From a virus (Duplodnaviria > Heunggongvirae > Uroviricota > Caudoviricetes): a DNA stretch of 51,775 nucleotides. The notes under the pieces were generated by a model. It worked only from the letters and a program-made list of their open reading frames with translations. It did not search any database and had not been told where the DNA came from. How positions within the stretch are numbered: position 1 is the first letter of the stretch; each line of letters starts with the position of its first letter. The DNA lies in the IMG/VR virus record IMGVR_UViG_2687453454_000002; one strand, written 5' to 3'. This document shows, in pieces, positions 1 to 51,775 of this stretch. Position numbers and translations under genes: made by a program.

Positions 1-19
1 CTATTTGATAAATATTAAA

Positions 20-1315
20 TTAATTTTTCATTGCTTCGTTATGGGGCATGGTTGGGGCAAACTCGCTTAACTGTGTATTTAACAAAGCTACCTGTGCATT
101 ATTGTTTTCAGACATCCATTTTCCGTATACCTGAAATACCATTTGCGCATCTGCATGGCCCATCTGGTTTGCTATAAATGCCGGGTTAGCACCAGCTGTC
201 AGCGACCAGCAGGCATAAGTATGTCTCGACTGATATGATTTTCGATGGCGGAGTCCGGCACGTTTTATCGCTGCGTCCCACATCTGCCTTATTGAGTCAA
301 CGGTAAAATGGTCACCATAATTTTTTACTCTCGCTGACACTTCAGGTTGAAAAACAAAGGTGCATTTTTGTTTTTCTGTTCTGCCATACTCTCTGAGGTG
401 AACATCAATGATATGCTCTTTGCTCAGTCTCGTTAATGTCATCTGACTCCGGAGAGCGTCGATTGCTGGCTTAATAAGATGAATGACCCGATTGGTTCCC
501 GCCTGTGTTTTTGGTACCGTGAAACGGTCTTTTGCTAAATTTCTCCTGATCATCATTGTTCCATTTTTCAGATCTATGTCCTCCCATCCAAGTGCACACA
601 GCTCACCAGGGCGAACTCCAGTATAAACAGAAACACACCATAAATTTTTTGCTTGCTGATTTCTGCACGCATCGATAAGACGGATAAATTCTTCCCGCGA
701 AAGAGGATCCGGAATGGTTCTTGATTCCTTTAATGGCGAGATCCCCTTAAACGGATTATCTGCCAGGTAACCGTTATCAACACCAAACTGGAACACGGCG
801 TTAAGATTTGTCATGTAATTATTTACAGTTACAGCCGATCTCCCTGGTTGTGTAACAATATAGTTACTTTTGGGGATCTGGTATCCAGTCAGTAACTCTT
901 TACGAACCTCCAGTAATTTTTCTTTATTAATCGATGAGGCAAGATTTTTTTCACCGATTATGCTCAGGATATTTTTGATGACGGCACGGTATGTGTTGAG
1001 TGATGTTTTGGCGACTTCAGTTTCTTTCAGTGCCAGAAATTTTTCAGCCAGTTCTTTTATGGTTAAATCTTGTCGGGCCTCACCAAATTTTTCCAGATTG
1101 CGTGAGGAGGGAAACTGTTTTGCATAGTCGAAAACACCAGTTTTTATTGCGTAACAAACAGAGGAGCGTAGTTCACCTGCAACGCGCCTGTTTTTTGCTG
1201 TGTCAGGAACCCCCAGATTTTCCCTGACTCTTACGTCTTTATAAACAAACCAGATACGTAATTTCCCTCCATGGTTTTCCACGCCTGTCGGATATTTCAT
1301 TTCAACTTCTCTCAT
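20..1315 (-). CDS. int: Phage integrase, tyrosine recombinase family
   Basis: 431-aa ORF; C-terminal R..HxxR..Y catalytic signature (RHTYACW ... VYGKW); sits at the prophage end next to an excisionase-like gene. The true start may be the internal Met (MKYPTG). Confidence 0.85.
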   Translation of the reverse strand: MREVEMKYPTGVENHGGKLRIWFVYKDVRVRENLGVPDTAKNRRVAGELRSSVCYAIKTGVFDYAKQFPSSRNLEKFGEARQDLTIKELAEKFLALKETEVAKTSLNTYRAVIKNILSIIGEKNLASSINKEKLLEVRKELLTGYQIPKSNYIVTQPGRSAVTVNNYMTNLNAVFQFGVDNGYLADNPFKGISPLKESRTIPDPLSREEFIRLIDACRNQQAKNLWCVSVYTGVRPGELCALGWEDIDLKNGTMMIRRNLAKDRFTVPKTQAGTNRVIHLIKPAIDALRSQMTLTRLSKEHIIDVHLREYGRTEKQKCTFVFQPEVSARVKNYGDHFTVDSIRQMWDAAIKRAGLRHRKSYQSRHTYACWSLTAGANPAFIANQMGHADAQMVFQVYGKWMSENNNAQVALLNTQLSEFAPTMPHNEAMKN

Positions 1316-1334
1316 TAGTTAGTGTGGCTTTTAG

Positions 1335-1586
1335 TCAAGTAAGATGACGTCTTGGTCTCGCTGATGCCTGGCGCTCAATCCAGCGATCAATTTCTTCCAG
1401 GTTGTAAAAGCATGGACTGTTATCCCATGGCATACCGTCATGAGCGACATGCTTATATTCCCTTCCTTCCATAAACGATTTTTCCCGGGCCTTTTTTAAC
1501 GTACCTTTTTTTATTCCTTTCAGCGCAATTAACTGCTCTTCGGATACCCATTTGCCGGGAGAGACAATCATGATTACTTCGCTCAT
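1335..1586 (-). CDS. xis: Excisionase-like small DNA-binding protein
   Basis: 83-aa ORF immediately upstream of int on the same strand; identity assigned from position and size, not motif. Confidence 0.6.
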   Translation of the reverse strand: MSEVIMIVSPGKWVSEEQLIALKGIKKGTLKKAREKSFMEGREYKHVAHDGMPWDNSPCFYNLEEIDRWIERQASARPRRHLT

Positions 1587-1658
1587 CGATTTCTTTATCT
1601 CTTACATCAGACGAGCGCCGGTTGCAGAATACCAGTCACAACCGGCGACAGTTGAACA

Positions 1659-2738
1659 TTAAGAATCAGCCTGACTCGGGATCAGTTTTTGCCAGATAAC
1701 TGAAACGTATTTTGCCTGGTAACGGGCGTCATCAAGTGCATTATGGCGCTCACCTTCGAATGGAATAGCCGTTCTGGCATCGAAGTCTATGGCTTTCCCC
1801 AGCTCAACGATTGTGCGTACATCGCGATCGTTGTAGTAACGCCACGGGCAGGGGATCCCCTGCCGTTCGTATGAACGGCGCAAAATCGTGTTGTCGAAGT
1901 TGGCTCCATTTCCCCAAACCTGAACAAAAAATTCACCGGAGTTTTCGTCGATAAATTCTCGCAATTGTAACAGTGCATCATCTAACGGGATTTCATCGGT
2001 CATAATGGCAGATTGCGCTTCGCGTGATTGCTTAAGCCACCATTTAATGGTGTCCCGATCAATGACTCCGCCAGCAGTTTCCAGATCGATAGTCTTACTA
2101 AATTCCGGTCCCATATCTCCGGTTTGCGGATCGAAAAATATTGCACCTATTGAGATGATCGGGGCATCAGGATTTTTTCCCATGGTTTCAAGGTCGATCA
2201 TTAGATGGTCACACGTCCTGCTGGTGGATGTGATTTCGTGATGACCGTTCACCTTAATTGGGTGATCTGCCGTCTCGCCAGTTTCATTATCGCTATTGTG
2301 ATGCTGATTGCCGCCAGTGTTCTCCTTGTGTGGATGTTCAGCGCCTTCCATTTCCTCCGGATCATCTTCCTGAACTTCAACCTGATACTCTTCATCGAAT
2401 GTTTCTTGGTATGTTGCGTCGCCCATCACCGCGCCACAATCAGGGCAGTTGCCGCCGCCGGTCTGACCGCAGGCGGTGCAGACTTTTTCCACTTCCTGTT
2501 GCGCTACTGGTTCAGGCTGTTTCGTTTCTGGCTCGTTTTGTAACGCATTTGGACTGTTTTGTTCCGCTTTTTGGTAGTTCCGTTCCGATTCATGCTGGTT
2601 CTGGTTCACAGAATCGCGGGTCTGGAGCCCCTTAACCCATTTCGGATCATTCGGGTCACTAATCCCTTCAACAAATTCACCACGTGATGCAGCAAGCAAC
2701 TTATCGGCGTCAGGCTGGCTGATATTGGCTGCCTGCAT
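1659..2738 (-). CDS. DnaQ-like (DEDDh) 3'-5' exonuclease with N-terminal Zn-ribbon and acidic linker
   Basis: C-terminal half carries Exo I (LMIDLETMG), Exo II ([11 protein letters not shown]) and Exo III (HNALDDARY) motifs; N-terminal CTACG..CPDCG ribbon followed by an acidic low-complexity stretch. Confidence 0.7.
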
Positions 2739-2987
2739 AATTTTGTTTACTTCGTCAGCGGTAACTTTTATCGGCTCTGGTTGTTCTGAATCTTCAGCGG
2801 TATCTACATTTTGCGGTAAGCCCGTGTATGTGCCATTTTTTCGGGCAAAATATTCTTCTTTTGTGATTTCAGTGGCGCCAGCAGCCAGTGCCTTATCCAG
2901 ACCAGAGAGTTTGTTTGCGCGACCGTATTTTTCTCCGTCCTTATCTGCGAAGAGGAAATAGAACGGCCCCTCACGCTCTACAGATGG

Positions 2988-4130
2988 TTAAGCTTCCGGC
3001 GCGGTTTCATTTTTTGGGATATCAGATACCTCAGTTTCCACTGCATCAGTTTGTGTTTCTGATGACTGGAGAACATCAACAGTGCCCAGGTCTGTTTCTT
3101 CATTCTCAAACACGCCCTTTGTCGTCAGGTATTCGCAGATATATTTGTTCAGTGCTACGGGATCTTTGTGAATGTCGATCGGACGCTCACGGACAAGGCC
3201 AAAAATAGTTTGGCGGTCGTAGCGAAGGGCATCAGGCTGTTTGCGCATTGATGCCGAGATACGCTTCCAGTCTTCGCGGTCGTTGTCGATAACTTCTTTT
3301 TTTGCCCAGCGATGGATGCTGCCGTCAATGTTTCCGGCATCCACATCACTAGGCCAGAGAGCGTAGGCCAGTTCGTCATCCAGTGTTTTCCATGTCTGCT
3401 TGTATTCGCGATGAATGGCAGCAATGACCGGGCTGATTTTTCCTGTTGAATTTTCAGTGTACTGTTGATTGGCTCTGGCGCGGGCGAGATCAACAACAGA
3501 CGTGTATTTTCCGGTTTCCTTGCGTTCACCTTCGCGACGTTTTTTCCAGATGCGCATCTCTGCCTGAATTTCGGGCCATTTAGCACCAGGAATACATTTA
3601 TGCTTAACCCACCCAATGGCGTGCAACTTAAGCTCCGGATACATGGCGTTAACTTCTGGCATTTTCATCAACGCTTCAACGATATGTCCGTCGAATGTTG
3701 CCATGTCTTCCTGCAACAATTCCTGTGCGCTAATAACCATATCAACGGTGATGTTTTCACATGTGTCGAACTTAACCATGACAGCGTTCTGTACTTCAGG
3801 GGCCAGCTTGTCAAAAGTGACGTTCATCGGATCGGATTCAGTCTCAACCGGGACAAAAGAAGCAGACTCCTCATCCCAGCGGTTTTCCTGCATATATTCA
3901 GCATCCCATGAATCGAGGGCAGGGCGGGGTATGCCAGGTTTATCCTCGCAGACAATAAATTTATAAGCGCAGTCCTGAGCAGCCGGATAATGTTCCAGGA
4001 ATTGCCAGTGAAATTTTGCTCGAGCACGGCGTTCGTCGCCAGCTTCAATGGCTGTGGCTACAGCCACAGCGCCTTCTTCCCTTGTTGCCAGTTCGTCAGG
4101 AATAGCGGCGCAAATAAAGACTTTACTCAT
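2988..4130 (-). CDS. ydfE: YdfE-like early-region protein of unknown function (full length)
   Basis: ORF-track entry 2988..4166 begins with TTG; the ATG at 4130 has a GAGG Shine-Dalgarno about 10 nt upstream. Position matches ydfE downstream of ydfD in Qin (recalled gene order). Confidence 0.6.
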   Translation of the reverse strand: MSKVFICAAIPDELATREEGAVAVATAIEAGDERRARAKFHWQFLEHYPAAQDCAYKFIVCEDKPGIPRPALDSWDAEYMQENRWDEESASFVPVETESDPMNVTFDKLAPEVQNAVMVKFDTCENITVDMVISAQELLQEDMATFDGHIVEALMKMPEVNAMYPELKLHAIGWVKHKCIPGAKWPEIQAEMRIWKKRREGERKETGKYTSVVDLARARANQQYTENSTGKISPVIAAIHREYKQTWKTLDDELAYALWPSDVDAGNIDGSIHRWAKKEVIDNDREDWKRISASMRKQPDALRYDRQTIFGLVRERPIDIHKDPVALNKYICEYLTTKGVFENEETDLGTVDVLQSSETQTDAVETEVSDIPKNETAPEA

Positions 4131-4222
4131 TTGTTTTAACCTCATGACAGATTTAAGGATGAACAAATCCCTGCCATTGCTGGCATATAAGAATGAAACC
4201 GGATATTTATTACGGAACTGTT

Positions 4223-4414
4223 TTAAAGACCTGCCGGGATTTCGATATTATCCTGGTGAATAACTTTATCGACCGGGTAACAGTTACCGGGAATTTTCTG
4301 TTCGGTTGCTGCAGTCATACACTCCTGCATTGTCCTGTGAACACTGACTGCAATATCAACTGGCTCTCCGGAAACAAGAAAAACTGTCAGAACAAGCACA
4401 AATGCTGAATTCAT
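4223..4414 (-). CDS. ydfD: YdfD (63 aa), small membrane/lysis-associated protein
   Basis: Internal Met of ORF 4223..4468 gives MNSAFVLVLTVFLVSGEP..., matching K-12 YdfD from memory; ATGA overlap with the dicB stop. Confidence 0.8.
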   Translation of the reverse strand: MNSAFVLVLTVFLVSGEPVDIAVSVHRTMQECMTAATEQKIPGNCYPVDKVIHQDNIEIPAGL

Positions 4415-4599
4415 TGTGCACATCCTTTTGGCATCAGACGTAAACGAGCCAGCATTGAAACAATGCATATTTTATTTAATAGCTCCCGTTCTTGTTTTCT
4501 CTTGTTAATGGCATCTTCAGTAAATACTGGGTTACTGATAGTGACACCAATTTCAAAACAACCTTCAGACGTATTAACGTTTGGTAATAACGTTTTCAT
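4411..4599 (-). CDS. dicB: DicB cell-division inhibitor (62 aa)
   Basis: 62-aa ORF MKTLLPNVNTSEGCFEIGVTISNPVF... matches K-12 DicB as recalled. Confidence 0.9.
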   Translation of the reverse strand: MKTLLPNVNTSEGCFEIGVTISNPVFTEDAINKRKQERELLNKICIVSMLARLRLMPKGCAQ

Positions 4600-4768
4600 T
4601 ATCGCGTCCTCAACAATGAATTTTGTGATGCAGTGCCTGGTGCCTCCAGGTGACGTTAACTAGTTAACAATTAACGCCGGATACAGAGAATCCACCCATA
4701 ACACTGTTTTTGGTTTTAACTGTTCCGCGTGCGCTCAGCCGCATTCACCACATCACAAAATTCACTTT

Positions 4769-4826
4769 AAAAAGGGCGGCAGAGCAGTCACGGAGTAAAA
4801 CTGATACCGCCAAACGTCACCAGAAA
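4769..4826 (-). ncRNA. dicF: DicF small RNA (ftsZ-targeting sRNA) with its intrinsic terminator
   Basis: Reverse complement reads TTTCTGGTGACGTTTGGCGGTATCAGTTTTACTCCGTGACTGCTCTGCCGCCCTTTTT, matching the DicF sequence from memory, including the GC-stem/T-tract end; lies between ydfC and dicB. Confidence 0.85.
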
Positions 4827-5166
4827 ATTGATAACAGAGGGCGTTGCAGCGGGGTTGTCACTTAAGCGTATGGTCAACCTGACAACCCGGTGTCCTCAAC
4901 GGGGAAGGAATAACCCCGCCATACTTACCGCCGCGCCATTTCGCGGGTTGCCACAACCGGAAGCGCACGGTCGACGAAAATTTAACGACAGGCTATCTAT
5001 GAACCAGCTACCTCGCCGTGCGCTTTCGCGTTATGGTCTGACTTTTCAGGGAAATATCCTTTCAGTAAACTGTCAGTTCCGGATGCGCACCCGTGTCCGG
5101 CGCACGCACTCCACCTCACCCGTGGAGAACTCCTTAATTACTAACCTTAGCTTTGTTGATTAGCTA

Positions 5167-5385
5167 CTAACGCGGGTATGTAATCATTCTGGCAATGCTT
5201 AATGCCGCTGCTTTTTCCAGATTGGTGATATCCTGCTCCAGAGCGGACAGATTTTCAGCCTGCTTAGCCCTGGCTTCATTAGCCCATTTCAGATCCTGCG
5301 CTGCATTAATTTTCTGGCGCATCCACTCATAAAGTTCATCATCGGTATAGTCTGGCGCGATGATGACGGGTTCTCGTTTCTGCAT
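5167..5385 (-). CDS. ydfC: YdfC (72 aa)
   Basis: 72-aa ORF MQKREPVIIAPDYTDDELYEWMRQKINAAQDLKWANEARAKQ... matches K-12 YdfC as recalled; position in the dicB operon. Confidence 0.8.
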   Translation of the reverse strand: MQKREPVIIAPDYTDDELYEWMRQKINAAQDLKWANEARAKQAENLSALEQDITNLEKAAALSIARMITYPR

Positions 5386-5414
5386 ACTGATTCCTCGCGG
5401 TGCTGTTTCGCTTA

Positions 5415-5543
5415 TCAGCCGTTAGATTTTGCCGAACTGGAAAGCGCCTGTTTAAACTCACTGAAGCTGAGAGCTTCTTCGCCTTCGGCAAGGCCTTCGA
5501 AGTATTCTTCGTAAGCCTTTTCCATGATTGTGTCGAAATCCAT
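5415..5543 (-). CDS. ydfB: YdfB (42 aa)
   Basis: Hand translation of the minus strand: MDFDTIMEKAYEEYFEGLAEGEEALSFSEFKQALSSSAKSNG*; GGTGAG-type Shine-Dalgarno upstream; below the ORF-track size cut-off. Confidence 0.75.
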   Translation of the reverse strand: MDFDTIMEKAYEEYFEGLAEGEEALSFSEFKQALSSSAKSNG

Positions 5544-5544
5544 A

Positions 5545-5700
5545 TCACTCACCTGAGTTTCTTTCCAGCCAGCGACGGGCACCATTTTCGGTTTTAAACG
5601 TTTTGCTTTTGGTATACGTCATTGCGGTGAACGTGCCGTCCTGGTTTGGAAACACGCCGTACACCAGAGATTCGTTGTTGCCAAGATCGATAGTATCCAT
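5545..5700 (-). CDS. ydfA: YdfA (51 aa)
   Basis: Internal Met of ORF 5545..5778 gives MDTIDLGNNESLVYGVFPNQDGTFTAMTYTKSKTFKTENGARRWLERNSGE; first gene of the dicB operon. Confidence 0.75.
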   Translation of the reverse strand: MDTIDLGNNESLVYGVFPNQDGTFTAMTYTKSKTFKTENGARRWLERNSGE

Positions 5701-5780
5701 GCTGACCTCATTTCCCCTTAACGCTGGGGTAGCGGAACTGTTTGCTGAGAACACCGTGCGGTGTGTTGATGCAAACAAGA

Positions 5781-5794
5781 TTAGCCATGACTAA
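5781..5794. promoter_or_regulatory. Putative DicA operator in the dicB-operon promoter region
   Basis: Imperfect palindrome TTAGCCATGACTAA related to the operator at 6324..6343; on the minus strand it sits between a TTGACC (-35-like) and TAATCT (-10-like) pair upstream of ydfA. Confidence 0.5.
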
Positions 5795-5866
5795 CATATC
5801 GGTCAAGTGATTTTGTATGCTATAGCTAACATAATTGATGTGGTAAAAGATAACTCATTGATGATG

Positions 5867-6274
5867 TTATCTTTTATTTGTCCGCTGACGGGCTTTTAGT
5901 AATTCTTCAAAGAGTTTATTGAAGTTTTTTACTCGAGCTCGCATTTCGGCGAGCTGGGTATCCTGTTCTGATTCTGGCAGTGCATTAAACAGCTCAAGGA
6001 GCTCTAGTTCTTTGGGGGATAAGGCAACTGGCTTCTCAACAGGTGGTGTTGGTTGCTTGTCTTCATCGCCAAATAGAATCCATGTTGGTGAGCATTGCAA
6101 TACTTTGCTGAGGGCAAAAAGGTTCTTCCCTGTAGGTTCACTATCACCCCGTTCCCATTGTGATACAGACACATGGGAGATTTTCAGGGCTTTAGCAAGA
6201 GACCTTTGGGTGTGTTTGAGGTTTTTCCGACGATACCTGATGCGTTCGCCGATAGTTAAATTTTTTGTTTCCAT
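5867..6274 (-). CDS. dicA: DicA repressor (HTH_XRE, 135 aa)
   Basis: 135-aa ORF METKNLTIGERIRYRRKNLKHTQRSLAKALKISHVSVSQWERG... matches K-12 DicA as recalled. Confidence 0.9.
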   Translation of the reverse strand: METKNLTIGERIRYRRKNLKHTQRSLAKALKISHVSVSQWERGDSEPTGKNLFALSKVLQCSPTWILFGDEDKQPTPPVEKPVALSPKELELLELFNALPESEQDTQLAEMRARVKNFNKLFEELLKARQRTNKR

Positions 6275-6323
6275 AGTTAGCTAATGCTAAATCGTATTGA
6301 CTATGTTTTTGTTAACATCTATC

Positions 6324-6343
6324 TTGTTAGTTATGACTAACAA
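6324..6343. promoter_or_regulatory. Putative DicA/DicC operator in the divergent dicA-dicC intergenic region
   Basis: 20-bp near-perfect inverted repeat TTGTTAGTTA/TGACTAACAA (9 of 10 positions paired), 15 bp upstream of the dicC start. Confidence 0.55.
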
Positions 6344-6357
6344 TAAAGGTGTTTTAA

Positions 6358-6588
6358 ATGCTTAAAACTGACGCTCTTTTGTATTTCGGTTCAAAAACAA
6401 AACTTGCACAAGCAGCAGGTATTCGTTTGGCTTCGCTTTATAGCTGGAAAGGGGATTTAGTTCCCGAAGGTCGCGCGATGCGTCTACAGGAGGCATCTGG
6501 CGGGGAGCTTCAGTATGATCCCAAAGTTTATGATGAATATCGTAAGACGAAGCGGGCGGGGCGGTTGAACAATGAAAATCACTCCTGA
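6358..6588 (+). CDS. dicC: DicC (Cro-like regulator, 76 aa)
   Basis: 76-aa ORF MLKTDALLYFGSKTKLAQAAGIRLASLYSWKGDL... matches K-12 DicC as recalled; divergent from dicA. Confidence 0.9.
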   Translation: MLKTDALLYFGSKTKLAQAAGIRLASLYSWKGDLVPEGRAMRLQEASGGELQYDPKVYDEYRKTKRAGRLNNENHS

Positions 6589-7093
6589 ACAGGCTCGTGA
6601 GGCTCTGGATGCCTGGATATGTCGACCAGGAATGACACAGGAGCAGGCGACGATATTAATCACTGAAGCATTCTGGGCTTTGAAAGAGCGCCCGAACATC
6701 GATGTTCAGCGTGTCACATATGAAGGTGGCGCGATTGATCAGCGAGCGCTTGGCGTTAATCGAGTGAAGATATTTGAACGCTGGAAGGCTATCGACACCA
6801 GGGATAAGCGTGAAAAGTTCACGGCGCTAGTGCCTGCAATTATGGAGGCTATCCGGATTAATGATTTCAGGTTGTATCGTGAAATTACTGACGGAAAAAG
6901 CATCACGTGCATGATCGCCGGGTTAAACAAAGAATATGGCGATGTGGTGGAGTCCGGACTGCTTTTTGCTGATCCTGCCGTAGTGGATCGTGAAACTGAC
7001 GAACTTATAGAAAAAGCAATTGCTTTCAAACTTGCGTATCGACAGCAATACCAACAAAAAGCTGGATGGAATTATGAGCCTTCTTTTTGCTGA
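6572..7093 (+). CDS. Hypothetical early-region protein (173 aa)
   Basis: ORF starting at the dicC stop overlap; no motif I can name. The corresponding position in K-12 Qin holds degraded ydfX/ydfW fragments (recalled). Confidence 0.5.
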   Translation: MKITPEQAREALDAWICRPGMTQEQATILITEAFWALKERPNIDVQRVTYEGGAIDQRALGVNRVKIFERWKAIDTRDKREKFTALVPAIMEAIRINDFRLYREITDGKSITCMIAGLNKEYGDVVESGLLFADPAVVDRETDELIEKAIAFKLAYRQQYQQKAGWNYEPSFC

Positions 7094-8039
7094 ACGTCCA
7101 CTGGTTATAAACACGCAGCTGGCAATGAAAATTGGCTTAAACGAAGCCATTGTTTTGCAACAACTGCACTACTGGTTGAGAGATACCAACTCCGGCATGG
7201 AATGTGATGGTGTTCGCTGGATTTATAACACAACGGAACAATGGCTGGAACAGTTCCCATTCTGGTCAGAGTCAACGTTAAAGCGCGCGTTTGCAAGTCT
7301 GAAAACGCTGGGGCTTTTGCGTTGTGAAAAGCTCAATAAATCAAAGCGCGATATGACCAATTTCTACACGATCAACTATGGGAGCGAGCTTTTAGATGGT
7401 GGCAAATTGAGCGAATCCATCGGTTCAAAATGCGCCGCTCCATCAGGTCAAAATGACACGATGGAAGAGGTCAAAATGAAACGCTCCATTGGTTCAAAAC
7501 GACCCAATGTCATCGGGTCAAAATGGCCTGATGATCTTACAGAGAATACAACAGAGATTACTACAGAGAATAAAAACACTTTTCGTCCGGAAGCTTCGCA
7601 ACCGGACCCGCAGACGACTGAACAGGATTTTTTAACCCGGAACTCCGACGCGGTTGTGTTTAGTGCGAAAAAACGCCAGTGGGGTAGCAGGGAGGATTTG
7701 GCGTGTGCGCAGTGGATCTGGGGGCGGATCGTGGGTCTCTACGAACAGGCAGCCAGTGATGATGGCGAGATCATGCGACCAAAAGAGCCTAACTGGACTG
7801 CCTGGGCCAATGACGTGCGCACAATGCGGATGCTGGATGGCAGAAGCCACAGACAAATTTGCGAAATGTTTGGTCGGGTTCAGCGAGATCCATTCTGGGT
7901 AAAAAACATCATGAGCCCGTCAAAGCTCCGCGAAAAATGGGACGAACTGGTCATCCGCCTGGGACGTTCACCTGTACAGCGTTGTGTTAATCATATTTCT
8001 GAACCGGATACAGAAATTCCGCCTGGTTTCAGAGGATAA
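7074..8039 (+). CDS. Putative phage replication-initiation / replisome-organiser protein (HTH N-terminal domain)
   Basis: N-terminus LVINTQLAMKIGLNEAIVLQQLHYWL... resembles phage replication-initiator HTH domains; an iteron array lies inside the gene as in lambda O. The ATG at 7074 is chosen over the overlapping ORF-track start at 7020. Confidence 0.5.
   Translation: MSLLFAERPLVINTQLAMKIGLNEAIVLQQLHYWLRDTNSGMECDGVRWIYNTTEQWLEQFPFWSESTLKRAFASLKTLGLLRCEKLNKSKRDMTNFYTINYGSELLDGGKLSESIGSKCAAPSGQNDTMEEVKMKRSIGSKRPNVIGSKWPDDLTENTTEITTENKNTFRPEASQPDPQTTEQDFLTRNSDAVVFSAKKRQWGSREDLACAQWIWGRIVGLYEQAASDDGEIMRPKEPNWTAWANDVRTMRMLDGRSHRQICEMFGRVQRDPFWVKNIMSPSKLREKWDELVIRLGRSPVQRCVNHISEPDTEIPPGFRG
7416..7525. 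repeat. Iteron array (candidate phage replication origin) inside the initiator-like gene
   Basis: Five copies of CATCGGTTCAAAATG-like 15-18-bp repeats at exact 23-bp spacing (7416, 7439, 7462 degenerate, 7485, 7508), followed by an A/T-rich ACAGAGA(A/T)TA-repeat stretch at 7540..7590. Confidence 0.65.
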
Positions 8040-8079
8040 GTGTTGATTTCAGGTCATGAGGTAATTTTAAGGGGGACTT

Positions 8080-8502
8080 GTGGCAAAAGTTTTTACACAA
8101 GAAGAGCGGGAAAAAATTAAATGGCAGGTGGTGGAACTCGTGCGCCAGAGCGGCCGTGAGACGTTACGGCAACTGGAAGCTAAAACAGGTGCGACTAGAT
8201 ATCTGATGAGCGTTCTTGCCAGAGAGCTGGTAGCCAGTGGCGATGTATACAACTCCGGCTACGGGTTATTCCCCTCTGAACAGGCGCGTAAGGACTGGCA
8301 AAACGCCCGCAAAAAACTCTCGAGGGCAAAGGTGAAGAAACCTGCTGTGGTTGATCCGGACCTTATCTGGTCATCACCTGACGGAGAAATACGTCGCTAC
8401 GACAGTCGCCTAAACATAATCTGTCGCGAGTGCCGGAAGAGCGAAGTTATGCAGCGCATACTGGCTTTCTATCAGGGTAATTTTCAGGACGTGGCGCAGT
8501 GA
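8080..8502 (+). CDS. Hypothetical protein (140 aa) with C-terminal CxxC pair
   Basis: ORF with start overlap to the following methyltransferase-like ORF; function unknown. Confidence 0.5.
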   Translation: MAKVFTQEEREKIKWQVVELVRQSGRETLRQLEAKTGATRYLMSVLARELVASGDVYNSGYGLFPSEQARKDWQNARKKLSRAKVKKPAVVDPDLIWSSPDGEIRRYDSRLNIICRECRKSEVMQRILAFYQGNFQDVAQ

Positions 8503-8855
8503 GTGCACCGGCAACCATTCTTGATATGTGCTGTGGCAGCCGCATGTTCTGGTTCGATAAGTCTGACGAACGGGCGATATTCAGCGATATCAGAAAAGAA
8601 GGATACACATTACGCAATGGGAGACGCTTGATTATCAGCCCTGACATTATCGCAGATTTTCGTGCATTATCATTTGCAGACGCATCTTTTTCGATGGTTG
8701 TATTAGACCCTCCGCATCTTGAGAGTGTTGGTGATAACGCCTGGATGGGAAAGAAATATGGACGGCTGAATAAAGATGCCTGGCGTGATGATTCGCGACA
8801 GAGATTTAAAGAAGCCTTTCGGGTGTTGAGGCCGCACGGCGTTCTGATTTTTTAA
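8499..8855 (+). pseudogene. DNA methyltransferase catalytic-domain fragment (motif I and DPPH motif IV), probably truncated
   Basis: GTG-start 118-aa ORF with LDMCCGS (SAM-binding motif I), VVLDPPH (motif IV) and RVLRPHGVLIF, but it ends with no target-recognition domain and no in-frame continuation downstream. Confidence 0.5.
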
Positions 8856-9374
8856 TGGAATGAAACGCAAATACCGGTAAGCCAGATTCTGGCACTGACA
8901 GACAGAAAACCTGTTATCTGTCAACGAACAGGGAAAAAACGATAAAACCCACTGGATTATTTTTATGAAAGAGGCATCCAGTGAGTAGATTCGTAAGGCT
9001 ACAGATACGTATATCTGAATAATTAAATTCAGTTCTGTAAATAAAATTTAATCCTTAACCGGATGGATTTCTGCACCCTCAGAACATCAGGAGGCCGCCC
9101 GAAAGGGCGGTAGTGAAATGCGAAAGTTCAAAATTATTATTGAAACGGGAATAGCTGGTGGAGATTTTGAGGATGTATTCGAAGTGGACGATGACGCAAC
9201 ACCTGAGGAAATTCATGACGGAGCATAAGAAATTTTCTTTAACTACTGCAATTACTCATACCACGAAATAAAAGACGATGAGGAAGAACAAAGTGGCTGA
9301 TTTTTGTTCAGCTAAATATAACATCAGTTTTGAGTAAGCGTGCAGCAAGAACCGTATTGACGGGGATGTGTTAT

Positions 9375-10910
9375 TCAGTCGGCAGTGCTACGCGCCAGGG
9401 GGAGCAGTTCGCCGACCCGGTTTATCGGCCAGTCGGCTATGACGTCAAGGACATAGCGGAGGTAGCTTTCTGGCTCCACTCCGTTCAGTTTGCACGTCCC
9501 GATCAGGCTGTACAGCAGCGCTCCCCGCTCTCCTCCATGATCCGAACCGAAGAACAGGTAGTTTTTGCGGCCCAGACTGACCATCCGCAACGCATTTTCA
9601 GCGATGTTATTGTCCGCCTCAGCCCAGCCATCATCTGCATAGTACGTCAGCGCCGGCCACTGGTTCAGGGCGTATGCGAACGCTTTCGCCAGTTCTGAGT
9701 GTCGCGACAGGGTTTTCATCTTTTCACGCAGCCAGCTTTCCAGGGATTTCAGCAGCGGTTTCGTTTTCAACTGACGTTCGGCAAGGCGCTGCTCCGCCGT
9801 CATTCCCCTTATCTCTGCCTCGATGGCGTACAGTTCGCCGATCCGTTTCAGCGCTTCCTCCGTCAGGGCTGACGGGGTGCGAACGTGCACATCGTGGATT
9901 TTACGGCGGGCGTGAGCCCAACAGGCGGCTTCCGTTATCCGGCCATCCCGGTACAGCTCGTTGAACCCGGCGTATGCATCCGCCTGCAGTACACCACTGA
10001 ACCCCGCAAGATGGGTCTGCGGATGGATGCCTTTTCTGTCCGGGCTGTAAGCGAACCACACCGCCGGCGCCAGCGTTGACCCGGCGTTACGGTCGTCACG
10101 AACGTAGGTCCATAACCGCCCGGTCTTCGTTTTCTTATTGCCTGGCAACAGCACCGGGACAGGCGTGTCATCAGCATGGAGCTTACCGTCAGTCAGCACA
10201 TAGTCCTGAAGCGCTTCTTCCAGCGGTGACAGTAGCCGGCAGCATGCATCCACCCAGCCCGACAGCAGTGAACGACTCAGCTCCACGCCCTGGCGGCCGT
10301 ACATTTCAGACTGGCGGTACAGCGGGGTGTGCTCTGCATACTTTGAGATCAGCACGCGGGCCAGCAGCCCCGGTCCTGCGATACCCCGCTCGATGGGCCG
10401 TGAAGGCGCGGGGGCCTGCACGATGGCATCGCACTGAGTACAGGCATGCTTTTCACGTACAGTCCGGATAACCCGGAAGGCGCTGCGCATCAGCTCCAGC
10501 TGTTCGGCGGCATCCTCACCCAGATAGCTCAGCGAGCCTCCACATTCCGGGCAGCATGACGCTGCCGGCAGCAGCCGTTTTTCATCGCGGGGGAGTGATT
10601 CGGGGAACGGTTTGCGGGTGCGGGTTTGACGCAGCGGGCGCTGCACGGCCGGGTCGTCAACCCGACCGGTAAGGGTATCACTTTCTTTCTGAAGTGCCTT
10701 CAGGTCAGCTTCCATCTGTGCGATACGACGGGAGACTTTTTCCGAGCGGCTGCCGAAGTTCATCCGGCGCAGCTTATCCAGCTGTGCCTGCAGATGGTCT
10801 ATTTCGCGTTCACGCTCGTTCAGCTTTTCCTGCAGGGCACGGTTCAGCGCCTCCTGTTCGGCAAGGAGACGTTTCAGTGCATTGATATCGTCAGGAAGTG
10901 AGCTGCTCAT
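9375..10910 (-). CDS. tnpC: IS66-family transposase TnpC (511 aa)
   Basis: 511-aa ORF with the leucine-zipper-like N-terminus and overall architecture typical of IS66 TnpC. Confidence 0.85.
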
Positions 10911-10958
10911 ACCGGGTATATTACCAGGCTCATTCAGCGTCGACCAGGATAAAGAGGC

Positions 10959-11306
10959 TTACAACATAGTCAGGGACGTAAGCAGTCTTTTAGGCTGCCG
11001 CCAGTCGATACCTTCCAGCAGCATCGCCAGCTGTGCCGGTGTGAGGAACACTTTGCCATCCCGGGCTGACGGCCAGGCGAAGCGGCCGCGCTCCAGCCGT
11101 TTGGTCAGCAGACACAGTCCATCGCCGGTAGACCAGAGGAGCTTTACCTGACTGCCATTACGCCCACGGAAGATAAAAACGTGACCTGACATCGGATCGT
11201 CTTTCAGCGTCGTCTGCACCTTTGCCGCCAGGCCGTTGAAGCCGTTTCTCATATCGGTGATGCCAGCGACCAGCCAGATCTTTGTCCCTGATGGTAATGG
11301 GATCAA
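10959..11306 (-). CDS. tnpB: IS66-family TnpB (115 aa)
   Basis: 115-aa ORF directly upstream of tnpC, overlapping tnpA by 4 bp; IS66 Orf2 size. Confidence 0.8.
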   Translation of the reverse strand: MIPLPSGTKIWLVAGITDMRNGFNGLAAKVQTTLKDDPMSGHVFIFRGRNGSQVKLLWSTGDGLCLLTKRLERGRFAWPSARDGKVFLTPAQLAMLLEGIDWRQPKRLLTSLTML

Positions 11307-11707
11307 CGTTTGAGCTCCCGTATCAGCAGGTTCAGGATATTTTCGCTGATGGCACCATTCAGACGGAGTGATCCGTGCCGGAACGTCACTTCACAGCTGA
11401 TATTGAGTGATTCAGGTGTCGCAGCAGCTACAGGTTGTGACCGGGGGGAGGTTGTAGGGACAACATCTTCGGCATCAAGTGTTATCGGGAGCAGCTCAGG
11501 CACGTTGTTTTCTGTTGTTGAAGGAGGACGTAGTTTTCCTTCGCGCCAGTACTGGCGCCACTTGAACAGCAAATTATCGTTGATCCCATGCTCACGAGCG
11601 AGTTGCGCTACGGAGATCTCTGGTCGATGCGAGAGTTCAACCATTTTGATTTTGAACTCAACGGGATAATTAGGGCTTTTTTTACGCACTGCGGTTAATG
11701 ATTTCAT
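11303..11707 (-). CDS. tnpA: IS66-family TnpA (134 aa, HTH)
   Basis: 134-aa ORF with HTH-like VAQLAREHGINDNLLFKWRQ; first gene of the IS66 operon. Confidence 0.8.
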   Translation of the reverse strand: MKSLTAVRKKSPNYPVEFKIKMVELSHRPEISVAQLAREHGINDNLLFKWRQYWREGKLRPPSTTENNVPELLPITLDAEDVVPTTSPRSQPVAAATPESLNISCEVTFRHGSLRLNGAISENILNLLIRELKR

Positions 11708-11928
11708 GGATTGCGTCCACCATATTTGGTGTCCACTATTCTCTCAGGAATTTCAGGATCTGCCAGACGGTGCTGAGACGACGCTTACAGTTTTGAAGAG
11801 CGGGATGAACTATTAATGGACTATGGTGAGTTACGCGGTGGAAGTGCTGCTGATGTCGAATCCTAGCGTGATGACTATGAAGCGGGAAAAACTCCGGTCG
11901 AAGCATATTGTGATGAGTGGGGCGATGA

Positions 11929-12216
11929 ATGAGCGAGATTAATTATCAGGAAGGGCATGAAACGGCGGGGCAAGCAAAACCAGTGGCATGGCGATATCGC
12001 TACGTGAAAAAAGGCGTTACGGACTTTCAGGGGAAGTAGTGGTCTGGTGACTGGAAATATGTACCGAAAAAAGAGGATTGTAACGACAGGCCGAACTATC
12101 AAATTCAGGCCTTATTCACTGCCTCACCAGTCCCAGTTACATCAGAAGAACTGGTTAAAGCTGTGCACTTTTATGAACAACTAAAACGCGAAAATCCACC
12201 AACATCCGGCAACTAG
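11929..12216 (+). pseudogene. Hypothetical ORF interrupted by an in-frame amber codon
   Basis: Hand translation: MSEINYQEGHETAGQAKPVAWRYRYVKKGVTDFQGK-TAG(12037..12039)-WSGDWKYVPKKEDCNDRPNYQIQALFTASPVPVTSEELVKAVHFYEQLKRENPPTSGN*; no frame change across the stop. Confidence 0.4.
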
Positions 12217-12470
12217 ATTAATGGATTAACTATGTCGGTTAAACGACCAGCCAACTGAAAAAGCGGAAACCTGATTACAGGTTGCCAGATAAGGCAATGA
12301 GCTACCTGGCGCGGAACGGACTGATAAGTATGGGGAATGTTTTACGATGAACCTTTAGACTAAAGAGTTTGTAACGCTATGTAAGTGATTTTTTCTGGTT
12401 TAGATATTTATATGTCCGGCCAAATTGAGGTGTGTTTAAATGTAATTGCACATTGATTGTAGGAGGAATA

Positions 12471-12650
12471 ATGAAAAACGCATTGCAGTTTTTGTTTGTT
12501 GCGTTCTGGTTGTTCGCATCATGTATGCCCATCATCTTCACAGCAAGGTATATGGAAAAAGTTGATGTTTTGATATTAATATTTGGATATATAAATGCCC
12601 TTTTTTTAGGGGTGTTCATGGCGGTCATGTGCATTGAATACTGGCGGTAA
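12471..12650 (+). CDS. Small hydrophobic membrane protein (59 aa), function unknown
   Basis: ATG preceded by a perfect AGGAGG Shine-Dalgarno (12461..12466); product MKNALQFLFVAFWLFASCMPIIF...LGVFMAVMCIEYWR predicts two transmembrane helices. Confidence 0.5.
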   Translation: MKNALQFLFVAFWLFASCMPIIFTARYMEKVDVLILIFGYINALFLGVFMAVMCIEYWR

Positions 12651-12984
12651 ATACAGCGAACTCCATTGGTTTAGTTGGATATTTACTGTGCTGGACAAAA
12701 ACGGTTTGCGGGGAAATCTTAGTTAAGTAGAATGACTGCGGGTGCTTGAGGCTATCTGCCTCGGGCATGGACACCAACGGCAGATAGAGAAAAGCCCCAG
12801 TTAACATTACGCGTCCTGCAAGACGCTTAACATTAATCTGAGGCCAATTTCATGCTAGACACATGTAGGTTAGCCTCTTACGTGCCGAAAGGCACGGAGA
12901 AGCAGGCTATTGTTAACACCAAGCTGTAATGTCCCCTTTGAACCATTCTAAAATGTCCCCAGACAATTCTCTGGGGGATTTTTC

Positions 12985-14298
12985 ATGATCAAAGAGACTG
13001 TTACGATGAGTCATAAGGAACTCCACCGACTTCAGATTATTCAGGAACAAGCTGCGGCACGCATTGGCATTTCTATTCGGCAGGTTAAACGTCTGGTGCA
13101 ACGGTATAGAAATGAAGGGCCTTCTGGTCTGGTTTCCCACCGACGTGGAAAGCGTCCTAATAATTCCTTTTCTACTGAATTCAGAGCAACAGTAATTTCA
13201 CTCCTCAAAGGCCGTTACGCTGATTTTGGACCTACGTTTGCGTGCGAAAAATTGCGCGAGATACACGGTTTATCTTTATCCGTTGAAACTCTCAGAAAGT
13301 GGATGATAGAAGAGGGGTTATGGCGTGAACGCCGTCGTAAAATTGCCCGTATATATCAACGCCGCATGCGACGACCATCTTACGGTGAACTGATCCAGAT
13401 TGATGGCTCACCTCATGACTGGTTTGAAAATCGAGGCCCCAGATGTACACTGATCGTTTTCATTGATGATGCCACCAGTGCGTTGATGGCGTTGCGTTTT
13501 GTGCCTGCTGAAACAACCCGGGCTTACATGGAAACCCTCCGGGGTTACCTTAATGATCATGGCGTACCGCTCGCTCTCTACTCTGATAGACACAGTATAT
13601 TCAGGGTAAATAACCCAGAGCGGGAAGGTGAGCTGACCCAGTTCACTCGTGCGATAAAGACACTGGGCATCGAGCCAATCCATGCCAACAGCCCGCAGGC
13701 AAAAGGGCGGGTAGAGCGCGCCAATCAGACACTACAGGACAGGCTGGTCAAAGAAATGCGGCTTCAGAATATCAGTGATATTGAAACAGCAAATGCATGG
13801 TTGCCGACCTTTATTGAAGCCTATAACAACCGGTTCGCTACGTCGCCTCGTACTACTGATAATGCTCATCTTGATGTGCACCATTCTGAAGAGGAACTGG
13901 GTTATATCTTCAGCCTACAGGCGAAGCGCGTTCTGTCTAAAAATCTCACTTTCCAGTACAAAAGCAGTGCGTTTCAGGTACGCAGTGAGGGCCGGGGATA
14001 TCGACTTAGGCATTCGGTTGTTACTGTATGCGAGAACTTTGACGGTGAAATTAACGTTCTGTATGACGGGAAAGCGCTGGGCTGGGAAAAGTATGTTGAT
14101 GGCCCGGAGCCTATACCACTGGATGATGAAAAGAGTGTCCATGAACGAGTGGATAATGCCCGTATTGATTTACGCTCAAAATACTATGTTAAACCTAAAG
14201 CTGACCATCCCTGGCTTACGCGCCGAACGCAAAGTCATCAGCAAGTTAAGCCCCCGAAGTTACCTAAAAAGAAGCCTGATCCCGATAAAAAAGATTGA
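12985..14298 (+). CDS. DDE transposase with rve integrase core (IS481/ISNCY-like), 437 aa
   Basis: N-terminal HTH, then DDE-type core motifs (IQIDGSPHDW, LYSDRHSIF, QAKGRVERANQTLQDRL); no IstB-like partner; terminal inverted repeats not resolved. Confidence 0.75.
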   Translation: MIKETVTMSHKELHRLQIIQEQAAARIGISIRQVKRLVQRYRNEGPSGLVSHRRGKRPNNSFSTEFRATVISLLKGRYADFGPTFACEKLREIHGLSLSVETLRKWMIEEGLWRERRRKIARIYQRRMRRPSYGELIQIDGSPHDWFENRGPRCTLIVFIDDATSALMALRFVPAETTRAYMETLRGYLNDHGVPLALYSDRHSIFRVNNPEREGELTQFTRAIKTLGIEPIHANSPQAKGRVERANQTLQDRLVKEMRLQNISDIETANAWLPTFIEAYNNRFATSPRTTDNAHLDVHHSEEELGYIFSLQAKRVLSKNLTFQYKSSAFQVRSEGRGYRLRHSVVTVCENFDGEINVLYDGKALGWEKYVDGPEPIPLDDEKSVHERVDNARIDLRSKYYVKPKADHPWLTRRTQSHQQVKPPKLPKKKPDPDKKD

Positions 14299-14734
14299 AA
14301 CCAAGATCGATTCGGTTGAGTGCATATCCATTCATAGGGTAGATTCTTAAGTCGCGTTTCTGGTGTTCATTTTCGGGTGGTTTGTTACTTGTTTTACCGG
14401 GGATATGCCAGAAACGCGCTGAGTCAGTCTGGGCGGTGCGCGTAATGAGGCGTTATGGTAAATAGCCTATGCTAATGTCCGCTAAGAGCAAGAAGCGGAA
14501 GTTGGCAGTTTTGTGGACTGTCCCCACAAAAGTGACTACAGAAATAGTTGCAATTCATAATTGATCATGGGTTGTCAGTTAAACTCGTGGCGATTTAAAT
14601 AGACTAATTGGGAGTGCGTCCATTACTTATATCTTGTAATGTTAACTATCAGAAATGATACAAAGATAATATGTCTTTAAAGAAAAGGCTGATGGCGAAA
14701 AGTGGCCCGATGAGGGCCACAATACGGCTGTCAC

Positions 14735-15067
14735 TTAGACGTAAATATCAATGGTGCCAGCGGTATTTGTATCGTCTTTTTTCTCTTCTTTTTTATCAGG
14801 CTGAACTGTCGCGTCTTCATTCTTTTTCTCTGCCTGCTGCCTTAACAACTGCTCCAGTTGAGCCCAGAGGCTTTCAATTTGCTTCTGTACCAATGCAGCC
14901 ATTTCTTTTTTCTGCTGTGTCGTCATCCCCTCTTCCGATGAGATTTTCCCAAGCTTTTCAGTCAGCACCTGAATTTGTCTTGTGATTTTGGCTATTTCTG
15001 ATGTTCCTTCCGGGGCGGAGTTGTTTGAAATAACGGTTGAGGTATTTCCCTGAATTGTGACAGACAT
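14735..15067 (-). CDS. flxA: FlxA (110 aa)
   Basis: 110-aa ORF MSVTIQGNTSTVISNNSAPEGTSEIAKITRQIQVLTEKL... matches K-12 FlxA as recalled. Confidence 0.85.
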   Translation of the reverse strand: MSVTIQGNTSTVISNNSAPEGTSEIAKITRQIQVLTEKLGKISSEEGMTTQQKKEMAALVQKQIESLWAQLEQLLRQQAEKKNEDATVQPDKKEEKKDDTNTAGTIDIYV

Positions 15068-15269
15068 AGATTTCTCCTTTTAAAAAAGCACTATCGGCAT
15101 GCACAAAAAAATCTTTAATCGTATTTCTTGTGTCATTAATTGTTTGATGTTCAGATTGTTTTCCTCGCGGGCTGGCGCGCCTCAGAAAGTAAAGCTTGTT
15201 GACAGGGGTAAACGTTCGGCAATAATTTTCTGCCGCATGCGGGTGTTGCATAAAACGTGTTACGTTCCT

Positions 15270-15575
15270 TTATCGACAGGTCAGGTCACCGCTCACCCGC
15301 CGACGAGAAAGCAACACTGACATGCTAAAGCAAAAAATAGATGAATAAGTTGAGTTGTGCATATGTAGCCTGACCGTCACAAAGTATATGGTGTCTGTAC
15401 CAGTAAGATGATGGCCGGACTCTTTAAAAACGAGCTGACCTGCACAATACAGGATGGACTTAGCAATGGCTGCTCCTGGCACAAAGCGGACAGTGATCAC
15501 CGTTCTTACGACTACTTTCTGACTTCCTTCGTGACTTGCCCTAAGCATGTTGTAGTGCGATACTTGTAATGACAT
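15270..15575 (-). CDS. ydfV: YdfV-like protein (101 aa)
   Basis: 101-aa ORF between flxA and relB, the position of ydfV in Qin; name assigned from size and position only. Confidence 0.5.
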   Translation of the reverse strand: MSLQVSHYNMLRASHEGSQKVVVRTVITVRFVPGAAIAKSILYCAGQLVFKESGHHLTGTDTIYFVTVRLHMHNSTYSSIFCFSMSVLLSRRRVSGDLTCR

Positions 15576-15588
15576 TTGTAATTACAAG
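15563..15588. promoter_or_regulatory. relBE operator (relO) inverted repeat
   Basis: CTTGTAATGACATTTGTAATTACAAG palindrome immediately upstream of the relB Shine-Dalgarno and start. Confidence 0.7.
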
Positions 15589-15599
15589 AGGTGTAAGAC

Positions 15600-15839
15600 A
15601 TGGGTAGCATTAACCTGCGTATTGACGATGAACTTAAAGCGCGTTCTTACGCCGCGCTTGAAAAAATGGGTGTAACTCCTTCTGAAGCGCTTCGTCTCAT
15701 GCTCGAGTATATCGCTGACAATGAACGCTTGCCGTTCAAACAGACACTCCTGAGTGATGAAGATGCTGAACTTGTGGAGATAGTGAAAGAACGGCTTCGT
15801 AATCCTAAGCCAGTACGTGTGACGCTGGATGAACTCTGA
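15600..15839 (+). CDS. relB: RelB antitoxin (79 aa)
   Basis: 79-aa ORF MGSINLRIDDELKARSYAALEKMGVTPSEALRLMLEYIADNERLPF... matches K-12 RelB as recalled. Confidence 0.9.
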   Translation: MGSINLRIDDELKARSYAALEKMGVTPSEALRLMLEYIADNERLPFKQTLLSDEDAELVEIVKERLRNPKPVRVTLDEL

Positions 15840-16126
15840 TGGCGTATTTTCTGGATTTTGACGAGCGGGCACTAAAGGAATGGCGAAAGCTGGGCTCGAC
15901 GGTACGTGAACAGTTGAAAAAGAAGCTGGTTGAAGTACTTGAGTCACCCCGGATTGAAGCAAACAAGCTCCGTGGTATGCCTGATTGTTACAAGATTAAG
16001 CTCCGGTCTTCAGGCTATCGCCTTGTATACCAGGTTATAGACGAGAAAGTTGTCGTTTTCGTGATTTCTGTTGGGAAAAGAGAACGCTCGGAAGTATATA
16101 GCGAGGCGGTCAAACGCATTCTCTGA
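15839..16126 (+). CDS. relE: RelE mRNA interferase toxin (95 aa)
   Basis: 95-aa ORF MAYFLDFDERALKEWRKLGSTVREQLKKKLVEVLESPRIEANKLRGMPDCYKIKLRSSGYRLVYQV... matches K-12 RelE; start overlaps the relB stop. Confidence 0.9.
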   Translation: MAYFLDFDERALKEWRKLGSTVREQLKKKLVEVLESPRIEANKLRGMPDCYKIKLRSSGYRLVYQVIDEKVVVFVISVGKRERSEVYSEAVKRIL

Positions 16127-16197
16127 ACCAAAGCATGACATCTCTGTTTCGCACCGAAGGTGACACTTCTGCTTTGCGTTGACAGGAGAAGCAGGCT

Positions 16198-16353
16198 ATG
16201 AAGCAGCAAAAGGCGATGTTAATCGCCCTGATCGTCATCTGTTTAACCGTCATAGTGACGGCACTGGTAACGAGGAAAGACCTCTGCGAGGTACGAATCC
16301 GAACCGGCCAGACGGAGGTCGCTGTCTTCACAGCTTACGAACCTGAGGAGTAA
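16198..16353 (+). CDS. hokD: HokD (RelF) Hok-family membrane toxin (51 aa)
   Basis: Hand translation: MKQQKAMLIALIVICLTVIVTALVTRKDLCEVRIRTGQTEVAVFTAYEPEE*; below the ORF-track size cut-off. Confidence 0.85.
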   Translation: MKQQKAMLIALIVICLTVIVTALVTRKDLCEVRIRTGQTEVAVFTAYEPEE

Positions 16354-16422
16354 GAGACCCGGCGGGGGAGAAATCCCTCGCCACCTCTGATGTGGCAGGC
16401 ATCCTCAACGCACCCGCACTTA

Positions 16423-16447
16423 ACCCGCTTCGGCGGGTTTTTGTTTT
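16423..16447 (+). terminator. Intrinsic terminator after relBE-hokD
   Basis: GC stem CCCGC-TTCG-GCGGG followed by a T-tract (TTTTTGTTTTT). Confidence 0.6.
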
Positions 16448-16569
16448 TATTTTCAACGCGTTTGAAGTTCTGGACGGTGCCGGAATAGAATCAAAAATAC
16501 TTAAGTAGCGCGCAGGGATAAGAGGGATGGTCCCTTAAAGGGGAGAGCTAATTATCCGGAAGGATTCTG

Positions 16570-16821
16570 ATGATGAACATCGAAGAACTGCGTAAAATTT
16601 TTTGTGAAGATGGCCTCTATGCTGTGTGCGTTGAAAATGGAAATCTTGTTAGTCATTACCGCATTATGTGTTTGCGAAAGAATGGGGCTGCGTTAATTAA
16701 TTTTGTGGATGCTCGGGTCACGGACGGATTTATCTTGCGCGAAGGTGAGTTTGTCACTTCATTACAGGCATTGAAAGAGATCGGAATAAAAGCTGGCTTT
16801 TCTGCTTTTTCAGGAGAATAA
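16570..16821 (+). CDS. rem: Rem-like protein (83 aa)
   Basis: 83-aa ORF at the position and size of K-12 rem, downstream of hokD. Confidence 0.6.
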   Translation: MMNIEELRKIFCEDGLYAVCVENGNLVSHYRIMCLRKNGAALINFVDARVTDGFILREGEFVTSLQALKEIGIKAGFSAFSGE

Positions 16822-16887
16822 ACTCATCTACAATCTTGCGCGGGGCTGAACTCCCGCTGAGTAACACCGTGCCACCGGAGAAAACCG

Positions 16888-17166
16888 ATGGCACGCAACG
16901 CAAAATATTACAATTCTGATAATTCGCCCGTTCTTGCCTGCACGCACGGGCGGTATTCTCACGCATTCAAGTCTGAATGGTTCCAGCACCCTCCATGCAC
17001 TGCAGAACAGGCCGAATGGCTGATTCATTCTTACCGCAGGCGCGGGTTCGAGGTTAAGAAAGCTCTCAGTCTCGACTATCGGCACTGGATAATCTCTGTC
17101 AGGCTGCCTTATTCCGAACGCCCACCACGTGCGTCCCGCACTTTCCAGCAACGGATCTGGAGGTAA
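16888..17166 (+). CDS. Hypothetical protein (92 aa)
   Basis: ORF with GGAG about 7 nt upstream of the ATG; its stop abuts the ydfU Shine-Dalgarno and start. Not a gene I recognise. Confidence 0.35.
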   Translation: MARNAKYYNSDNSPVLACTHGRYSHAFKSEWFQHPPCTAEQAEWLIHSYRRRGFEVKKALSLDYRHWIISVRLPYSERPPRASRTFQQRIWR

Positions 17167-17167
17167 C

Positions 17168-18217
17168 GTGCGGGTATTACTTAGACCTGTTCTGGTGCCT
17201 GAGCTTGGGCTGGTGGTCCTTAAGCCGGGCCGTGAATCCATACAGATATTTCATAATCCTCGAGTGCTGGTGGAACCGGAACCAAAAAGCATGCGTAATC
17301 TGCCATCCGGAGTCGTTCCTGCCGTTCGCCAGCCGCTGGCGGAAGACAAAACATTGCTGCCGTTTTTTAGTAACGAACGGGTGATTCGTGCTGCTGGCGG
17401 CGTTGGCGCATTGTCCGACTGGCTATTACGTCATGTTACATCCTGCCAGTGGCCTAATGGCGATTACCATCACACTGAAACAGTCATTCACCGTTATGGT
17501 ACCGGCGCAATGGTGTTGTGCTGGCACTGCGACAACCAACTGCGTGACCAGACATCGGAATCACTGGAGCTGCTTGCTCAACAAAATCTGACAGCATGGG
17601 TGATTGACGTCATCCGTCACGCAATAAGCGGTACGCAGGAGCGGGAATTATCTTTGGCTGAATTATCCTGGTGGGCGGTCTGCAATCAGGTGGTGGATGC
17701 ACTACCTGAGGCTGTATCGCGTCGTTCGCTGGGATTACCAGCGGAAAAAATCTGCTCGGTGTACCGCGAAAGCGACATCGTACCGGGAGAGCAGACCGCC
17801 ACCAGCATATTGAAACAACGCACAAAAAATCTTGCACCGTTGCCTTACGCCCACCAGCAACAAAAATCACCACAGGAAAAGACGGTGGTAAGCATCACCG
17901 TTGATCCAGAGTCTCCGGAATCTTTCATGAAGCTGCCTAAACGTCGCCGCTGGGTTAAGGAGAAATACACACGTTGGGTTAAGACACAGCCGTGTGCTTG
18001 CTGCGGTATGCCAGCCGACGATCCGCATCATCTGATTGGTCACGGGCAGGGCGGAATGGGAACAAAAGCACATGATCTCTTTGTGTTGCCTTTGTGCAGA
18101 AAGCATCACAACGAGCTGCATACGGATACAGTGGCATTTGAAGATAAGTATGGCTCCCAACTGGAGCTGATATTTCGTTTTATCGATCGCGCGCTGACAA
18201 TTGGCGTACTGGCGTAA
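17168..18217 (+). CDS. ydfU: YdfU-like protein (349 aa) with C-terminal Cys/His-rich HNH-like motif
   Basis: GTG start preceded by GGAGG (17157..17161); C-terminus CACCG..HHLIGH..LCRKHHNELH; position and length match K-12 ydfU as recalled. Confidence 0.6.
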   Translation: MRVLLRPVLVPELGLVVLKPGRESIQIFHNPRVLVEPEPKSMRNLPSGVVPAVRQPLAEDKTLLPFFSNERVIRAAGGVGALSDWLLRHVTSCQWPNGDYHHTETVIHRYGTGAMVLCWHCDNQLRDQTSESLELLAQQNLTAWVIDVIRHAISGTQERELSLAELSWWAVCNQVVDALPEAVSRRSLGLPAEKICSVYRESDIVPGEQTATSILKQRTKNLAPLPYAHQQQKSPQEKTVVSITVDPESPESFMKLPKRRRWVKEKYTRWVKTQPCACCGMPADDPHHLIGHGQGGMGTKAHDLFVLPLCRKHHNELHTDTVAFEDKYGSQLELIFRFIDRALTIGVLA

Positions 18218-18230
18218 GTGGAGAACGAGC

Positions 18231-18700
18231 ATGAACCTTGAAGCCTTACCAAAATATTACTCCCCAAAATCTCCAAAATTGAGCGATGACGCTCCAGCGA
18301 CAGGCACCGGTTGTTTAACAATTACGGATGTAATGGCAGCGCAGGGGATGGTGCAGTCGAAAGCACCACTTGGGTTGGCCTTATTTCTGGCAAAAGTTGG
18401 TGTTCAGGACCCTCAGTTTGCGATTGAAGGCCTGCTAAATTACGCGATGGCACTGGATAACCCGACATTGAACAAATTGAGTGAAGAAATCCGGTTACAG
18501 ATTATTCCTTACCTCGTGAGTTTTGCCTTTGCTGATTACTCCAGGTCTGCGGCAAGTAAGGCTCGCTGTGAGCATTGTTCAGGTACGGGATTTTATAATG
18601 TATTGCGCGAAGTGGTGAAACACTACAGACGCGGGGAATCTGTAATCAAGGAAGAATGGGTGAAGGAACTATGTCAGCATTGCCATGGTAAGGGCGAAGC
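18231..18700 (+). pseudogene. quuQ: Q-family late antiterminator, 3'-truncated by IS1
   Basis: ATG at 18231 with GGAGA upstream; Zn-finger-like CEHCSGTG...CQHCHGKG. The reading frame runs into IS1 at 18701 (last residues and the stop at 18720..18722 are IS1 sequence); K-12 QuuQ is recalled as about 250 aa. Confidence 0.7.
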
Positions 18701-18755
18701 GGTAATGCTGCCAACTTACTGATTTAGTGTATGATGGTGATTTTAAGGTGCTTGC

Positions 18756-19031
18756 GTGGCTTCCATTTCCATCAGATGTCCTTCCTGCTCCGCTACTGAA
18801 GGCGTGGTGCGTAACGGCAAAAGCACTGCCGGACATCAGCGCTATCTCTGCTCTCATTGCCGTAAAACATGGCAACTACAGTTCACTTACACCGCCTCTC
18901 AGCCCGGTACGCACCAGAAAATCATTGATATGGCTATGAATGGCGTCGGATGTCGCGCCAGTGCACGCATTATGGGCGTTGGCCTCAACACGGTTTTACG
19001 TCACTTAAAAAACTCAGGCCGCAGTTGGTAA
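18756..19031 (+). CDS. insA: IS1 InsA (91 aa)
   Basis: [51 protein letters not shown]... is IS1 InsA. Confidence 0.9.
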
Positions 19032-19453
19032 CCTCGCGCATACAACCGGGCAGTGATGTGATTGTCTGCGCTGAAATGGATGAACAGTGGGGCTACGTCG
19101 GTGCTAAATCACGTCAGCGCTGGCTGTTTTACGCGTATGACAGGATACGGAGGACGGTTGTGGCGCACGTCTTCGGTGAACGCACTCTGGCCACACTGGA
19201 GCGTCTTCTGAGCCTGCTGTCGGCCTTTGAGGTCGTGGTATGGATGACGGATGGCTGGCCGCTGTATGAATCACGCCTGAAGGGAAAGCTGCACGTTATC
19301 AGCAAGCGTTACACTCAGCGCATTGAGCGACATAATCTGAATCTGAGACAACATCTGGCAAGGCTGGGACGGAAGTCACTGTCGTTCTCAAAATCGGTGG
19401 AGCTGCATGACAAGGTCATCGGGCATTATCTGAACATAAAACACTATCAGTAA
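18950..19453 (+). CDS. insB: IS1 InsB' reading frame (expressed as InsAB' by -1 frameshift)
   Basis: 167-aa ORF in the -1 frame overlapping the insA 3' end; typical IS1 layout. Confidence 0.85.
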
Positions 19454-19790
19454 GTTGGAGTCATTACCTTTGTACTCTTGAAAAACTGTGTTCTGACTCT
19501 TGGGTGCAGTTTGGGCAGGAACATTTAACGAGATAATTACGGCGTGATTTTGAGTTTTTACGTTCTGACATAGGCTTTTCCTGTATAAATGGCCGTATAC
19601 AGTACACTAAATATGAAAACATTTCTCGTATTATTATTTTATATATGACTTTCTTTCAAAATAATTACCCACATTTTTAATGTGTATGTTTTTTTAGCGC
19701 CGTTGAGAACAACGTGTGCTGTCAAAACTACCCCGTAGACTCCGATCTTTTCAAACATATTGCACCATCCGTGTACATCGGGGTGAGGAT

Positions 19791-20006
19791 ATGAAATCAA
19801 TGGATAAGTTAACAACAGGTGTTGCCTATGGCACATCGGCGGGTAATGCTGGTTTCTGGGCATTGCAGTTACTCGATAAAGTAACTCCGTCACAGTGGGC
19901 TGCAATCGGTGTGCTGGGTAGCCTGGTTTTTGGCCTGCTGACGTATCTGACAAATCTTTATTTCAAGATTAAAGAAGACAGGCGTAAGGCTGCGAGAGGA
20001 GAGTAA
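19791..20006 (+). CDS. essQ: Holin (71 aa) with dual-start motif
   Basis: [71 protein letters not shown]; GGTGAGG Shine-Dalgarno upstream; first gene of the lysis cassette. Confidence 0.8.
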
Positions 20007-20010
20007 TCCA

Positions 20011-20318
20011 ATGACTCAAGACTATGAACTGGTTGTGAAAGGAGTCCGTAATTTTGAGAATAAAGTTACGGTAACTGTAGCCTTACAGGACAAAGAACGC
20101 TTTGACGGTGAAATTTTTGACCTGGATGTCGCCATGGACCGTGTTGAAGGAGCTGCGCTGGAGTTTTATGAGGCAGCAGCCAGAAGGAGCGTCCGGCAAG
20201 TCTTCCTGGAAGTAGCAGAAAAATTGTCAGAAAAAGTTGAGTCTTATCTGCAGCATCAGTACTCCTTTAAGATTGAAAATCCTGCCAATAAGCACGAGCG
20301 TCCTCATCATAAATATCT

Positions 20319-20322
<4 letters not shown>
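20011..20322 (+). CDS. ydfR: YdfR-like protein (103 aa)
   Basis: 103-aa ORF between holin and lysozyme, the position of ydfR in Qin. Confidence 0.65.
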
Positions 20323-21346
<1,024 letters not shown>

Positions 21347-21708
21347 GGTAATATTAAATCGGAACATTTACATCGCGGAATGTAAAATTTAAATAAAAAG
21401 GACTCTTCCATGAGCCAAAATTCCTGAAATCTTAAGGGTAAGATAAAAGGTCTTAATCAGAATGACACGTTTTATTAATAAATAAAGCTATTCTTTCATT
21501 GCTGTGTTTTTCTTTACAAAAGTAATCCTTGCTATGGGTGGTTAATCATGCGTTAATGGTGTTCTGGTTTGTTACAAATTTATCTGAAGCAGTCATTGTT
21601 ATAATTTTATTATTTGTACCTCTTGAGATTTCCTTGTTGGTTTTTCTCTCTGATATTTTTTTTCGGACCATTCTGCCCAAGGGCTAATTTCTTCAAAAGG
21701 TAATAATT

Positions 21709-21921
21709 ATGTCTAACAAAATGACTGGTTTAGTGAAATGGTTTAACCCTGAAAAAGGTTTTGGTTTCATCACGCCGAAAGATGGCAGCAAAGATGTGTT
21801 TGTCCATTTCTCAGCAATTCAGAGCAACGATTTCAAAACATTAACTGAGAATCAGGAAGTTGAATTTGGTATTGAGAACGGACCTAAAGGTCCTGCCGCT
21901 GTTCATGTAGTGGCGCTTTGA
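21709..21921 (+). CDS. cspI: Cold-shock protein CspI (70 aa)
   Basis: [54 protein letters not shown]... cold-shock domain with RNP motifs; long A/T-rich 5' leader upstream. Confidence 0.9.
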
Positions 21922-22124
21922 GGTAGACAATATTACAAACCATATTCACTTTAGATGCCCGTGTTGTCATGGTTCCCAGTATAGAACATCATCTTTTGAT
22001 GTTTCTGACATGAATCCTTTCGGGGCAAAATGTATCTTTTGTAAATCAATGATGATTACATTTGATAATATTTCACAATACTTAAATGCCAGCCGTCTGT
22101 CGTTGGATTTAAAAAAGTGAAAAT

Positions 22125-22149
22125 GAAGGCTCCTTCGGGAGCTTTTTTG
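22125..22149 (+). terminator. Intrinsic terminator
   Basis: GAAGGCTCC-TTCG-GGAGCTTTTTTG: stem-loop plus T-tract. Confidence 0.65.
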
Positions 22150-22192
22150 CTTGGTGTCTATTCGATGGATACTCACATACTACGGTAACATC

Positions 22193-22423
22193 ATGAAAAA
22201 AATCATAGTTTTTTTTAACTCTGAACCAGCAGTGGTAGTGCCAGCGATGACTGGAGTTAACACCATCATGCGTGAATATCCAAATGGCGAAAAAACACAC
22301 CTTACTGTAATGGCCGCAGGGTTTCCATCTCTGACCGGAGATCATAAAGTCATTTATGTAGCCGCGGATCGACATGTTACTTCAGAAGAAATTCTGGAAG
22401 CAGCAATAAGGCTCTTGAGTTGA
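22193..22423 (+). CDS. Hypothetical small protein (76 aa)
   Basis: Internal ATG of ORF 22151..22423; no motif recognised. Confidence 0.4.
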   Translation: MKKIIVFFNSEPAVVVPAMTGVNTIMREYPNGEKTHLTVMAAGFPSLTGDHKVIYVAADRHVTSEEILEAAIRLLS

Positions 22424-22591
22424 TTTGATGCTATTGCATTGATAATTCAGGAAAATTCTCTTTGTCTGTTTGTGTAAAATTTAGACTATCGTATGTTGAT
22501 TATTGCGATGTTTCATCTTATCTTTTACACGTTTGCACCATATAATCGACTTACTGTGTAACTGGAAAGTCATAACAGACTAAAAGAGGAA

Positions 22592-22768
22592 ATGATGAAT
22601 ATTGAAAACTTAAAAACAAAAGCAGAAGCAGATATTTCTGAATATATAACAAAAAAAATTATTGAACTTAAGAAAAAGACCGGGAAAGAAGTTACCAGTA
22701 TTCAGTTTACCGCACGGGAAAAAATGACGGGTCTTGAAAGCTATGATGTCAAGATTAATTTAATCTGA
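22592..22768 (+). CDS. gnsB: GnsB-like protein (58 aa)
   Basis: Hand translation: MMNIENLKTKAEADISEYITKKIIELKKKTGKEVTSIQFTAREKMTGLESYDVKINLI*; Gns-family pattern; AGAGGA Shine-Dalgarno upstream. Confidence 0.75.
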   Translation: MMNIENLKTKAEADISEYITKKIIELKKKTGKEVTSIQFTAREKMTGLESYDVKINLI

Positions 22769-22919
22769 TGTATTCAATAATAAAATTTATCCATAAACCT
22801 CGTTTTTACGGGGTTTTGTTATATTTGAATGGTTCCGAATATCTAAATCACAATTGTTGATGGTTTTTATTAAACCAATGCAGTCCGGCTCAGGAGTGAG
22901 AGAAGCCGGACGTTATGGT

Positions 22920-23345
22920 TTAGCGTGGTAAGATCTGTGTAGTTTTCTGGATGCTTTCAGTAAATAGTAATGAATTATCAAAGGTATAGTAATATCTTTT
23001 TTGTTCGTGGATATTTGTAACCCACCGAAAAACTCCTGCTTTAGCAAGGTTTCTTCTGTATTCCTGAAATGTGATCTCTCTGGATTTCAGCTTATTAGAG
23101 GTCGTTTCTATAAGATGCCTATCCTTTGAAAATTTGACAGACACAATGTTTTTTAGGCCCTTTAATAACACTGTATTATCATTTTTTAATACAATATGAA
23201 CATTCTCTGTGGCTAAATAGTAAATGTAATGTGAGACATTGTGACGTTTTAGCTCAGAATAAAACCATTGATAGTTTAAATCGTTTCGAACTTTATCAAA
23301 TATTTGTTTAAAAATGACTACCTGATCCATAGATAAACCTTCCAT
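22920..23345 (-). CDS. ydfO: YdfO-like protein (141 aa)
   Basis: 141-aa ORF at the position of ydfO between gnsB and the Nu1 homologue in the recalled Qin gene order. Confidence 0.55.
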
Positions 23346-23387
23346 GTGATATGAGGGGGCGTAGTCTGCACGATTATCTAAATTGCT

Positions 23388-23621
23388 TCAATCTGGTCTG
23401 ACCTGTTTTCTGAGCAATTCAGTAATGTCACTCTTTTCTTTGTTTGCTTCAGAAGAAACTCTTTTTTCTGAGCACAGTCTCCGGCGGCAGGCTTCAATGA
23501 CCCAGGCTGAGAAATTCCCGGACCCTTTTTGCTCAAGAGCGATGTTAATTTGTTCAATCATTTGGTTAGGAAAGCGGATGTTGCGGGTTGTTGTTCTGCG
23601 GGTTCTGTTCTTCGTTGACAT
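23388..23621 (-). CDS. ynfO: Small RHH-like (Arc/CopG-type) protein, YnfO-like (77 aa)
   Basis: Basic N-terminus (TRRTTTRNIRFP) followed by helix-rich NQMIEQINIALEQKGSGNFSAWVIEACRRRL, compatible with a ribbon-helix-helix fold; co-directional with and just upstream of ydfO. Confidence 0.5.
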   Translation of the reverse strand: MSTKNRTRRTTTRNIRFPNQMIEQINIALEQKGSGNFSAWVIEACRRRLCSEKRVSSEANKEKSDITELLRKQVRPD

Positions 23622-23820
23622 GAGGTTGCCCCGTATTCAGTGTCGCTGATTTGTATTGTCTGAAGTTGTTTTTACGTTAAGTTGATGCAGATCAATTAAT
23701 ATGATACCTGCGTCATAATTGATTATTTGACGTGGTTTGATGGCGTAGATGCACGTTGTGACATGCAGATGATAATTATTATCATTTTGCGGGTCCTTTC
23801 CGGCGATCCGACAGGTTACG

Positions 23821-23832
23821 GGGCGGCGACCT
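23821..23832 (+). other. cosN cohesive-end site (lambda-type 12-nt overhang GGGCGGCGACCT), with cosQ upstream and cosB downstream
   Basis: Exact GGGCGGCGACCT followed by CGCGGGTTTTCGCTATTTATGAAAATTTTCCGG..., matching the lambda left end as recalled; ...GACAGGTTACG precedes it as at the lambda right end. Confidence 0.9.
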
Positions 23833-24009
23833 CGCGGGTTTTCGCTATTTATGAAAATTTTCCGGTTTAAGGCATTTCCGTTCTTCTTCGTCGTAACTTA
23901 ATGTTTTTATTTAAAATACCCCCTGAAAAGAAAGGAAACGACAGGTGCTGAAAACGAGCTTTTGGGCCTCTGTCGTTTCCTTTCTCTGTTTTTGGCCGTG
24001 GAATGAACA

Positions 24010-24529
24010 ATGGAAGTCAACAAAAAGCAGCTGGCTGACATTTTCGGTGCGAGTATCCGTACCATTCAGAACTGGCAGGAACAGGGAATGCCCGTTCTGC
24101 GAGGCGGTGGCAAGGGTAATGAGGTGCTTTATGACTCTGCCGCCGTTATAAGATGGTATGCCGAAAGGGATGCTGAAATTGAGAACGAAAAGCTGCGCCG
24201 GGAAGTTGAAGAACTGCGGCAGGCCAGCGAGACAGATCTCCAGCCAGGGACTATTGAGTACGAACGCCATCGACTTACGCGTGCGCAGGCCGACGCACAG
24301 GAGCTGAAAAATGCCAGAGACTCCGCTGAAGTGGTGGAAACCGCATTCTGTACTTTCGTGCTGTCGCGGATCGCAGGTGAAATTGCCAGTATTCTCGACG
24401 GGATCCCCCTGTCGGTGCAGCGGCGTTTTCCGGAACTGGAAAACCGACATGTTGATTTCCTGAAACGGGATATCATCAAAGCCATGAACAAAGCAGCCGC
24501 GCTGGATGAACTGATACCGGGGTTGCTGA

Positions 24530-24555
<26 letters not shown>
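24010..24555 (+). CDS. nu1: Terminase small subunit Nu1 (181 aa)
   Basis: MEVNKKQLADIFGASIRTIQNWQEQGMPVLRGGGKGNEVLYDSAAVI... matches lambda Nu1 from memory. Confidence 0.95.
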
Positions 24556-28236
<3,681 letters not shown>

Positions 28237-28256
<20 letters not shown>

Positions 28257-29556
28257 TCTCCCGCATATTGCCAGCATGGCTTTTAATGAGCCGCTGATGC
28301 TTGAACCCGCCTATGCGCGGGTTTTCTTTTGTGCGCTTGCAGGCCAGCTTGGGATCAGCCGCCTGATGGATGCGGTGTCCGGCGACAGCCTGACTGCCCA
28401 GGAGGCACTCGCGACGCTGGCATTATCCGGTGATGATGACGGACCACGACAGGCCCGCAGTTATCAGGTCATGAACGGCATCGCCGTGCTGCCGGTGTCC
28501 GGCACGCTGGTCAGCCGGACGCGGGCGCTGCAGCCGTACTCGGGGATGACCGGTTACAACGGCATTATCGCCCGTCTGCAACAGGCTGCCAGCGATCCGA
28601 TGGTGGACGGCATTCTGCTCGATATGGACACGCCCGGCGGGATGGTGGCGGGGGCATTTGACTGCGCTGACATCATCGCCCGTGTGCGTGACATAAAACC
28701 GGTATGGGCGCTGGCCAACGACATGAACTGCAGTGCAGGTCAGCTGCTTGCCAGTGCCGCCTCCCGGCGTCTGGTCACGCAGACCGCCCGGACAGGCTCC
28801 ATCGGCGTCATGATGGCTCACAGTAATTACGGTGCTGCGCTGGAGAAACAGGGTGTGGAAATCACTCTGATTTACAGCGGCAGCCATAAGGTGGATGGCA
28901 ACCCCTACAGCCATCTTCCGGATGACGTCCGGGAGACACTGCAGTCCCGGATGGACGCAACCCGCCAGATGTTTGCGCAGAAGGTGTCGGCATATACCGG
29001 CCTGTCCGTGCAGGCTGTGCTGGATACCGAGGCTGCAGTGTACAGCGGTCAGGAGGCCATTGATGCCGGACTGGCTGATGAACTTGTTAACAGCACCGAT
29101 GCGATCACCGTCATGCGTGATGCACTGGATGCACGTAAATCCCGTCTCTCAGGAGGGCGAATGACCAAAGAGACTCAATCAACAACTGTTTCAGCCACTG
29201 CTTCGCAGGCTGACGTTACTGACGTGGTGCCAGCGACGGAGGGCGAAAACGCCAGCGCGGCGCAGCCGGACGTGAACGCGCAGATCACCGCAGCGGTTGC
29301 GGCAGAAAACAGCCGCATTATGGGGATCCTCAACTGTGAGGAGGCTCACGGACGCGAAGAACAGGCACGCGTGCTGGCAGAAACCCCCGGTATGACCGTG
29401 GAAACGGCCCGCCGCATTCTGGCCGCAGCACCACAGAGTGCACAGGCGCGCAGTGACACTGCGCTGGATCGTCTGATGCAGGGGGCACCGGCACCGCTGG
29501 CTGCAGGTAACCCGGCATCTGATGCCGTTAACGATTTGCTGAACACACCAGTGTAA
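28237..29556 (+). CDS. C: Capsid assembly protease C (439 aa, GTG start)
   Basis: GTG at 28237 preceded by AGGAGG; product VTAELRNLPHIASMAFNEPLMLEPAYARVFF... matches lambda C; overlaps the B 3' end. Confidence 0.9.
29161..29556 (+). CDS. nu3: Scaffolding protein Nu3, nested in-frame in the C 3' end
   Basis: In-frame internal ATG with strong AGGAGG Shine-Dalgarno (29151..29156); product MTKETQSTTVSATASQADVTDV.... A second in-frame ATG at 28951 corresponds to the older, longer Nu3 annotation. Confidence 0.75.
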   Translation: MTKETQSTTVSATASQADVTDVVPATEGENASAAQPDVNAQITAAVAAENSRIMGILNCEEAHGREEQARVLAETPGMTVETARRILAAAPQSAQARSDTALDRLMQGAPAPLAAGNPASDAVNDLLNTPV

Positions 29557-29565
29557 GGGATGTTT

Positions 29566-29898
29566 ATGACGAGCAAAGAAACCTTTACCCATTACCAGCC
29601 GCTGGGCAACAGTGACCCGGCTCATACCGCAACCGCGCCCGGCGGATTGAGTGCGAAAGCGCCTGCAATGACCCCGCTGATGCTGGACACCTCCAGCCGT
29701 AAGCTGGTTGCGTGGGATGGCACCACCGACGGTGCTGCCGTTGGCATTCTTGCGGTTGCTGCTGACCAGACCAGCACCACGCTGACGTTCTACAAGTCCG
29801 GCACGTTCCGTTATGAGGATGTGCTCTGGCCGGAGGCTGCCAGCGACGAGACGAAAAAACGGACCGCGTTTGCCGGAACGGCAATCAGCATCGTTTAA
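29566..29898 (+). CDS. D: Capsid decoration protein D (110 aa)
   Basis: [60 protein letters not shown]... matches lambda D. Confidence 0.95.
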
Positions 29899-29917
29899 CT
29901 TTACCCTTCATCACTAA

Positions 29918-29942
29918 AGGCCGCCTGTGCGGCTTTTTTTTA
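29918..29942 (+). terminator. Intrinsic-terminator-like hairpin between D and E
   Basis: AAAGGCCGC-CTGT-GCGGCTTTTTTTTAC: GC stem plus T-tract. Confidence 0.5.
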
Positions 29943-29954
29943 CGGGATTTTTTT

Positions 29955-30980
29955 ATGTCGATGTACACAACCGCCCAACTGCTGGCGGCAAATGAGCAGA
30001 AATTTAAGTTTGATCCGCTGTTTCTGCGTCTCTTTTTCCGTGAGAGCTATCCCTTCACCACGGAGAAAGTCTATCTCTCACAAATTCCGGGACTGGTAAA
30101 CATGGCGCTGTACGTTTCGCCGATTGTTTCCGGTGAGGTTATCCGTTCCCGTGGCGGCTCCACCTCTGAATTTACGCCGGGATATGTCAAGCCGAAGCAT
30201 GAAGTGAATCCGCAGATGACCCTGCGTCGCCTGCCGGATGAAGATCCGCAGAATCTGGCGGACCCGGCTTACCGCCGCCGTCGCATCATCATGCAGAACA
30301 TGCGTGACGAAGAGCTGGCCATTGCTCAGGTCGAAGAGATGCAGGCAGTTTCTGCCGTGCTTAAGGGCAAATACACCATGACCGGTGAAGCCTTCGATCC
30401 GGTTGAGGTGGATATGGGCCGCAGTGAGGAGAATAACATCACGCAGTCCGGCGGCACGGAGTGGAGCAAGCGTGACAAGTCCACGTATGACCCGACCGAC
30501 GATATCGAAGCCTACGCGCTGAACGCCAGCGGTGTGGTGAATATCATCGTGTTCGATCCGAAAGGCTGGGCGCTGTTCCGTTCCTTCAAAGCCGTCAAGG
30601 AGAAGCTGGATACCCGTCGTGGCTCTCATTCCGAGCTGGAGACAGCGGTGAAAGACCTGGGCAAAGCGGTGTCCTATAAGGGGATGTATGGCGATGTGGC
30701 CATCGTCGTGTATTCCGGACAGTACGTGGAAAACGGCGTCAAAAAGAACTTCCTGCCGGACAACACGATGGTGCTGGGGAACACTCAGGCACGCGGTCTG
30801 CGCACCTATGGCTGCATTCAGGATGCGGACGCACAGCGCGAAGGCATTAACGCCTCTGCCCGTTACCCGAAAAACTGGGTGACCACCGGCGATCCGGCGC
30901 GTGAGTTCACCATGATTCAGTCAGCACCGCTGATGCTGCTGGCTGACCCTGATGAGTTCGTGTCCGTACAACTGGCGTAA
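29955..30980 (+). CDS. E: Major capsid protein E (341 aa)
   Basis: MSMYTTAQLLAANEQKFKFDPLFLRLFFRESYPFTTEKVYLSQIPGLVNMALYVSPIVSGEVIRSRGG... matches lambda E. Confidence 0.95.
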   Translation: MSMYTTAQLLAANEQKFKFDPLFLRLFFRESYPFTTEKVYLSQIPGLVNMALYVSPIVSGEVIRSRGGSTSEFTPGYVKPKHEVNPQMTLRRLPDEDPQNLADPAYRRRRIIMQNMRDEELAIAQVEEMQAVSAVLKGKYTMTGEAFDPVEVDMGRSEENNITQSGGTEWSKRDKSTYDPTDDIEAYALNASGVVNIIVFDPKGWALFRSFKAVKEKLDTRRGSHSELETAVKDLGKAVSYKGMYGDVAIVVYSGQYVENGVKKNFLPDNTMVLGNTQARGLRTYGCIQDADAQREGINASARYPKNWVTTGDPAREFTMIQSAPLMLLADPDEFVSVQLA

Positions 30981-31021
30981 TCATGGCCCTTCGGGGCCAT
31001 TGTTTCTCTGTGGAGGAGTCC

Positions 31022-31420
31022 ATGACGAAAGATGAACTGATTGCCCGTCTCCGCTCGCTGGGTGAACAACTGAACCGTGATGTCAGCCTGACGGGGACGA
31101 AAGAAGAACTGGCGCTCCGTGTGGCAGAGCTGGAAGAGGAGCTTGATGACACGGATGAAACTGCCGGTCAGGACACCCCTCTCAGCCGGGAAAATGTGCT
31201 GACCGGACATGAAAATGAGGTGGGATCAGCGCAGCCGGATACCGTGATTCTGGATACGTCTGAACTGGTCACGGTCGTGGCACTGGTGAAGCTGCATACT
31301 GATGCACTTCACGCCACGCGGGATGAACCTGTGGCATTTGTGCTGCCGGGAACGGCGTTTCGTGTCTCTGCCGGTGTGGCAGCCGAAATGACAGAGCGCG
31401 GCCTGGCCAGAATGCAATAA
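31022..31420 (+). CDS. FI: Head completion / DNA packaging protein FI (132 aa)
   Basis: MTKDELIARLRSLGEQLNRDVSLTGTKEELALRVAELEEELDDTDETAGQ... matches lambda FI. Confidence 0.9.
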   Translation: MTKDELIARLRSLGEQLNRDVSLTGTKEELALRVAELEEELDDTDETAGQDTPLSRENVLTGHENEVGSAQPDTVILDTSELVTVVALVKLHTDALHATRDEPVAFVLPGTAFRVSAGVAAEMTERGLARMQ

Positions 31421-31431
31421 CGGGAGGCGCT

Positions 31432-31785
31432 GTGGCTGATTTCGATAACCTGTTCGATGCTGCCATTGCCCGCGCCGATGAAACGATACGCGGGTACATG
31501 GGAACGTCAGCCACCATGACATCCGGTGAGCAGTCAGGTGCGGTGATACGTGGTGTTTTTGATGACCCTGAAAATATCAGCTATGCCGGACAGGGCGTGC
31601 GCGTTGAAGGCTCCAGCCCGTCCCTGTTTGTCCGGACTGATGAGGTGCGGCAGCTGCGGCGTGGAGACACGCTGACCATCGGTGAGGAAAATTTCTGGGT
31701 AGATCGGGTTTCGCCGGATGATGGCGGAAGTTGTCATCTCTGGCTTGGACGGGGCGTACCGCCTGCCGTTAACCGTCGCCGCTGA
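31432..31785 (+). CDS. FII: Head-tail joining protein FII (117 aa)
   Basis: MADFDNLFDAAIARADETIRGYMGTSATMTSGEQSGAVIRGVFDDPENISYAGQGVRVEG... matches lambda FII. Confidence 0.9.
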   Translation: MADFDNLFDAAIARADETIRGYMGTSATMTSGEQSGAVIRGVFDDPENISYAGQGVRVEGSSPSLFVRTDEVRQLRRGDTLTIGEENFWVDRVSPDDGGSCHLWLGRGVPPAVNRRR

Positions 31786-31796
31786 AAGGGGGATGT

Positions 31797-32375
31797 ATGG
31801 CCATAAAAGGTCTTGAGCAGGCCGTTGAAAACCTCAGCCGTATCAGCAAAACGGCGGTGCCTGGTGCCGCCGCAATGGCCATTAACCGCGTTGCTTCATC
31901 CGCGATATCGCAGTCGGCGTCACAAGTTGCCCGTGAGACAAAGGTACGCCGGAAACTGGTAAAGGAAAGGGCCAGGCTGAAAAGGGCCACGGTCAAAAAT
32001 CCGCAGGCCAGAATCAAAGTTAACCGGGGGGATTTGCCCGTAATCAAGCTGGGTAATGCGCGGGTTGTCCTTTCGCGCCGCAGGCGTCGTAAAAAGGGGC
32101 AGCGTTCATCCCTGAAAGGTGGCGGCAGCGTGCTTGTGGTGGGTAACCGTCGTATTCCCGGCGCGTTTATTCAGCAACTGAAAAATGGCCGGTGGCATGT
32201 CATGCAGCGTGTGGCCGGGAAAAACCGTTACCCCATTGATGTGGTGAAAATCCCGATGGCGGTGCCGCTGACCACGGCGTTTAAACAGAATATTGAGCGG
32301 ATACGGCGTGAACGTCTTCCGAAAGAGCTGGGCTATGCGCTGCAGCATCAACTGAGGATGGTAATAAAGCGATGA
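31797..32375 (+). CDS. Z: Tail completion protein Z (192 aa)
   Basis: Size and position collinear with lambda Z. Confidence 0.9.
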   Translation: MAIKGLEQAVENLSRISKTAVPGAAAMAINRVASSAISQSASQVARETKVRRKLVKERARLKRATVKNPQARIKVNRGDLPVIKLGNARVVLSRRRRRKKGQRSSLKGGGSVLVVGNRRIPGAFIQQLKNGRWHVMQRVAGKNRYPIDVVKIPMAVPLTTAFKQNIERIRRERLPKELGYALQHQLRMVIKR

Positions 32376-32767
32376 AACATACTGAACTCCGTGCAGCCGT
32401 ACTGGATGCACTGGAGAAGCATGACACCGGGGCGACGTTTTTTGATGGTCGCCCCGCTGTTTTTGATGAGGCGGATTTTCCGGCAGTTGCCGTTTATCTC
32501 ACCGGCGCTGAATACACGGGCGAAGAGCTGGACAGCGATACCTGGCAGGCGGAGCTGCATATCGAAGTTTTCCTGCCTGCTCAGGTGCCGGATTCAGAGC
32601 TGGATGCGTGGATGGAGTCCCGGATTTATCCGGTGATGAGCGATATCCCGGCACTGTCAGATTTGATCACCAGTATGGTGGCCAGCGGCTATGACTACCG
32701 GCGCGACGATGATGCGGGCCTGTGGAGTTCAGCCGATCTGACTTATGTCATTACCTATGAAATGTGA
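32372..32767 (+). CDS. U: Tail terminator protein U (131 aa)
   Basis: Size and position collinear with lambda U. Confidence 0.9.
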
Positions 32768-32774
32768 GGACGCT

Positions 32775-33515
32775 ATGCCTGTACCAAATCCTACAATGCC
32801 GGTGAAAGGTGCCGGGACCACCCTGTGGGTTTATAAGGGGAGCGGTGACCCTTATGCGAATCCGCTTTCAGACGTTGACTGGTCGCGTCTGGCAAAAGTT
32901 AAAGACCTGACGCCCGGCGAACTGACCGCTGAGTCCTATGACGACAGCTATCTCGATGATGAAGATGCAGACTGGACTGCGACCGGGCAGGGGCAGAAAT
33001 CTGCCGGAGATACCAGCTTCACGCTGGCGTGGATGCCCGGAGAGCAGGGGCAGCAGGCGCTGCTGGCGTGGTTTAATGAAGGCGATACCCGTGCCTATAA
33101 AATCCGCTTCCCGAACGGCACGGTCGATGTGTTCCGTGGCTGGGTCAGCAGTATCGGTAAGGCGGTGACGGCGAAGGAAGTGATCACCCGCACGGTGAAA
33201 GTCACCAATGTGGGACGTCCGTCGATGGCAGAAGATCGCAGCACGGTAACAGCGGCAACCGGCATGACCGTGACGCCTGCCAGCACCTCGGTGGTGAAAG
33301 GGCAGAGCACCACGCTGACCGTGGCCTTCCAGCCGGAGGGCGTAACCGACAAGAGCTTTCGTGCGGTGTCTGCGGATAAAACAAAAGCCACCGTGTCGGT
33401 CAGTGGTATGACCATCACCGTGAACGGCGTTGCTGCAGGCAAGGTCAACATTCCGGTTGTATCCGGTAATGGTGAGTTTGCTGCGGTTGCAGAAATCACC
33501 GTCACCGCCAGTTAA
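32775..33515 (+). CDS. V: Major tail tube protein V (246 aa)
   Basis: [57 protein letters not shown]... matches lambda V; C-terminal Ig-like domain. Confidence 0.95.
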
Positions 33516-33530
33516 TCCGGGGAGTCAGAG

Positions 33531-33953
33531 ATGTTCCTGAAAACCGAATCATTTGAACATAACGGTGTGACCGTCACGCTTTCTGAACTGTCAGCCCTGC
33601 AGCGTATTGAGCATCTCGCCCTGATGAAACGGCAGGCAGAACAGGCGGAGTCAGACAGCAACCGGAAGTTTACTGTGGAAGACGCCATCAGAACCGGCGC
33701 GTTTCTGGTGGCGATGTCCCTGTGGCATAACCATCCGAAGAAGACAAAGCTGCCTTCCATGAATGAAGCCGTTAAACAGATTGAGCAGGAAGTGCTTACC
33801 ACCTGGCCCACGGAGGCAATTTCTCATGCTGAAAACGTGGTGTACCGGCTGTCCGGTATGTATGAGTTTGTGGTGAATGATGCTCCTGAACAGACAGAGG
33901 ACGCCGGGCCTGCAGAGCCTGTTTCTGCGGGAAAGTGTTCGATGGTGAGCTGA
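33531..33953 (+). CDS. G: Tail assembly chaperone G (140 aa)
   Basis: Size and position as lambda G; slippery heptamer near the 3' end. Confidence 0.9.
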   Translation: MFLKTESFEHNGVTVTLSELSALQRIEHLALMKRQAEQAESDSNRKFTVEDAIRTGAFLVAMSLWHNHPKKTKLPSMNEAVKQIEQEVLTTWPTEAISHAENVVYRLSGMYEFVVNDAPEQTEDAGPAEPVSAGKCSMVS

Positions 33954-34369
33954 GTTTTGCCCTGAAACTGGCGCGAGAGATGGGGCGACCCGACTGGCGT
34001 GCCATGCTTGCCGGGATGTCATCCACGGAGTATGCCGACTGGCACCGCTTTTACAGTACCCATTATTTTCATGATGTTCTGCTGGATATGCACTTTTCCG
34101 GGCTGACGTACACCGTGCTCAGCCTGTTTTTCAGCGATCCGGATATGCATCCGCTGGATTTCAGTCTGCTGAACCGGCGTGAGGCTGACGAAGAGCCTGA
34201 AGATGATGTGCTGATGCAGAAAGCGGCAGGGCTTGCCGGAGGCGTCCGCTTTGGCCCGGAAGGGAATGAAGTTATCCCCGCTTCCCCGGATGTGGCGGAC
34301 ATGACGGAGGATGACGTAATGCTGATGACAGTATCAGAAGGGATCGCAGGAGGAGTCCGGTATGGCTGA
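33531..34369 (+). CDS. T: Tail assembly chaperone G-T fusion (programmed -1 ribosomal frameshift)
   Basis: Slippery sequence G GGA AAG at 33929..33935 in the G frame; the -1 frame continues open to 34369 (T portion, ORF 33935..34369). Confidence 0.85.
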
Positions 34370-36923
34370 ACCGGTAGGCGATCTGGTCGTTGATTTAAGT
34401 CTGGATGCGGCCAGATTTGACGAGCAGATGGCCAGAGTCAGGCGTCATTTTTCCGGTACGGAAACTGATGCGAAAAAAACAGCGGCAGTCGTTGAACAGT
34501 CGCTGAGCCGACAGGCGCTGGCTGCACAGAAAGCGGGGATTTCCGTCGGGCAGTATAAAGCCGCCATGCGTATGCTGCCTGCACAGTTCACCGACGTGGC
34601 CACGCAGCTTGCAGGCGGGCAAAGTCCGTGGCTGATCCTGCTGCAACAGGGGGGTCAGGTGAAGGACTCCTTCGGCGGGATGATCCCCATGTTCCGGGGG
34701 CTTGCCGGTGCGATCACCCTGCCGATGGTGGGGGCTACCTCGCTGGCGGTGGCGACCGGAGCGCTGGCGTATGCCTGGTATCAGGGCAACTCAACCCTGT
34801 CCGATTTCAACAAAACGCTGGTCCTTTCCGGCAATCAGGCGGGACTGACGGCAGATCGTATGCTGGTCCTGTCCAGAGCCGGGCAGGCGGCAGGGCTGAC
34901 GTTTAACCAGACCAGCGAGTCACTCAGCGCACTGGTTAAGGCGGGGGTAAGCGGTGAGGCTCAGATTGCGTCCATCAGCCAGAGTGTGGCGCGTTTCTCC
35001 TCTGCATCCGGCGTGGAGGTGGACAAGGTCGCTGAAGCCTTCGGGAAGCTGACCACAGACCCGACGTCGGGGCTGACGGCGATGGCACGCCAGTTCCATA
35101 ACGTGACGGCGGAGCAGATTGCGTATGTTGCTCAGTTGCAGCGTTCCGGCGATGAAGCCGGGGCATTGCAGGCGGCGAACGAGGCCGCAACGAAAGGGTT
35201 TGATGACCAGACCCGCCGCCTGAAAGAGAACATGGGCACGCTGGAAACCTGGGCAGACAGGACAGCACGGGCATTCAAATCCATGTGGGATGCGGTGCTG
35301 GATATTGGTCGTCCTGATACCGCGCAGGAGATGCTGATTAAGGCAGAGGCCGCGTTTAAGAAAGCGGACGATATCTGGAATCTGCGCAAGGATGATTATT
35401 TTGTTAACGATGAAGCGCGGGCGCGTTACTGGGATGATCGTGAAAAGGCCCGTCTTGCGCTTGAAGCCGCCCGAAAGAAGGCTGAGCAGCAGAGTCAACA
35501 GGACAAAAATGCGCAGCAGCAGAGCGATACCGAAGCGTCACGGCTGAAATATACCGAAGAGGCGCAGAAGGCTTATGAACGCCTGCAGACGCCGCTGGAG
35601 AAATATACCGCCCGTCAGGAAGAACTGAACAAGGCACTGAAAGACGGGAAAATCCTGCAGGCGGATTACAACACGCTGATGGCGGCGGCGAAAAAGGATT
35701 ATGAAGCGACGCTGAAAAAGCCGAAACAGTCCGGCGTGAAGGTGTCTGCGGGCGATCGTCAGGAAGACAGTGCTCATGCTGCCCTGCTGACGCTTCAGGC
35801 AGAACTCCGGACGCTGGAGAAGCATGCCGGAGCAAATGAGAAAATCAGCCAGCAGCGCCGGGATTTGTGGAAGGCGGAGAGTCAGTTCGCGGTACTGGAG
35901 GAGGCGGCGCAACGTCGCCAGCTGTCTGCACAGGAGAAATCCCTGCTGGCGCATAAAGATGAGACGCTGGAGTACAAACGCCAGCTGGCTGCACTTGGCG
36001 ACAAGGTTACGTATCAGGAGCGCCTGAACGCGCTGGCGCAGCAGGCGGATAAATTCGCACAGCAGCAACGGGCAAAACGGGCCGCCATTGATGCGAAAAG
36101 CCGGGGGCTGACTGACCGGCAGGCAGAACGGGAAGCCACGGAACAGCGCCTGAAGGAACAGTATGGCGATAATCCGCTGGCGCTGAATAACGTCATGTCA
36201 GAGCAGAAAAAGACCTGGGCGGCTGAAGACCAGCTTCGCGGGAGCTGGATGGCAGGCCTGAAGTCCGGCTGGAGTGAGTGGGAAGAGAGCGCCACGGACA
36301 GTATGTCGCAGGTAAAAAGTGCAGCCACGCAGACCTTTGATGGTATTGCACAGAATATGGCGGCGATGCTGACCGGCAGTGAGCAGAACTGGCGCAGCTT
36401 CACCCGTTCCGTGCTGTCCATGATGACAGAAATTCTGCTTAAGCAGGCAATGGTGGGGATTGTCGGGAGTATCGGCAGCGCCATTGGCGGGGCTGTTGGT
36501 GGCGGCGCATCCGCGTCAGGCGGTACAGCCATTCAGGCCGCTGCGGCGAAATTCCATTTTGCAACCGGAGGATTTACGGGAACCGGCGGCAAATATGAGC
36601 CAGCGGGGATTGTTCACCGTGGTGAATTTGTCTTCACGAAGGAGGCAACCAGCCGGATTGGCGTGGGGAATCTTTACCGGCTGATGCGCGGCTATGCCAC
36701 CGGCGGTTATGTCGGTACACCGGGCAGCATGGCAGACAGCCGGTCGCAGGCGTCCGGGACGTTTGAGCAGAATAACCATGTGGTGATTAACAACGACGGC
36801 ACGAACGGGCAGATAGGTCCGGCTGCTCTGAAGGCGGTGTATGACATGGCCCGCAAGGGTGCCCGTGATGAAATTCAGACACAGATGCGTGATGGTGGCC
36901 TGTTCTCCGGAGGTGGACGATGA
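34362..36923 (+). CDS. H: Tail tape measure protein H (853 aa)
   Basis: 853 aa, identical in length to lambda H; coiled-coil-rich sequence. Confidence 0.95.
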   Translation: MAEPVGDLVVDLSLDAARFDEQMARVRRHFSGTETDAKKTAAVVEQSLSRQALAAQKAGISVGQYKAAMRMLPAQFTDVATQLAGGQSPWLILLQQGGQVKDSFGGMIPMFRGLAGAITLPMVGATSLAVATGALAYAWYQGNSTLSDFNKTLVLSGNQAGLTADRMLVLSRAGQAAGLTFNQTSESLSALVKAGVSGEAQIASISQSVARFSSASGVEVDKVAEAFGKLTTDPTSGLTAMARQFHNVTAEQIAYVAQLQRSGDEAGALQAANEAATKGFDDQTRRLKENMGTLETWADRTARAFKSMWDAVLDIGRPDTAQEMLIKAEAAFKKADDIWNLRKDDYFVNDEARARYWDDREKARLALEAARKKAEQQSQQDKNAQQQSDTEASRLKYTEEAQKAYERLQTPLEKYTARQEELNKALKDGKILQADYNTLMAAAKKDYEATLKKPKQSGVKVSAGDRQEDSAHAALLTLQAELRTLEKHAGANEKISQQRRDLWKAESQFAVLEEAAQRRQLSAQEKSLLAHKDETLEYKRQLAALGDKVTYQERLNALAQQADKFAQQQRAKRAAIDAKSRGLTDRQAEREATEQRLKEQYGDNPLALNNVMSEQKKTWAAEDQLRGSWMAGLKSGWSEWEESATDSMSQVKSAATQTFDGIAQNMAAMLTGSEQNWRSFTRSVLSMMTEILLKQAMVGIVGSIGSAIGGAVGGGASASGGTAIQAAAAKFHFATGGFTGTGGKYEPAGIVHRGEFVFTKEATSRIGVGNLYRLMRGYATGGYVGTPGSMADSRSQASGTFEQNNHVVINNDGTNGQIGPAALKAVYDMARKGARDEIQTQMRDGGLFSGGGR

Positions 36924-37249
36924 AGACCTTCCGCTGGAAAGTGAAACCCGGTATGGATGTGGCTTCGGTCCCTTCTGTAAGAAAGGTGCGCTTTGGTGAT
37001 GGCTATTCTCAGCGAGCGCCTGCCGGGCTGAATGCCAACCTGAAAACGTACAGCGTGACGCTTTCTGTCCCCCGTGAGGAGGCCACGGTACTGGAGTCGT
37101 TTCTGGAAGAGCACGGGGGCTGGAAATCCTTTCTGTGGACGCCGCCTTATGAGTGGCGGCAGATAAAGGTGACCTGCGCAAAATGGTCGTCGCGGGTCAG
37201 TATGTTGCGTGTTGAGTTCAGCGCAGAGTTTGAACAGGTGGTGAACTGA
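36920..37249 (+). CDS. M: Tail tip protein M (109 aa)
   Basis: Size and position as lambda M. Confidence 0.9.
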   Translation: MKTFRWKVKPGMDVASVPSVRKVRFGDGYSQRAPAGLNANLKTYSVTLSVPREEATVLESFLEEHGGWKSFLWTPPYEWRQIKVTCAKWSSRVSMLRVEFSAEFEQVVN

Positions 37250-37947
37250 TGCAGGATATCCGGCAGGAAACACTGAATGAATGCACCCGTGCGGAGCAGT
37301 CGGCCAGCGTGGTGCTCTGGGAAATCGACCTGACAGAGGTCGGTGGAGAACGTTATTTTTTCTGTAATGAGCAGAACGAAAAAGGTGAGCCGGTCACCTG
37401 GCAGGGGCGACAGTATCAGCCGTATCCCATTCAGGGGAGCGGTTTTGAACTGAATGGCAAAGGCACCAGTACGCGCCCCACGCTGACGGTTTCTAACCTG
37501 TACGGTATGGTCACCGGGATGGCGGAAGATATGCAGAGTCTGGTCGGCGGAACGGTGGTCCGGCGTAAGGTTTACGCCCGTTTTCTGGATGCGGTGAACT
37601 TCGTCAACGGAAACAGTTACGCCGATCCGGAGCAGGAGGTGATCAGCCGCTGGCGCATTGAGCAGTGCAGCGAACTGAGCGCGGTGAGTGCCTCCTTTGT
37701 ACTGTCCACGCCGACGGAAACGGATGGCGCTGTTTTTCCGGGACGTATCATGCTGGCCAACACCTGCACCTGGACCTATCGCGGCGATGAGTGCGGTTAT
37801 AGCGGTCCGGCGGTCGCGGATGAATATGACCAGCCGACGTCCGATATCACGAAGGATAAATGCAGCAAATGCCTGAGTGGCTGTAAGTTTCGCAATAATG
37901 TCGGCAACTTTGGCAGCTTCCTTTCCATTAACAAACTTTCGCAGTAA
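37249..37947 (+). CDS. L: Tail tip protein L (232 aa)
   Basis: Size and position as lambda L; C-terminal Cys cluster. Confidence 0.9.
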   Translation: MQDIRQETLNECTRAEQSASVVLWEIDLTEVGGERYFFCNEQNEKGEPVTWQGRQYQPYPIQGSGFELNGKGTSTRPTLTVSNLYGMVTGMAEDMQSLVGGTVVRRKVYARFLDAVNFVNGNSYADPEQEVISRWRIEQCSELSAVSASFVLSTPTETDGAVFPGRIMLANTCTWTYRGDECGYSGPAVADEYDQPTSDITKDKCSKCLSGCKFRNNVGNFGSFLSINKLSQ

Positions 37948-37952
37948 ATCCC

Positions 37953-38696
37953 ATGACACAGACAGAATCAGCGATTCTGGCGCACGCCCGGCGATGTGCG
38001 CCAGCGGAGTCGTGCGGCTTCGTGGTAAGCACGCCGGAGGGGGAAAGATATTTTCCCTGCGTGAATATCTCCGGTGAGCCGGAGGCGTATTTCCGTATGT
38101 CGCCGGAAGACTGGCTGCAGGCAGAAATGCAGGGTGAGATTGTGGCGCTGGTCCACAGCCACCCCGGTGGTCTGCCCTGGCTGAGTGAGGCCGACCGGCG
38201 GCTGCAGGTGCAGAGTGATTTGCCGTGGTGGCTGGTCTGCCGGGGGACGATTCATAAGTTCCGCTGTGTGCCGCATCTCACCGGGCGGCGCTTTGAGCAC
38301 GGTGTGACGGACTGTTACACACTGTTCCGGGATGCTTATCATCTGGCGGGGATTGAGATGCCGGACTTTTATCGTGAGGATGACTGGTGGCGTAACGGCC
38401 AGAATCTCTATCTGGATAATCTGGAGGCGACGGGGCTGTATCAGGTGCCGTTGTCAGCGGCACAGCCGGGCGATGTGCTGCTGTGCTGTTTTGGTTCATC
38501 AGTGCCGAATCACGCCGCAATTTACTGCGGCGACGGCGAGCTGCTGCACCATATTCCTGAACAACTGAGCAAACGAGAGAGGTACACCGACAAATGGCAG
38601 CGACGCACACACTCCCTCTGGCGTCACCGGGCATGGCGCGCATCTGCCTTTACGGGGATTTACAACGATTTGGTCGCCGCATCGACCTTCGTGTGA
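37953..38696 (+). CDS. K: Tail tip assembly protein K (extended 247-aa reading frame)
   Basis: Long ORF includes an HSHPGG motif (JAB/MPN-like) in the N-terminal part; the classical 199-aa lambda K start corresponds to the internal Met near 38097; overlaps the I start. Confidence 0.85.
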   Translation: MTQTESAILAHARRCAPAESCGFVVSTPEGERYFPCVNISGEPEAYFRMSPEDWLQAEMQGEIVALVHSHPGGLPWLSEADRRLQVQSDLPWWLVCRGTIHKFRCVPHLTGRRFEHGVTDCYTLFRDAYHLAGIEMPDFYREDDWWRNGQNLYLDNLEATGLYQVPLSAAQPGDVLLCCFGSSVPNHAAIYCGDGELLHHIPEQLSKRERYTDKWQRRTHSLWRHRAWRASAFTGIYNDLVAASTFV

Positions 38697-39265
38697 AAAC
38701 GGGGGCTGAAGCCATCCGGGCACTGGCCACACAGCTCCCGGCGTTTCGTCAGAAACTGAGCGACGGCTGGTATCAGGTACGGATTGCCGGGCGGGACGTC
38801 AGCACGTCCGGGTTAACGGCGCAGTTACATGAGACTCTGCCTGATGGCGCTGTGATTCATATTGTTCCCAGAGTCGCCGGGGCCAAGTCAGGTGGCGTAT
38901 TCCAGATTGTCCTGGGGGCTGCCGCCATTGCCGGATCATTCTTTACCGCCGGAGCCACCCTTGCAGCATGGGGGGCAGCCATTGGGACCGGTGGTATGAC
39001 CGGCATCCTGTTTTCTCTCGGTGCCAGTATGGTGCTCGGTGGTGTGGCGCAGATGCTGGCACCGAAAGCCAGAACTCCCCGTACACAGACAACGGATAAC
39101 GGTAAGCAGAACACCTATTTCTCCTCACTGGATAACATGGTTGCCCAGGGCAATGTTCTGCCTGTTCTGTACGGGGAAATGCGCGTGGGGTCTCGCGTGG
39201 TTTCTCAGGAGATCAGCACGGCAGACGAAGGGGACGGTGGTCAGGTTGTGGTGATTGGTCGCTGA
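38594..39265 (+). CDS. I: Tail tip assembly protein I (223 aa)
   Basis: Size and position as lambda I. Confidence 0.9.
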   Translation: MAATHTLPLASPGMARICLYGDLQRFGRRIDLRVKTGAEAIRALATQLPAFRQKLSDGWYQVRIAGRDVSTSGLTAQLHETLPDGAVIHIVPRVAGAKSGGVFQIVLGAAAIAGSFFTAGATLAAWGAAIGTGGMTGILFSLGASMVLGGVAQMLAPKARTPRTQTTDNGKQNTYFSSLDNMVAQGNVLPVLYGEMRVGSRVVSQEISTADEGDGGQVVVIGR

Positions 39266-39283
39266 TGCAAAATGTTTTATGTG

Positions 39284-39305
39284 AAACCGCCTGCGGGCGG
39301 TTTTG
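39284..39305 (+). terminator. Hairpin plus T-tract between I and J
   Basis: AAACCGCC-TGCG-GGCGGTTTTG. Confidence 0.45.
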
Positions 39306-39325
39306 TCATTTATGGAGCGTGAGGA

Positions 39326-42300
39326 ATGGGTAAAGGCAGCAGTAAGGGGCATACCCCGCGCGAAGCGAAGGACAACCTGAAGTCCACGCAGCTGCTGAGT
39401 GTGATCGATGCCATCAGCGAAGGGCCGGTTGAAGGTCCGGTGGATGGATTAAAAAGCGTGCTGCTGAACAGTACGCCGGTGCTGGACACTGAGGGGAATA
39501 CCAACATCTCCGGTGTCACGGTGGTGTTCCGTGCCGGTGAGCAGGAGCAGACACCGCCGGAGGGGTTTGAATCCTCCGGCTCCGAGACGGTGCTGGGTAC
39601 GGAAGTGAAATATGACACGCCGATCACCCGCACCATTACGTCTGCAAACATCGACCGTCTGCGCTTTACCTTCGGCGTGCAGGCACTGGTGGAAACCACC
39701 TCAAAGGGGGACCGGAATCCGTCGGAAGTCCGCCTGCTGGTTCAGATCCAGCGTAATGGTGGCTGGGTGACGGAAAAAGACATCACCATTAAGGGCAAAA
39801 CCACCTCGCAGTATCTGGCCTCGGTGGTGGTGGGTAACCTGCCGCCGCGCCCGTTCAATATACGGATGCGCAGGATGACGCCGGACAGCACCACAGACCA
39901 GCTGCAGAACAAAACGCTCTGGTCGTCATACACCGAAATCATCGATGTGAAACAGTGCTACCCGAACACGGCACTGGTCGGCGTGCAGGTGGATTCGGAG
40001 CAGTTCGGCAGCCAGCAGGTGAGCCGTAATTATCATCTGCGCGGGCGCATTCTGCAGGTGCCGTCGAACTATAACCCGCAGACGCGGCAATACAGCGGTA
40101 TCTGGGACGGAACGTTTAAGCCAGCATACAGCAACAACATGGCCTGGTGTCTGTGGGATATGCTGACCCATCCGCGCTACGGCATGGGGAAACGTCTTGG
40201 TGCGGCGGATGTGGACAAATGGGCGCTGTATGTCATCGGCCAGCATTGCGATCAGTCGGTGCCGGACGGTTTTGGCGGCACAGAGCCGCGCATCACCTGT
40301 AATGCGTACCTGACCACACAGCGCAAGGCGTGGGATGTGCTCAGTGATTTCTGCTCTGCGATGCGCTGTATGCCGGTATGGAACGGGCAGACGCTGACGT
40401 TCGTGCAGGACCGACCGTCGGATAAGGTGTGGACCTATAACCGCAGTAATGTGGTGATGCCGGATGATGGTGCGCCGTTCCGCTACAGCTTCAGCGCCCT
40501 GAAGGACCGCCATAATGCCGTTGAGGTGAACTGGATTGACCCGAATAACGGCTGGGAGACGGCGACAGAGCTTGTGGAGGACACGCAGGCCATTGCCCGT
40601 TACGGTCGTAACGTCACGAAGATGGATGCTTTTGGCTGTACCAGCCGGGGGCAGGCACACCGCGCCGGGCTGTGGCTGATTAAAACAGAACTGCTGGAAA
40701 CGCAGACCGTGGACTTCAGCGTGGGTGCCGAAGGGCTTCGCCATGTACCGGGCGATGTCATTGAAATCTGCGATGATGACTATGCCGGTATCCGCACCGG
40801 CGGGCGCGTGCTGGCGGTAAACAGCCAGACCCGGACGCTGACGCTCGACCGTGAAATCACGCTGCCATCTTCCGGCACCACGCTGATAAGCCTGGTTGAC
40901 GGGCAGGGGAGTCCGGTCAGCGTGGAGGTTCAGTCCGTCACCGACGGCGTGAAGGTGAAAGTGAGCCGTGTTCCTGACGGCGTTGCTGAATACAGCGTAT
41001 GGGGGCTGAAGCTGTCGACGTTGCGCCAGCGCCTGTTCCGCTGCGTGAGTATCCGTGAGAACGACGACGGCACGTATGCCATCACCGCCGTGCAGCATGT
41101 ACCGGAAAAAGAGGCCATCGTGGATAACGGGGCGCACTTTGACGGCGACCAGAGCGGCACGGTAAATGGTGTCACGCCGCCAGCGGTGCAGCACCTGACC
41201 GCAGAAGTCACCGCAGACAGCGGGGAATACCAGGTGCTGGCGCGCTGGGACACGCCGAAGGTGGTGAAGGGCGTGAGCTTCCTGCTTCGCCTGACCGTGG
41301 CAGCGGATGACGGCCGTGAGCGGCTGGTCAGCACGGCCCGGACGACGGAAACCACTTACCGCTTCACACAACTGGCTCTGGGGAACTACAGGCTGACAGT
41401 CCGGGCAGTAAATGCGTGGGGGCAGCAGGGCGATCCGGCGTCGGTATCGTTCCGGATTGCCGCACCGGCAGCGCCGTCGCGGATTGAGCTGACGCCGGGC
41501 TATTTTCAGATAACCGCCACGCCGCATCTTGCGGTTTATGACCCGACGGTACAGTTTGAGTTCTGGTTCTCGGAAAAACGGATTGCGGATATCAGGCAGG
41601 TTGAAACCAGCGCGCGTTATCTTGGTACGGCACTGTACTGGATAGCCGCCAGTATCAATATCAAACCGGGCCATGATTATTATTTTTACGTTCGCAGTGT
41701 GAACACCGTTGGCAAATCGGCATTCGTGGAGGCTGTCGGTCAGCCGAGTGATGATGCATCAGGCTATCTGGATTTTTTCAAAGGCGAGATAGGGAAAACC
41801 CATCTGGCTCAGGAGCTGTGGACGCAGATTGATAACGGTCAGCTTGCGCCTGACCTGACTGAAATCAGGACGTCCATAACGGATGTCAGCAATGAAATAA
41901 CACAGACCGTCAATAAGAAACTGGAAGACCAGAGTGCGGCAATCCAGCAGATACAGAAGGTTCAGGTTGATACAAATAATAACCTGAACAGCATGTGGGC
42001 AGTGAAGCTGCAGCAGATGCAGGACGGACGCCTTTATATTGCGGGTATCGGTGCCGGTATTGAGAACACCCCTGACGGCATGCAGAGTCAGGTGCTGCTG
42101 GCAGCAGACAGGATTGCGATGATTAATCCTGCGAATGGCAACACAAAGCCGATGTTTGTTGGTCAGGGCGATCAGATATTCATGAATGAAGTGTTCCTGA
42201 AACGCCTGACGGCCCCCACCATTACCAGCGGTGGCAGTCCTCCGGTATTTTCCCTGACATCAGACGGAAAGCTGACCGCTAAAAATGCGGATATCAGTGG

Positions 42301-42823
42301 TAGTGTGAATGCGAACTCAGGAACGCTCAACAATGTCACGATTAACCAGAACTGTACGATTAAGGGCATGCTGGAGGCGACCCAGGTCAGAGGGGATTTC
42401 GTTAAAGCTGTATCAAAAGCCTTCCCGAAAAAAGTCGGTACGTGGGGTAACACGGAAACACCAAACGGTACGGTTACAGTCACCATCAGCGATGATCATA
42501 ACTTTGACCGCCAGATTATTATTCCGCCCATTATTTTTAACGGTATAGCGTATGACGATCCGGGGAGCGGAAATAACCCAGGAGGCACGCGATACACGGG
42601 TTATGGTTTTGAAGTTCGCAAAAACGGCGTATTAATCGCATCCAGAGAAACTAAAGGGGCCATTCCCGGTAGTTACAGTGCAGTTATTGATATGCCTAGT
42701 GGTGGTGGTAGCGTCACTCTGGAGTTTAAGATTTTCCAGAAAGGCAATCAGGGGGCAGGCAATATCACCGACTGTACGGTGATTGTGACCAAAAAAGCCG
42801 CTTCCGGCATCAGTATTCGTTGA
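39326..42823 (+). CDS. J: Central tail fibre / host specificity protein J (1165 aa)
   Basis: Lambda J-like N-terminal and central regions (fibronectin-type repeats); 33 aa longer than lambda J (1132 aa), so the C-terminal receptor-binding region probably differs. Confidence 0.9.
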
Positions 42824-42844
42824 AATTGTTATAACCCATATAAG

Positions 42845-42868
42845 GGCACCAGAAATGGTGCCTTTTTT
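42845..42868 (+). terminator. Intrinsic terminator after J
   Basis: GGCACC-AGAAAT-GGTGCC followed by TTTTTT. Confidence 0.7.
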
Positions 42869-42892
42869 ATTGCAGAAAAGCGAGAGGTAATT

Positions 42893-43492
42893 ATGCGTAA
42901 ACTTTATGCCGCCATTTTGTCCGCAGCCATTTGTCTGGCCGTATCCGGTGCGCCTGCATGGGCATCTGAACATCAGTCCACGCTGAGCGCGGGGTATCTT
43001 CATGCCTCGACGAACGTTCCCGGCAGCGATGATCTTAACGGGATTAACGTGAAATACCGTTATGAGTTTACGGACACACTGGGGCTGGTGACGTCATTCA
43101 GCTATGCAGGAGACAAGAATCGCCAGCTTACCCGTTACAGCGATACCCGCTGGCATGAAGATTCCGTGCGTAACCGCTGGTTCAGCGTGATGGTGGGGCC
43201 GTCTGTGCGCGTGAATGAATGGTTCAGCGCGTATGCGATGGCGGGTATGGCTTACAGCCGTGTGTCGACTTTCTCCGGGGATTATCTCCGCGTAACTGAC
43301 AACAAGGGGAAAACGCACGACGTGCTGACCGGAAGTGATGACGGTCGCCACAGCAACACGTCTCTGGCGTGGGGAGCTGGCGTGCAGTTTAACCCGACCG
43401 AATCCGTGGCCATTGATATTGCTTATGAAGGCTCCGGCAGTGGCGACTGGCGCACTGACGGTTTCATCGTGGGTGTCGGTTATAAGTTCTGA
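42893..43492 (+). CDS. lom: Lom outer-membrane protein (Ail/Lom family, 199 aa)
   Basis: Signal peptide [24 protein letters not shown] and beta-barrel pattern ending ...GVGYKF; at the lambda lom position after J. Confidence 0.9.
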
Positions 43493-43518
43493 TTAGCCAG
43501 GTAACACAGTGTTATGAC

Positions 43519-43545
43519 AGCCCGCCTGTTCAGGCGGGCTTTTTT
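43519..43545 (+). terminator. Intrinsic terminator after lom
   Basis: AGCCCGCC-TGTTC-AGGCGGGCT followed by TTTTT. Confidence 0.7.
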
Positions 43546-43556
43546 GTGGGGTGAAT

Positions 43557-45731
43557 ATGGCAGTAAAGATTTCAGGTGTACTGAAAGACGGCACAGGAAA
43601 ACCGGTACAGAACTGCACAATCCAGCTGAAAGCAAAACGTAACAGCACCGCGGTGGTGGTGAACACGCTGGCCTCAGAAAATCCGGATGAAGCCGGGCGT
43701 TACAGCATGGACGTTGAGTACGGTCAGTACAGCGTTATTCTGTTGGTGGAAGGATTCCCGCCGTCACATGCCGGGACCATCACCGTGTATGAAGATTCCC
43801 GACCCGGTACGCTGAATGATTTTCTCGGTGCCATGACGGAGGATGATGCCCGTCCGGAGGCTCTGCGCCGTTTTGAACTGATGGTGGAAGAGGTGGCGCG
43901 TAACGCGTCCGCGGTGGCACAGAACACGGCAGCCGCGAAGAAGTCAGCCGGCGATGCCGGCACATCTGCCCGTGAGGCGGCAACCCATGCGACTGATGCT
44001 GCAGGCTCAGCACGCGCAGCCAGCACGTCAGCCGGACAGGCCGCTTCGTCGGCTCAGTCAGCGTCTTCCAGCGCAGGAACGGCATCAACAAAGGCCACTG
44101 AAGCATCAAAAAGTGCTGCCGCTGCAGAGTCCTCAAAAAGCGCGGCAGCTACCAGTGCCAGTGCCGCGAAAACGTCAGAAACGAATGCTGCAGCGTCACA
44201 ACAATCAGCAGCCACTTCTGCATCCACCGCGACCACGAAAGCGTCAGAAGCTGCCACCTCAGCCCGGGATGCGTCGGCTTCAAAAGAGGCGGCAAAATCA
44301 TCAGAAACGAACGCATCCTCGAGCGCCAGTAGCGCAGCTTCCTCGGCAACAGCGGCAGGAAATTCCGCGAAGGCGGCAAAAACGTCAGAGACGAACGCCA
44401 GGTCTTCTGAAACGGCAGCGGGACAGAGCGCCTCGGCTGCGGCAGGCTCAAAAACAGCGGCTGCGTCGTCTGCCAGTGCAGCGTCAACAAGTGCCGGGCA
44501 GGCCTCAGCCAGTGCCACCGCCGCCGGAAAATCGGCAGAAAGCGCCGCATCGTCTGCTTCAACAGCCACAACGAAGGCTGGCGAAGCCACTGAACAGGCC
44601 AGCGCAGCAGCGAGGTCTGCTTCCGCAGCGAAGACATCCGAAACGAACGCGAAAGCGTCGGAAACCAGCGCAGAATCCTCAAAAACGGCTGCCGCATCGT
44701 CAGCCAGTTCGGCGGCGTCATCGGCATCATCGGCGTCTGCTTCAAAAGATGAGGCGACCAGACAAGCGTCAGCAGCGAAGAGCAGCGCCACGACGGCATC
44801 CACGAAGGCGACAGAGGCTGCTGGCAGTGCGACGGCGGCAGCTCAGAGCAAAAGTACGGCAGAATCCGCAGCAACGCGCGCCGAGACAGCAGCAAAACGG
44901 GCAGAGGATATTGCATCCGCCGTGGCGCTTGAGGATGCGAGCACGACGAAAAAGGGGATAGTACAGCTCAGTAGTGCGACTAACAGCACTTCCGAGTCAC
45001 TGGCGGCAACACCAAAAGCCGTTAAGGCCGCGTATGACCTGGCTAACGGGAAATACACCGCACAGGATGCAACGACAGCACAGAAAGGGATAATCCAGCT
45101 AAGCAGCGCGACCAACAGCACGTCTGAAACGCTTGCCGCGACACCAAAGGCAGTAAAAGCAGCCAATGACAATGCTGAGAAACGTCTGCAGAAAGATCAG
45201 AACGGTGCGGATATCCCTGGCAAAGATACCTTTACGAAAAATATTGGTGCCTGCCGTGCCTTCGGTGGGTCAGTAAGCACAACAACAGGAAACTGGACGA
45301 CTGCACAGTTTATCGAGTGGCTGGATTCTCAGGGAGCATTTAACCATCCATACTGGATGTGCAAGGGTTCCTGGTCTTATGGCAATAATAAAATCATTAC
45401 TGATACTGACTGCGGTAATATTCATCTCGCCGGAGCTGTCATTGAAGTAATGGGGATAAAGTCAGCGATGACGATCCGCATTACCACACCGACCACCTCC
45501 ACTGGTGGTGGAACAACTAACGCCCAGTTTACCTATATTAATCACGGAACAGATTATTCACCTGGCTGGCGAAGGGACTATAACTCCAGAAATAAGCCAA
45601 CGGCATCAGAGATCGGGGCGTTACCGTCAGGTGGAACAGCAGTATCATCAGTTAATCTGGCTTCAAAAGGTCGGGTAACCGCGCTGACAGACAATACGCA
45701 GGGGGCAGCAGGTCTTGAGTTATACGAGGTG
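43557..45731 (+). pseudogene. stf: Side tail fibre Stf, 5' part (interrupted by IS3 at 45732)
   Basis: MAVKISGVLKDGTGKPVQNCTIQL... lambda Stf-type N-terminus, long Ala/Ser-rich repeat region, conserved KGI(V/I)QLSSATNSTSE(S/T)LAATPKAVKAA repeats; the stop codon TGA is the first three bases of IS3. Confidence 0.9.
43920..44940 (+). repeat. Ala/Ser-rich tandem-repeat region within stf
   Basis: Imperfect nucleotide and peptide repeats (for example KTSETNA appears four times; ...SAxxSAxxAA...), producing long spurious ORFs in other frames and on the opposite strand. Boundaries are approximate. Confidence 0.6.
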
Positions 45732-45761
45732 TGATCCTACCCACGTAATATGGACACAGGC

Positions 45762-46628
45762 CTAAGCGAGGTTCTTGTTTTCAAATTGTTCCGGACTGAG
45801 GCCGCCACACCAACTGTGCCGCCGCCACCGATTGTAATCACATTCGATATAATTAAACACCGTTGCCCGCATTATTTCCCGGCTGATAAAGTGTTCTCCA
45901 TGGATACATTCCACTTTCAGCGAATGAAAGAAGCTTTCCACGCAGGCATTATCGTAGCAGCAACCTTTTGCGCTCATACTTCCACGCAGATTATGCCGCT
46001 TCAGTTGCGCCTGATAATCTGCTGAACAGTACTGGCCTCCACGGTCCGTGTGAACGATAACGTTCCGGGGCCTCTTACGCCGCCACAGCGCCATCTGCAG
46101 GGCATCGCAGGCCAGTTGCGCCGTCATGCGTGGCGACATTGACCAGCCAATAACGGCACGTGACCACAGGTCAATGACCACTGCCAGATACAGCCAGCCT
46201 TCATCTGTACGTAAGTACGTGATGTCTCCTGCCCACTTCTGGTTCGGGCCACTGGCGTAAAAATCCTGCTCCAACAGATTTTCTGACACAGGCAGGCCGT
46301 GTGCGCGGTAGCTGACCGGGCTGAACTTCCGGGAGGCCTTTGCCCTCAGTCCCTGACGGCGCAGGCTTGCCGCCACGGTTTTTACGTTAAAGGGGTAACC
46401 CTGAGCACGCAGTTCATCCGTCAGGCGTGGGGCACCGTAACGCTGTTTTGACCGGGTAAAAGCCGCGAGGACAACGCTGTCGCAGTGTTGGCGGAACTGC
46501 TGACGCGTGCTTATCCTTGTCCGCCGCTGACACCACGTATACCAGCCGCTGCGGGCCACCCGGAGCACGCGGCACATTGCTTTGATGCTGAACTCAGCCT
46601 GATGTTTTTCAATAAAGACATACTTCAT
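45762..46628 (-). CDS. insF: IS3 transposase OrfB / InsF (288 aa, DDE)
   Basis: [36 protein letters not shown]... is IS3 InsF. Confidence 0.9.
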
Positions 46629-46924
46629 TTCAGGCGCTTCGCGAAGTATGTCGCGGCCTTTTGGAGGATAGCCAGCTCTTCATCCCGTTCTGCCAGCTGG
46701 CGTTTGAGACGTGCAATCTCGGTAGACATCTCCAGTTCACGTTCAGAAGACGTCTGCTGATTTTGCTGTTTACTGCGCCAGTTGTAGAGTTGTGATTCAT
46801 ACAGGCTGAGTTCACGGGCTGCGGCAGTAACACCGATGCGTTCAGCAAGCTTCAGGGCTTCACTGCGAAATTCAGGCGAATGCTGTTTACGGGGTTTTTT
46901 ACTGGTTGATACTGTTTTTGTCAT
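46625..46924 (-). CDS. insE: IS3 OrfA / InsE (99 aa)
   Basis: [54 protein letters not shown]... is IS3 InsE; overlaps insF in the frameshift arrangement. Confidence 0.9.
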
Positions 46925-46989
46925 GTGAGTCACCTCTGACTGAGAGTTTACTCACTTAGCCGCGTGTCCACTATTGCTGGGTAAGATCA

Positions 46990-47892
46990 GTGTATAACAA
47001 CGGATATCCAACAGCGTATGGAAATATCATTCACCTGAAAGGGATGACAGCCGTTGGCGAAGGTGAGTTACTCATCGGCTGGAGTGGTACAAGCGGTGCT
47101 CATGCTCCGGCATTTATTCGTTCACGACGGGATACGACCGACGCAAACTGGTCGCCGTGGGCGCAGCTTTACACCTCGGCTCATCCTCCTGCAGAGTTTT
47201 ATCCAGTCGGTGCACCAATCCCGTGGCCATCAGATACCGTTCCGTCTGGTTATGCCCTGATGCAGGGGCAGACTTTTGACAAATCTGCATACCCGAAACT
47301 TGCAGTTGCTTATCCGTCAGGCGTGATCCCTGATATGCGTGGCTGGACGATTAAGGGCAAGCCCGCCAGTGGTCGGGCCGTATTATCTCAGGAACAGGAC
47401 GGCATTAAATCGCACACCCACAGCGCCAGCGCATCCAGTACGGATTTGGGGACGAAAACCACATCGTCGTTTGATTACGGAACCAAATCCACGAATAACA
47501 CCGGGGCGCATACCCATAGTATTAGCGGGACCGCAAATAGTGCCGGTGCGCACCAACACAAGAGTTCCGGTGCATTTGGTGGCACGAACACGAGCATTTT
47601 CCCTAATGGTTATACCGCGATTTCAAATCTAAGCGCGGGGATTATGAGCACAACAAGCGGTAGTGGCCAGACTCGTAATGCAGGGAAGACATCATCAGAT
47701 GGTGCTCATACCCACTCGCTGTCCGGCACTGCTGCAAGCGCAGGCGCACATGCACATACTGTCGGTATTGGTGCTCATACGCACTCCGTTGCGATTGGTT
47801 CACATGGACACACCATCACCGTTAACGCTGCTGGTAACGCGGAAAACACCGTCAAAAACATCGCATTTAACTATATTGTGAGGCTTGCATAA
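46990..47892 (+). pseudogene. stf: Side tail fibre Stf, 3' part (C-terminal 299 codons downstream of IS3)
   Basis: In frame with the 5' part once IS3 and one GTG copy are removed (...[23 protein letters not shown]...); His/Gly/Ala-rich distal region GAHTHS...GAHAHT...GSHGHT. Confidence 0.85.
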
Positions 47893-48467
47893 TGGCATTC
47901 AGAATGAGTGAACAACCACGGACCATAAAAATTTATAATCTGCTGGCCGGAACTAATGAATTTATTGGTGAAGGTGATGCATATATTCCGCCTCATACAG
48001 GTCTGCCAGCAAACAGTACCGATATTGCACCGCCAGATATTCCGGCTGGCTTCGTGGCTGTTTTCAACAGTGATGAGTCATCGTGGCATCTCGTTGAAGA
48101 TCATCGGGGTAAAACGGTTTATGACGTGGCTTCCGGCGACGCGTTATTTATTTCTGAACTCGGTCCGTTACCGGAAAATGTTACCTGGTTATCGCCGGAA
48201 GGGGAGTTTCAGAAGTGGAACGGCACAGCCTGGGTGAAGGATACGGAAGCAGAAAAACTGTTCCGGATCCGGGAGGCGGAAGAAACAAAAAACAACCTGA
48301 TGCAGGTAGCCAGTGAGCATATTGCGCCGCTTCAGGATGCTGCAGATCTGGAAATTGCAACGGAGGAAGAAATCTCGTTGCTGGAAGCATGGAAAAAGTA
48401 TCGGGTATTGCTGAACCGTGTTGATACGTCAACTGCACAGGATATTGAATGGCCAGCACTGCCGTAG
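47892..48467 (+). CDS. tfa: Tail fibre assembly protein Tfa (191 aa)
   Basis: 191-aa ORF immediately after stf with start/stop overlap; Tfa-type sequence ([43 protein letters not shown]...). Confidence 0.85.
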
Positions 48468-48564
48468 GGTAAAACATATAAATTCTATAATTAGATGTAT
48501 CTTTCCATTTACGGCAAGGAAGGGGGCTTGGAAGACGTAAAGCATCTCACACCGAGATTATTTT

Positions 48565-49155
48565 TTATATGTCAGGTGTCTGAAGTTTTGCTTTGGCTCT
48601 TAAAATGGTTTGCCGCGAGGTTTTGAATTCCCGGGCAATGGCACTTATACTTACACCTGACTTAATTCGTTCGAATACCGCCTGTTTCTGTTCTTCATTT
48701 AACACAGGTGGTCGACCAAAACGTTTCCCTGCGCCGCGGGCTCTTACTATCCCGGAATGAGTGCGTTCAAGTAAAAGGTCTCGTTCAAATTCAGCGACTG
48801 CTGAAATTACTTGCATCATCATTTTTCCTGTTGGACTGGTCAGGTCAATGCCCCCCAATGCTAAGCAATGCACTCTGATACCTGTTTCGGTCAGTTGTTC
48901 CACTGTTTTCCTGATATCCATTGCATTACAACCAAGGCGATCCAGTTTTGTCACAATCAATTGATCACCACATTTCAGGCGAGCAAGCAACCGGTTAAAA
49001 CCAGGACGCTCACTGGTTGCTGCTGAGCCGCTAATGTGTTCTTCGATTATTTGCTGAGGTTTGATTTTAAAACCTGCACTTTCGATTTCCCGGCGTTGAT
49101 TTTCGGTGGTCTGATCCAGCGTTGATATCCGACAGTAAGCAAAAATTTGAGACAT
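48565..49155 (-). CDS. pin: Pin-family serine DNA invertase (196 aa)
   Basis: [60 protein letters not shown]... with resolvase/invertase catalytic Ser region and C-terminal HTH; convergent with tfa. Confidence 0.9.
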
Positions 49156-49471
49156 AGTGAGACTCTATACGAAATTGGTGTTCATATCATAATGCATCTC
49201 AGAAAATAATTATGATTATTTTTGTGCATATTTGTATGTACACGTTCGAAAATAAACGAATGCGTATGCAACCCCGTAATTTTGGTGAGACCCAAAATCG
49301 ATTTTGTGAAAAATGGCTTTAACTCGGTTTGTTTTTCGAGTTCCGGGCGGACTCAAGGAAGAAGAATAGTGTTGCGTGTTATTTTAACCAGATTTCAAGT
49401 TGTTTGGTCGTGGAAAAGTGGAGCAAAATGTTGTTAAAGTGGAAAAATGATAAAAAAGTAAGTTTATTATA

Positions 49472-49705
49472 TTACATTTTACCATTTAAATTTTGGTTGT
49501 CTTTAAGAACTGATATCGCTGTTTGTAATAATTCTTTGTTATCCAGCCATGATTTTTTCTTTATGTTTCCTTCAATGTAATCAAGCAATGTTCTGGTATT
49601 GATAGGTCTTCCCTGTTTTGCTACTTCCACTACAGCATCCCCTAGGATAATTCTTACTTCAGGAAGCTGCGCAGGGAACCACTTTAGGGTGTCTTTTGAT
49701 TTCAT
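49472..49705 (-). CDS. ydfK: YdfK (77 aa)
   Basis: Internal Met of ORF 49472..49738 gives MKSKDTLKWFPAQLPEVRIILGDAVVEVAKQGRPINTRTLLDYIEGNIKKK..., matching K-12 YdfK as recalled; AAGGAA Shine-Dalgarno upstream. Confidence 0.8.
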   Translation of the reverse strand: MKSKDTLKWFPAQLPEVRIILGDAVVEVAKQGRPINTRTLLDYIEGNIKKKSWLDNKELLQTAISVLKDNQNLNGKM

Positions 49706-50491
49706 GAAGATATTCCTTAAAATATTATTGATTTTCATTGCGATATTGTATGTCTGATTCAGGATATGTTGACTTATACATCGGTTTTGTCTGGGTTATT
49801 GGATATGCCAATCCCTAATTTTATTAGGGCATGACTAAAAATGCTGAATATGATAAGGAGAGATGTGATTATCAGTATGCTGTTCATATAGCCTCGAATT
49901 AGTAATGTGTTATATATGATATAGTTGACAATTTTTATCTTGGGTGTTCTTAAAGTTCGTAGATAAACATTGTCGTTTCAGGTATACAGGAATGCTAACA
50001 GGTGGCAGCAAAAATCAGGCGGTTTATGGCGCAAGCTGAAGCGGCAACTGCAAACTATCTTATGCAGAGACTCTACACGGATTGGGTTTAAAAGTATACA
50101 TAGATAACAGTTTTTATCTGAAAAAGAAAAATATCAAGGTGATATAGCCTATATGCCTTTGATGCGGAGGAATGAATGTGATGGGAGTGATGTATCTGAA
50201 TAGTTGAAAAACCGCAGACACGCCTTATGCAAGAACGTGCTGCGATTGGCTGGTAAATTTTTCGATAGTGTGAGTATTGAGTGATTTCCAGCCGTTCTTG
50301 ATTTTACGCATAAATCCATGAAAAAACTACTTATCTGTTGGGGAGTTTTTTTGGGGCATATATGGGACAGAAATAGGCCCCAGATAGACACTGAGATCGA
50401 ACTTAGGATGCTTTTTAAAAAAATGCAACTATCTGAAAAAACCTAGAAAACGCCAAGGAAACCACAGGATGGGAAAAAACACCTGTGAATT

Positions 50492-51775
50492 ATGGATTTC
50501 CAGTTATATTCGCTCGGCGCAGCGTTAGTGTTTCATGAAATATTTTTTCCTGAATCATCAACGGCAATGGCGTTAATTCTGGCAATGGGAACCTACGGTG
50601 CAGGTTATGTGGCGCGTATTGTCGGAGCATTTATTTTCGGCAAAATGGGCGACAGAATAGGGCGTAAAAAAGTGCTCTTTATTACCATCACCATGATGGG
50701 GATCTGTACCACCTTAATTGGTGTGTTACCGACCTATGCACAGATTGGTGTTTTTGCACCCATCTTGCTGGTGACGTTGCGTATTATTCAGGGGTTGGGT
50801 GCAGGTGCGGAAATTTCCGGTGCCGGTACGATGCTGGCGGAATATGCGCCAAAAGGTAAGCGCGGAATTATCTCCTCATTTGTGGCTATGGGAACTAACT
50901 GCGGAACCTTGAGCGCAACGGCAATCTGGGCCTTTATGTTCTTCATTCTCAGTAAAGAGGAACTGCTGGCGTGGGGATGGCGTATACCGTTCCTGGCGAG
51001 TGTTGTCGTGATGGTCTTTGCTATCTGGTTGCGTATGAATCTGAAAGAAAGCCCGGTCTTTGAGAAGGTTAACGACAGTAACCAACCGACAGCAAAACCT
51101 GCACCTGCTGGTAGCATGTTCCAGAGCAAATCCTTCTGGCTGGCAACAGGGCTGCGTTTTGGTCAGGCGGGTAACTCCGGGTTAATTCAGACTTTCCTTG
51201 CAGGCTATTTAGTGCAGACGTTATTGTTTAACAAAGCAATTCCAACAGATGCATTGATGATCAGTTCGATTCTCGGCTTTATGACCATTCCGTTCCTTGG
51301 TTGGTTATCCGATAAAATTGGTCGCCGGATCCCGTATATTATTATGAATACCTCCGCGATTGTGCTGGCATGGCCAATGCTTTCTATCATTGTAGATAAA
51401 AGCTATGCCCCGAGCACCATTATGGTTGCACTGATTGTGATTCATAACTGTGCGGTGCTGGGATTATTTGCTCTGGAAAACATTACCATGGCAGAAATGT
51501 TCGGCTGTAAAAACCGCTTTACCCGGATGGCTATTTCTAAAGAAATTGGTGGTCTTATCGCTTCCGGTTTTGGTCCTATCCTGGCGGGTATTTTCTGCAC
51601 CATGACGGAATCCTGGTATCCGATCGCCATTATGATCATGGCATATTCAGTGATTGGTTTAATCTCTGCGCTGAAAATGCCAGAGGTGAAAGACCGTGAT
51701 TTAAGTGCGCTGGAAGACGCTGCGGAAGATCAACCGCGTGTTGTAAGAGCTGCGCAACCTTCCAGAAGTCTGTAA
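50492..51775 (+). CDS. ydfJ: MFS transporter YdfJ (host gene, apparently 5'-truncated at the prophage junction)
   Basis: 427-aa ORF with 10 or more predicted transmembrane segments; begins inside the conserved MFS TM2-loop motif (GKMGDRIGRKK about 45 residues from the start); an in-frame TGA lies 2 codons upstream of the ATG. Confidence 0.85.
   Translation: MDFQLYSLGAALVFHEIFFPESSTAMALILAMGTYGAGYVARIVGAFIFGKMGDRIGRKKVLFITITMMGICTTLIGVLPTYAQIGVFAPILLVTLRIIQGLGAGAEISGAGTMLAEYAPKGKRGIISSFVAMGTNCGTLSATAIWAFMFFILSKEELLAWGWRIPFLASVVVMVFAIWLRMNLKESPVFEKVNDSNQPTAKPAPAGSMFQSKSFWLATGLRFGQAGNSGLIQTFLAGYLVQTLLFNKAIPTDALMISSILGFMTIPFLGWLSDKIGRRIPYIIMNTSAIVLAWPMLSIIVDKSYAPSTIMVALIVIHNCAVLGLFALENITMAEMFGCKNRFTRMAISKEIGGLIASGFGPILAGIFCTMTESWYPIAIMIMAYSVIGLISALKMPEVKDRDLSALEDAAEDQPRVVRAAQPSRSL

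What the first reader, a model, noticed from the sequence alone, without database searches (positions are those of the whole stretch)
7416..7600. Iteron array with exact 23-bp periodicity inside the replication-initiator-like gene
Five CATCGGTTCAAAATG-type repeats spaced exactly 23 bp apart, followed by an A/T-rich stretch with ACAGAGA(A/T)TA repeats, lie within the coding sequence, as ori-lambda lies within O. No P/DnaC-type helicase-loader gene follows; the next genes are a 140-aa unknown and a methyltransferase fragment, so the replication module looks incomplete or relies on a host loader.
Basis: partly seen in the sequence, partly recalled or inferred. Interest (0 to 1): 0.45.

Follow-up and report, generated by a model that had tools for sequence, protein, structure and literature searches.

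The report
Replication origin inside a prophage initiator gene
The repeats are real and are almost certainly the replication origin of an E. coli lambda-like prophage, written inside its own initiator gene; its second half is a 12-base repeat that turns up, nearly letter for letter, in phage and plasmid origins across most bacterial phyla and that I could not find described.

Summary
Observation confirmed, with corrections. There are six 23-nt dyad-symmetric units (7395-7533), the first degenerate. Spacing is 23,23,23,23,24, not exactly 23. Three 12-nt units ACAGAGAnTAC (7539-7574) follow. This is the strongest periodic signal in the 51.7-kb window.

The repeats are read in three reading frames and lie in a predicted disordered linker of a 321-aa initiator. 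So they are DNA signals, not peptide repeats.

The initiator has an unannotated winged-helix N-domain, a C-domain homologous to lambda O, and a tail matching the last 21 residues of E. coli DnaT.

In 116 related viral loci, iteron type tracks the N-domain one-to-one while C-domains assort freely. S. aureus and Bacillus phages with a 51%-identical N-domain carry the same GGTCAAAATGACC core.

The 12-mer occurs next to 21-24-nt iterons in initiator genes and non-coding DNA from many phyla. Its codon pattern shows nucleotide-level selection.

No helicase-loader gene follows. Such O-only modules are known in viable lambdoid phages and are unexplained. The DnaT-like tail, also present in phage LLS, is a testable lead.

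The origin reading rests on comparison only; nothing was tested experimentally.

The parts
7074..8039 (+). Initiator gene (321 aa, O-like); the origin lies inside it
   Evidence: ORF. PHROG 391 at 1e-91. No Pfam family. 99.9% identical to 'DNA replication protein O' of phage PhiR42_1. 4280 homologues, mostly named 'hypothetical protein'.
7101..7397 (+). Coding region of the N-terminal winged-helix domain (aa 10-108), inferred iteron binder
   Evidence: AlphaFold model shows H-H-beta-beta-H-H-beta-beta, pLDDT 60-82. Weak Foldseek hits to RepA_N plasmid initiator N-domains 4pql, 5kbj and 4pt7. 10,289 clusters of relatives, with no Pfam model. Tracks iteron type one-to-one.
7395..7417 (.). Iteron 0, degenerate (GATGGTGGCAAATTGAGCGAATC)
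   Evidence: In register with the array. A good iteron (GAAGAGGTCAAAGTGAAC) in relatives. The lag-23 signal starts at 7385.
7418..7440 (.). Iteron 1 (CATCGGTTCAAAATGCGCCGCTC)
7441..7463 (.). Iteron 2 (CATCAGGTCAAAATGACACGATG), best dyad symmetry, most conserved
   Evidence: (inverted repeat I1).
7464..7486 (.). Iteron 3 (GAAGAGGTCAAAATGAAACGCTC)
7487..7509 (.). Iteron 4 (CATTGGTTCAAAACGACCCAATG)
   Evidence: (I20).
7511..7533 (.). Iteron 5 (CATCGGGTCAAAATGGCCTGATG), 24 nt after iteron 4
   Evidence: The extra T at 7510 is conserved in all relatives.
7539..7574 (+). Three 12-nt units ACAGAGAnTACn; proposed unwinding and helicase-entry element
   Evidence: TRF period 12. Least stable 40 bp of the gene. 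Conserved at nucleotide level across phyla and in non-coding DNA.
7398..7598 (+). Coding region of the disordered inter-domain linker (aa 109-175) that carries the origin
   Evidence: pLDDT about 26 for residues 109-175.
7611..7964 (+). Coding region of the C-terminal helical domain, homologous to the lambda O C-terminal domain
   Evidence: BLASTP against lambda O: 34% identity over 148 aa, E 1e-26. Model helices 206-297.
7974..8036 (+). C-terminal tail VQRCVNHISEPDTEIPPGFRG, matching the last 21 residues of E. coli DnaT
   Evidence: phmmer against PDB chains 2ru8, 6aep and 9zbt_D. NCBIfam DnaT model, positions 160-179 only. phmmer with MG1655 DnaT.
8080..8502 (+). Downstream neighbour: DUF977 / LygF / Ren-like protein, not a helicase loader
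   Evidence: Pfam PF06163 at 5e-29. PHROG 142.

Best explanation
This is the vegetative replication origin of a lambdoid (Qin/Rac-like, DicA-immunity) E. coli prophage. It is embedded in the part of the initiator gene that encodes a disordered linker.

Inferred mechanism:
1. Dimers of the initiator's N-terminal winged-helix domain bind the six 23-nt dyad-symmetric iterons (core GGTCA-AAA-TGACC). The spacing of about 2.2 helical turns should give a wrapped nucleoprotein complex like the lambda O-some.
2. The strain opens the adjacent low-stability 12-mer array (CAGAGAnTAC x3). The conserved 12-mer is probably also read in a sequence-specific way, most likely as single-stranded DNA.
3. The C-terminal lambda-O-like domain and the DnaT-like tail bring in the host DnaB helicase through host proteins, because the phage encodes no loader.

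Shown here: the repeats, their frame independence, co-variation with the N-domain, C-domain homology to lambda O, nucleotide-level selection on the 12-mer, and absence of a loader gene.

Inferred: binding, opening and the route of helicase loading.
For: The repeats are real and far beyond chance. The core is read in three frames and lies in a linker with pLDDT about 26.

In 125 of 125 viral loci holding the 12-mer, the best upstream lag is 23.

In the 116 of those loci with a complete ORF, N-domain clusters at 70% identity map one-to-one onto iteron types. C-domain clusters assort independently.

S. aureus phage 96 and Bacillus phage BhaS-171 were found by N-domain protein similarity alone (51% identity). 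They carry GGACAAAATGGCC and GGTCAAAATGACC iterons at a 22-nt period.

The C-domain is homologous to lambda O. The lambda origin has the same layout, with iteron spacing 20, 24, 23.

The 12-mer region is the least stable 40 bp of the gene.

For the 12-mer, 126 units not forced by the search pattern show this codon pattern:
- ACA 90 against other Thr codons 1, but TCA/GCA/CCA 25.
- GAG 83 against GAA 4.
- The next Thr codon in the same unit is free: ACT 30, ACA 29, ACG 6, ACC 6.

Iteron-plus-12-mer units also occur in non-coding DNA, including plasmid pBSG3 upstream of its rep gene.

Deposited complete phage genomes carry the same O-only module.
Against: No experiment was done: no binding, opening or plasmid-origin data for this family were found.

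The structure model is of low confidence overall (mean pLDDT 55). Fold matches to plasmid initiators are weak (E 0.02-0.2).

The A/T-rich region is short (about 40 bp) and only moderately A/T-rich (30% G+C).

The wide surveys of the 12-mer started from the motif itself. This ascertainment bias is only partly offset by the extra-unit analysis and by ten homologues chosen by protein similarity.

The DnaT-tail link to loader-less replication is a correlation among related sequences. Five tail-bearing loci also have a DnaC-like gene, and 13 loci without the tail also lack a loader.
Confidence: 0.85

Rival explanations
1. The periodicity is a by-product of a repeated peptide in the protein. Selection would be at the protein level, with no DNA function.
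For: SIGSK / SIGSK / VIGSK recur in the protein. TENTTEITTEN is a repeated peptide.
Against: A 23-nt period puts the same DNA core into three frames (SIGSKC, PSGQND, EEVKMK).

Relatives keep the DNA core while the residues change.

The 12-mer shows the reverse of protein-level selection: the third position of ACA and GAG is fixed while the first position varies.

Non-coding instances exist. The region is predicted to be disordered.
Confidence: 0.02
2. The iterons are binding sites for the initiator (or another regulator) but serve copy control, autoregulation or exclusion rather than initiation. The true origin would lie elsewhere.
For: Iterons in plasmids also mediate handcuffing and autorepression (general knowledge). 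Cloned lambda ori fragments cause a replication-inhibition phenotype (abstract of PMC3349717, listed).
Against: The iterons always abut a low-stability 12-mer array at a fixed distance. The same unit stands next to rep genes on a small plasmid. No other comparable repeat array exists in the window. The layout matches the proven lambda origin.
Confidence: 0.06
3. The conserved 12-mer stretch is mainly a recombination joint. It would be a shared 'linker' sequence at which phages swap N- and C-terminal initiator modules, with no role in opening.
For: N- and C-domain clusters assort independently and the break lies at the 12-mers. Stx phages share 40 nt at 97.5% identity there, with unrelated flanks. 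Klebsiella phage similarity to the window ends at query 550-553, which is window 7569-7572.
Against: Recombination cannot maintain the motif between phages of Staphylococcus, Bacillus, cyanobacteria, Bacteroidota and E. coli. The motif also occurs in non-coding DNA beside iterons. The two roles are not exclusive.
Confidence: 0.05
4. The 12-mer acts at the RNA or translation level. For example, it could form a stable purine-rich RNA:DNA hybrid that primes or opens the origin, rather than being a protein-recognised DNA element.
For: The coding strand is 64% purine in 7534-7580. Lambda ori needs transcriptional activation (general knowledge). The constraint is on nucleotides, not residues.
Against: No Rfam family matches. 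Non-coding instances have no evident common transcript. Nothing was tested directly. This is really a variant mechanism for the same origin.
Confidence: 0.05

Closest known systems
ori-lambda inside gene O of phage lambda (O-some origin)
   Same: The origin sits inside the initiator gene, between the parts coding the DNA-binding N-domain and the C-domain. Both have several dyad-symmetric iterons about 20-24 bp apart, followed by a purine-rich, low-stability stretch. The C-domains are homologous. Neither origin has DnaA boxes (for this one).
   Different: The N-domain is not the lambda O N-domain family; TIGR01610 and PF04492 do not match. There are six iterons of 23 nt in strict phase rather than four of 18-19 nt. 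The low-stability part is a conserved 12-mer tandem, not an A-run. There is no P gene. There is an extra DnaT-like tail.
O-only replication modules of lambdoid phages (phage LLS; Zheng, Casjens, Davidson, Amundsen, Smith, Genome Res 2025, PMC12315714)
   Same: A single O-homologue gene with no helicase or loader. The paper states that this type is 'not yet understood'. LLS gp44 ends in DTKIPEGFRG, the same tail type.
   Different: LLS has a different N-domain. It has no CAGAGA or CAGATA motif in its gene, and a Ser/Asp/Ala/Lys-rich repeat in the linker instead. The paper does not mention iterons or DnaT.
Iteron origins of theta plasmids (RK2 oriV/TrfA, F oriS/RepE, pSC101) with 13-mer unwinding elements
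   Same: Both have about 22-bp phased iterons bound by winged-helix Rep proteins, next to a repeated 12-13-mer unwinding element. From my own knowledge, TrfA and RepE are reported to bind one strand of that element.
   Different: Here the origin is inside the rep gene. No DnaA boxes are present. The 12-mer sequence is shared across phyla rather than being replicon-specific.
RepA_N plasmid initiators of Firmicutes (pSK41, pTZ2162 RepA; PDB 4pql, 4pt7, 5kbj)
   Same: The best, though weak, fold matches of the N-domain. From my own knowledge, their origin repeats also lie within the rep coding region between a DNA-binding N-domain and a host-specific C-domain.
   Different: Foldseek E-values are only 0.02-0.2 on a low-confidence model. 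No sequence-family match was found.
E. coli DnaT (primosomal protein I)
   Same: The last 21 residues match (SEPDxxIPPGFRG). This explains the RAST name 'Primosomal protein I' given to relatives.
   Different: The window protein has neither the DnaT N-domain nor the DnaT DNA-binding domain PF17948. It is not a DnaT. Other members of the superfamily do carry PF17948 as their C-domain.

Membership tests
Lambda O / ori-lambda type replication module | Origin iterons with dyad symmetry inside the initiator gene, followed by an A/T-rich region | tested here: met
Lambda O / ori-lambda type replication module | N-terminal domain of the Phage_rep_O family (PF04492 / TIGR01610) | tested here: not met
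   No Pfam or NCBIfam match for the window protein. Lambda O matches TIGR01610 at 5e-39 in the same run.
Lambda O / ori-lambda type replication module | C-terminal domain homologous to the P-binding domain of lambda O | tested here: met
   BLASTP: 34% identity over 148 aa, E 1e-26.
Lambda O / ori-lambda type replication module | Adjacent P-type (or DnaC/DnaB-type) helicase loader gene | tested here: not met
   The next genes are DUF977/LygF and a methyltransferase. The same holds in PhiR42_1 and mEp460_ev081.
Lambda O / ori-lambda type replication module | Initiator binds the iterons and the fragment supports replication | not testable with these tools
   Comparative support only: one-to-one match of N-domain cluster and iteron type, and the same core in Staphylococcus and Bacillus phages with a homologous N-domain.
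O-only lambdoid replication modules (PMC12315714) | A lambda O homologue as the only replication gene of the early-right operon | tested here: met
Iteron-type theta origins | Three or more direct repeats phased at about two helical turns | tested here: met
   Six units with spacing 23,23,23,23,24.
Iteron-type theta origins | Adjacent unwinding element made of repeated 12-13-mers | tested here: inconclusive
   Three 12-mers at the stability minimum of the gene. Opening was not shown.
Iteron-type theta origins | DnaA boxes in or next to the origin | tested here: not met
   No TTWTNCACA match with up to one mismatch between 7332 and 7663. The window total equals the chance expectation.
RepA_N / DnaD-like winged-helix initiators | N-terminal winged-helix fold like RepA_N | tested here: inconclusive
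   Foldseek top hits 4pql, 5kbj and 4pt7 at E 0.02-0.2, TM about 0.5 on the target. Model pLDDT for the domain is 60-82.
DnaT (primosomal protein I) | DnaT DNA-binding three-helix domain (PF17948) and DnaT N-domain | tested here: not met
   Only residues 301-321 match DnaT 159-179. No PF17948 match even at E up to 10.

The most novel reading that the evidence does not exclude
The tandem 12-mer nCAGAGAnTACn would be a previously undescribed, pan-bacterial origin element. It always stands directly after 21-24-nt iterons. It belongs to a very large initiator superfamily with no Pfam model: about 10,000 clusters at 50% identity, with a shared winged-helix N-domain and exchangeable C-terminal helicase-recruiting domains (lambda-O-like, Phg_2220_C, DnaA_N, DnaB_2, DnaT). 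The element would be read in a sequence-specific way during opening, as single-stranded DNA, by the conserved N-domain or by a universal host protein.

Separately, in Enterobacterales the C-terminal PxGFRG tail copied from DnaT would let loader-less (O-only) lambdoid phages hijack the host's DnaT-dependent helicase-loading route.
Probability: 0.35. Interest if true: 0.85.

Novelty: new variant of a known kind. Interest (0 to 1): 0.68.

Why it matters
As an origin inside a lambdoid initiator gene the finding is expected biology. Three things that came out of checking it matter more.

First, the initiator family is huge and has no Pfam model, and most source records name it 'hypothetical protein', including most of the E. 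coli genome records listed. Thousands of prophage origins could be annotated from sequence alone using the signature of N-domain, 21-24-nt iterons and CAGAGAnTAC 12-mers.

Second, a 10-of-12-nt motif kept at the nucleotide level from Staphylococcus and Bacillus phages to E. coli, cyanobacteria and candidate-phyla bacteria points to a shared, sequence-specific step in origin opening. No searchable paper describes it.

Third, how O-only lambdoid phages load a helicase is an explicitly open question (PMC12315714). The DnaT-like tail is shared by this prophage and by phage LLS, which was isolated and grown on E. coli K-12. That makes the question directly testable with tail deletions and dnaT/priA/priB host mutants.

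Tried and rejected
- Pfam and NCBIfam on the initiator gave no family apart from the DnaT tail.
- Rfam on 6900-8200 at E up to 1 gave nothing.
- A DnaA-box scan found none in the origin, and the window total was at chance.
- The promoter and terminator scan of 6200-8600 showed nothing notable in the origin.
- Foldseek against the PDB gave no hit at E of 0.001 or better, and no hit to DnaT or any C-domain fold. I did not pursue it because the model is poor.
- Literature searches for the motif strings (ACAGAGAATAC, TENTTE, TEITTE, TACTACAGAGA and others) returned only unrelated papers. This covers open-access text only.
- The DnaT papers do not say what DnaT residues 160-179 contact.
- The search for related loci with an N-domain alignment returned only loci 98-100% identical to the window, which was useless as an unbiased sample. 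I replaced it with ten phage homologues picked from a tblastn list.
- I first thought the IS66 element had truncated the methyltransferase gene. The gene instead ends at an in-frame TAA, about 500 bp before the IS.
- I considered the 12-mer as DnaA-trio, IHF, DnaA-box or primase sites by eye. None fits. No tool test was possible.
- Tandem Repeats Finder on 2300-2800 found nothing for the lag-21 signal.

Full report
WHAT IS THERE

Window 7074-8039 (+) encodes a 321-aa protein in the early-right operon of a lambdoid prophage. The gene order is:
- a DicA-like repressor, 5867-6274 (-);
- a Cro/DicC-like gene, 6358-6588;
- a CII/YdaT-like gene, 6572-7093;
- this gene;
- a DUF977/LygF gene, 8080-8502;
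- a methyltransferase ORF, 8499-8855.

The 3.6-kb region is 100% identical to several complete E. coli chromosomes and is present at 80% coverage or more in 253 genomes. The 1.5-kb stretch 7020-8520 is 99.9% identical to phage PhiR42_1, 97% to HannyBb and 97% to mEp460_ev081.

THE REPEATS

The array consists of 23-nt units starting at 7395 (degenerate), 7418, 7441, 7464 and 7487. A single T follows at 7510, and the last unit starts at 7511. Start-to-start spacing is therefore 23,23,23,23,24, not exactly 23. The extra T is conserved in every relative.

Each unit is a partial palindrome around GGTCA-AAA-TGACC, flanked by CATC/GATG. Units 2 and 5 are the most symmetric and the most conserved.

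After GATC (7533-7536) come three 12-nt units, ACAGAGAATACA, ACAGAGATTACT and ACAGAGAATAAA (7539-7574).

The lag-23 self-identity of 0.59 is the strongest periodic signal at any lag from 8 to 60 in the whole 51.7-kb window (z 7.6). It exceeds all 2000 codon shuffles of the gene, whose maximum was 0.50.

DNA LEVEL, NOT PROTEIN LEVEL

Because 23 is not a multiple of 3, the same core is translated as SIGSKC, PSGQND, EEVKMK, SIGSKR and VIGSKW.

The AlphaFold model has a winged-helix-like N-domain (aa 10-108, pLDDT 60-82) and a helical C-domain (aa 180-297). Residues 109-175 lie between them with pLDDT about 26. These residues are encoded by 7398-7598, which is exactly the repeat region. The origin therefore occupies a part of the gene with little protein constraint, as in lambda O.

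THE PROTEIN

No Pfam or NCBIfam family covers it. PHROG 391 'replication initiation O-like' matches at 1e-91.

The C-domain is homologous to the C-terminal half of lambda O, at 34% identity over 148 aa and E 1e-26. The N-domain is not the lambda O N-domain.

Foldseek gives only weak hits, led by RepA_N plasmid initiator N-domains (4pql, 5kbj, 4pt7; E 0.02-0.2).

The N-domain alone finds 10,289 clusters (50% identity) at E of 1e-3 or better, among 1.84 billion representatives. Most of the listed homologues that carry a name are called 'hypothetical protein'.

CO-VARIATION

A scan of IMG/VR for the first two 12-mers returned at least 120 contigs. In all 125 loci with enough flank, the best lag in the 140 nt upstream is 23.

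In the 116 of these loci with a complete ORF, N-domain clusters at 70% identity correspond one-to-one to iteron types. The types are GGTCAAAATG, GGGCAA/GGACAAnTTGyCC, GGGAAACCC..TTTTCGCGG and AGTGCAAAATGA, plus singletons. C-domain clusters assort independently across them: lambda-O-like, Phg_2220_C and an Stx-phage type.

The break between exchangeable modules lies at the 12-mers.

Homologues found by N-domain protein similarity alone include S. aureus phage 96 ORF015 and Bacillus phage BhaS-171, both 51% identical. Their iterons are GGACAAAATGGCC and GGTCAAAATGACC at a 22-nt period. That is the window's core, in hosts of another phylum, while the encoded peptide differs.

This is the strongest available evidence that the N-domain recognises the iteron.

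THE 12-MER

A blastn search with the 47-nt element hit 100 phage records. In every listed row with annotation, the hit lies in a replication-initiator-type gene or an uncharacterised one. Hosts include Acinetobacter, Staphylococcus, Bacillus, Geobacillus, Erwinia, Pseudomonas, Burkholderia and Vibrio.

They come from Proteobacteria, Firmicutes, Chloroflexi, Cyanobacteria, Bacteroidota, Nitrospirae, Fibrobacteres and Gracilibacteria. The best upstream lag in these loci is 23 in 60, 22 in 30, 21 in 8 and 24 in 5, out of 117 scored. Four hits were set aside as unrelated Thr/Glu-rich or other coding repeats.

Among 126 units not forced by the search pattern:
- the first Thr codon is ACA 90 times, against 1 for all other Thr codons, yet it changes to TCA, GCA or CCA 25 times;
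- Glu is GAG 83 times against GAA 4;
- the third codon is A-N-T with a free middle base;
- the second Thr codon of the same unit is free (ACT 30, ACA 29, ACG 6, ACC 6).

That internal contrast shows selection on nucleotides: the motif is nCAGAGAnTACn.

Iterons plus 12-mers also occur in non-coding DNA. Examples are loci from Orenia, Planococcus, Bacillus and a Hyphomicrobiales genome, and plasmid pBSG3 upstream of its rep gene.

Ten homologues chosen only by protein similarity show, in eight or nine cases, 21-23-nt iterons followed by two to four units of nCAGA(G/T)AnTAn.

In the window, this stretch is the least stable 40 bp of the gene (dG -45.6 against -56.5, sd 3.6) and lies in the top 1.4% of the whole window.

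I found no description of the motif. No Rfam family matches, and there are no DnaA boxes. What reads the motif is unknown. A conserved surface of the shared N-domain acting on single-stranded DNA is my preferred guess. It is made by analogy with plasmid Rep proteins and DnaA, from my own knowledge.

HELICASE LOADING

No DnaC-, P- or DnaB-like gene follows the initiator. Phage genomes deposited as complete have the same arrangement.

Zheng et al. [quoted passage not shown]

The last 21 residues of the window protein match DnaT 159-179.

Among the viral loci:
- with a GFRG-type tail: 59 lack any loader or helicase gene nearby and 5 have a DnaC-like gene;
- without the tail: 13 lack one and 9 have one.

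These loci are phylogenetically non-independent.

Among the 86 diverse initiators, such tails appear only in Enterobacterales loci. From my own knowledge, this is the group that has DnaT.

LLS gp44 has a different N-domain and no CAGAGA or CAGATA motif in its gene, yet it ends in DTKIPEGFRG.

Other members of the superfamily carry DnaA_N, DnaB_2 or the DnaT DNA-binding domain as their C-terminal module. The C-terminus therefore looks like an exchangeable helicase-recruiting adaptor.

That the tail mimics DnaT to reach host PriA/PriB or DnaB-DnaC is inference. The papers I read do not say what the DnaT tail contacts.

VERDICT

The origin interpretation is well supported by comparison and untested by experiment.

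The element works like ori-lambda. It is not a member of the lambda O/P module, because two defining features were tested and not met: the N-domain family and the loader gene.

The conserved 12-mer and the DnaT-like tail are the parts worth following up.

Noticed in passing
window 7974-8036 (aa 301-321); also L345 8214-9068 (phage LLS gp44): The initiator ends in SEPDTEIPPGFRG, matching the last residues of E. coli DnaT. The same PxGFRG tail ends O-only initiators that have other C- and N-domains, including phage LLS, which was isolated and grown on E. coli K-12.
   Followed up: partly
window 7539-7574; loci L129-L132, L133-L252, L254, L337-L344: The 12-mer nCAGAGAnTACn is conserved at nucleotide level beside iterons in phage, prophage and plasmid DNA from many bacterial phyla, including non-coding contexts. 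What reads it is unknown.
   Followed up: partly
proteins P0016-P0021 (290 aa) against window 7074-8039: Natural variants lack exactly 31 aa (93 nt = 23x3+24). This is an in-frame deletion between iteron 1 and iteron 5 that leaves a shortened array. The 24-nt spacing makes the four-unit deletion a multiple of three.
   Followed up: no
window 8499-8940: The methyltransferase ORF stops at an in-frame TAA (8853-8855), and the same frame stays open for a further 27 codons (WNETQIPVSQ...). PhiR42_1 annotates the same 118-aa ORF.
   Followed up: partly
window 9375-11306: IS66-family element on the minus strand: transposase 9375-10910 (PF03050 at 5e-107) and TnpB 10959-11306 (PF05717). It is inserted about 500 bp downstream of the replication module.
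   Followed up: partly
window 2484-2630 and 1659-4166 (-): A lag-21/42 periodicity (0.59 identical) ties as the second strongest in the window, though Tandem Repeats Finder reports nothing there. The RecE-like (exonuclease VIII) gene appears as two ORFs (1659-2738 and 2988-4166), whereas PhiR42_1 annotates one 2472-nt gene.
   Followed up: no
window 7074-8039; E. coli RefSeq records: Most of the E. coli genome records listed name this initiator 'hypothetical protein', and RAST-style records call relatives 'Primosomal protein I'. Some collection entries (P0001, 448 aa) fuse it with the upstream YdaT/CII-like gene, which overlaps its start by 20 nt.
   Followed up: no
L254 (plasmid pBSG3, NC_014104.1) 740-850: An 8.4-kb Bacillus plasmid has three CCTACAGGGAAA iterons about 22-23 nt apart, followed by three ACAGAGATTAC units. 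They lie in non-coding DNA about 540 bp upstream of its annotated rep gene.
   Followed up: partly
alignment A2 (86 initiators from many phyla): C-terminal domains attached to the shared N-domain include DnaA_N (4), DnaB_2 (3), the DnaT DNA-binding domain (3), Phg_2220_C (16) and DUF6017 (10). This suggests a modular helicase-recruitment adaptor.
   Followed up: partly

Follow-up and report, generated by a model that had tools for sequence, protein, structure and literature searches.

The window analysed here, a 51,775-nucleotide stretch of viral DNA (Caudoviricetes; IMG/VR record IMGVR_UViG_2687453454_000002), carries at the locus of interest a gene for a DUF977/LygF protein and, overlapping its end, a 118-codon open reading frame (ORF) with methyltransferase motifs (Table 1). 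Just upstream lies a replication-initiation gene of the O-like type, in agreement with the initial annotation, which had placed the ORF after the replication gene. The start of the O-like gene follows the RefSeq annotation of the identical locus in Escherichia coli ATCC 8739 (CDS at L001 4995-5960); the mechanically called ORF opens at TTG 7020. A scan of 7900-9400 for promoters and terminators gave nothing of note, and no restriction endonuclease adjoins the methyltransferase, its neighbours being the O-like gene, the DUF977 gene, pseudogenes and an IS element.

Table 1. Features of the methyltransferase locus and of the surrounding prophage, by position in the window.
Feature	Position	Strand	Evidence or remark
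DicF sRNA	4774-4825	-	Rfam, above gathering score
Replication-initiation O-like gene	7074-8039	+	phrog_391 'replication initiation O-like', E = 1.3e-91
DUF977/LygF gene, intact, 140 aa, GTG start	8080-8502	+	PF06163, phrog_142, RefSeq WP_001151262.1
Whole methyltransferase gene, very probably a pseudogene, ancestrally 162 codons and a stop, two lesions	8499-8988	+	DNA alignment, repaired translation
118-codon ORF, still translatable, GTG start	8499-8855	+	RefSeq WP_001310834.1 'class I SAM-dependent methyltransferase'
Motif I LDMCCGS, SAM-binding loop after strand 1	8520-8540	+	residues 8-14
Motif IV DPPH	8706-8717	+	residues 70-73
Lesion 1, AAA to TAA, Lys119 to stop	8853-8855	+	AAA in intact copies
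Untranslated original-frame remnant encoding WNETQIPVSQILALTDRKPVICQRT	8856-8930	+	aligns with intact homologues; phrog_954 to residue 147
Lesion 2, GG to GGG, +1 insertion	8931-8933	+	gap column in DNA alignment A3
C-terminal remnant, readable in the shifted frame only, TAG at 8986-8988	8934-8988	+	DNA alignment, repaired translation
DUF7167 gene with internal stop, pseudogene	~9118-9300		ATCC 8739 annotation (L001 7039-7221)
IS66 target duplication, 8 bp, AGTTTTGA	9327-9334 and 11789-11796		flanks the element
IS66-family element, ends GTAAGCG...CGCTTAC	9335-11788	-	insertion relative to ATCC 8739 and PhiR42_1
Hypothetical gene, frameshifted and with internal stop, pseudogene	~11930-12350		beyond IS66; ATCC 8739 annotation (L001 7387-7808)
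sok antitoxin RNA, beside hokD	12740-12911	+	Rfam, above gathering score
cspA-type 5'UTR thermoregulator	21563-21948	+	Rfam, above gathering score
IS009	48235-48433	+	Rfam, above gathering score

The 140-residue neighbour, initially described as an unknown protein, in fact matches DUF977 over the full length of the profile (1-134 of 134; 101.5 bits against a cutoff of 22.1, E = 5.1e-29), as well as phrog_142 (E = 1.6e-47), for which PHROGs gives the name 'Ren-like exclusion protein'. In phage records the protein is called LygF, and the gene is intact. Literature searches for LygF mainly returned unrelated papers on goose-type lysozymes, and none that linked DUF977 with the methyltransferase family. 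The GTG start of the 118-codon ORF overlaps the DUF977 stop by four bases (GTGA, 8499-8502), and an AGGA can be read nine bases 5' of it, so that the translational coupling layout proposed for this gene pair is indeed found. Since the same four-base overlap joins members of the methyltransferase family to unrelated upstream genes elsewhere, the partner encoding a DnaD-like loader in Listeria phage A118 and being a DUF2737 or hypothetical gene in the P22-like prophages, this coupling is not specific to the DUF977 pair and is ancestral to the methyltransferase family.

Both motifs first noticed in the 118-residue product, LDMCCGS and then DPPH, are present and in that order. Among 105 diverse members of the family, L8, D9, C12 and G13 of motif I are conserved in at least 90%, as are D70 and H73 of the second motif, in which P71 and P72 are invariant; the family motifs LDxCCG, D30, DF (D53-F54) and DPPH all lie within the 118-residue part. 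For the intact E. coli homologue P0006 (161 aa), an AlphaFold model (pLDDT 94.5, pTM 0.89), built with the 105-sequence diverse alignment after a run with 77 close homologues gave a pLDDT of 51.7 and was set aside, places motif I at strand 7-9 and DPPH directly after strand 64-69. The profile phrog_954 ('DNA methyltransferase') matches the locus with E = 4.7e-73, and 6662 homologues of the 118-residue ORF with E <= 1e-5 were found in a large protein collection, from which it follows that the ORF is the remnant of a gene and not a chance reading frame. The phrog_954 alignment, in which residues 5-147 correspond to profile positions 52-194 of 229, depends on reading through the stop codon to cover that range.

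It had been stated that no reading frame continues the 118-codon ORF, yet the same frame runs on for 29 sense codons past the TAA at 8853-8855 and does so in family sequence. Its read-through translation is ...GVLIF, the stop, WNETQIPVSQILALTDRKPVICQRTGKKR and a second stop, and 3' of the TAA it encodes the conserved family sequence WNETQIPVSQILALTD.KPVI.QRTGK. At that stretch the intact homologues read ...GVLIFKWNETQIPVSQILALTD.KPVI.QRTGKNDKTHWIIFMKE...., and the two align residue for residue. There is no start codon by which the piece after the TAA would be an ORF of its own. Aligned at the DNA level with E. coli copies undamaged at both sites, the gene shows two lesions: the change of AAA to TAA at 8853, and the change of GG to GGG at 8931-8933, where the extra G falls in a column that is a gap in the three copies without the insertion. 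The former replaces Lys119, a residue conserved in 99% of the 105 diverse members, while the latter shifts the frame ahead of the conserved C-terminal strand KTHWIIF(MK). When one G is removed and the stop is read through, the result is a 162-residue protein that ends in ...GKNDKTHWIIFMKEASSE, followed by TAG at 8986-8988. This repaired length falls within the 155-170 residues of the intact homologues, in which a core of about 153 residues (query residues 6-158) is uninterrupted, unlike in the window copy.

What then has been lost? The alignment with full-length prophage methyltransferases, which had been proposed as a way of locating the truncation, puts it at the stop in codon 119. As the intact homologues end about 40 residues past this stop, without any further domain, what is missing is no target-recognition domain but the final quarter of the catalytic fold itself. 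The model of P0006 has strands at 7-9, 26-30, 34-37, 43-46, 64-69, 110-121, 138-144 and 150-156, and helices at 82-87, 95-109 and 127-131. By this model, the stop would fall inside the core strand 110-121, and the last helix and two strands, or 27% of the fold, would be gone. The remark that the ORF ends without a target-recognition domain is thus true of the 118-residue product and at the same time misleading, as the intact members of 155-170 residues have none either. Likewise, the idea of an unusually compact enzyme fits the intact family, at about 160 residues, but not the 118-residue product.

The remaining sequence shows further signs of decay. Among 77 close homologues, 103 columns are conserved to 90% or more; the window copy deviates at 10 of these, where the median for members is two, and its deviations include five at invariant columns: D40N, P58S, F69L (adjoining DPPH), R76S and G102R. 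The allele of E. coli 13E0767 carries both lesions in a Qin context, as the window copy does, but has kept the ancestral R76 and L99, which means that R76S and L99S arose after inactivation. Other alleles of the 118-residue form carry M16I, K85E and R108W; none of these three positions varies in the sets of 16 and 77 close homologues, nor does R108 in the 105 diverse members. Compared with intact copies in E. coli and enterobacterial prophages (P0006; WP_253169362.1 of strain 20AR1039), the repaired window protein is 82-87% identical over its whole length and shares with them LDMCCGS, DPPH, FKWNE and KTHWIIF, the position in the early operon and the four-base upstream overlap. It differs from these copies in the stop at K119, the additional G and about eight further changes of conserved residues. 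An independent loss is seen in O157:H7 strain E32511 (L007 2501-2974), where W95 has changed from TGG to TAG in a different prophage remnant, beside yfdR-like genes. The early-region methyltransferase is evidently dispensable, and has been lost repeatedly in E. coli prophages.

The lesions are inherited and widely shared. The 881 bases of the locus are 100% identical in ATCC 8739, in E. coli W, in many others and in phage PhiR42_1 from ECOR13. Of 5426 complete E. coli genomes, 472 have an exact match to a 61-mer that includes the TAA, in each as a single chromosomal copy; for a 61-mer with the GGG run the count is 375. As exact 61-mers recur in hundreds of complete genomes, the lesions are real and inherited rather than errors of sequencing. 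For the 13E0767 allele (EC767_RS12630, L005 1546-1990), which has 98.8% DNA identity to the window allele, PGAP gives the label 'SAM-dependent methyltransferase; frameshifted; internal stop' and draws it across the equivalent of window positions 8544-8988. PGAP is inconsistent here: the window allele stands as an intact 118-residue protein, and the 98.8%-identical 13E0767 allele, with the same two lesions, as a pseudogene. A separate curiosity is P0001 (133 aa; ENA, from one contig of 1490 bp), in which codon 119 is GAA (Glu) and the frameshift is kept (...GVLIFEWNETQ...QRTGKKR); the cause may be an error of sequencing or a second-site change at the stop codon. Furthermore, the two genes that follow the methyltransferase in the identical ATCC 8739 locus are likewise annotated as pseudogenes (Table 1), which indicates that the segment between DUF977 and ydfW/flxA is decaying.

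We therefore consider 8499-8988 to be, very probably, a pseudogene, derived from a gene for a compact class I SAM-dependent methyltransferase (about 160 residues) and situated in the early rightward operon of a lambdoid E. coli prophage of the Qin type. The option of a decayed methylase in the initial annotation was well chosen, as borne out by the nonsense mutation and frameshift, the changed conserved residues and the PGAP pseudogene flag on a near-identical allele. The grounds given for it were not: no target-recognition domain was lost in the decay, and the frame does run on beyond the stop. Between them, the change of Lys119 from AAA to TAA and the additional G at 8931-8933 would inactivate the gene, while ribosomes coupled from the DUF977 gene may still yield an N-terminal fragment of 118 residues. 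Such a fragment would retain the SAM-binding loop and DPPH, and would end in core strand 5, short of the final helix and both C-terminal strands. Judging by the model, it should not be able to fold into an active enzyme. The function would thus have been lost in this prophage, with the remnant presumably drifting neutrally. Three things count against this reading: the exact window allele is called an intact 118-residue protein by PGAP (WP_001310834.1); the start, the upstream coupling and both catalytic motifs are preserved; and the persistence of the allele in many lineages could reflect retention rather than hitch-hiking with the prophage.

Might the fragment then be kept for a role other than catalysis, for instance as a SAM-binding protein or as a partner of the DUF977 protein? 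The preserved GTGA coupling to an intact and 100% conserved DUF977 gene, and the frequency of the allele (472 genomes), would speak for such a role. However, the coupling is ancestral to the family, as in phage A118 and the P22-like prophages, and vertical inheritance of the whole Qin prophage explains the allele frequency. In addition, the alleles vary at invariant residues, and SAM binding by half of a Rossmann sheet is unlikely, so that we regard this role as improbable. Still less probable is that the 118-residue product is itself a functional, ultra-compact methyltransferase. It does keep motif I, the acidic D30, D53-F54 and DPPH, and RefSeq lists it as an intact protein. Against this, the homologues of about 118 residues among the matches listed all represent the same nonsense allele (95-99% identity), and other short or partial family matches have unrelated junk tails of the frameshift type without any common alternative C-terminus; moreover, the modelled stop would lie inside strand 110-121 and remove two more strands, and invariant residues have been substituted. 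A natural module boundary at residue 118 was also considered, many database representatives matching only to about residues 111-120, and was rejected as their tails are mutually unrelated and frameshift-like.

Recoding, by which a readthrough of the TAA and a ribosomal frameshift at the G/A run would together restore the full-length enzyme, would account for a sequence 3' of the TAA that is still near the family consensus, and lesion 2 does lie in a slippery-looking run, GGGAAAAAA. Yet two rare events per translation would be needed, and the window stop is followed by T; TAA followed by T is a strong termination context in E. coli, and generally the most efficient one. Neither feature is found in intact relatives, which gives no hint of a programmed signal, and conserved residues are being lost. 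We hold recoding to be extremely improbable. That the stop and the frameshift are errors of sequencing or assembly might be suspected from the homopolymer run at lesion 2, but hundreds of complete genomes that were each sequenced independently, as well as a phage record deposited independently, show the identical sequence, which effectively refutes this. The locus is, in our reading, an ordinary pseudogene in a well-known cryptic prophage, already covered by RefSeq annotation.

Our best guess for the ancestral, intact enzyme is that it was probably an N-methyltransferase acting on exocyclic amino groups of a nucleic acid, based on the DPPH motif and a weak structural resemblance to Trm11, TrmM, M.TaqI and PrmC. 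In enzymes with a (D/N/S)PP(Y/F/W/H) tetrapeptide after strand 4, this motif is typical of methylation of exocyclic amino groups. The terms 'DNA', 'anti-restriction' and 'gamma-class' are, for this family, annotation labels rather than established properties, DNA being the commonly annotated substrate. The order of motif I before motif IV fits the gamma class, but it is the default for all class I methyltransferases and therefore does not discriminate. Members of the gamma class (M.TaqI; N6_Mtase/Eco57I-type) have a C-terminal target-recognition domain that is absent from the intact family members; Pfam gave no gamma-class match, and M.TaqI was found only with a TM-score of 0.49 and E = 7e-5, among many unrelated class I enzymes. 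As to the beta class, 27 of the 105 family members match PF01555 (N6_N4_Mtase) weakly over profile positions 2-65 (DPPY to RVLKPGG), all with scores below the gathering cutoff (best seen 21.4 vs 26.7 bits), and the window ORF itself does not match this profile. Furthermore, the beta class has the permuted order of motif IV before motif I, whereas the family has I before IV.

Trm11 (archaeal, m2G10 in tRNA), TrmM, M.TaqI and PrmC/HemK share with the family the class I Rossmann fold and the order of motif I before motif IV, a likeness that is generic at TM-scores of 0.46-0.59 and 16-19% identity. All four are larger and, unlike the family, have extra substrate-binding domains; none of the Pfam models of their families was matched by the window ORF or its relatives. 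A Foldseek search with the P0006 model found no close solved structure, the best matches (TM-scores 0.56-0.59) including phosphatidylethanolamine N-methyltransferase, nucleomethylin, Trm11, Bud23, TrmM, M.TaqI, PrmC and KMT9. Single-sequence and profile searches of the PDB gave nothing better than PH0226 (E = 2e-5), and the viral structure library held only one close model. In Pfam, only the generic models Methyltransf_11 and Methyltransf_25 catch the family; for the 118-residue ORF, the former match is borderline (21.6 bits, cutoff 21.2; residues 97-118 only) and neutral as to substrate. NCBIfam has no matching family. YfdM of E. coli K-12, a 'putative methyltransferase' of the CPS-53 prophage, was set aside as a relative, as it has no similarity by BLASTP, nor has YfdT. 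The predicted m6A methylase cds16 of pneumococcal phage SpSL1, for which no adenine methylation was found (PMC6755750), is likewise unrelated, being a DPPY protein of beta-class-like type.

The intact family is both small and widespread. An exhaustive search with P0006 returned 2008 clusters at 50% identity with E <= 1e-3, and 234 with E <= 1e-30; these share the core of about 153 residues, some with N- or C-terminal extensions. Deposited phage genomes contain the family in 256 cases, typically at about 50% identity to the E. coli protein, and among them are Listeria phage A118, Streptococcus phage T12, pneumococcal prophages and phages of Enterococcus, Staphylococcus, Gordonia, Vibrio, Acinetobacter and Porphyromonas. 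The temperate phages concerned have hosts in the Proteobacteria, Firmicutes, Actinobacteria and Bacteroidetes, and in several of the contexts examined the gene is coupled to replication or to an early operon. A case in point is ORF50 of phage A118 (154 aa; L015 3001-3465), a member of the same compact family with 53% identity to the E. coli protein, which follows directly on the DnaD-like loader gene with a four-base overlap. Unlike the window copy, it is intact and belongs to a phage of a Gram-positive host. It is annotated as 'DNA methyltransferase, methylates cytosine residues in DNA', for which we found no experimental basis in the searchable literature; literature searches likewise returned no paper on methyltransferases of the phrog_954 type. 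An enterobacterial subgroup of 248 residues (P0007, P0014, P0076 and others) has a conserved C-terminal extension of about 85 residues, reading ...ELE.LLLVD.PETVWPAEV.MV....HHQRRLKHHINRMWLEKMPVP..., to which Pfam gave no match, and Pfam scans of the longer family members for informative fusions showed nothing consistent.

The intact relatives, whose core of about 153 residues contains DPPH but no target-recognition domain, and whose predicted fold lacks several of the usual Rossmann helices on its N-terminal side, may be the smallest known nucleic-acid amino-methyltransferases, a suggestion that we put forward tentatively, thinking it rather doubtful. Such enzymes could have no sequence specificity, or could owe their targeting to a partner or to replication intermediates. 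If this were true, the window copy would represent a natural knockout of an enzyme of that type. The wider interest lies with these intact relatives, a very small and very widespread family that could merit a methylome experiment, and not with the present locus, which is one more decayed gene of the cryptic Qin prophage and of little biological weight. In practice, WP_001310834.1 is best treated as a truncated pseudogene product and left out when active methyltransferases are tallied for methylome or REBASE-style inventories.

As to the prophage itself, window positions 2086-9333 and 11788-17398 share 99.5-99.8% identity with the Qin prophage of ATCC 8739 in the region that carries the genes dicB, ydfA-D, dicA, dicC, YdaT-like, O-like, DUF977 and methyltransferase, then relBE and hokD. 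The early region is also near-identical, over 2080-9333 and 11788-17423, to the 48.7-kb 'Escherichia phage PhiR42_1'. The IS66-family element that interrupts it has three ORFs, for proteins of the HTH_Tnp_1 and TnpB_IS66 types and a DDE_Tnp_IS66 transposase, and lies about 480 bp 3' of the methyltransferase ORF, which it leaves untouched. The four Rfam matches (Table 1) are consistent with a Qin-type prophage. Long ORFs 3' of about 24.5 kb suggest by their sizes a full late, structural gene set, which the Qin remnant of K-12, unlike this prophage, presumably lacks.

What the first reader, a model, noticed from the sequence alone, without database searches (positions are those of the whole stretch)
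12431..14734. Unresolved third mobile element: rve-type transposase preceded by a structured non-coding stretch and a small membrane ORF
The 437-aa DDE transposase (12985..14298) has no obvious terminal inverted repeats or target duplication. Upstream is a 59-aa two-helix membrane protein gene with a perfect AGGAGG ribosome-binding site (12471..12650). Between them (about 12700..12900) are stable stem-loops, including CTATCTGCC...GGCAGATAG and CGTGCC-GAAA-GGCACG with a GNRA-type loop; a further 11-bp stem CGCGTTTCTGG/CCAGAAACGCG lies downstream at 14344..14409. This could be an IS with passenger or regulatory RNA structure, or a small toxin-like membrane gene captured between IS elements. It is the least explained part of the window.
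Basis: partly seen in the sequence, partly recalled or inferred. Interest (0 to 1): 0.5.

Follow-up and report, generated by a model that had tools for sequence, protein, structure and literature searches.

The report
relBE-carrying transposon inserted in hok/sok
The "unresolved" transposase is the left end of a 3.3-kb mobile element that carries the classic E. coli relBE toxin-antitoxin genes and has landed exactly on the start of a hok toxin gene, which explains both the orphan structured RNA upstream and the long-known relB-relE-hokD operon.

Summary
The features exist, but the element was delimited wrongly. The structured stretch (12740-12910) is the 5' leader of a prophage hok/sok locus (Rfam RF01794, 104 bits), not part of the IS. 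The transposase (IS1202 family, ISEsa1-like) does have ends. IRL starts at 12911 and IRR ends at 16184. A 15-bp target duplication (GGAGAAGCAGGCTAT) flanks this 3,274-bp unit, which holds tnp, a cer-like XerCD site, flxA, ydfV and relBE. Intact relatives show the insertion split hok between its Shine-Dalgarno sequence and ATG, and the orphaned hokD ORF sits at 16198. The same arms with at least eight different cargoes occur in many Enterobacterales, each with its own 13-16-bp duplication. About 28 of 40 independent left junctions lie in the SD-ATG of different hok genes. The window copy has a 9-aa deletion in its DNA-binding domain. The 59-aa ORF is prophage backbone, confined to Escherichia/Shigella and unverified. 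The cargo bay is bounded by conserved palindromes. The same palindromes bracket defence-gene cassettes in phage genomes.

The parts
12471..12650 (+). 59-aa two-helix ORF with AGGAGG RBS. Prophage backbone, not part of the transposon or of hok/sok. Its status as a gene is unverified.
   Evidence: ORF seen. Homologues occur only in Escherichia/Shigella at 74-100% identity, with no Pfam family. It is present next to the intact hok locus in M217. Only 2 substitutions in 60 copies, so no coding test is possible.
12706..12733 (+). Inferred hok promoter (-35 TTGCGG at 12706-12711, -10 TAGAAT at 12728-12733).
   Evidence: Read directly from the sequence. It lies just upstream of the Rfam model start at 12740. 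The consensus scan did not report it because only 3 of 6 bases match in the -35, so this is an inference.
12740..12910 (+). Orphan 5' leader of a hok/sok locus: 5' tac element, sok-target hairpins and a truncated mok-like ORF (12852-12929). It ends at the 'AT' of the hok start codon.
   Evidence: Rfam RF01794, 104.1 bits against a gathering score of 59. 96% identical to L002 2605-3252, which runs straight into hokD. Homology of thousands of E. coli hok loci stops at window 12910.
12896..12910 (.). Left copy of the 15-bp target-site duplication GGAGAAGCAGGCTAT (hok SD to AT of ATG).
   Evidence: the repeat finder family D10, 100% identical to 16185-16199. A single copy is present in the intact locus.
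12911..12984 (+). Left end (IRL) of the transposon: TGTTAACACCAAGCTGTAATGTCCCC..., two AATGTCCCC repeats (12928-36, 12952-60), and a terminator-like hairpin (12956-12977) abutting the tnp ATG.
   Evidence: Identical IRL abuts 40 different flanks. It resembles published ISTde1-subgroup ends. Hairpin found.
12985..14298 (+). IS1202-family (ISEsa1-like) DDE transposase, 437 aa. An in-frame 9-aa deletion lies in the N-terminal HTH relative to intact 446-aa copies. The last 49 aa are what K-12 annotates as ydfW.
   Evidence: NCBIfam transpos_ISNCY_2, 456 bits. Alignment. PGAP labels and the ydfW overlap.
14310..14463 (+). cer-type XerCD site. Core GGTGCGCGTAA (14435-45) - TGAGGCG - TTATGGTAAAT (14453-63).
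   Evidence: Conserved in all relatives, more strongly than the tnp DNA. Aligns over about 190 bp with a 4.3-kb ColE1-type plasmid, with a compensatory change in the stem. Each arm matches published Enterobacterial xrs at 10 of 11 positions.
14477..14500 (.). hpL palindrome (GTCCGCT-N10-AGCGGAa), left boundary of the cargo module.
   Evidence: All elements diverge in content just after this site.
14735..15067 (-). flxA, the cargo gene of this copy's palindrome-bounded module.
   Evidence: Pfam FlxA 2.3e-14. Replaced by other genes in sister elements.
15468..15491 (.). hpR palindrome (GgCtGCT-CCTGGCACAA-AGCGGAC), right boundary of the cargo module.
   Evidence: The conserved right arm starts here (99% identical in plasmid copies).
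15600..16126 (+). relB (15600-15839) and relE (15839-16126), type II toxin-antitoxin. The constant terminal passenger of the transposon.
   Evidence: NCBIfam RelB/DinJ 133 bits, RelE/StbE 54.7 bits. Present next to IRR in every complete element of this clade.
16135..16184 (-). Right end (IRR): ...GGTGACACTTCTGCTTTGCGTTGACA, with two (A/G)TGTCA repeats mirroring IRL.
   Evidence: In L004 homology to the window ends exactly at 16184 against unrelated DNA.
16185..16199 (.). Right copy of the target-site duplication. It supplies the SD and ATG of hokD.
16198..16353 (+). hokD (relF) ORF, the other half of the split hok locus. Its 3' fbi element (about 16403-16416) and terminator (16422-16439) follow.
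   Evidence: L002 3237-3500 matches window 16184-16448 at 98%. NCBIfam Hok family. fbi read, terminator.

Best explanation
Window 12911-16184 is one 3,274-bp cargo-carrying transposon of the IS1202 family (ISTde1 subgroup, ISEsa1-like).

Its order is: IRL, DDE transposase, a cer-type XerCD site, a palindrome-bounded cargo module (here flxA), the relBE toxin-antitoxin operon, IRR.

It inserted by DDE transposition with a 15-bp staggered cut into the translation-initiation region of a prophage hok/sok locus. The duplication runs from the hok Shine-Dalgarno sequence to the AT of the ATG.

That event left the hok promoter, the leader and the sok-target structures as an orphan at 12706-12910. It also placed relBE directly upstream of an intact SD-ATG-hokD, creating the relB-relE-hokD (relBEF) transcription unit.

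Shown here:
- the boundaries, the duplication and the empty site;
- mobility of sister elements as whole units;
- strong enrichment of insertions at the hok SD-ATG.

Inferred:
- the enrichment reflects target choice by the transposase (a GGCA-type sequence 16-17 bp from IRL, possibly plus the adjacent hairpin) rather than selection alone;
- relBE and the cer-like site serve to stabilise the replicons that carry the element;
- the window copy, with 9 aa missing from its HTH domain, can no longer move on its own;
- the sok promoter is severed from sok.

The 59-aa ORF is unrelated prophage backbone.
For: Split hok locus and empty site:
- Rfam sok/hok leader at 12740-12911.
- The intact M217 locus aligns to window 12264-12910 and, overlapping by 15-16 bp, to 16184-16448.
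- Exact 15-bp repeat.

Ends:
- 22 of 30 positions match between the ends, with none of 200,000 random pairs reaching this.
- The ends start TGT and have a conserved TGTC block near position 20. The duplication is 15 bp. All three fit the published ISTde1-subgroup signature, and ISEsa1 is listed in that subgroup.

Transposase: transpos_ISNCY_2, 456 bits. DDE motif with Q at +7.

Mobility as a unit:
- The same IRL-tnp-cer arm and the same relBE-IRR arm (99% identical) flank different cargo in Enterobacter, Citrobacter, Kluyvera, Leclercia, Klebsiella and other genera. Element sizes run from 3,274 to 7,694 bp.
- Each site has its own perfect duplication (GGAGAAGAAGGCCAT, GGAGAAGAAGCCATG, GATATGCTGACAAA, GATGTTAGCCATG, GGAGATGTATGGGTCC, CCAGGCGGTACAGTAT, TACCAAAACAAGCCCC).
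- The 4,600-bp and the 6,092/6,093-bp elements each occur at two or three different sites.
- Simple 1,448-bp relatives in Hahella give 16-bp duplications.

Target preference:
- About 28 of 40 distinct left-flank clusters are the hok SD-ATG. They come from different hok genes, with offsets of about 1-3 bp, and one is in reverse orientation.
- A second, related IS sits in the same site in L024, and L158 has a tandem IRR-15 bp-IRL junction.
- Non-hok sites often carry GGCA or GCAA 16-17 nt from IRL, as hok does.

Literature:
- relBEF is co-transcribed (PMC3598666).
- relBE was already described as 'integrated' into the hokD locus (PMC6379469).
- ISfinder's ISEsa1 is 1,609 bp with no duplication detected (PMC10132070). 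That is what is expected if it was delimited at the cargo boundary, since hpL sits at element position about 1594-1617.
Against: - No transposition was observed. All evidence is comparative.
- For the flxA-type element itself I found only one clean insertion site. Other flxA-type copies lack a proper duplication (L204, L233), which is consistent with recombination between copies.
- The hok enrichment could be inflated by selection (insertions that separate hok from its promoter are tolerated) and by sampling of related plasmids and prophages.
- Several 'clusters' differ only by 1-2 bp and come from metagenome contigs, so some may be sequencing errors rather than independent events.
- The sok promoter could not be located, so the fate of sok is unknown.
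- The function of the XerCD site rests on sequence similarity only.
Confidence: 0.85

Rival explanations
1. The mobile element is only the 1.6-kb segment from 12911 to about 14500 (ISEsa1 as registered: 1,609 bp, no target duplication). On this reading flxA-ydfV-relBE is ordinary Qin prophage DNA, and the 15-bp repeat at 16185 is a coincidence or a recombination scar.
For: ISfinder data as quoted in PMC10132070. PGAP annotates only the transposase. Similarity between copies does drop at about 14500.
Against: - The drop in similarity is a cargo swap. It resumes at 15472 with 99% identity and ends exactly at 16184 in every copy.
- Perfect 13-16-bp duplications always flank IRL and the far end, never position 14500.
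- Homology to intact hok loci resumes exactly at 16185.
- No IRR-like sequence lies near 14500. The motif there is in direct, not inverted, orientation.
Confidence: 0.04
2. The clustering of insertions at the hok SD-ATG is produced by selection and by homologous recombination between hok loci, not by target choice of the transposase.
For: - hok loci are repeated, and recombination between copies is evident (L233, L207).
- Insertions elsewhere in hok/sok that kept hok translatable but removed sok could be lethal and would be unseen.
- About 12 of 40 junction clusters are not in hok.
Against: - The duplications differ in sequence and offset and match the local hok sequence on both sides. Recombination cannot generate that.
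- Selection for hok inactivation would allow hits anywhere in about 400 bp, yet all fall within a few bp.
- A different related IS also sits in the same site (L024).
- Non-hok sites share a GGCA/GCAA motif at the same distance.
- The sister subgroup ISAba32 is known to be site-specific for XerCD sites.
Confidence: 0.2
3. The 59-aa membrane ORF and the structured RNA form a small toxin/antisense (type I TA-like) pair of their own, captured between two IS elements.
For: - The ORF has a strong RBS and two hydrophobic helices.
- It lies next to an RNA from an antitoxin family.
- An IS66-family element lies upstream at 9375-11707.
Against: - The RNA is the sense leader of hok. It starts 90 bp downstream of the ORF's stop, on the same strand, behind its own inferred promoter.
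- The same ORF-leader arrangement continues into hokD in IS-free loci.
- The ORF has no homologues outside Escherichia/Shigella, no family, and many truncated variants.
- There is no antisense overlap with the ORF.
Confidence: 0.03

Closest known systems
ISEsa1 and the ISTde1 subgroup of the IS1202 family (ISNCY in ISfinder)
   Same: Transposase family and motifs, TGT termini, a conserved TGTC block near position 20, and 15-17-bp target duplications.
   Different: Registered members are 1.3-2.0 kb with a single ORF, and ISEsa1 is listed as 1,609 bp with no duplication. Here the functional unit is 3.3-7.7 kb. It carries a XerCD site, a swappable cargo module and relBE, and it prefers hok start regions. 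No targeting had been reported for this subgroup.
ISAba32/ISAjo2 subgroup of the IS1202 family, and ISKpn21-type 'transporter IS'
   Same: Same family. Oriented, site-specific insertion next to a short structured site. Some members carry a passenger gene.
   Different: Those elements insert 5-6 bp from XerC/XerD sites and make 5-6-bp duplications. This element carries a XerCD site internally, targets the hok SD-ATG and makes 15-16-bp duplications.
Tn3-family transposons with integral toxin-antitoxin pairs (Lima-Mendez et al. 2020, PMC7157771)
   Same: A type II TA module is a constant part of the transposon rather than random cargo. In this clade it is relBE, and a GNAT/RHH pair occupies the same place in the Scandinavium relatives.
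   Different: Different transposase family and mechanism. Here the TA module sits at the extreme right end, reading outward across IRR into the target gene.
IS-disrupted chromosomal hok loci of E. coli K-12 (hokA, hokC/gef, hokE) and the 'rearranged' hokD/relF locus
   Same: hok loci interrupted by insertion sequences. The K-12 hokD lacks its leader and is co-transcribed with relBE (Pedersen & Gerdes 1999 from memory).
   Different: IS150 and IS186 lie downstream of the hok ORF and disrupt fbi. Here the insertion is at the SD-ATG and recurs in many hok genes. This window still retains the severed leader that K-12 has lost through a later deletion (from ydfX into the tnp gene).
ColE1 cer and other plasmid XerCD multimer-resolution sites
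   Same: An 11-7-11 core that matches published XerC and XerD arms, with about 130 bp of upstream accessory sequence homologous to a small ColE1-type plasmid.
   Different: It is located inside a transposon. Function was not tested. The 7-nt spacer differs from cer (8 nt) and dif (6 nt); those two values are from memory.

Membership tests
IS1202 family (ISNCY), ISTde1 subgroup | DDE transposase of 400-500 aa with an N-terminal HTH that passes the family HMM. | tested here: met
   437 aa (446 aa intact). NCBIfam transpos_ISNCY_2 scores 456 bits against a cut-off of 250. HTH_32/29/28 in Pfam.
IS1202 family (ISNCY), ISTde1 subgroup | DDE triad with Q seven residues after the E (instead of K/R). 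| tested here: met
   IQIDGSPHD..., YSDRHSIF..., GRVERANQTLQ are seen in the alignment. The signature is as described in the preprint.
IS1202 family (ISNCY), ISTde1 subgroup | Imperfect terminal inverted repeats starting 5'-TGT, with a second conserved block around position 20. | tested here: met
   TGTTAAC...AATGTCC and TGTCAAC...AGTGTCA, with 22 of 30 positions identical. Similar to ISVbsp4 ends.
IS1202 family (ISNCY), ISTde1 subgroup | Target-site duplication of 15-17 bp. | tested here: met
   15 bp in the window. 13-16 bp at other sites. 16 bp in Hahella and Scandinavium relatives.
IS1202 family (ISNCY), ISTde1 subgroup | Simple IS of 1.3-2.0 kb with a single ORF. | tested here: not met
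   3,274 bp with 4-5 further genes, and sister elements reach 7.7 kb. It is therefore a cargo-carrying derivative (transporter IS or transposon), not a plain IS.
IS1202 family (ISNCY), ISTde1 subgroup | Demonstrable transposition. | not testable with these tools
   Only comparative evidence is available (the same element at several sites with fresh duplications). The window copy carries a 9-aa HTH deletion.
[quoted passage not shown] | hok mRNA leader with the conserved fold (tac, sokT hairpins). | tested here: met
   RF01794 at 104.1 bits against a gathering score of 59, covering the full model 1-157.
[quoted passage not shown] | hok ORF immediately downstream of the leader, with the 3' fbi element in the same transcript. 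| tested here: not met
   The leader ends at 12910. hokD and fbi are at 16198-16416, separated by the 3,274-bp insert. The locus is split and is not a functional unit.
[quoted passage not shown] | Antisense sok gene with its own promoter. | tested here: inconclusive
   No promoter was called on either strand in the intact or the split locus. From its position, the sok promoter probably spans the insertion point. This is an inference.
XerCD recombination site (cer/dif type) | 11-bp XerC arm, 6-8-bp spacer and 11-bp XerD arm matching consensus. | tested here: met
   GGTGCGCGTAA-TGAGGCG-TTATGGTAAAT at 14435-14463. Each arm matches GGTGCGCATAA / TTATGTTAAAT at 10 of 11 positions, as listed in PMC10132070 Table 8.
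XerCD recombination site (cer/dif type) | Upstream accessory sequences, and recombination by XerCD with PepA/ArgR. | tested here: inconclusive
   About 190 bp aligns with a small ColE1-type plasmid, but that plasmid's site is not annotated. The ARG-box likeness is from memory. Recombination cannot be tested here.
relBE type II toxin-antitoxin | RelB/DinJ antitoxin followed by a RelE/StbE toxin, overlapping genes. | tested here: met
   NF008412 at 133 bits (cut-off 96) and TIGR02385 at 54.7 bits (cut-off 27.9). A 1-bp overlap at 15839.

The most novel reading that the evidence does not exclude
The element may be a dedicated, site-specific 'stability transposon'. Its transposase would recognise the translation-initiation region of hok genes and convert type I hok/sok loci into relBE-driven hok operons. 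The K-12 relBEF operon would then be one fossil of a recurrent process. In addition, its cargo bay would be one slot of a so far undescribed gene-cassette system bounded by conserved palindromes (TGTCCGCT-N10-AGCGGACA, in L and R types). The same system would organise anti-phage defence hotspots of P2-like and lambdoid phages and let cassettes move between phages, plasmids and transposons.
Probability: 0.3. Interest if true: 0.85.

Novelty: new variant of a known kind. Interest (0 to 1): 0.6.

Why it matters
- relBE of E. coli K-12 is the founding member of a major toxin-antitoxin family. Its odd co-transcription with hokD (relF) has been treated as a given. This analysis gives it a concrete origin: the vehicle, its ends and the empty site.
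- It shows that the registered ISEsa1 is probably only the left arm of a larger transposon. That would explain why no target duplication was ever found for it.
- It extends site-specific targeting in the IS1202 family from XerCD sites to a second kind of small, structured target.
- It identifies a transposon that carries two plasmid-stability functions (a TA module and a multimer-resolution site) together with swappable metal-resistance and other cargo on IncHI2 and IncF plasmids.
- It suggests that two K-12 'genes' are annotation by-products. ydfW is the transposase C-terminus, and ydfV straddles a cargo boundary.

Tried and rejected
- The repeat finder with 7-nt seeds did not report the terminal inverted repeats, because the exact runs are too short. 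They were found from the empty-site alignment instead.
- Consensus promoter scans found neither the hok nor the sok promoter. The state of sok is therefore left open.
- The coding test for the 59-aa ORF failed for lack of variation: 2 substitutions in 60 copies. The protein search found only close Escherichia/Shigella copies, and tblastn found 3 phages.
- Rfam has no family for the hp palindromes or for the post-tnp segment.
- A sigma-54 promoter, integron attC, REP and XerCD identity for the hp palindromes were each considered by eye and did not fit.
- No IS1202-like transposase and no XerCD site lies near the hp sites in phage contigs. No target duplications surround hp modules. They are therefore neither pieces of this transposon nor classical transposons.
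- Literature searches for the hp motif or for P2 hotspot boundaries found nothing. Odegrip 2006 is not held, and Nilsson et al. 2004, which may describe these boundaries, could not be read.
- The idea that the hok promoter drives the transposase was dropped. IRL carries a terminator-like hairpin abutting the tnp ATG.
Full report
**What is in the sequence**

The window is an Escherichia coli Qin-type lambdoid prophage. The finding region is 100% identical to many E. coli chromosomes, where RefSeq annotates 'ISNCY family transposase', ydfW, flxA, ydfV, relB, relE and hokD in that order.

The 437-aa ORF (12985-14298), the 59-aa ORF (12471-12650, AGGAGG at 12461-12466) and the quoted stem-loops are all present. 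The downstream 11-bp stem has its arms at 14353-14363 and 14408-14418, slightly to the right of the coordinates given.

**The structured stretch is a hok/sok leader**

An Rfam scan places the sok/hok-leader family RF01794 at 12740-12911 on the + strand. The score is 104 bits (gathering score 59, E = 8.7e-24) over the full model.

A distant BLAST of 12660-12990 against 5,426 complete E. coli genomes hits hok loci in almost all of them. Homology always stops at window 12910, usually with an annotated hok gene beginning there.

In strain M217 the same prophage region is uninterrupted:
- M217 2605-3252 aligns with window 12264-12910 at 96%.
- M217 3237-3500 aligns with window 16184-16448 at 98%.
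- The 15 bases GGAGAAGCAGGCTAT occur once in M217 and twice in the window, at 12896-12910 and 16185-16199.

The hok locus has therefore been split between its Shine-Dalgarno sequence and its ATG by a 3,274-bp insert. The leader stays at 12740-12910, behind an inferred promoter (TTGCGG-16 nt-TAGAAT, 12706-12733). The ORF is hokD at 16198-16353, still followed by its 3' fold-back element and terminator.

**The insert is a transposon with proper ends**

The insert begins TGTTAACACCAAGCTGTAATGTCCCCTTTG. Read from the other end, it begins TGTCAACGCAAAGCAGAAGTGTCACCTTCG. 22 of the first 30 positions agree, and none of 200,000 random pairs from the window reaches that. Each end carries two (A/G)TGTC(C/A) repeats 24-25 bp apart.

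The transposase:
- scores 456 bits against NCBIfam transpos_ISNCY_2, cut-off 250;
- has the DDE residues with Q at +7 described for the IS1202 family;
- is labelled 'IS1202-like element ISEsa1 family' by PGAP in sister copies.

The two family surveys describe the ISTde1 subgroup as having TGT termini, a conserved block near position 20 and 15-17-bp duplications. ISEsa1 is listed with that subgroup. All three features are met here.

**It moves as a whole unit**

A scan of one genome per species, plus metagenome and viral contig scans with the IRL sequence, gave 169 copies of the left end.

In Enterobacter, Citrobacter, Kluyvera, Leclercia, Klebsiella, Pseudocitrobacter, Huaxiibacter, Superficieibacter and others, two arms are constant:
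- the left arm (IRL, tnp and about 200 bp, window 12911-14504);
- the right arm (window 15472-16184: relBE and IRR, 99% identical).

These arms bracket different contents, and complete elements measure 3,274 to 7,694 bp. The cargo sets include:
- flxA;
- cytochrome b plus a CDF transporter, with or without secondary IS;
- the ncr nickel-resistance genes;
- DMT-like membrane proteins plus a LysR regulator;
- a hydrolase plus a LysR regulator;
- a kinase-like protein.

Each insertion has its own perfect duplication abutting IRL and IRR. The 4,600-bp element is found at three sites, and the 6,092/6,093-bp element at three. On the E. coli plasmid in L004, similarity to the window ends exactly at 16184 against unrelated DNA.

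More distant relatives behave the same way:
- 1,448-bp plain IS copies in Hahella make 16-bp duplications.
- 4.3-kb and 8-kb Scandinavium elements make 16-bp duplications. They carry a GNAT/RHH toxin-antitoxin pair where this clade has relBE.

ISfinder's ISEsa1 is listed as 1,609 bp with 'no TSD detected'. Position 1609 falls inside the left cargo boundary (element position 1594-1617). I infer that the registered IS is only the left arm.

**Target preference**

Clustering the 60 nt to the left of IRL gave 40 distinct junctions.
- 22 carry the hok leader signature by a strict pattern.
- Six more are hok start regions in rearranged or reversed form, giving about 28 of 40.

These junctions involve clearly different hok genes. 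The flanks are 75-90% identical or less, while the transposon arms are 96-100% identical. The duplications differ in sequence and in offset by about 1-3 bp. One insertion is in the opposite orientation. One hok site holds a second, related IS directly after the first (L024), and another shows a tandem IRR-15 bp-IRL junction (L158).

Recombination between hok loci cannot create matching duplications on both sides. Selection for hok inactivation would not confine hits to a few base pairs. The 12-14 non-hok sites often have GGCA or GCAA 16-17 nt from IRL, as every hok site does.

I therefore favour real target choice, as known for the XerCD-site-targeting sister subgroup. This step is inferred, not shown.

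**What the rest of the finding region is**

- The post-tnp segment (14299-14504) is more conserved among relatives than the tnp DNA itself.
- It contains GGTGCGCGTAA-TGAGGCG-TTATGGTAAAT at 14435-14463. Each arm matches published Enterobacterial XerC and XerD arms at 10 of 11 positions. In the Scandinavium relatives the core is almost that of ColE1 cer (from memory).
The stem shows a compensatory T-A to A-T change.
- I read this segment as a cer-type multimer-resolution site with its accessory region. Function was not tested.
- The transposase in the window lacks nine residues (QESINRHIT) of the N-terminal HTH relative to the 446-aa form. Among the complete elements recovered, 22 loci have this 3,274-bp size and 24 have the 3,301-bp size.
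- K-12 has lost everything from ydfX to the middle of tnp. This removes IRL and the hok leader and leaves the last 49 codons annotated as ydfW.

**The 59-aa ORF**

It lies in prophage backbone that is also present next to the intact hok locus. It has homologues only in Escherichia/Shigella, no family, and many truncated forms. It shows too little variation for a coding test. Nothing links it to the transposon or to the RNA.

**How it most likely works**

The DDE transposase binds the repeated TGTC motifs at both ends and inserts the whole unit with a 15-16-bp stagger.

At a hok site the duplication regenerates the SD and ATG on the right. hok is then read from relBE transcripts that run out across IRR. 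This matches the experimentally shown relBEF co-transcription.

The hok promoter, the leader and the sok target are stranded on the left, in front of a terminator-like hairpin in IRL.

relBE (addiction) and the cer-like site (multimer resolution) would stabilise plasmids that carry the element. This function is inferred from the known roles of those modules.

**Relation to what is known**

Prior work already said:
- that relBE was 'integrated' into the hokD locus and came from plasmids;
- that the K-12 hokD locus is rearranged (Pedersen & Gerdes 1999, from memory);
- that other K-12 hok loci carry IS elements downstream of the ORF;
- that toxin-antitoxin pairs are integral to Tn3-family transposons.

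I found no paper that names the IS1202-family element as the vehicle, defines its ends, or reports hok start regions as a transposon target. The library does not hold every journal.

**An unexpected lead**

The cargo module is bounded by two conserved palindromes:
- hpL: TGTCCGCT-AAGAGCGAGA-AGCGGACA (window 14477-14500);
- hpR: GTCCGCT-YCTGGCACAA-AGCGGAC (window 15468-15491).

The loops fall into the same two classes. In 46 of 120 loci the sites are arranged L...R around 0.5-3.5-kb modules, and adjacent modules are joined R-18 nt-L.

These loci are mostly P2-like phages (directly after the tail-fibre-assembly gene) and lambdoid phages, in one case (L247) about 300 bp from a hok/sok locus.

Module genes include known defence genes: DRT RT_UG17, PDC-S33, DarG, PDC-S35 (TIR domain) and PD-T7-1.

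No IS1202-like transposase, XerCD site or target duplication accompanies them.

They may be recombination sites of a cassette system. Alternatively they may be short 'linker' homologies used by phage recombinases. I could not decide between these, and an older P2 paper that I could not read may already describe them.

**Verdict**

The region is the junction between an orphaned hok/sok leader and the left part of a relBE-carrying IS1202-family transposon. The anatomy is firmly supported by comparative evidence. The targeting and the stability functions are well-motivated inferences. I rate it a new variant of a known kind, of moderate-to-high interest to toxin-antitoxin and mobile-element specialists.

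Noticed in passing
window 14477-14500 and 15468-15491; L235-L354 (e.g. L257 3094-3683, L313 1361-4434, L242 2763-2829): The conserved palindromes TGTCCGCT-N10-AGCGGACA come in two loop classes (L: TGAGCGARR; R: YYTGGCACAR). They bracket the transposon's cargo. They also bracket 0.5-3.5-kb modules, often in arrays joined R-18 nt-L, in P2-like and lambdoid phage contigs. Many of those modules hold known anti-phage defence genes (DRT, DarG, PD-T7-1, PDC-S33/S35). This looks like a cassette system; the mechanism is unknown.
   Followed up: partly
window 14310-14463: A cer-type XerCD site lies inside the transposon: core GGTGCGCGTAA-TGAGGCG-TTATGGTAAAT plus about 130 bp of accessory sequence. It is homologous to a site on a 4.3-kb ColE1-type plasmid (L355).
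   Followed up: partly
window 15270-15575 (-): ydfV straddles the hpR cargo boundary. Only its first ~33 codons lie in the conserved right arm, antisense to the relBE upstream region. In elements with other cargo the ORF continues into unrelated sequence (74-101 aa variants). It is probably not a real conserved gene.
   Followed up: partly
window 14149-14298; L005 3501-3685: K-12 'ydfW' is the last 49 codons of the IS1202-family transposase. K-12 carries a deletion from ydfX into tnp that removed IRL, most of tnp and the hok leader.
   Followed up: yes
L006 6763-8001; L012 (element position 5142-6380); L091: IS110-family ISEsa2 copies are inserted immediately next to hpL or hpR in several elements, which suggests that this IS targets the hp palindromes. 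In Table 8 of PMC10132070, one ISKpn65 target is listed with the 'XerD arm' TTATGTCCGCT, which is the hp motif.
   Followed up: no
L040 10275-11020; L026 (same region): Scandinavium relatives (about 80% aa identity) carry a GNAT toxin plus a DUF1778-like RHH antitoxin next to IRR, where the E. coli clade has relBE. A toxin-antitoxin pair at the right end seems to be a design feature of the group. The family assignments are by eye only.
   Followed up: no
L158 (about 11670-11755); L024 8527-8560; L029 6929-9843: L158 has a head-to-tail IRR-15 bp-IRL junction. In L024 a second, related IS starts 10 bp after the first element's IRR in the same hok site. L029 (Hahella) has tandem copies. These are possible footprints of repeated targeting or of circle-junction-type intermediates.
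   Followed up: no
window 9375-11707: An IS66-family element (ISEc22-like; tnpA, tnpB and tnpC on the minus strand) is inserted in the prophage about 1.2 kb upstream of the hok leader. In strain W5-6 the same copy is annotated as frameshifted.
   Followed up: no
window 16194-16223 (minus strand): By position, the sok promoter of the original locus may lie on the hokD side of the insertion (TTAACA-18 nt-TAGCCT on the minus strand, overlapping the hok ATG). It would then fire leftwards into IRR and relE as an antisense transcript. This is purely a reading of the sequence, and no tool called it.
   Followed up: no
L003 2494-2520: A solitary hp-type palindrome (GTCCGCT-CCTCGCTCAA-AGCGGAC) lies about 300 bp upstream of the hok leader, at the edge of a truncated prophage. 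In L247 a complete hp module sits in the equivalent place, next to an intact hok/sok locus.
   Followed up: no

Follow-up and report, generated by a model that had tools for sequence, protein, structure and literature searches.

Adjacent deletions generated by IS1 are classically known from the gal region and from Tn9. Such a deletion starts at one end of a resident element, leaves the other flank fixed and the element in place, and gives products of nested lengths in which the target duplication has been lost. A review describes it as typical for IS1/Tn9 that intramolecular target-primed transposition leaves no direct repeat behind (PMC9330008, section 5.2.1), and the succession of insertion, adjacent deletion and extension of the deletion has been watched in real time for IS150 in the E. 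coli long-term evolution experiment (PMC11708052). For the late genes of lambdoid phages, a defined Q cassette consists of the Q gene, the promoter PR', a sigma-dependent pause element, or SDPE, a terminator, as well as the late genes (PMC9388147). In lambda Q, helices H4-H5 (residues 153-207) make up the helix-turn-helix through which the protein binds its Q-binding element (QBE), and L202 and T206 touch the flap-tip helix of RNA polymerase (PMC9388147). Our literature search found no relevant paper on the function of ydfT/quuQ (the Q gene of Qin), on the deletion described below, or on the activity of Qin-type Q/PR', even for intact alleles.

The sequence analysed here (referred to as the window, 51,775 nucleotides, virus record IMGVR_UViG_2687453454_000002) is a Qin-like lambdoid prophage in its entirety; it sits between rspB and ydfJ, which is the Qin site of K-12. 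E. coli EC26 (NZ_CP060880.1) differs from the window by 1 nt in 40,100. The gene order around the IS1 element is relB-relE-hokD-rem-ydfU-Q'-IS1-'ynfU-essD-ydfR-rrrQ-rzpQ-cspI, followed by the terminase, portal, head and tail genes (Table 1). We consider it very probable that this arrangement arose in two steps, an insertion of IS1 in Q and then an IS1-generated adjacent deletion that disabled the late switch.

Table 1. Features of the Q-IS1-essD region (window coordinates, except in the last line)
Feature	Position	Strand	Remarks
Q-family antiterminator gene (ydfT/quuQ allele), 5' fragment	18231..18700	+	codons 1-157 of 250; Pfam PF03589 E=5e-22
Q reading frame as it stands	18231..18722	+	163 aa: 157 native residues plus VMLPTY from the IS1 left end; stop TGA 18720..18722
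IS1 9-bp target GGGCGAAGC, sole remaining copy	18692..18700		second copy kept in EC23, deleted in the window
IS1-family insertion sequence, apparently intact	18701..19468	+	768 bp
IS1 terminal inverted repeat IRL	18701..18723		
IS1 terminal inverted repeat IRR	19446..19468		
insA	18756..19031	+	Pfam InsA domains E=5e-30 and 6e-20
insB frame	18950..19453	+	Pfam DDE_Tnp_IS1 E=1e-74
A6C frameshift motif of IS1	19007		
Deletion junction	19468..19469		1,873 bp absent vs EC23
ynfU 5' fragment (small zinc-binding protein)	19469..19571	-	codons 1-34 of 56; Pfam PF23499 YnfU E=3e-19, profile positions 1-35 of 49
ynfU-essD intergenic DNA, surviving	19572..19790		collinear with K-12 and EC23
Lysis cassette, now severed from its predicted late promoter	19791..21346	+	followed by cspI, others, terminase, head and tail genes
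Holin essD/essQ	19791..20006	+	
ydfR	20011..20322	+	
Lysozyme rrrQ	20319..20852	+	
rzpQ	20849..21346	+	
Intact Q alleles used for comparison	L002 4132..4884 (strain 81); K-12 b1559		250 aa

The Q fragment begins with an ATG at 18231, and its 157 residues are identical to those of K-12 YdfT/QuuQ. An earlier note, made from the window sequence alone, had described a Q-like frame that enters IS1 at 18701 and stops inside it. This is indeed the case (the added residues are VMLPTY, with the stop at 18720..18722), and the intact homologues with which that note proposed to align the fragment are 250 aa long and do not end at the point of entry into IS1. In EC26, PGAP annotates the fragment as an 'antitermination protein, incomplete' pseudogene. 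Intact YdfT is a homologue of lambda Q (PDB 7UBM, E=4.6e-36), its residues 1-120 aligning to lambda Q 1-125 and its residues 160-250 to lambda Q 117-207. What the truncated Q has kept is the N-terminal 'torus', the first half of the body and the first zinc ribbon; the second zinc ribbon is gone, as are the helix-turn-helix and the C-terminus, whose equivalents lie at about YdfT 196-250. As the window Q stops before the helix-turn-helix and the flap-tip contacts, it is a pseudogene rather than a functional member of the Q family and, by analogy with lambda Q, neither binding to DNA nor loading onto RNA polymerase would be expected of it. YdfT/QuuQ carries zinc-ribbon modules in tandem, two where lambda Q has one (the CxxCxGxG motifs are at residues 113, 148 and 161, 187), and the IS1 site falls exactly between them.

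The terminal inverted repeats of the IS1 element pair at 20 of 23 positions (GGTAATGCTGCCAACTTACTGAT vs GGTAATGACTCCAACTTACTGAT). PGAP labels the gene in EC26 an IS1 family transposase with programmed frameshift, and it shares its direction of transcription with Q and the late genes. The 9-bp flanks of the element, GGGCGAAGC on the left and TTTGTACTC on the right (19469..19477), are unrelated, as the earlier note had pointed out. Comparison of these 9-bp flanks reveals no target-site duplication around the window IS1, whereas in strain EC23 the same element is bordered by GGGCGAAGC left and right. The right junction in the window falls within another gene, ynfU, a point overlooked in that note. 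The ynfU fragment lacks the second CxxC pair, its frame ends just inside IS1, and PGAP treats it as a pseudogene.

To place these junctions among other strains, we searched 5,426 complete E. coli genomes. The window configuration occurs in eight of them, a simple insertion in one (EC23) and a larger deletion in one (VE-F5). The eight are EC26, XJW9B263, EM03-18-08, 10R, Ec73552, BN01, 45E and 23CRST028. Both window junctions are 100% identical in the eight independent genomes, which come from different laboratories, hosts and countries, and in each of the eight PGAP marks both flanking genes as partial. IS1 is a multi-copy element, and repeats of this kind do cause short-read misassembly; a false junction produced by collapsing reads over a repeated IS1 is nevertheless barely credible in view of this recurrence.

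In EC23 neither the IS1 nor its left junction differs from the window, and the 9-bp duplication, GGGCGAAGC, is perfect. Beyond the element, the 3' end of Q, ynfS, cspF, cspB, ynfU and essD are all present, and removing IS1 and one repeat in silico yields a Q identical to K-12 YdfT over 250/250 aa. The outcome of the first step is thus preserved in EC23 as a simple IS1 insertion with duplication; the element entered Q at codon 157/158 and generated the repeat GGGCGAAGC. The flanks of the window and EC23 show 0 mismatches over 7,369 bp upstream (IS1 included) and 4,127 bp downstream, which indicates a very recent common ancestry of the two prophages; over comparable spans K-12 has 2 and 11 mismatches to the window. 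The IS1 copies themselves differ at 0/768 positions between the window and both EC23 and VE-F5, and at 70/768 positions from an IS1A copy in strain 81.

Positions 7370..9242 of EC23 are missing from the window, a loss of 1,873 bp made up of the 9 bp of one target copy and 1,864 bp collinear with K-12. The missing DNA comprises the second target copy, Q codons 158-250, the predicted PR'/QBE/pause element/tR', ynfS, cspF, cspB together with the cspB terminator, and codons 35-56 of ynfU. The earlier note had concluded that this was not a simple insertion and that the 3' end of Q and downstream DNA, including a cspB/cspF region, had probably been removed; all of this DNA is found in EC23. The deleted segment itself occurs (at >=80% coverage) in 1,613 of the 5,426 complete genomes. 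It would be very improbable that IS1 inserted and deleted in a single step, or that the csp region was never present and EC23 is unrelated. Deletion simultaneous with IS movement, and without duplication, has been suggested for IS of other families (PMC11708052); in EC23, however, the very same IS1 sits at the very same nucleotide and the flanks, 11.5 kb in all, show 0 mismatches, a coincidence not to be expected of independent insertions, and the truncation of both Q and ynfU implies that the deleted interval once existed.

It therefore seems that the deletion followed the insertion. The deletion event itself is plain from the comparison with EC23, and its mechanism we infer. The resident IS1 would have deleted 1,873 bp from its right end into ynfU, the likeliest route being intramolecular replicative transposition into a nearby target on the same molecule; such a route would spare the element and its left junction while the intervening DNA and one target copy would be discarded. 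The target duplication is missing from the window because the adjacent deletion removed one of its copies. The IS1 and its left junction are identical in the window, EC23 and VE-F5, the element being unchanged; the loss is contiguous and starts exactly at the right end of IS1, the DNA beyond being collinear with EC23; and the deletions have nested extents from one fixed end, 1.87 kb in the window and seven other genomes and 19.7 kb in VE-F5. VE-F5 shares this IS1 and its left junction, but its right junction corresponds to window position 37264, within tail gene L; compared with EC23 it has lost 19.7 kb, and this deletion would be an independent product of the same anchored IS1. A fixed IS end, an unchanged element, a lost repeat and nested deletions together form the pattern classically associated with IS-mediated adjacent deletion. 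In VE-F5, a 'minor tail protein L' CDS that PGAP regards as intact (L004 7364..8053) starts inside the right end of IS1, and the 19.7-kb deletion has therefore made an IS1-L fusion reading frame.

The deletion product taken by itself fits transposase-driven transposition and RecA-dependent recombination with a transient second IS1 alike, and the earlier note, whose interpretation the comparison with EC23 supports, had named both IS1-mediated deletion and inter-IS1 recombination. In the recombinational case a second identical IS1 in direct orientation would have entered ynfU, and RecA-dependent recombination between the copies would have deleted the interval, giving the same product, likewise without target duplication (PMC11708052). 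New insertions are plausible enough, given some 15-20 IS1-matching places per host genome, and IS1 has struck the Qin-like prophage region repeatedly in other lineages. We nonetheless regard this origin as unlikely: each of the nested deletions (window and VE-F5) would require an extra, correctly oriented insertion, the two-copy intermediate occurs in 0/5,426 genomes, every IS1 at the ynfU junction among them has the left flank seen in the window, and nested deletions with one fixed IS end are the classical transposase-mediated pattern. Deletion by transposition of the resident IS1 is thus the reading that we prefer.

Several other IS1 copies in this region were considered and set aside. Hits H12-H30, candidates for a second IS1 beside ynfU, are unrelated insertions, in ydfR (MS 115-1 and others) or in cspF (2018-18.25PC), whose IS1 is 8% divergent from that of the window; with strain 81 included, these independent copies diverge by 8-9%. 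Strain 81 is not the ancestor either, carrying an independent IS1A 3' of an intact Q (70/768 mismatches) with its own duplication, CCCGACGTT. This IS1A (L002 4978..5745) has entered about 27 nt past the predicted start of PR', separating the pause element from the tR' hairpin, and is a second, separate IS1 interruption of the same late switch. In MS 115-1 (L006 5813..6581) and at least 14 other genomes, IS1 sits in ydfR and rrrQ-rzpQ are missing, and in 2018-18.25PC two inverted IS1 copies (L007 2362..3129, 4001..4768) stand in place of the whole stretch from rspB to cspF. Erosion by IS1 is a recurrent event in the Qin-like prophage family.

The DNA lost from the window includes what appears to be the late promoter. 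In EC23 and K-12, a predicted lambda-PR'-like promoter, pause element and terminator lie 31-130 bp past the Q stop, inside the deleted interval. The sequence 3' of Q in both reads TTTGCA-18 nt-TAAAAT-TTTTTC-AACGATGGG, and an 11-nt run within this cassette, TCAACGATGGG, is identical to lambda PR'. The motif AACGAT, known as the sigma-dependent pause element of lambda (reported by Ring, Yarnell and Roberts in 1996), begins 6 nt past the -10 hexamer both in lambda and in the EC23/K-12 cassette. About 40 nt beyond there is a 10-bp GC-rich hairpin with a U-run (73-nt transcript fold, -30.4 kcal/mol, z=-6.1). Judged by sequence, what EC23 and K-12 have 3' of Q is arranged like the defined Q cassette. 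The predicted tR' hairpin (L005 7767..7790), which the window has lost, is a palindrome preceded by an A-run and followed by a T-run; it also scores as a minus-strand terminator, and therefore probably ends the convergent ynfS-cspF transcript too, acting bidirectionally.

The possible loss of a late promoter or qut element, raised in the earlier note, is borne out by the position of this predicted cassette in the deleted DNA. With up to 3 mismatches allowed, no copy of PR' or of the pause element was found anywhere in the window, including the stretch from 19469 to 19790 where that note had suggested looking. In the 322 bp that remain 5' of essD, a promoter scan gave weak promoter-like matches on the + strand (9/12), and the best match (10/12) faces the opposite way, to ynfU. 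The same scan found no hybrid outward promoter at the right junction of IS1. Some expression independent of Q could come from the weak matches 5' of essD or from transcription reading out of IS1.

If the predicted elements act as their lambda counterparts do, the deletion would have destroyed both halves of the late switch, the trans-acting Q and the cis-acting loading site. The losses in cis would be the PR' promoter, the Q-binding element, the sigma-dependent pause element and tR', and those in Q the DNA-binding helix-turn-helix, the second zinc ribbon and the C-terminal contact with RNA polymerase. By analogy with lambda we strongly infer that the lysis and morphogenesis genes would receive no Q-dependent transcription from their native promoter. 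A Q paralogue elsewhere in the genome could not substitute, because the predicted cis-acting loading site is deleted. Being presumably unable to run Q-dependent late transcription, the prophage should therefore not be scored as inducible.

The Q loss is not the sole defect of this prophage. According to the EC26 annotation, further lesions lie at 1659..4130, 9371..11707, 13006..14028 and 45762..46924 of the window: the exo-like gene has an internal stop, ISEc22 (IS66 family) has a frameshifted transposase, an ISNCY transposase survives as a remnant, and IS3 interrupts the tail-fibre gene. The window prophage was probably already defective before it lost Q, and the loss of Q and PR' may change no phenotype because of the other lesions. 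Strains of the window lineage are also left without the cold-shock paralogues cspB and cspF, with ynfS and the end of ynfU gone as well.

The phenomenon as such is already well known, being ordinary prophage decay, and the flanking pseudogenes had already been flagged by PGAP. What is new here is the exact endpoints of the deletion and the recovered ancestor state. The allelic series formed by the insertion, the 1.9-kb deletion and the 19.7-kb deletion, all anchored at one nucleotide, is a stepwise record of an IS eroding a prophage, and it explains an IS copy without target duplication. A more speculative idea, which we hold to be unlikely, casts the IS1 in Q as a 'deletion engine' working to one side, with selection favouring its products, in an adaptive domestication rather than neutral decay. 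If this were true, the lysis cassette would be disarmed by losing Q-PR' and, later, the late region as a whole, while useful genes of the early region such as relBE, hokD and dicB/dicF would be retained; and adaptation would account for the presence of the 1.87-kb deletion in eight isolates, whose sources are humans, cattle, turkey and farm environments on several continents.

As compared with lambda Q/PR' (PDB 7UBM, 7UBN, 4MO1), the Qin-type switch has a homologous Q, the -10 element, the 11-nt TCAACGATGGG at the same spacing and an intrinsic terminator. It differs in that YdfT has a 43-residue insertion in the 'arm', forming the second zinc ribbon, in that the -35/QBE region has diverged, and in that csp 'moron' genes lie between PR' and the holin, unlike in the lambda late operon. 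K-12 Qin occupies the same site (rspB/ydfJ), has the same gene order, with flanks of about 99.8-99.96% DNA identity, and carries the same Q allele across the 157 residues kept in the window. The two prophages have nevertheless decayed at different places: K-12 Qin has an intact Q, PR', cspF, cspB and ynfU and has lost most head and tail genes, whereas the window prophage has kept the integrase, terminase, head and tail genes and has lost everything from the 3' end of Q to the 3' end of ynfU. With the classical IS1 adjacent deletions, finally, the window shares the fixed flank, the deletion from the other IS end, the retained element, the lost duplication and the nested lengths; the difference is that it belongs to a natural allelic series of isolates rather than to a selected laboratory set, and mechanistically nothing different is visible.

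What the first reader, a model, noticed from the sequence alone, without database searches (positions are those of the whole stretch)
22920..23621. Two-gene minus-strand cassette (RHH-like YnfO plus YdfO-like protein) between the lysis genes and cos
A 77-aa protein with a ribbon-helix-helix-like pattern is followed on the same strand, 42 bp later, by a 141-aa protein, in the moron position between the lysis cassette and cos and opposite to the flanking phage operons. The arrangement (small DNA-binding protein upstream of a larger partner) resembles antitoxin-toxin or regulator-effector pairs, but I cannot assign a toxin or defence fold from sequence alone.
Basis: inference. Interest (0 to 1): 0.45.

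Follow-up and report, generated by a model that had tools for sequence, protein, structure and literature searches.

The report
Known ynfO–ydfO prophage genes, not a toxin pair
The two genes are real, but they are the already catalogued, uncharacterised ynfO and ydfO genes of Qin/lambda-type E. coli phages, and comparative evidence indicates two independently inherited and regulated accessory genes rather than a toxin–antitoxin or defence pair.

Summary
The 77-aa protein is YnfO (Pfam DUF3950). The other is YdfO (DUF1398), 140/141 identical to PDB 2HH8 and probably 136 aa long. The same DNA occurs in 4,697 of 5,426 complete E. coli genomes, and lambda itself carries both genes.

The toxin–antitoxin reading is not supported:
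- DUF3950 occurs in 155 phage records and DUF1398 in only 43.
- Chromosomal DUF1398 paralogues have no DUF3950 neighbour.
- Lambda has an opposite-strand gene between the two.
- YdfO has an orphan fold with no resemblance to a known toxin, and PADLOC finds nothing.
- ydfO carries its own conserved upstream element, with a PdhR-box-like site, shared with its solo paralogues.

YnfO's first 49 codons are under strong purifying selection (up to 27 synonymous versus 6 non-synonymous differences), while both of its flanks are mosaic. A ribbon-helix-helix fold is plausible but not shown. In Proteus, Yersinia and Pasteurella satellites, the family's gene is the only antisense gene and lies beside a conserved palindrome array. 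That suggests a transcription regulator.

Verdict: known genes of unknown function; low to moderate interest.

The parts
23388..23621 (-). ynfO coding sequence (77 aa; DUF3950 / YlcI-YnfO family)
   Evidence: ORF. Pfam DUF3950 2.7e-21. NCBIfam NF041551 above its cut-off. Annotated ynfO in RefSeq E. coli at 100% DNA identity.
23475..23621 (-). ynfO conserved core, codons 1-49: basic N-terminal arm, IRFP strand and two helices (ribbon-helix-helix-like)
   Evidence: Nearly invariant in protein across phage types, with up to 27 synonymous versus 6 non-synonymous differences. Homology to Stx-phage copies starts exactly at the ATG. AlphaFold2 core pLDDT about 85, helices 19-32 and 34-50. GC 49%.
23388..23474 (-). 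ynfO variable C-terminal tail, codons 50-77 plus stop; compositionally part of the AT-rich cargo block
   Evidence: The tail is replaced by unrelated sequence in lambda, 434, Stx and other variants. GC 37% against 49% in the core. Selection is relaxed here: 4 synonymous / 4 non-synonymous against 8 / 2 in the core.
22920..23330 (-). ydfO coding sequence (136 aa from the second ATG; the 141-aa ORF extends to 23345); DUF1398, orphan alpha/beta fold
23331..23407 (-). Conserved ydfO upstream element: PdhR-box-like AACAGGTCAGACCAGAT (23391-23407, overlapping the last ynfO codons and stop), -35-like TTGAAG (23386-23391), 17-bp spacer, TG + CAGACT (23363-23370), SD GGAAGG (23338-23343)
   Evidence: The block is conserved at DNA level upstream of lambda's ybcV-like gene and of chromosomal ycgX-type paralogues in E. 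coli, other Escherichia species and Citrobacter, which have no ynfO. Coordinates. PdhR SELEX peak at K-12 ynfO/ydfO with this same 17-mer, and 10-fold lower ybcV mRNA in a pdhR mutant (PMC7660256). The promoter assignment is an inference. No RNA structure is supported.
22872..22922 (-). Stable stem-loop starting at the ydfO stop codon (probable 3' end or stabiliser of the leftward transcript)
   Evidence: RNA fold -21.9 kcal/mol, z = -5.8, 0 of 200 shuffles as stable. There is no U-run directly after it, so its function as a terminator is inferred.
23791..23832 (+). cos region bounding the cassette: cosQ-like GGGTCCT (23791-23797) and the 12-nt cohesive-end sequence GGGCGGCGACCT (23821-23832)
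   Evidence: Exact matches. The region is about 91% identical across lambda, 434 and 2H10. cosQ is annotated at the equivalent place in phage 434. Which sequence is lambda's cohesive end is from my own knowledge.

Best explanation
The cassette is two adjacent but functionally separable accessory genes of a lambda/Qin-type temperate phage. Both are transcribed antisense to the late operon.

(1) ynfO encodes a small basic protein. Its 49-residue core is most likely a dimeric ribbon-helix-helix-type DNA-binding regulator. The core is a self-contained, strongly conserved unit that sits between the lysis and packaging modules of many lambdoid phages. In PICI-like satellites (PICI = phage-inducible chromosomal island) it sits between alpA and the replication operon. 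Its DNA target in this phage is unknown.

(2) ydfO encodes a DUF1398 protein with an orphan fold built from two (helix-helix, three-strand) repeats. It belongs to the AT-rich cargo block. It is dispensable for lytic growth in lambda. It carries its own upstream regulatory element, probably a weak sigma-70 promoter with a PdhR site placed to act as a class II activator site.

In this Qin-type arrangement, the 3' tail and stop codon of ynfO run into that ydfO element. This is because a mosaic junction lies at about codon 50 of ynfO.

Shown here: gene identities, fold, distribution, selection, and the conserved upstream block. Inferred: DNA binding by YnfO, the promoter assignment, and expression in the lysogen.
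For: Identity.

Independence of the two genes:
- 155 phage records hold DUF3950 against 43 with DUF1398.
- Stx-type and related phages (Stx2a_WGPS8, JLK-2012, PPyecE) and phage 434 have DUF3950 without DUF1398, next to HNH/TerS/TerL or followed by bor.
- DUF3950 spans Enterobacterales, Pasteurellaceae and Gilliamella.
- DUF1398 has only about 200 representatives and is confined to Enterobacteriaceae.
- All 30 chromosomal DUF1398 loci (L035-L037, L039, L043-L046, L049-L068) lack DUF3950 within 6 kb and share no conserved neighbour.
- Lambda has lambdap79 on the other strand between the two genes.

YnfO is a real, constrained protein: pN/pS is about 0.06 over the core. Homology stops at the ATG on one side and at about codon 50 on the other.

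Regulator-like features: predicted strand-helix-turn-helix core, and Arc/Mnt register with R16 on Arc R13. In satellites it is the only antisense gene, and 3-4 copies of an RGTG-N6-8-CACB palindrome cluster in the roughly 170 bp upstream of it, with at most one match in the rest of each 10-kb locus. This is conserved across three genera.

ydfO autonomy: the upstream block is conserved with its solo paralogues. PdhR binding and activation data are in PMC7660256. Composition is 32% GC against 49% for the ynfO core. lambdap78 is non-essential by CRISPRi (PMC10695390).

Against: - In the 80 closest viral contigs, 79 keep DUF3950 immediately followed by DUF1398 on the same strand. In this lineage the pair is stably linked.
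- No terminator or structure lies between the two genes, so read-through co-transcription is likely.
- The YnfO tail co-varies with what lies downstream. That is also what a partner-binding antitoxin tail would do.
- No consensus sigma-70 promoter was found on the minus strand.
- No operator-like motif is shared between the lambda-type and Stx-type ynfO upstream regions, so the target of the phage-type protein is undefined.
- The palindromes in satellites could equally be AlpA sites.
- The PdhR evidence comes from K-12 paralogues, not from this phage.
Confidence: 0.6

Rival explanations
1. Regulator-effector operon. YnfO is an autoregulating repressor of a leftward ynfO-ydfO transcript, so it sets the level of YdfO in the lysogen. 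The two genes form one functional unit in Qin-type phages without being a toxin-antitoxin pair.
For: Same strand, a 57-bp gap, and no terminator-like structure between the genes. A strong hairpin appears only after ydfO. 79 of the 80 closest viral loci keep the pair adjacent. YnfO looks like a small DNA-binding protein.
Against: ydfO has its own conserved upstream element, shared with paralogues that lack ynfO, and has PdhR-dependent regulation reported. Most phages with YnfO lack DUF1398. In lambda the two genes are separated by an opposite-strand gene. No conserved operator lies upstream of ynfO across phage types.
Confidence: 0.2
2. Type II toxin-antitoxin or abortive-infection pair. YdfO is a toxin or effector held in check by the YnfO antitoxin, whose C-terminal tail binds it.
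Against: - DUF1398 genes stand alone in Escherichia, Citrobacter, Klebsiella, Kluyvera, Raoultella and Pseudocitrobacter chromosomes with no DUF3950 nearby.
- Lambda's YbcV-like protein is 79% identical to YdfO, yet it is paired with a YlcI-type protein whose tail is unrelated and only 15 aa long, with another gene in between.
- YdfO's fold matches no toxin, nuclease or defence fold, and no PADLOC model matches.
- The residues conserved across the family are mostly hydrophobic or structural.
- An ASKA clone overexpressing ybcV was recovered in a growth-based screen (PMC2853380).
Confidence: 0.04
3. YnfO is an accessory factor for DNA packaging or late-operon control. It would bind near cos or the start of the terminase genes. 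ydfO would be unrelated cargo.
For: In phages the gene always lies directly beside the start of the packaging module. This holds for two unrelated terminase types: Nu1/A with lambda cos, and HNH + TerS/TerL. In the latter the start codons are only 41 bp apart.
Against: In satellites the gene lies between alpA and the replication genes, kilobases from the terminase. It is antisense to the late transcript. The DNA flanking it is unrelated between the two phage types. From my own knowledge, lambda packaging is not known to need a factor encoded there.
Confidence: 0.08

Closest known systems
ynfO-ydfO of the Qin cryptic prophage of E. coli K-12 (YdfO structure: PDB 2HH8)
   Same: Same genes, order, strand and neighbours (cspI, ynfN, gnsB on one side, nohA/nu1 on the other). 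The DNA is 100% identical to many RefSeq E. coli chromosomes, and YdfO is 140/141 identical to 2HH8.
   Different: Here the genes sit in what appears to be a complete phage genome with a full-length terminase. The cassette DNA is 100% identical to phage PhiR42_1. In Qin the region is a decayed prophage. Both genes are still listed as uncharacterised in the 2024 y-ome review (PMC11551758).
Phage lambda right end / DLP12: bor, lambdap78 (ybcV-like), lambdap79 (ybcW-like), ylcI-like ORF
   Same: Homologous DUF1398 (79% identical) and DUF3950 (98% identical over the first 54 residues) genes, on the same strand and in the same place next to cos.
   Different: Lambda has about 560 bp extra that carry lambdap79 on the opposite strand between the two genes. 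Its YlcI-type protein has a different 15-aa tail, and bor follows. The window has none of these. A 2026 preprint reports that lambda escapers of the Vulcan defence system lose lambdap79, probably by recombination with Qin. That would produce the arrangement seen here.
Arc and Mnt repressors of phage P22 (ribbon-helix-helix)
   Same: Small size and a basic N-terminal arm. The strand motif N-I-R-F-P matches N-L-R-W-P / N-F-R-M-P. A glycine turn and a serine N-cap precede helix B. The gene lies inside the late region of a temperate phage (the Arc and Mnt sequences and their DNA-contact residues are from my own knowledge).
   Different: No statistically significant sequence or structure match. No adjacent antirepressor gene or divergent operator pair in this window.
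Type II toxin-antitoxin modules with ribbon-helix-helix antitoxins (ParD/ParE, RelB/RelE, CcdA/CcdB)
   Same: A small putative ribbon-helix-helix protein with a variable C-terminal tail lies upstream of a larger protein on the same strand.
   Different: No conserved pairing, no toxin fold, a separate conserved upstream element for the second gene, and free-standing copies of the supposed toxin.

Membership tests
DUF3950 / YlcI-YnfO family (Pfam PF13132, NCBIfam NF041551) | Profile match above the curated cut-off | tested here: met
   Pfam 75.6 bits (cut-off 25). NCBIfam 36.6 bits (cut-off 30). PHROG 949 at 6.3e-34.
DUF1398 (Pfam PF07166) / YdfO-like fold | Profile match above the cut-off, and the fold of PDB 2HH8 | tested here: met
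Ribbon-helix-helix (MetJ/Arc) superfamily | Beta-strand, helix A, glycine turn and helix B of the right lengths, with an alternating polar/hydrophobic strand | tested here: inconclusive
   The monomer model has an extended 13-18 segment, helix 19-32, G33, and helix 34-50+, with core pLDDT about 85. DSSP assigns no strand, as expected for a strand that forms only in a dimer. Family-invariant residues I15, R16, F17, P18, I25, F37, S38, W40, V41 and C45 fit the core pattern.
Ribbon-helix-helix (MetJ/Arc) superfamily | Significant sequence-profile or structure similarity to a solved member | tested here: inconclusive
Ribbon-helix-helix (MetJ/Arc) superfamily | Homodimer with an intersubunit two-stranded sheet that binds DNA | not testable with these tools
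   Only monomer prediction was available, and there is no experimental data.
Type II toxin-antitoxin system | The two genes are inherited together across lineages | tested here: not met
   155 phage records with DUF3950 against 43 with DUF1398. Solo DUF1398 in chromosomes. Solo DUF3950 in Stx-type phages, 434 and satellites.
Type II toxin-antitoxin system | The larger protein has a known toxin fold or activity | tested here: not met
Type II toxin-antitoxin system | Single autoregulated bicistronic operon, usually with overlapping or closely spaced genes | tested here: inconclusive
   A 57-bp gap without a terminator allows read-through. But the gap holds a promoter-like element conserved in paralogues that lack ynfO.
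Type II toxin-antitoxin system | Toxicity of the second protein, neutralised by the first | not testable with these tools
   The only indirect hint is that an ASKA ybcV overexpression clone was recovered in a stationary-phase glycogen screen (PMC2853380).
Known anti-phage defence systems (PADLOC-DB v2) | A match to any model of a known or candidate defence protein | tested here: not met
   0 families at E <= 1 for YnfO, YdfO, GnsB and YnfN.

The most novel reading that the evidence does not exclude
DUF3950 (YnfO/YlcI) proteins could be a so far unrecognised class of small ribbon-helix-helix regulators of mobile elements.

In Gram-negative PICI-like satellites they would be the missing repressor. 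They would act on a conserved array of RGTG-N6-8-CACB palindromes between their own gene and the divergent replication operon. Nearly identical copies in lambdoid phages, including an ORF left unannotated in the reference lambda record, would act in trans on a target outside their own mosaic flanks. That would open the possibility of phage-satellite or phage-phage cross-talk.

Probability: 0.15. Interest if true: 0.6.

Novelty: already known. Interest (0 to 1): 0.25.

Why it matters
As a finding, it mostly clears up a false lead. A layout that looks like a toxin-antitoxin pair is better explained as a junction between a conserved backbone gene and an AT-rich cargo gene.

It still touches two of the least understood genes of the best-studied phage family. 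Both are on the E. coli list of uncharacterised genes, and one has a solved structure with an orphan fold.

The comparative results give concrete handles:
- YnfO's 49-residue core is a strongly constrained, autonomous unit found in phages with two packaging types and in satellites.
- ydfO-type genes travel with their own PdhR-linked control element.

If YnfO-family proteins prove to be regulators of satellites or of phage late regions, that would bear on how Gram-negative satellites are kept silent. That question is still open.

Tried and rejected

2. A first attempt to scan genomes with the full 16-sequence DUF1398 alignment failed because it had no stretch conserved enough. A narrower alignment worked.

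3. RNA explanations. Rfam found only the cspA-type thermoregulator upstream of cspI. RNAalifold on the conserved ydfO leader gave -4 kcal/mol with essentially no covariation. The element is therefore treated as DNA-level control.

4. The consensus promoter scan found no minus-strand sigma-70 site for either gene. The proposed ydfO promoter matches the consensus poorly and rests on conservation and on the published PdhR data.

5. Operator search upstream of ynfO in this phage. Only short repeats (ATGCAGAT twice) were found, and none is shared with Stx-type copies.

6. The published statement that YdfO overexpression protects against oxidative stress (PMC4077768) was traced to a paper that names YfdO of CPS-53 and never mentions ydfO (PMC3105296). 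It was discarded.

7. The annotations 'head protein' (PHROG 413) and 'putative envelope protein' for DUF1398. Nothing I examined gives a basis for them: the gene lies outside the head-gene region, is non-essential in lambda, and by my reading of the sequence shows no N-terminal signal peptide.

8. The many hits in non-enterobacterial 'genomes' (L008-L047) are lambda fragments, not real homologues, and were excluded from the distribution argument.

Full report
**Observation.**
The window has a 77-aa ORF at 23388..23621 (-) and a 141-aa ORF at 22920..23345 (-), 42 bp apart, exactly as described.

To the left, on the + strand, lie a holin, ydfR, a lysozyme and Rz with embedded Rz1 (19716-21346). 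Next come cspI, ynfN and gnsB.

To the right lie a cosQ-like GGGTCCT (23791-23797), the 12-nt cohesive-end sequence GGGCGGCGACCT (23821-23832), nu1 (24010-24555) and the large terminase gene.

So the cassette really is the last coding DNA before cos, and it runs against the late operon.

**Identity.**
The 77-aa protein is YnfO: Pfam DUF3950 at 75.6 bits, NCBIfam YlcI_YnfO_N, and PHROG 949.

The larger protein is YdfO: DUF1398 at 157.5 bits, and 140/141 identical to PDB 2HH8, the NMR structure of E. coli YdfO.

Its real start is probably the second ATG at 23330, giving 136 aa. That ATG has a GGAAGG Shine-Dalgarno 7 nt upstream, all homologues start there, and the RefSeq annotation uses it. The gap between the genes is then 57 bp.

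The 1,151-bp region is 100% identical to many E. coli chromosomes, where the genes are annotated ydfO and ynfO. It occurs in 4,697 of 5,426 complete genomes. It is also 100% identical to phage PhiR42_1.

Both genes are listed as uncharacterised in the 2024 review of the E. coli y-ome (PMC11551758).

**Are the two genes a functional pair?**
I tested co-inheritance in several collections, and the evidence argues against a pair.

- *Phage records.* DUF3950 is found in 155 records and DUF1398 in only 43.
- *DUF3950 without DUF1398.* In Stx2a_WGPS8, JLK-2012 and PPyecE the DUF3950 gene stands alone. It is antisense, 41 bp from the start of an HNH endonuclease-TerS-TerL packaging module. In phage 434 it is followed by bor.
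- *Lambda.* Lambda has both genes, but about 560 bp carrying lambdap79 (ybcW-like) on the opposite strand lie between them.
- *Family ranges.* DUF1398 is a small family, with about 200 representatives among 1.84 billion proteins. Once lambda contaminants are removed, the genome scan finds it only in Enterobacteriaceae. DUF3950 is much wider: Xenorhabdus, Serratia, Yersinia, Morganella, Proteus, Providencia, Salmonella, Klebsiella, Erwinia, Pantoea, Arsenophonus, Pasteurella, Actinobacillus and Gilliamella.
- *Solo DUF1398.* Chromosomal copies have no DUF3950 within 6 kb and no conserved neighbour of any kind. These are the ycgX type in Escherichia and Citrobacter, and a more distant clade in Klebsiella, Kluyvera, Raoultella and Pseudocitrobacter.

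A toxin that routinely stands alone in chromosomes is hard to reconcile with a toxin-antitoxin model.

**YdfO.**
AlphaFold2 gives a confident model: pLDDT 89.6, made of two repeats of two helices plus three strands.

No PADLOC model matches it, YnfO or the neighbours. The residues conserved across the family (L27, Y35, T41, N43, the L-A-x-A-G-V-F-K/R-W motif, Y114) are mostly hydrophobic or structural.

In lambda, the homologue lambdap78 is non-essential by CRISPRi (PMC10695390).

**ydfO has its own control region.**
The roughly 75 nt upstream of the ATG are conserved at DNA level in three settings: the window, lambda's ybcV-like gene, and the chromosomal ycgX-type genes of E. coli, other Escherichia species and Citrobacter. 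The encoded proteins of those chromosomal genes are only 44-49% identical to YdfO.

The block starts with AACAGGTCAGACCAGAT (23391-23407). Then come TTGAAG, a 17-bp spacer, TG-CAGACT, and the Shine-Dalgarno.

Published genomic SELEX found a PdhR site with exactly this 17-mer at K-12 ynfO/ydfO, and another between ybcV and ybcW. ybcV mRNA fell 10-fold in a pdhR mutant (PMC7660256).

I read this as a weak promoter with a class II-type activator site. That is an inference: the consensus scan did not flag it. RNAalifold gives no support for an RNA element.

The last codons and the stop codon of ynfO lie inside this block.

A strong hairpin follows the ydfO stop (-21.9 kcal/mol, z = -5.8), and there is none between the two genes. 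Read-through from ynfO into ydfO is therefore possible here.

**YnfO.**
- *Conservation.* The first 49 residues are almost invariant across phage types, whereas the tail is replaced by unrelated sequences.
- *Selection.* This is protein-level selection. Lambda-type and Stx-type copies differ by up to 27 synonymous but only 6 non-synonymous changes (pS 0.82, pN 0.05).
- *Boundaries.* Homology between the two phage types begins exactly at the ATG and ends near codon 50.
- *Composition.* GC also changes there: 49% in the core, 37% in the tail, 32% in ydfO and 51% for the whole window.

So the conserved unit is the protein core alone, and a mosaic junction lies inside the gene. This explains why the tail co-varies with the downstream cargo without needing a binding partner. 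Lambda's YbcV-like protein is 79% identical to YdfO, yet it goes with a different, 15-aa tail.

**Is YnfO a ribbon-helix-helix protein?**
The monomer model shows an extended segment at 13-18, helix 19-32, a turn at G33, and helix 34-50+, with core pLDDT about 85.

Across a diverse family alignment, the invariant residues are I15, R16, F17, P18, I25, F37, S38, W40, V41 and C45.

hhalign against Arc plus Mnt places N-I-R-F-P on N-L-R-W-P, with the glycine turn and helix B in register. But this is only P = 0.0097 with 4% probability.

I rate the fold assignment as probable but unproven.

**Context outside E. coli phages.**
In Proteus, Yersinia and Pasteurella the DUF3950 gene lies in integrase-alpA-primase-capsid/terminase elements of the PICI satellite type. 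It is the only gene on the opposite strand. It sits between alpA and the operon of small genes leading to the primase. A 2026 survey also lists YlcI/YnfO proteins in capsid-forming PICIs of Enterobacter (PMC13612085).

The roughly 170 bp between the gene and the divergent operon hold 3-4 copies of an RGTG-N6-8-CACB palindrome. The remaining ~10 kb of each locus holds at most one match. The sites are conserved across the three genera although the surrounding DNA diverges. That is the layout of a repressor with its operators, although AlpA could equally be what binds them.

No such motif lies near ynfO in the window. The phage-type protein also has different residues before the IRFP strand, so its target remains unknown.

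**Verdict.**
- The gene names and the position are right.
- The ribbon-helix-helix idea is reasonable.
- The toxin-antitoxin or defence reading is not supported.

The best model is two separable accessory genes: a conserved small regulator-like backbone gene, and an independently regulated cargo gene of orphan fold. They are joined in this lineage by a mosaic junction inside ynfO.

These are known genes of unknown function, so the finding as written is ordinary.

The residual interest lies in the DUF3950 family as a possible regulator of phages and satellites.

Noticed in passing
window 18756-19453: ORFs that I recognise as IS1 insA and insB (91 aa and 167 aa) lie just upstream of the holin gene, inside the late region of the phage. 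This identification is from my own reading of the translations; no homology search was run.
   Followed up: no
window 21563-21948 (+): An Rfam cspA thermoregulator match (112.8 bits, gathering score 78) covers the 5' leader and coding region of the cspI-like gene. The phage cargo block therefore includes a cold-shock gene with its RNA thermosensor.
   Followed up: no
J02459 (lambda) 48142-48303, minus strand; L002 3587-3781: The reference lambda record has no feature annotated over a 64-aa YlcI/YnfO-family ORF about 200 bp from the right cohesive end. Yet its core is under strong purifying selection across phages.
   Followed up: partly
L008-L047 (for example L012, L013, L018, L020, L021, L026, L041, L042): Dozens of 'genomes' of unrelated bacteria contain this lambda region at about 79% protein identity to YdfO. 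Examples are Brevibacillus, Flavobacterium, Pedobacter, Cohnella and Arcanobacterium 'plasmids'. The contigs are often about 3.5 kb long. From my own knowledge, that size fits the 3.6-kb lambda-derived nanopore control DNA, so these are contaminants and not homologues. Many error-laden ENA proteins probably have the same origin.
   Followed up: partly
literature: PMC4077768 versus PMC3105296: The statement that YdfO overexpression raises oxidative-stress resistance appears to be a name mix-up with YfdO of prophage CPS-53. The cited paper contains yfdO and never ydfO. The ionic-liquid induction of ydfO (12-fold by microarray, 116-fold by qPCR) comes from the first paper's own data.
   Followed up: yes
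L155 4847-4980; L158 4830-4975; L161 4842-4938: A cluster of 3-4 RGTG-N6-8-CACB palindromes lies between the DUF3950 gene and the divergent replication operon of PICI-like satellites in Proteus, Yersinia and Pasteurella. The motif is almost absent from the rest of each 10-kb locus.
   Followed up: partly
L150 (Pasteurella phage Pmp7) 3001-3180 (+): A clear 59-aa DUF3950 ORF is unannotated there. It lies antisense inside an annotated 224-aa 'transcriptional repressor' CDS (2583-3257, -). Gene calls in related Pasteurella genomes instead give the DUF3950 gene and short flanking genes, so one of the two annotations is probably wrong.
   Followed up: partly
window 23346-23387 compared with L002 3054-3586: The window lacks lambdap79 (ybcW-like). 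A 2026 preprint identifies lambdap79 as the trigger of the Vulcan NADase defence system. It reports that lambda escapers delete the gene, probably by recombination with Qin, which would give the arrangement seen here.
   Followed up: partly
PHROG 413 and GenBank/RefSeq lambda-type records: DUF1398 proteins are variously labelled 'head protein' or 'putative envelope protein'. Nothing I examined gives a basis for either label: the gene lies outside the head-gene region, is non-essential in lambda, and by my reading shows no N-terminal signal peptide.
   Followed up: partly
window 23583-23603 (ynfO codons 7-13): In the 20 distinct core sequences compared, codons 8, 9, 11 and 13 (CGC AGA / ACA / CGC) never vary, and codons 7 and 12 (ACC) change only by a non-synonymous T-to-I change in one sequence. 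Most other degenerate codons vary synonymously, including codon 10 within this stretch. The stretch contains a direct repeat of ACCCGCA 15 nt apart. A DNA- or mRNA-level constraint is possible, but this is a post hoc observation.
   Followed up: no

Follow-up and report, generated by a model that had tools for sequence, protein, structure and literature searches.

The side tail fibre gene (stf) of the Qin-type prophage analysed here is interrupted by a complete copy of IS3, and we consider it very probable that this reflects one ordinary IS3 insertion in a decaying prophage, at a palindrome that is a by-product of the coding sequence and has no role of its own. According to this model, IS3 would have transposed once into codon 725/726 of an stfQ-type stf, in a Qin prophage at ydfJ of E. 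coli that was full length but already degenerating when the element arrived. Copy-out/paste-in transposition with a 3-bp staggered cut would account for the duplicated GTG, a TGA from the IS3 end would truncate Stf after Val725, and the C-terminal 299 residues, with the collar and the HxH receptor-binding region, would thereby be detached; the insertion would then have been inherited in a small lineage, seen in 10 complete genomes out of 5426. The event itself is already known, in that the PGAP pipeline of NCBI annotates IS3 at this place in ten RefSeq genomes. Its significance is small, since it amounts to a cryptic prophage losing a dispensable tail-fibre gene to a textbook IS insertion. It could serve as a lineage marker for a small E. 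coli clade, and it illustrates that codon constraints alone can give rise to a neat palindrome where an IS has landed. Positions are those of the window, the whole stretch of 51,775 nt that was analysed (Table 1).

The IS3 element and the split fibre gene

The element is 100% identical over its 1258 bp to copies in many E. coli genomes, and 4075 records carry sequences at least 99% identical to it, the matched copies being annotated as "IS3-like element IS3 family transposase". It begins with TGATCC and finishes with GATCA, and its terminal inverted repeats are imperfect (28 matches in the first 40 positions), which together with its length agrees with the TG...CA ends, imperfect repeats and size of about 1.2–1.3 kb typical of the IS3 family. 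The transposase is encoded on the minus strand by two overlapping ORFs, in which Pfam finds HTH_Tnp_1 (orfA) and rve/rve_2 (orfB), as in other members of the family; RefSeq combines them into a single joined CDS (45762..46924) labelled "programmed frameshift", a mode of expression that is thus predicted by annotation. GTG stands on both sides of the element, and removal of one copy restores the target, in keeping with the 3-bp duplication of IS3-family elements.

As it stands, the 5' stf ORF stops at 45734 with a TGA that consists of the first three bases of IS3, and because these bases supply the stop codon the truncated Stf carries no foreign residues. When IS3 and one GTG are removed in silico, the two parts join in frame (...GLELYEV/YNNGYPTAY...) into a gene of 3075 nt that encodes 1024 aa from the ATG at 43557, or 1026 aa from an upstream GTG at 43551. 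The preliminary description, which had reported a 1258-bp IS3 between GTG repeats and an in-frame join giving a fibre of about 1025 aa, was accurate in these respects. Over its 3075 nt the reconstructed gene matches the uninterrupted stf of E. coli 88-3493 (WP_000279080.1), located at the same Qin/ydfJ locus, without a single mismatch, and the J and Lom proteins are also identical between the two prophages. Within the 3' part, RefSeq lists 47191..47892 as a pseudogene fragment.

The Pfam domains of the reconstructed protein are PF08400 (aa 1–134), PF03406 (twice) and PF07484 (aa 798–845). An N-terminal prophage tail fibre domain, a collar region, a tfa gene next to stf, and J and lom upstream together identify a Stf/Tfa system of the lambda type. 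Further similarity is found to phages with invertible fibre genes: aa 538–687 are 69% identical to Sv' of Mu and aa 680–786 are 64% identical to Sv of P1. The fibre would be expected to have lost its function, and the insertion was probably selectively neutral.

Table 1. Coordinates of the features in and around the interrupted stf gene
Feature	Position	Strand	Basis and remarks
stf 5' part, codons 1–725	43557..45731	+	ORF list, translation, Pfam PF08400 + PF03406; RefSeq CDS 43557..45734 in near-identical EC26
Palindrome left part	45719..45731		Left arm GTTATAC 45719–45725, spacer GAGGT 45726–45730, first right-arm base 45731; sequence, scan, hairpin fold
Target site duplication GTG, left copy	45729..45731		Sequence
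IS3	45732..46989	-	1258 bp; IRR end 45732, IRL end 46989; 100% identity to E. coli copies
IS3 orfB, DDE transposase / integrase core	45762..46628	-	Pfam rve, rve_2, HTH_21; RefSeq joins it to orfA
IS3 orfA, helix-turn-helix protein	46625..46924	-	Pfam HTH_Tnp_1; RefSeq annotation
Target site duplication GTG, right copy	46990..46992		Sequence; also opens mechanical ORF 46990–47892
Palindrome right arm	46992–46998		Within/adjoining the 3' stf part
stf 3' part, codons 726–1024 + stop	46993..47892	+	Rest of the P1-Sv-like module, collar domain, HxH-repeat distal region
tfaQ, tail fibre assembly gene, intact	47892..48467	+	Pfam PF02413; RefSeq
pinQ, serine invertase gene	48565..49155	-	Pfam Resolvase + HTH_7

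The two stf parts are contiguous in intact homologues: of 5426 complete E. coli genomes 803 have an uninterrupted junction, as do all 80 IMG/VR loci, every one of the latter with the exact 19-mer of the target. Both IS3 junctions are carried by the same 10 of the 5426 genomes, in one orientation, the carriers being EC26, XJW9B263, EM03-18-08, VE-F5, Ec73552, EC23, 45E, 23CRST028, 10R and BN01. A reverse junction probe found IS3 in the opposite orientation in none of the 5426, and no independent insertion at the site was detected in this set. Since the orientation is the same in all carriers and never reversed, the insertion looks like a single ancestral event rather than a hotspot, and from the identical junctions and similar map positions the ten carriers do look like descendants of one insertion.

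The locus is identified as Qin at ydfJ by the split ydfJ and by the presence of ydfK, ynfT, dicB/dicA, relBE and cspI. The prophage is full length: it runs from int to pinQ, and its head and tail genes are complete. Besides IS3 it contains ISEc22, an ISNCY fragment and an exo pseudogene, and its antiterminator gene is cut by an IS1; IS3 is therefore one of multiple decay events.

The target palindrome and the module structure of stf

The target, GTTATAC-GAGGT-GTATAAC (19 bp), is an inverted repeat whose two 7-bp arms match perfectly across a 5-nt spacer; according to an inverted-repeat scan of the excised window it is the only one of its kind in the 3-kb stf. For its 35-nt context, folding gives a DNA hairpin with an energy of -4.4 kcal/mol (z -2.9). 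The repeat had been described as centred on the insertion point; the repeat itself is confirmed, but not the centring, because the centre of the GTG duplication lies 2 bp to the right of the palindrome axis, which places the insertion inside the palindrome but off-centre. Of random 3-bp sites in comparable DNA, 2.3–2.6% are in contact with an inverted repeat of 7 bp or longer, so that the coincidence, although not trivial, is mild, the more so as it was spotted post hoc.

The codons that make up the palindrome encode a conserved peptide, (L/M)-Y-E-(V/A)-Y-N, and three of the seven base pairs are forced by the amino acids, the remaining four hanging on synonymous choice. Near-identical stf alleles keep the 7-bp repeat. 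The homologues in P1 and D6 have another, 6-bp repeat (TGTATG-AGG-CATACA) on the same axis, set by two Tyr codons, and those in Goslar and SSU5 have a 4-bp repeat at this position; in Gifsy-1, Fels-1, SI7 and Vibrio phage Pylo no inverted repeat is found at the homologous position. The palindrome is thus preserved in related uninterrupted genes as far as close relatives are concerned (the exact 19-mer in the 80 IMG/VR loci), and is weaker or absent in divergent ones. Based on this pattern, we suggest that it is best read as a by-product of coding for L-Y-E-V-Y-N, with no demonstrable part in recombination or in IS3 targeting.

The preliminary description placed the site at the junction between the proximal and distal domains of the fibre, and one could imagine that tail fibres swap their C-terminal cassettes at the palindrome, which would then be a hotspot of recombination or the boundary between two modules. 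We regard this as highly unlikely. It is true that stf is highly mosaic (of 3326 genomes with a match to a 600-bp junction probe, just 803 cover 80% or more of its length) and that the 3' fragment holds the receptor-binding region, but the similarity breaks down elsewhere. Partial matches in E. coli start at probe positions 245–248, 437, 466, 503–511 and 560, never near the junction at 300/301, while phage matches break near nt 611–623 and about nt 957 of a 1500-nt probe with the junction at 750. In the 80 IMG/VR loci the high-scoring alignments, which start at nt 469–1547 and end at gene nt 2414–3783 (most commonly 2711–2735), all cross the site. Taken over E. coli genomes, phage records and IMG/VR loci, the mosaic breakpoints fall near aa 544, 685, 794 and 905. 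The insertion lies in the middle of a module resembling P1 Sv (aa 682–787) that is contiguous in P1 Sv, D6, P7, Goslar, SSU5, Gifsy-1, Fels-1 and Vibrio phages; with a query of aa 680–790, 70 of 75 matching phage records cover at least 80%, straight over the site. Nor is the inverted repeat conserved in divergent homologues, which also argues against a function in module exchange.

Invertase crossover sites and IS3 target choice

The palindrome was also proposed to be a relic crossover site, in which case it would be a former or quasi site left over from a once invertible tail-fibre segment, the enzyme being a Din-family serine invertase (Gin/Cin/Pin; here the neighbouring PinQ). A pin-type invertase gene does lie 1.6 kb downstream, parts of Stf have their homologues in Mu Sv' and P1 Sv, which are invertible-segment sequences, and the 26-mer that surrounds the palindrome (CTTGAGTTATACGAGGTGTATAACAA), which we compared with known crossover sites, agrees on its minus strand with Mu gix at 14 of 26 positions, including the central ACCTCG. 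This last resemblance is matched or exceeded by 149 other 26-mers in the window. Din sites are 26 bp long, with a 2-bp core flanked by imperfect inverted half-sites of 12 bp each (TTNTCNNAAACC-NN-GGTTTNNGANAA), a spacing that the arms of the 19-bp palindrome do not fit. The consensus TTNTCNNAAACCNNGGTTTNNGANAA, validated on pix of e14, gix of Mu and cix of D6 (each with at most 2 mismatches), is missed at 8 of 17 positions by the palindrome in its best register. It has no match at up to 4 mismatches anywhere in the 51.8-kb window, and matches with 5 mismatches (41567, 51041) are both outside stf.

The position of the palindrome is equally at odds with a crossover site. In P1 the distance from the annotated cixR crossover to the homologous codons, which are internal to the C segment, is 270 nt (90 codons), and those of D6 lie about 265 nt from each cix. 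The equivalent of gix in Stf is found at aa 559–567 (FTKNIGACR, corresponding to FIQNLGLQE in Mu), some 160 residues nearer the N-terminus than the IS3 insertion (aa 725/726). A partner site is absent as well, as the window contains no second copy of the 19-mer at up to 4 mismatches. The palindrome therefore lacks the consensus match, the inverted second site and the location at an Sc/Sv boundary that characterize Din sites, and on these comparisons the relic-site interpretation appears largely refuted already; we give it almost no credence. Full-site identity scans of the window against five real crossover sites produced just scattered matches at chance level. The best such match in stf, at 45215–45240 (17/26 identity with pixR), was judged to be due to chance, its register being off by 16 nt from the homologous one.

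A different role for the palindrome would be that of a target determinant that drew the IS3 transpososome as a hairpin, a cruciform or dyad-symmetric DNA. We find this quite improbable, and about as improbable the more general proposition that short dyad-symmetric or hairpin-prone DNA adds to the target choice of IS3 beyond G-NN-[NWN]-NN-C; if it were true, the codons for L-Y-E-V-Y-N in stf would be an intrinsically favoured IS3 landing pad. The stability of the hairpin fold given above would fit such targeting. IS3 also shows a weak preference for dyad symmetry, and the stf site fits the left half and centre of G-NN-[NWN]-NN-C. Among the 18 independent IS3 targets with both flanks known, one has a 7-5-7 palindrome whose end lies in its duplication, and 15 are in contact with a repeat of 4 bp or more, against an expectation of 47% (p=0.002), which is suggestive only at that arm length. 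The set is small because assemblies break at IS ends and because 35 of 54 complete IS3 copies have no recognisable 3–4-bp duplication: a scan of genome contigs provided 19 stretches and a scan of metagenomes one usable new site.

This two-sided hint, from a small sample, is not upheld, since the larger one-sided set is negative. There, repeats of at least 4 bp touch the duplication in 47 of 256 distinct flanks (18.4%, against 15.2% expected, p=0.10), no arm length is enriched, and repeats of at least 7 bp occur in 3 of 256. Dyad complementarity around the duplication centre is at background (2.25 vs 2.30 pairs). At the stf site itself, the two axes are offset by 2 bp, only 1 of 9 mirrored positions around the duplication centre is complementary, and the 5426 genomes contain no second independent insertion.

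The weak consensus G-NN-[NWN]-NN-C was observed in about 250 natural IS3 flanks. No target motif for IS3 turned up in the literature consulted, and none is reported in PMC10379815 or PMC5009759; if not described before, the consensus may be of modest interest to modellers of IS insertion bias.

Comparison with known systems

The element corresponds without differences to IS3 of E. coli (IS3 group; e.g. the K-12 copies), being alike in the 1258-bp sequence and the TG...CA ends, in the overlapping orfA/orfB with their predicted programmed frameshift, in the rve DDE domain and in the 3-bp duplication. Only the insertion site is particular. With the switches of Mu (Gin/gix), P1 (Cin/cix) and e14 (Pin/pix) the region shares the order of fibre gene, tfa gene and serine invertase gene, but it has neither 26-bp crossover sites nor an inverted duplicate Sv'/U' cassette, and tfaQ and pinQ are convergent; in neither position nor sequence is the IS3 target homologous to gix, cix or pix.

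A close chromosomal counterpart is the Qin remnant stfQ-tfaQ-pinQ of K-12 MG1655, which occupies the same locus and whose distal stf is identical (100% over probe nt 245–600, with an uninterrupted 19-mer). In K-12, however, a deletion has fused nohA to distal stfQ, whereas the prophage described here is full length and riddled with IS3, IS1, ISEc22 and an ISNCY fragment.

The split of the fibre gene into N-terminal and C-terminal ORFs has a parallel in laboratory lambda (lambda PaPa), in which Hendrix and Duda are said to have found, in 1992, that a 1-bp frameshift in stf yields orf401 and orf314. With its J-dependent tail intact, lambda PaPa can stay viable without side fibres. Here the cause of the split is an IS3 insertion instead of a 1-bp frameshift, and the Qin-type prophage is defective in other respects as well.

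The IS3 element and the interrupted fibre gene

The element that splits the side tail fibre gene stf of this Qin prophage is IS3 itself, and it shows every defining feature that can be tested. It is bounded by imperfect inverted repeats that agree at 28 of the 40 outermost positions, it carries two overlapping ORFs with the expected transposase domains (see the table), and it is 100% identical to copies annotated as "IS3-like element IS3 family transposase". The preliminary description of a 1258-bp IS3 between GTG repeats is thus borne out by the ends, ORFs, identity and flanks. IS3 is present in 4685 of 5426 complete E. coli genomes, and 4075 records contain it at an identity of at least 99%. 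The truncated fibre ends with ...GLELYEV and bears no foreign residues, because its reading frame is closed by a TGA that consists of the three leading bases of IS3. This is an ordinary event, and RefSeq has it in its annotation as a truncated CDS of 725 aa, the IS3 transposase and a 3' pseudogene.

In-silico deletion of IS3 with one GTG produced a 3075-nt ORF of 1024 aa, starting from the ATG at 43557, in agreement with the in-frame fibre of about 1025 aa anticipated earlier. Over all 3075 nt, this healed gene shows 0 mismatches to the uninterrupted gene that encodes WP_000279080.1 in E. coli 88-3493 and lies at the same locus (gene order J, lom, stf, tfaQ, pinQ, ydfK, ynfT, split ydfJ). The two halves are also contiguous in other uninterrupted homologs: the healed junction was found in 803 genomes (600-bp probe, at least 80% covered), and the exact 19-mer of the pre-insertion target is uninterrupted in all 80 IMG/VR loci fetched by the peptide surrounding the junction. 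In its domains the reconstructed protein is as expected for Stf: an N-terminal PF08400 domain, a pair of PF03406 fibre repeats and, at aa 798-845, a PF07484 collar. The next gene encodes a PF02413 assembly protein, and the gene that IS3 interrupts is a stf of the lambda type. The exact healing, the contiguous homologs and the Stf domains therefore confirm the preliminary structural observation throughout.

Features of the Qin prophage discussed in the text (positions in the window)
Feature	Position	Strand	Remarks
Exonuclease gene	1659-4130		pseudogene, internal stop
ISEc22	9371-11707		IS66 family, transposase frameshifted
ISNCY fragment	13006-14028		transposase fragment
IS1	18231-19453		truncates antitermination (Q-like) gene
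Stf aa 538-687	45189-45616		69% identity to Mu Sv'
Stf aa 680-786	45594-45917 plus 46993 onward (aa 680-787)		64% identity to P1 Sv
IS3 insertion site	45726-45731 / 46990-46998		GAG[GTG]TAT
GTG direct repeats	45729-31 + 46990-92		both sides of IS3
IS3	45732-46989		1258 bp, first bases TGATCCTACCC, last bases GGGTAAGATCA
IS3 ORF, 102 aa		-	transposase helix-turn-helix PF01527
IS3 ORF, 288 aa		-	overlaps 102-aa ORF; integrase-core/DDE domains PF00665, PF13333
pinQ	48565-49155	-	intact-looking serine invertase gene, Resolvase and HTH_7 domains, converging on tfaQ

Fibre modules, distribution of the insertion and decay of Qin

The preliminary description placed the insertion at the junction with a distal fibre domain, which is only loosely true: the site (Stf aa 725/726) lies within a module, and the first HxH repeat is about 140 aa downstream. 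Partial matches in E. coli begin at positions 245-248, 437, 466, 503-511 and 560 of the probe, with none near 300/301; those at 245-248 correspond to the K-12 Qin deletion endpoint and an APEC allele. With a 1500-nt probe (junction at 750), phage matches stop at about 611-623 (P2-like H, Mu S') or start at about 957 (T4 gp37-like, lambda Stf). These breakpoints therefore locate module boundaries near aa 544, 685, 794 and 905. All 80 IMG/VR alignments run through the IS3 site and stop within gene nt 2414-3783, with 2711-2735 as the commonest endpoint, and the module of aa 680-790 is covered straight across the site in 70 of the 75 phage records that have it. Such breakpoints and crossing alignments speak strongly against a module junction at the IS3 site.

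The idea of a recombination hotspot fares no better, since the similarity breakpoints lie elsewhere and a single type of junction recurs. The left junction occurs in exactly ten complete genomes and the right one in the same ten, with one IS3 orientation and, in most, similar map positions; a junction probe for the reverse orientation at this site found no complete E. coli genome. With about 813 genomes carrying the allele region, this pattern points to a single inherited event rather than a hotspot. In one carrier, BN01 (NZ_CP187563.1, 2348066-2352330), the IS3/stf junctions are 3965 bp apart (vs 1258 bp) and the left-junction match ends 126 bp into IS3, which suggests a further insertion of ~2.7 kb nested within the IS3 copy.

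The window comprises the entire Qin prophage, from the integrase (20-1300) through pinQ and split ydfJ. Qin is here a cryptic prophage, and given ISEc22, the ISNCY fragment, IS1 and the exonuclease pseudogene, the IS3 insertion is one among its several decay events. In the Qin remnant of K-12 MG1655 (nohA-stfQ' junction) the match runs at 100% identity through the uninterrupted 19-mer; it starts at ~45676 (probe position 245), 55 bp upstream of the IS3 target, so that the K-12 deletion endpoint is near the IS3 site, yet unrelated to it.

The palindromic target and the choice of site by IS3

The target GTTATAC-GAGGT-GTATAAC is, as noted previously, a perfect 7-bp inverted repeat, and the only one so strong in stf; its DNA hairpin is modest (-4.4 kcal/mol, z -2.9). 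It is not centred on the insertion point: its axis passes through the last base of the Glu codon, and that of the GTG duplication, around which only one of nine mirrored positions is complementary, lies 2 bp to the right. In comparable DNA, 2.3-2.6% of random 3-bp sites touch an inverted repeat with arms of 7 bp or more. In the codons TTA TAC GAG GTG TAT AAC (LYEVYN), the amino acids fix three of the seven pairs, namely the TA dinucleotides of both Tyr codons and the Leu T that pairs with the Asn A; the remaining four are a matter of synonymous codon usage. The palindrome, exact in the IMG/VR loci, is weaker or absent in divergent homologs that retain the peptide (L/M)YE(A/V)YNNGY: P1 and D6 have another repeat, of 6 bp (TGTATG-AGG-CATACA), around the same axis set by the Tyr codons, Goslar and SSU5 have 4 bp, and Gifsy-1, Fels-1, SI7 and Vibrio phage Pylo have none at this spot. 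Retention of the peptide without the repeat gives no sign of selection for DNA symmetry.

Natural IS3 ends were gathered from GTDB genomes, IMG/VR and metagenomes. Among 18 independent targets with 3-4-bp duplications and both sides available, inverted repeats of at least 5 bp were not in excess, while those of at least 4 bp occurred in 15 (vs 47%, p=0.002). We take 256 distinct one-sided flanks to be the better test; these show no enrichment at any arm length (18.4% vs 15.2% expected, p=0.10), so that attraction of IS3 by the palindrome is unlikely. Only 19 complete IS3 copies, out of 54 distinct ones, were bordered by a recognisable 3- or 4-bp direct repeat; the others could be the outcome of IS3-mediated rearrangement, of adjacent deletions or of recombination between copies. 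Five short contigs attributed to Candidatus Nanosynbacter, Lamprocystis purpurea, Streptococcus sanguinis and a Bacteroidales MAG also have exact IS3 ends, most probably owing to E. coli contamination or mis-binning in the assemblies concerned.

The only mildly new result is a weak dyad-symmetric preference centred on the duplication, 5'-G-NN-[NWN]-NN-C-3', in 252 distinct natural flanks: G stands 6 nt out from each IS3 end in 54% (24% expected, p about 1e-24), and the middle base of the duplication is A/T in 79% (53% expected). The site in the window matches this preference on the left and in the middle but departs from it on the right. No such motif was found in the literature searched; neither PMC10379815 nor PMC5009759, the latter with only 10 new IS3 insertions, gives a target motif for IS3.

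Comparison with invertible fibre genes and with lambda

The suggestion that the palindrome is a relic invertase crossover site was rejected because of its mismatch to the consensus, its position in the fibre homology and the lack of a partner. A Din-family crossover consensus picked up the pix pair of e14, the gix pair of Mu and the cix pair of D6 at annotated segment boundaries, each site with at most 2 mismatches, compared to 8/17 mismatches for the best register of the palindrome; at up to 4 mismatches nothing matched in the 51.8-kb window. A 26-mer around the palindrome is identical to gix at 14/26 positions, and 149 other 26-mers in the window match equally well or better. Homology bears on the question independently: the constant part of Mu S aligns with Stf aa 504-564, and the gix-encoded FIQNLGLQE falls opposite FTKNIGACR (aa 559-567). 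In P1 the codons that correspond to the IS3 target are found within the C segment, 270 nt (90 codons) away from the annotated cixR crossover; in D6 their distance to each cix is ~265 nt. The window has no second copy of the 19-mer that could act as a partner.

The middle of Stf is a chain of modules common to the fibre parts of invertible segments; D6 S', which aligns with aa 682-787 at 62% identity, has the modules of aa 538-687 and 680-787 in the opposite order. In the window, pinQ is an orphan invertase gene without a recognisable substrate, since we found neither a crossover site at up to 4 mismatches nor an inverted Sv'/U' cassette. The neighbourhood resembles the Din invertible fibre switches only in its pin gene and Sv-like modules, and the IS3 target lacks every testable defining feature of a Din crossover site. 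In outcome the insertion parallels the stf of laboratory lambda, reportedly described by Hendrix and Duda in 1992 as split into orf401 and orf314; that phage can do without side fibres, since it adsorbs through J.
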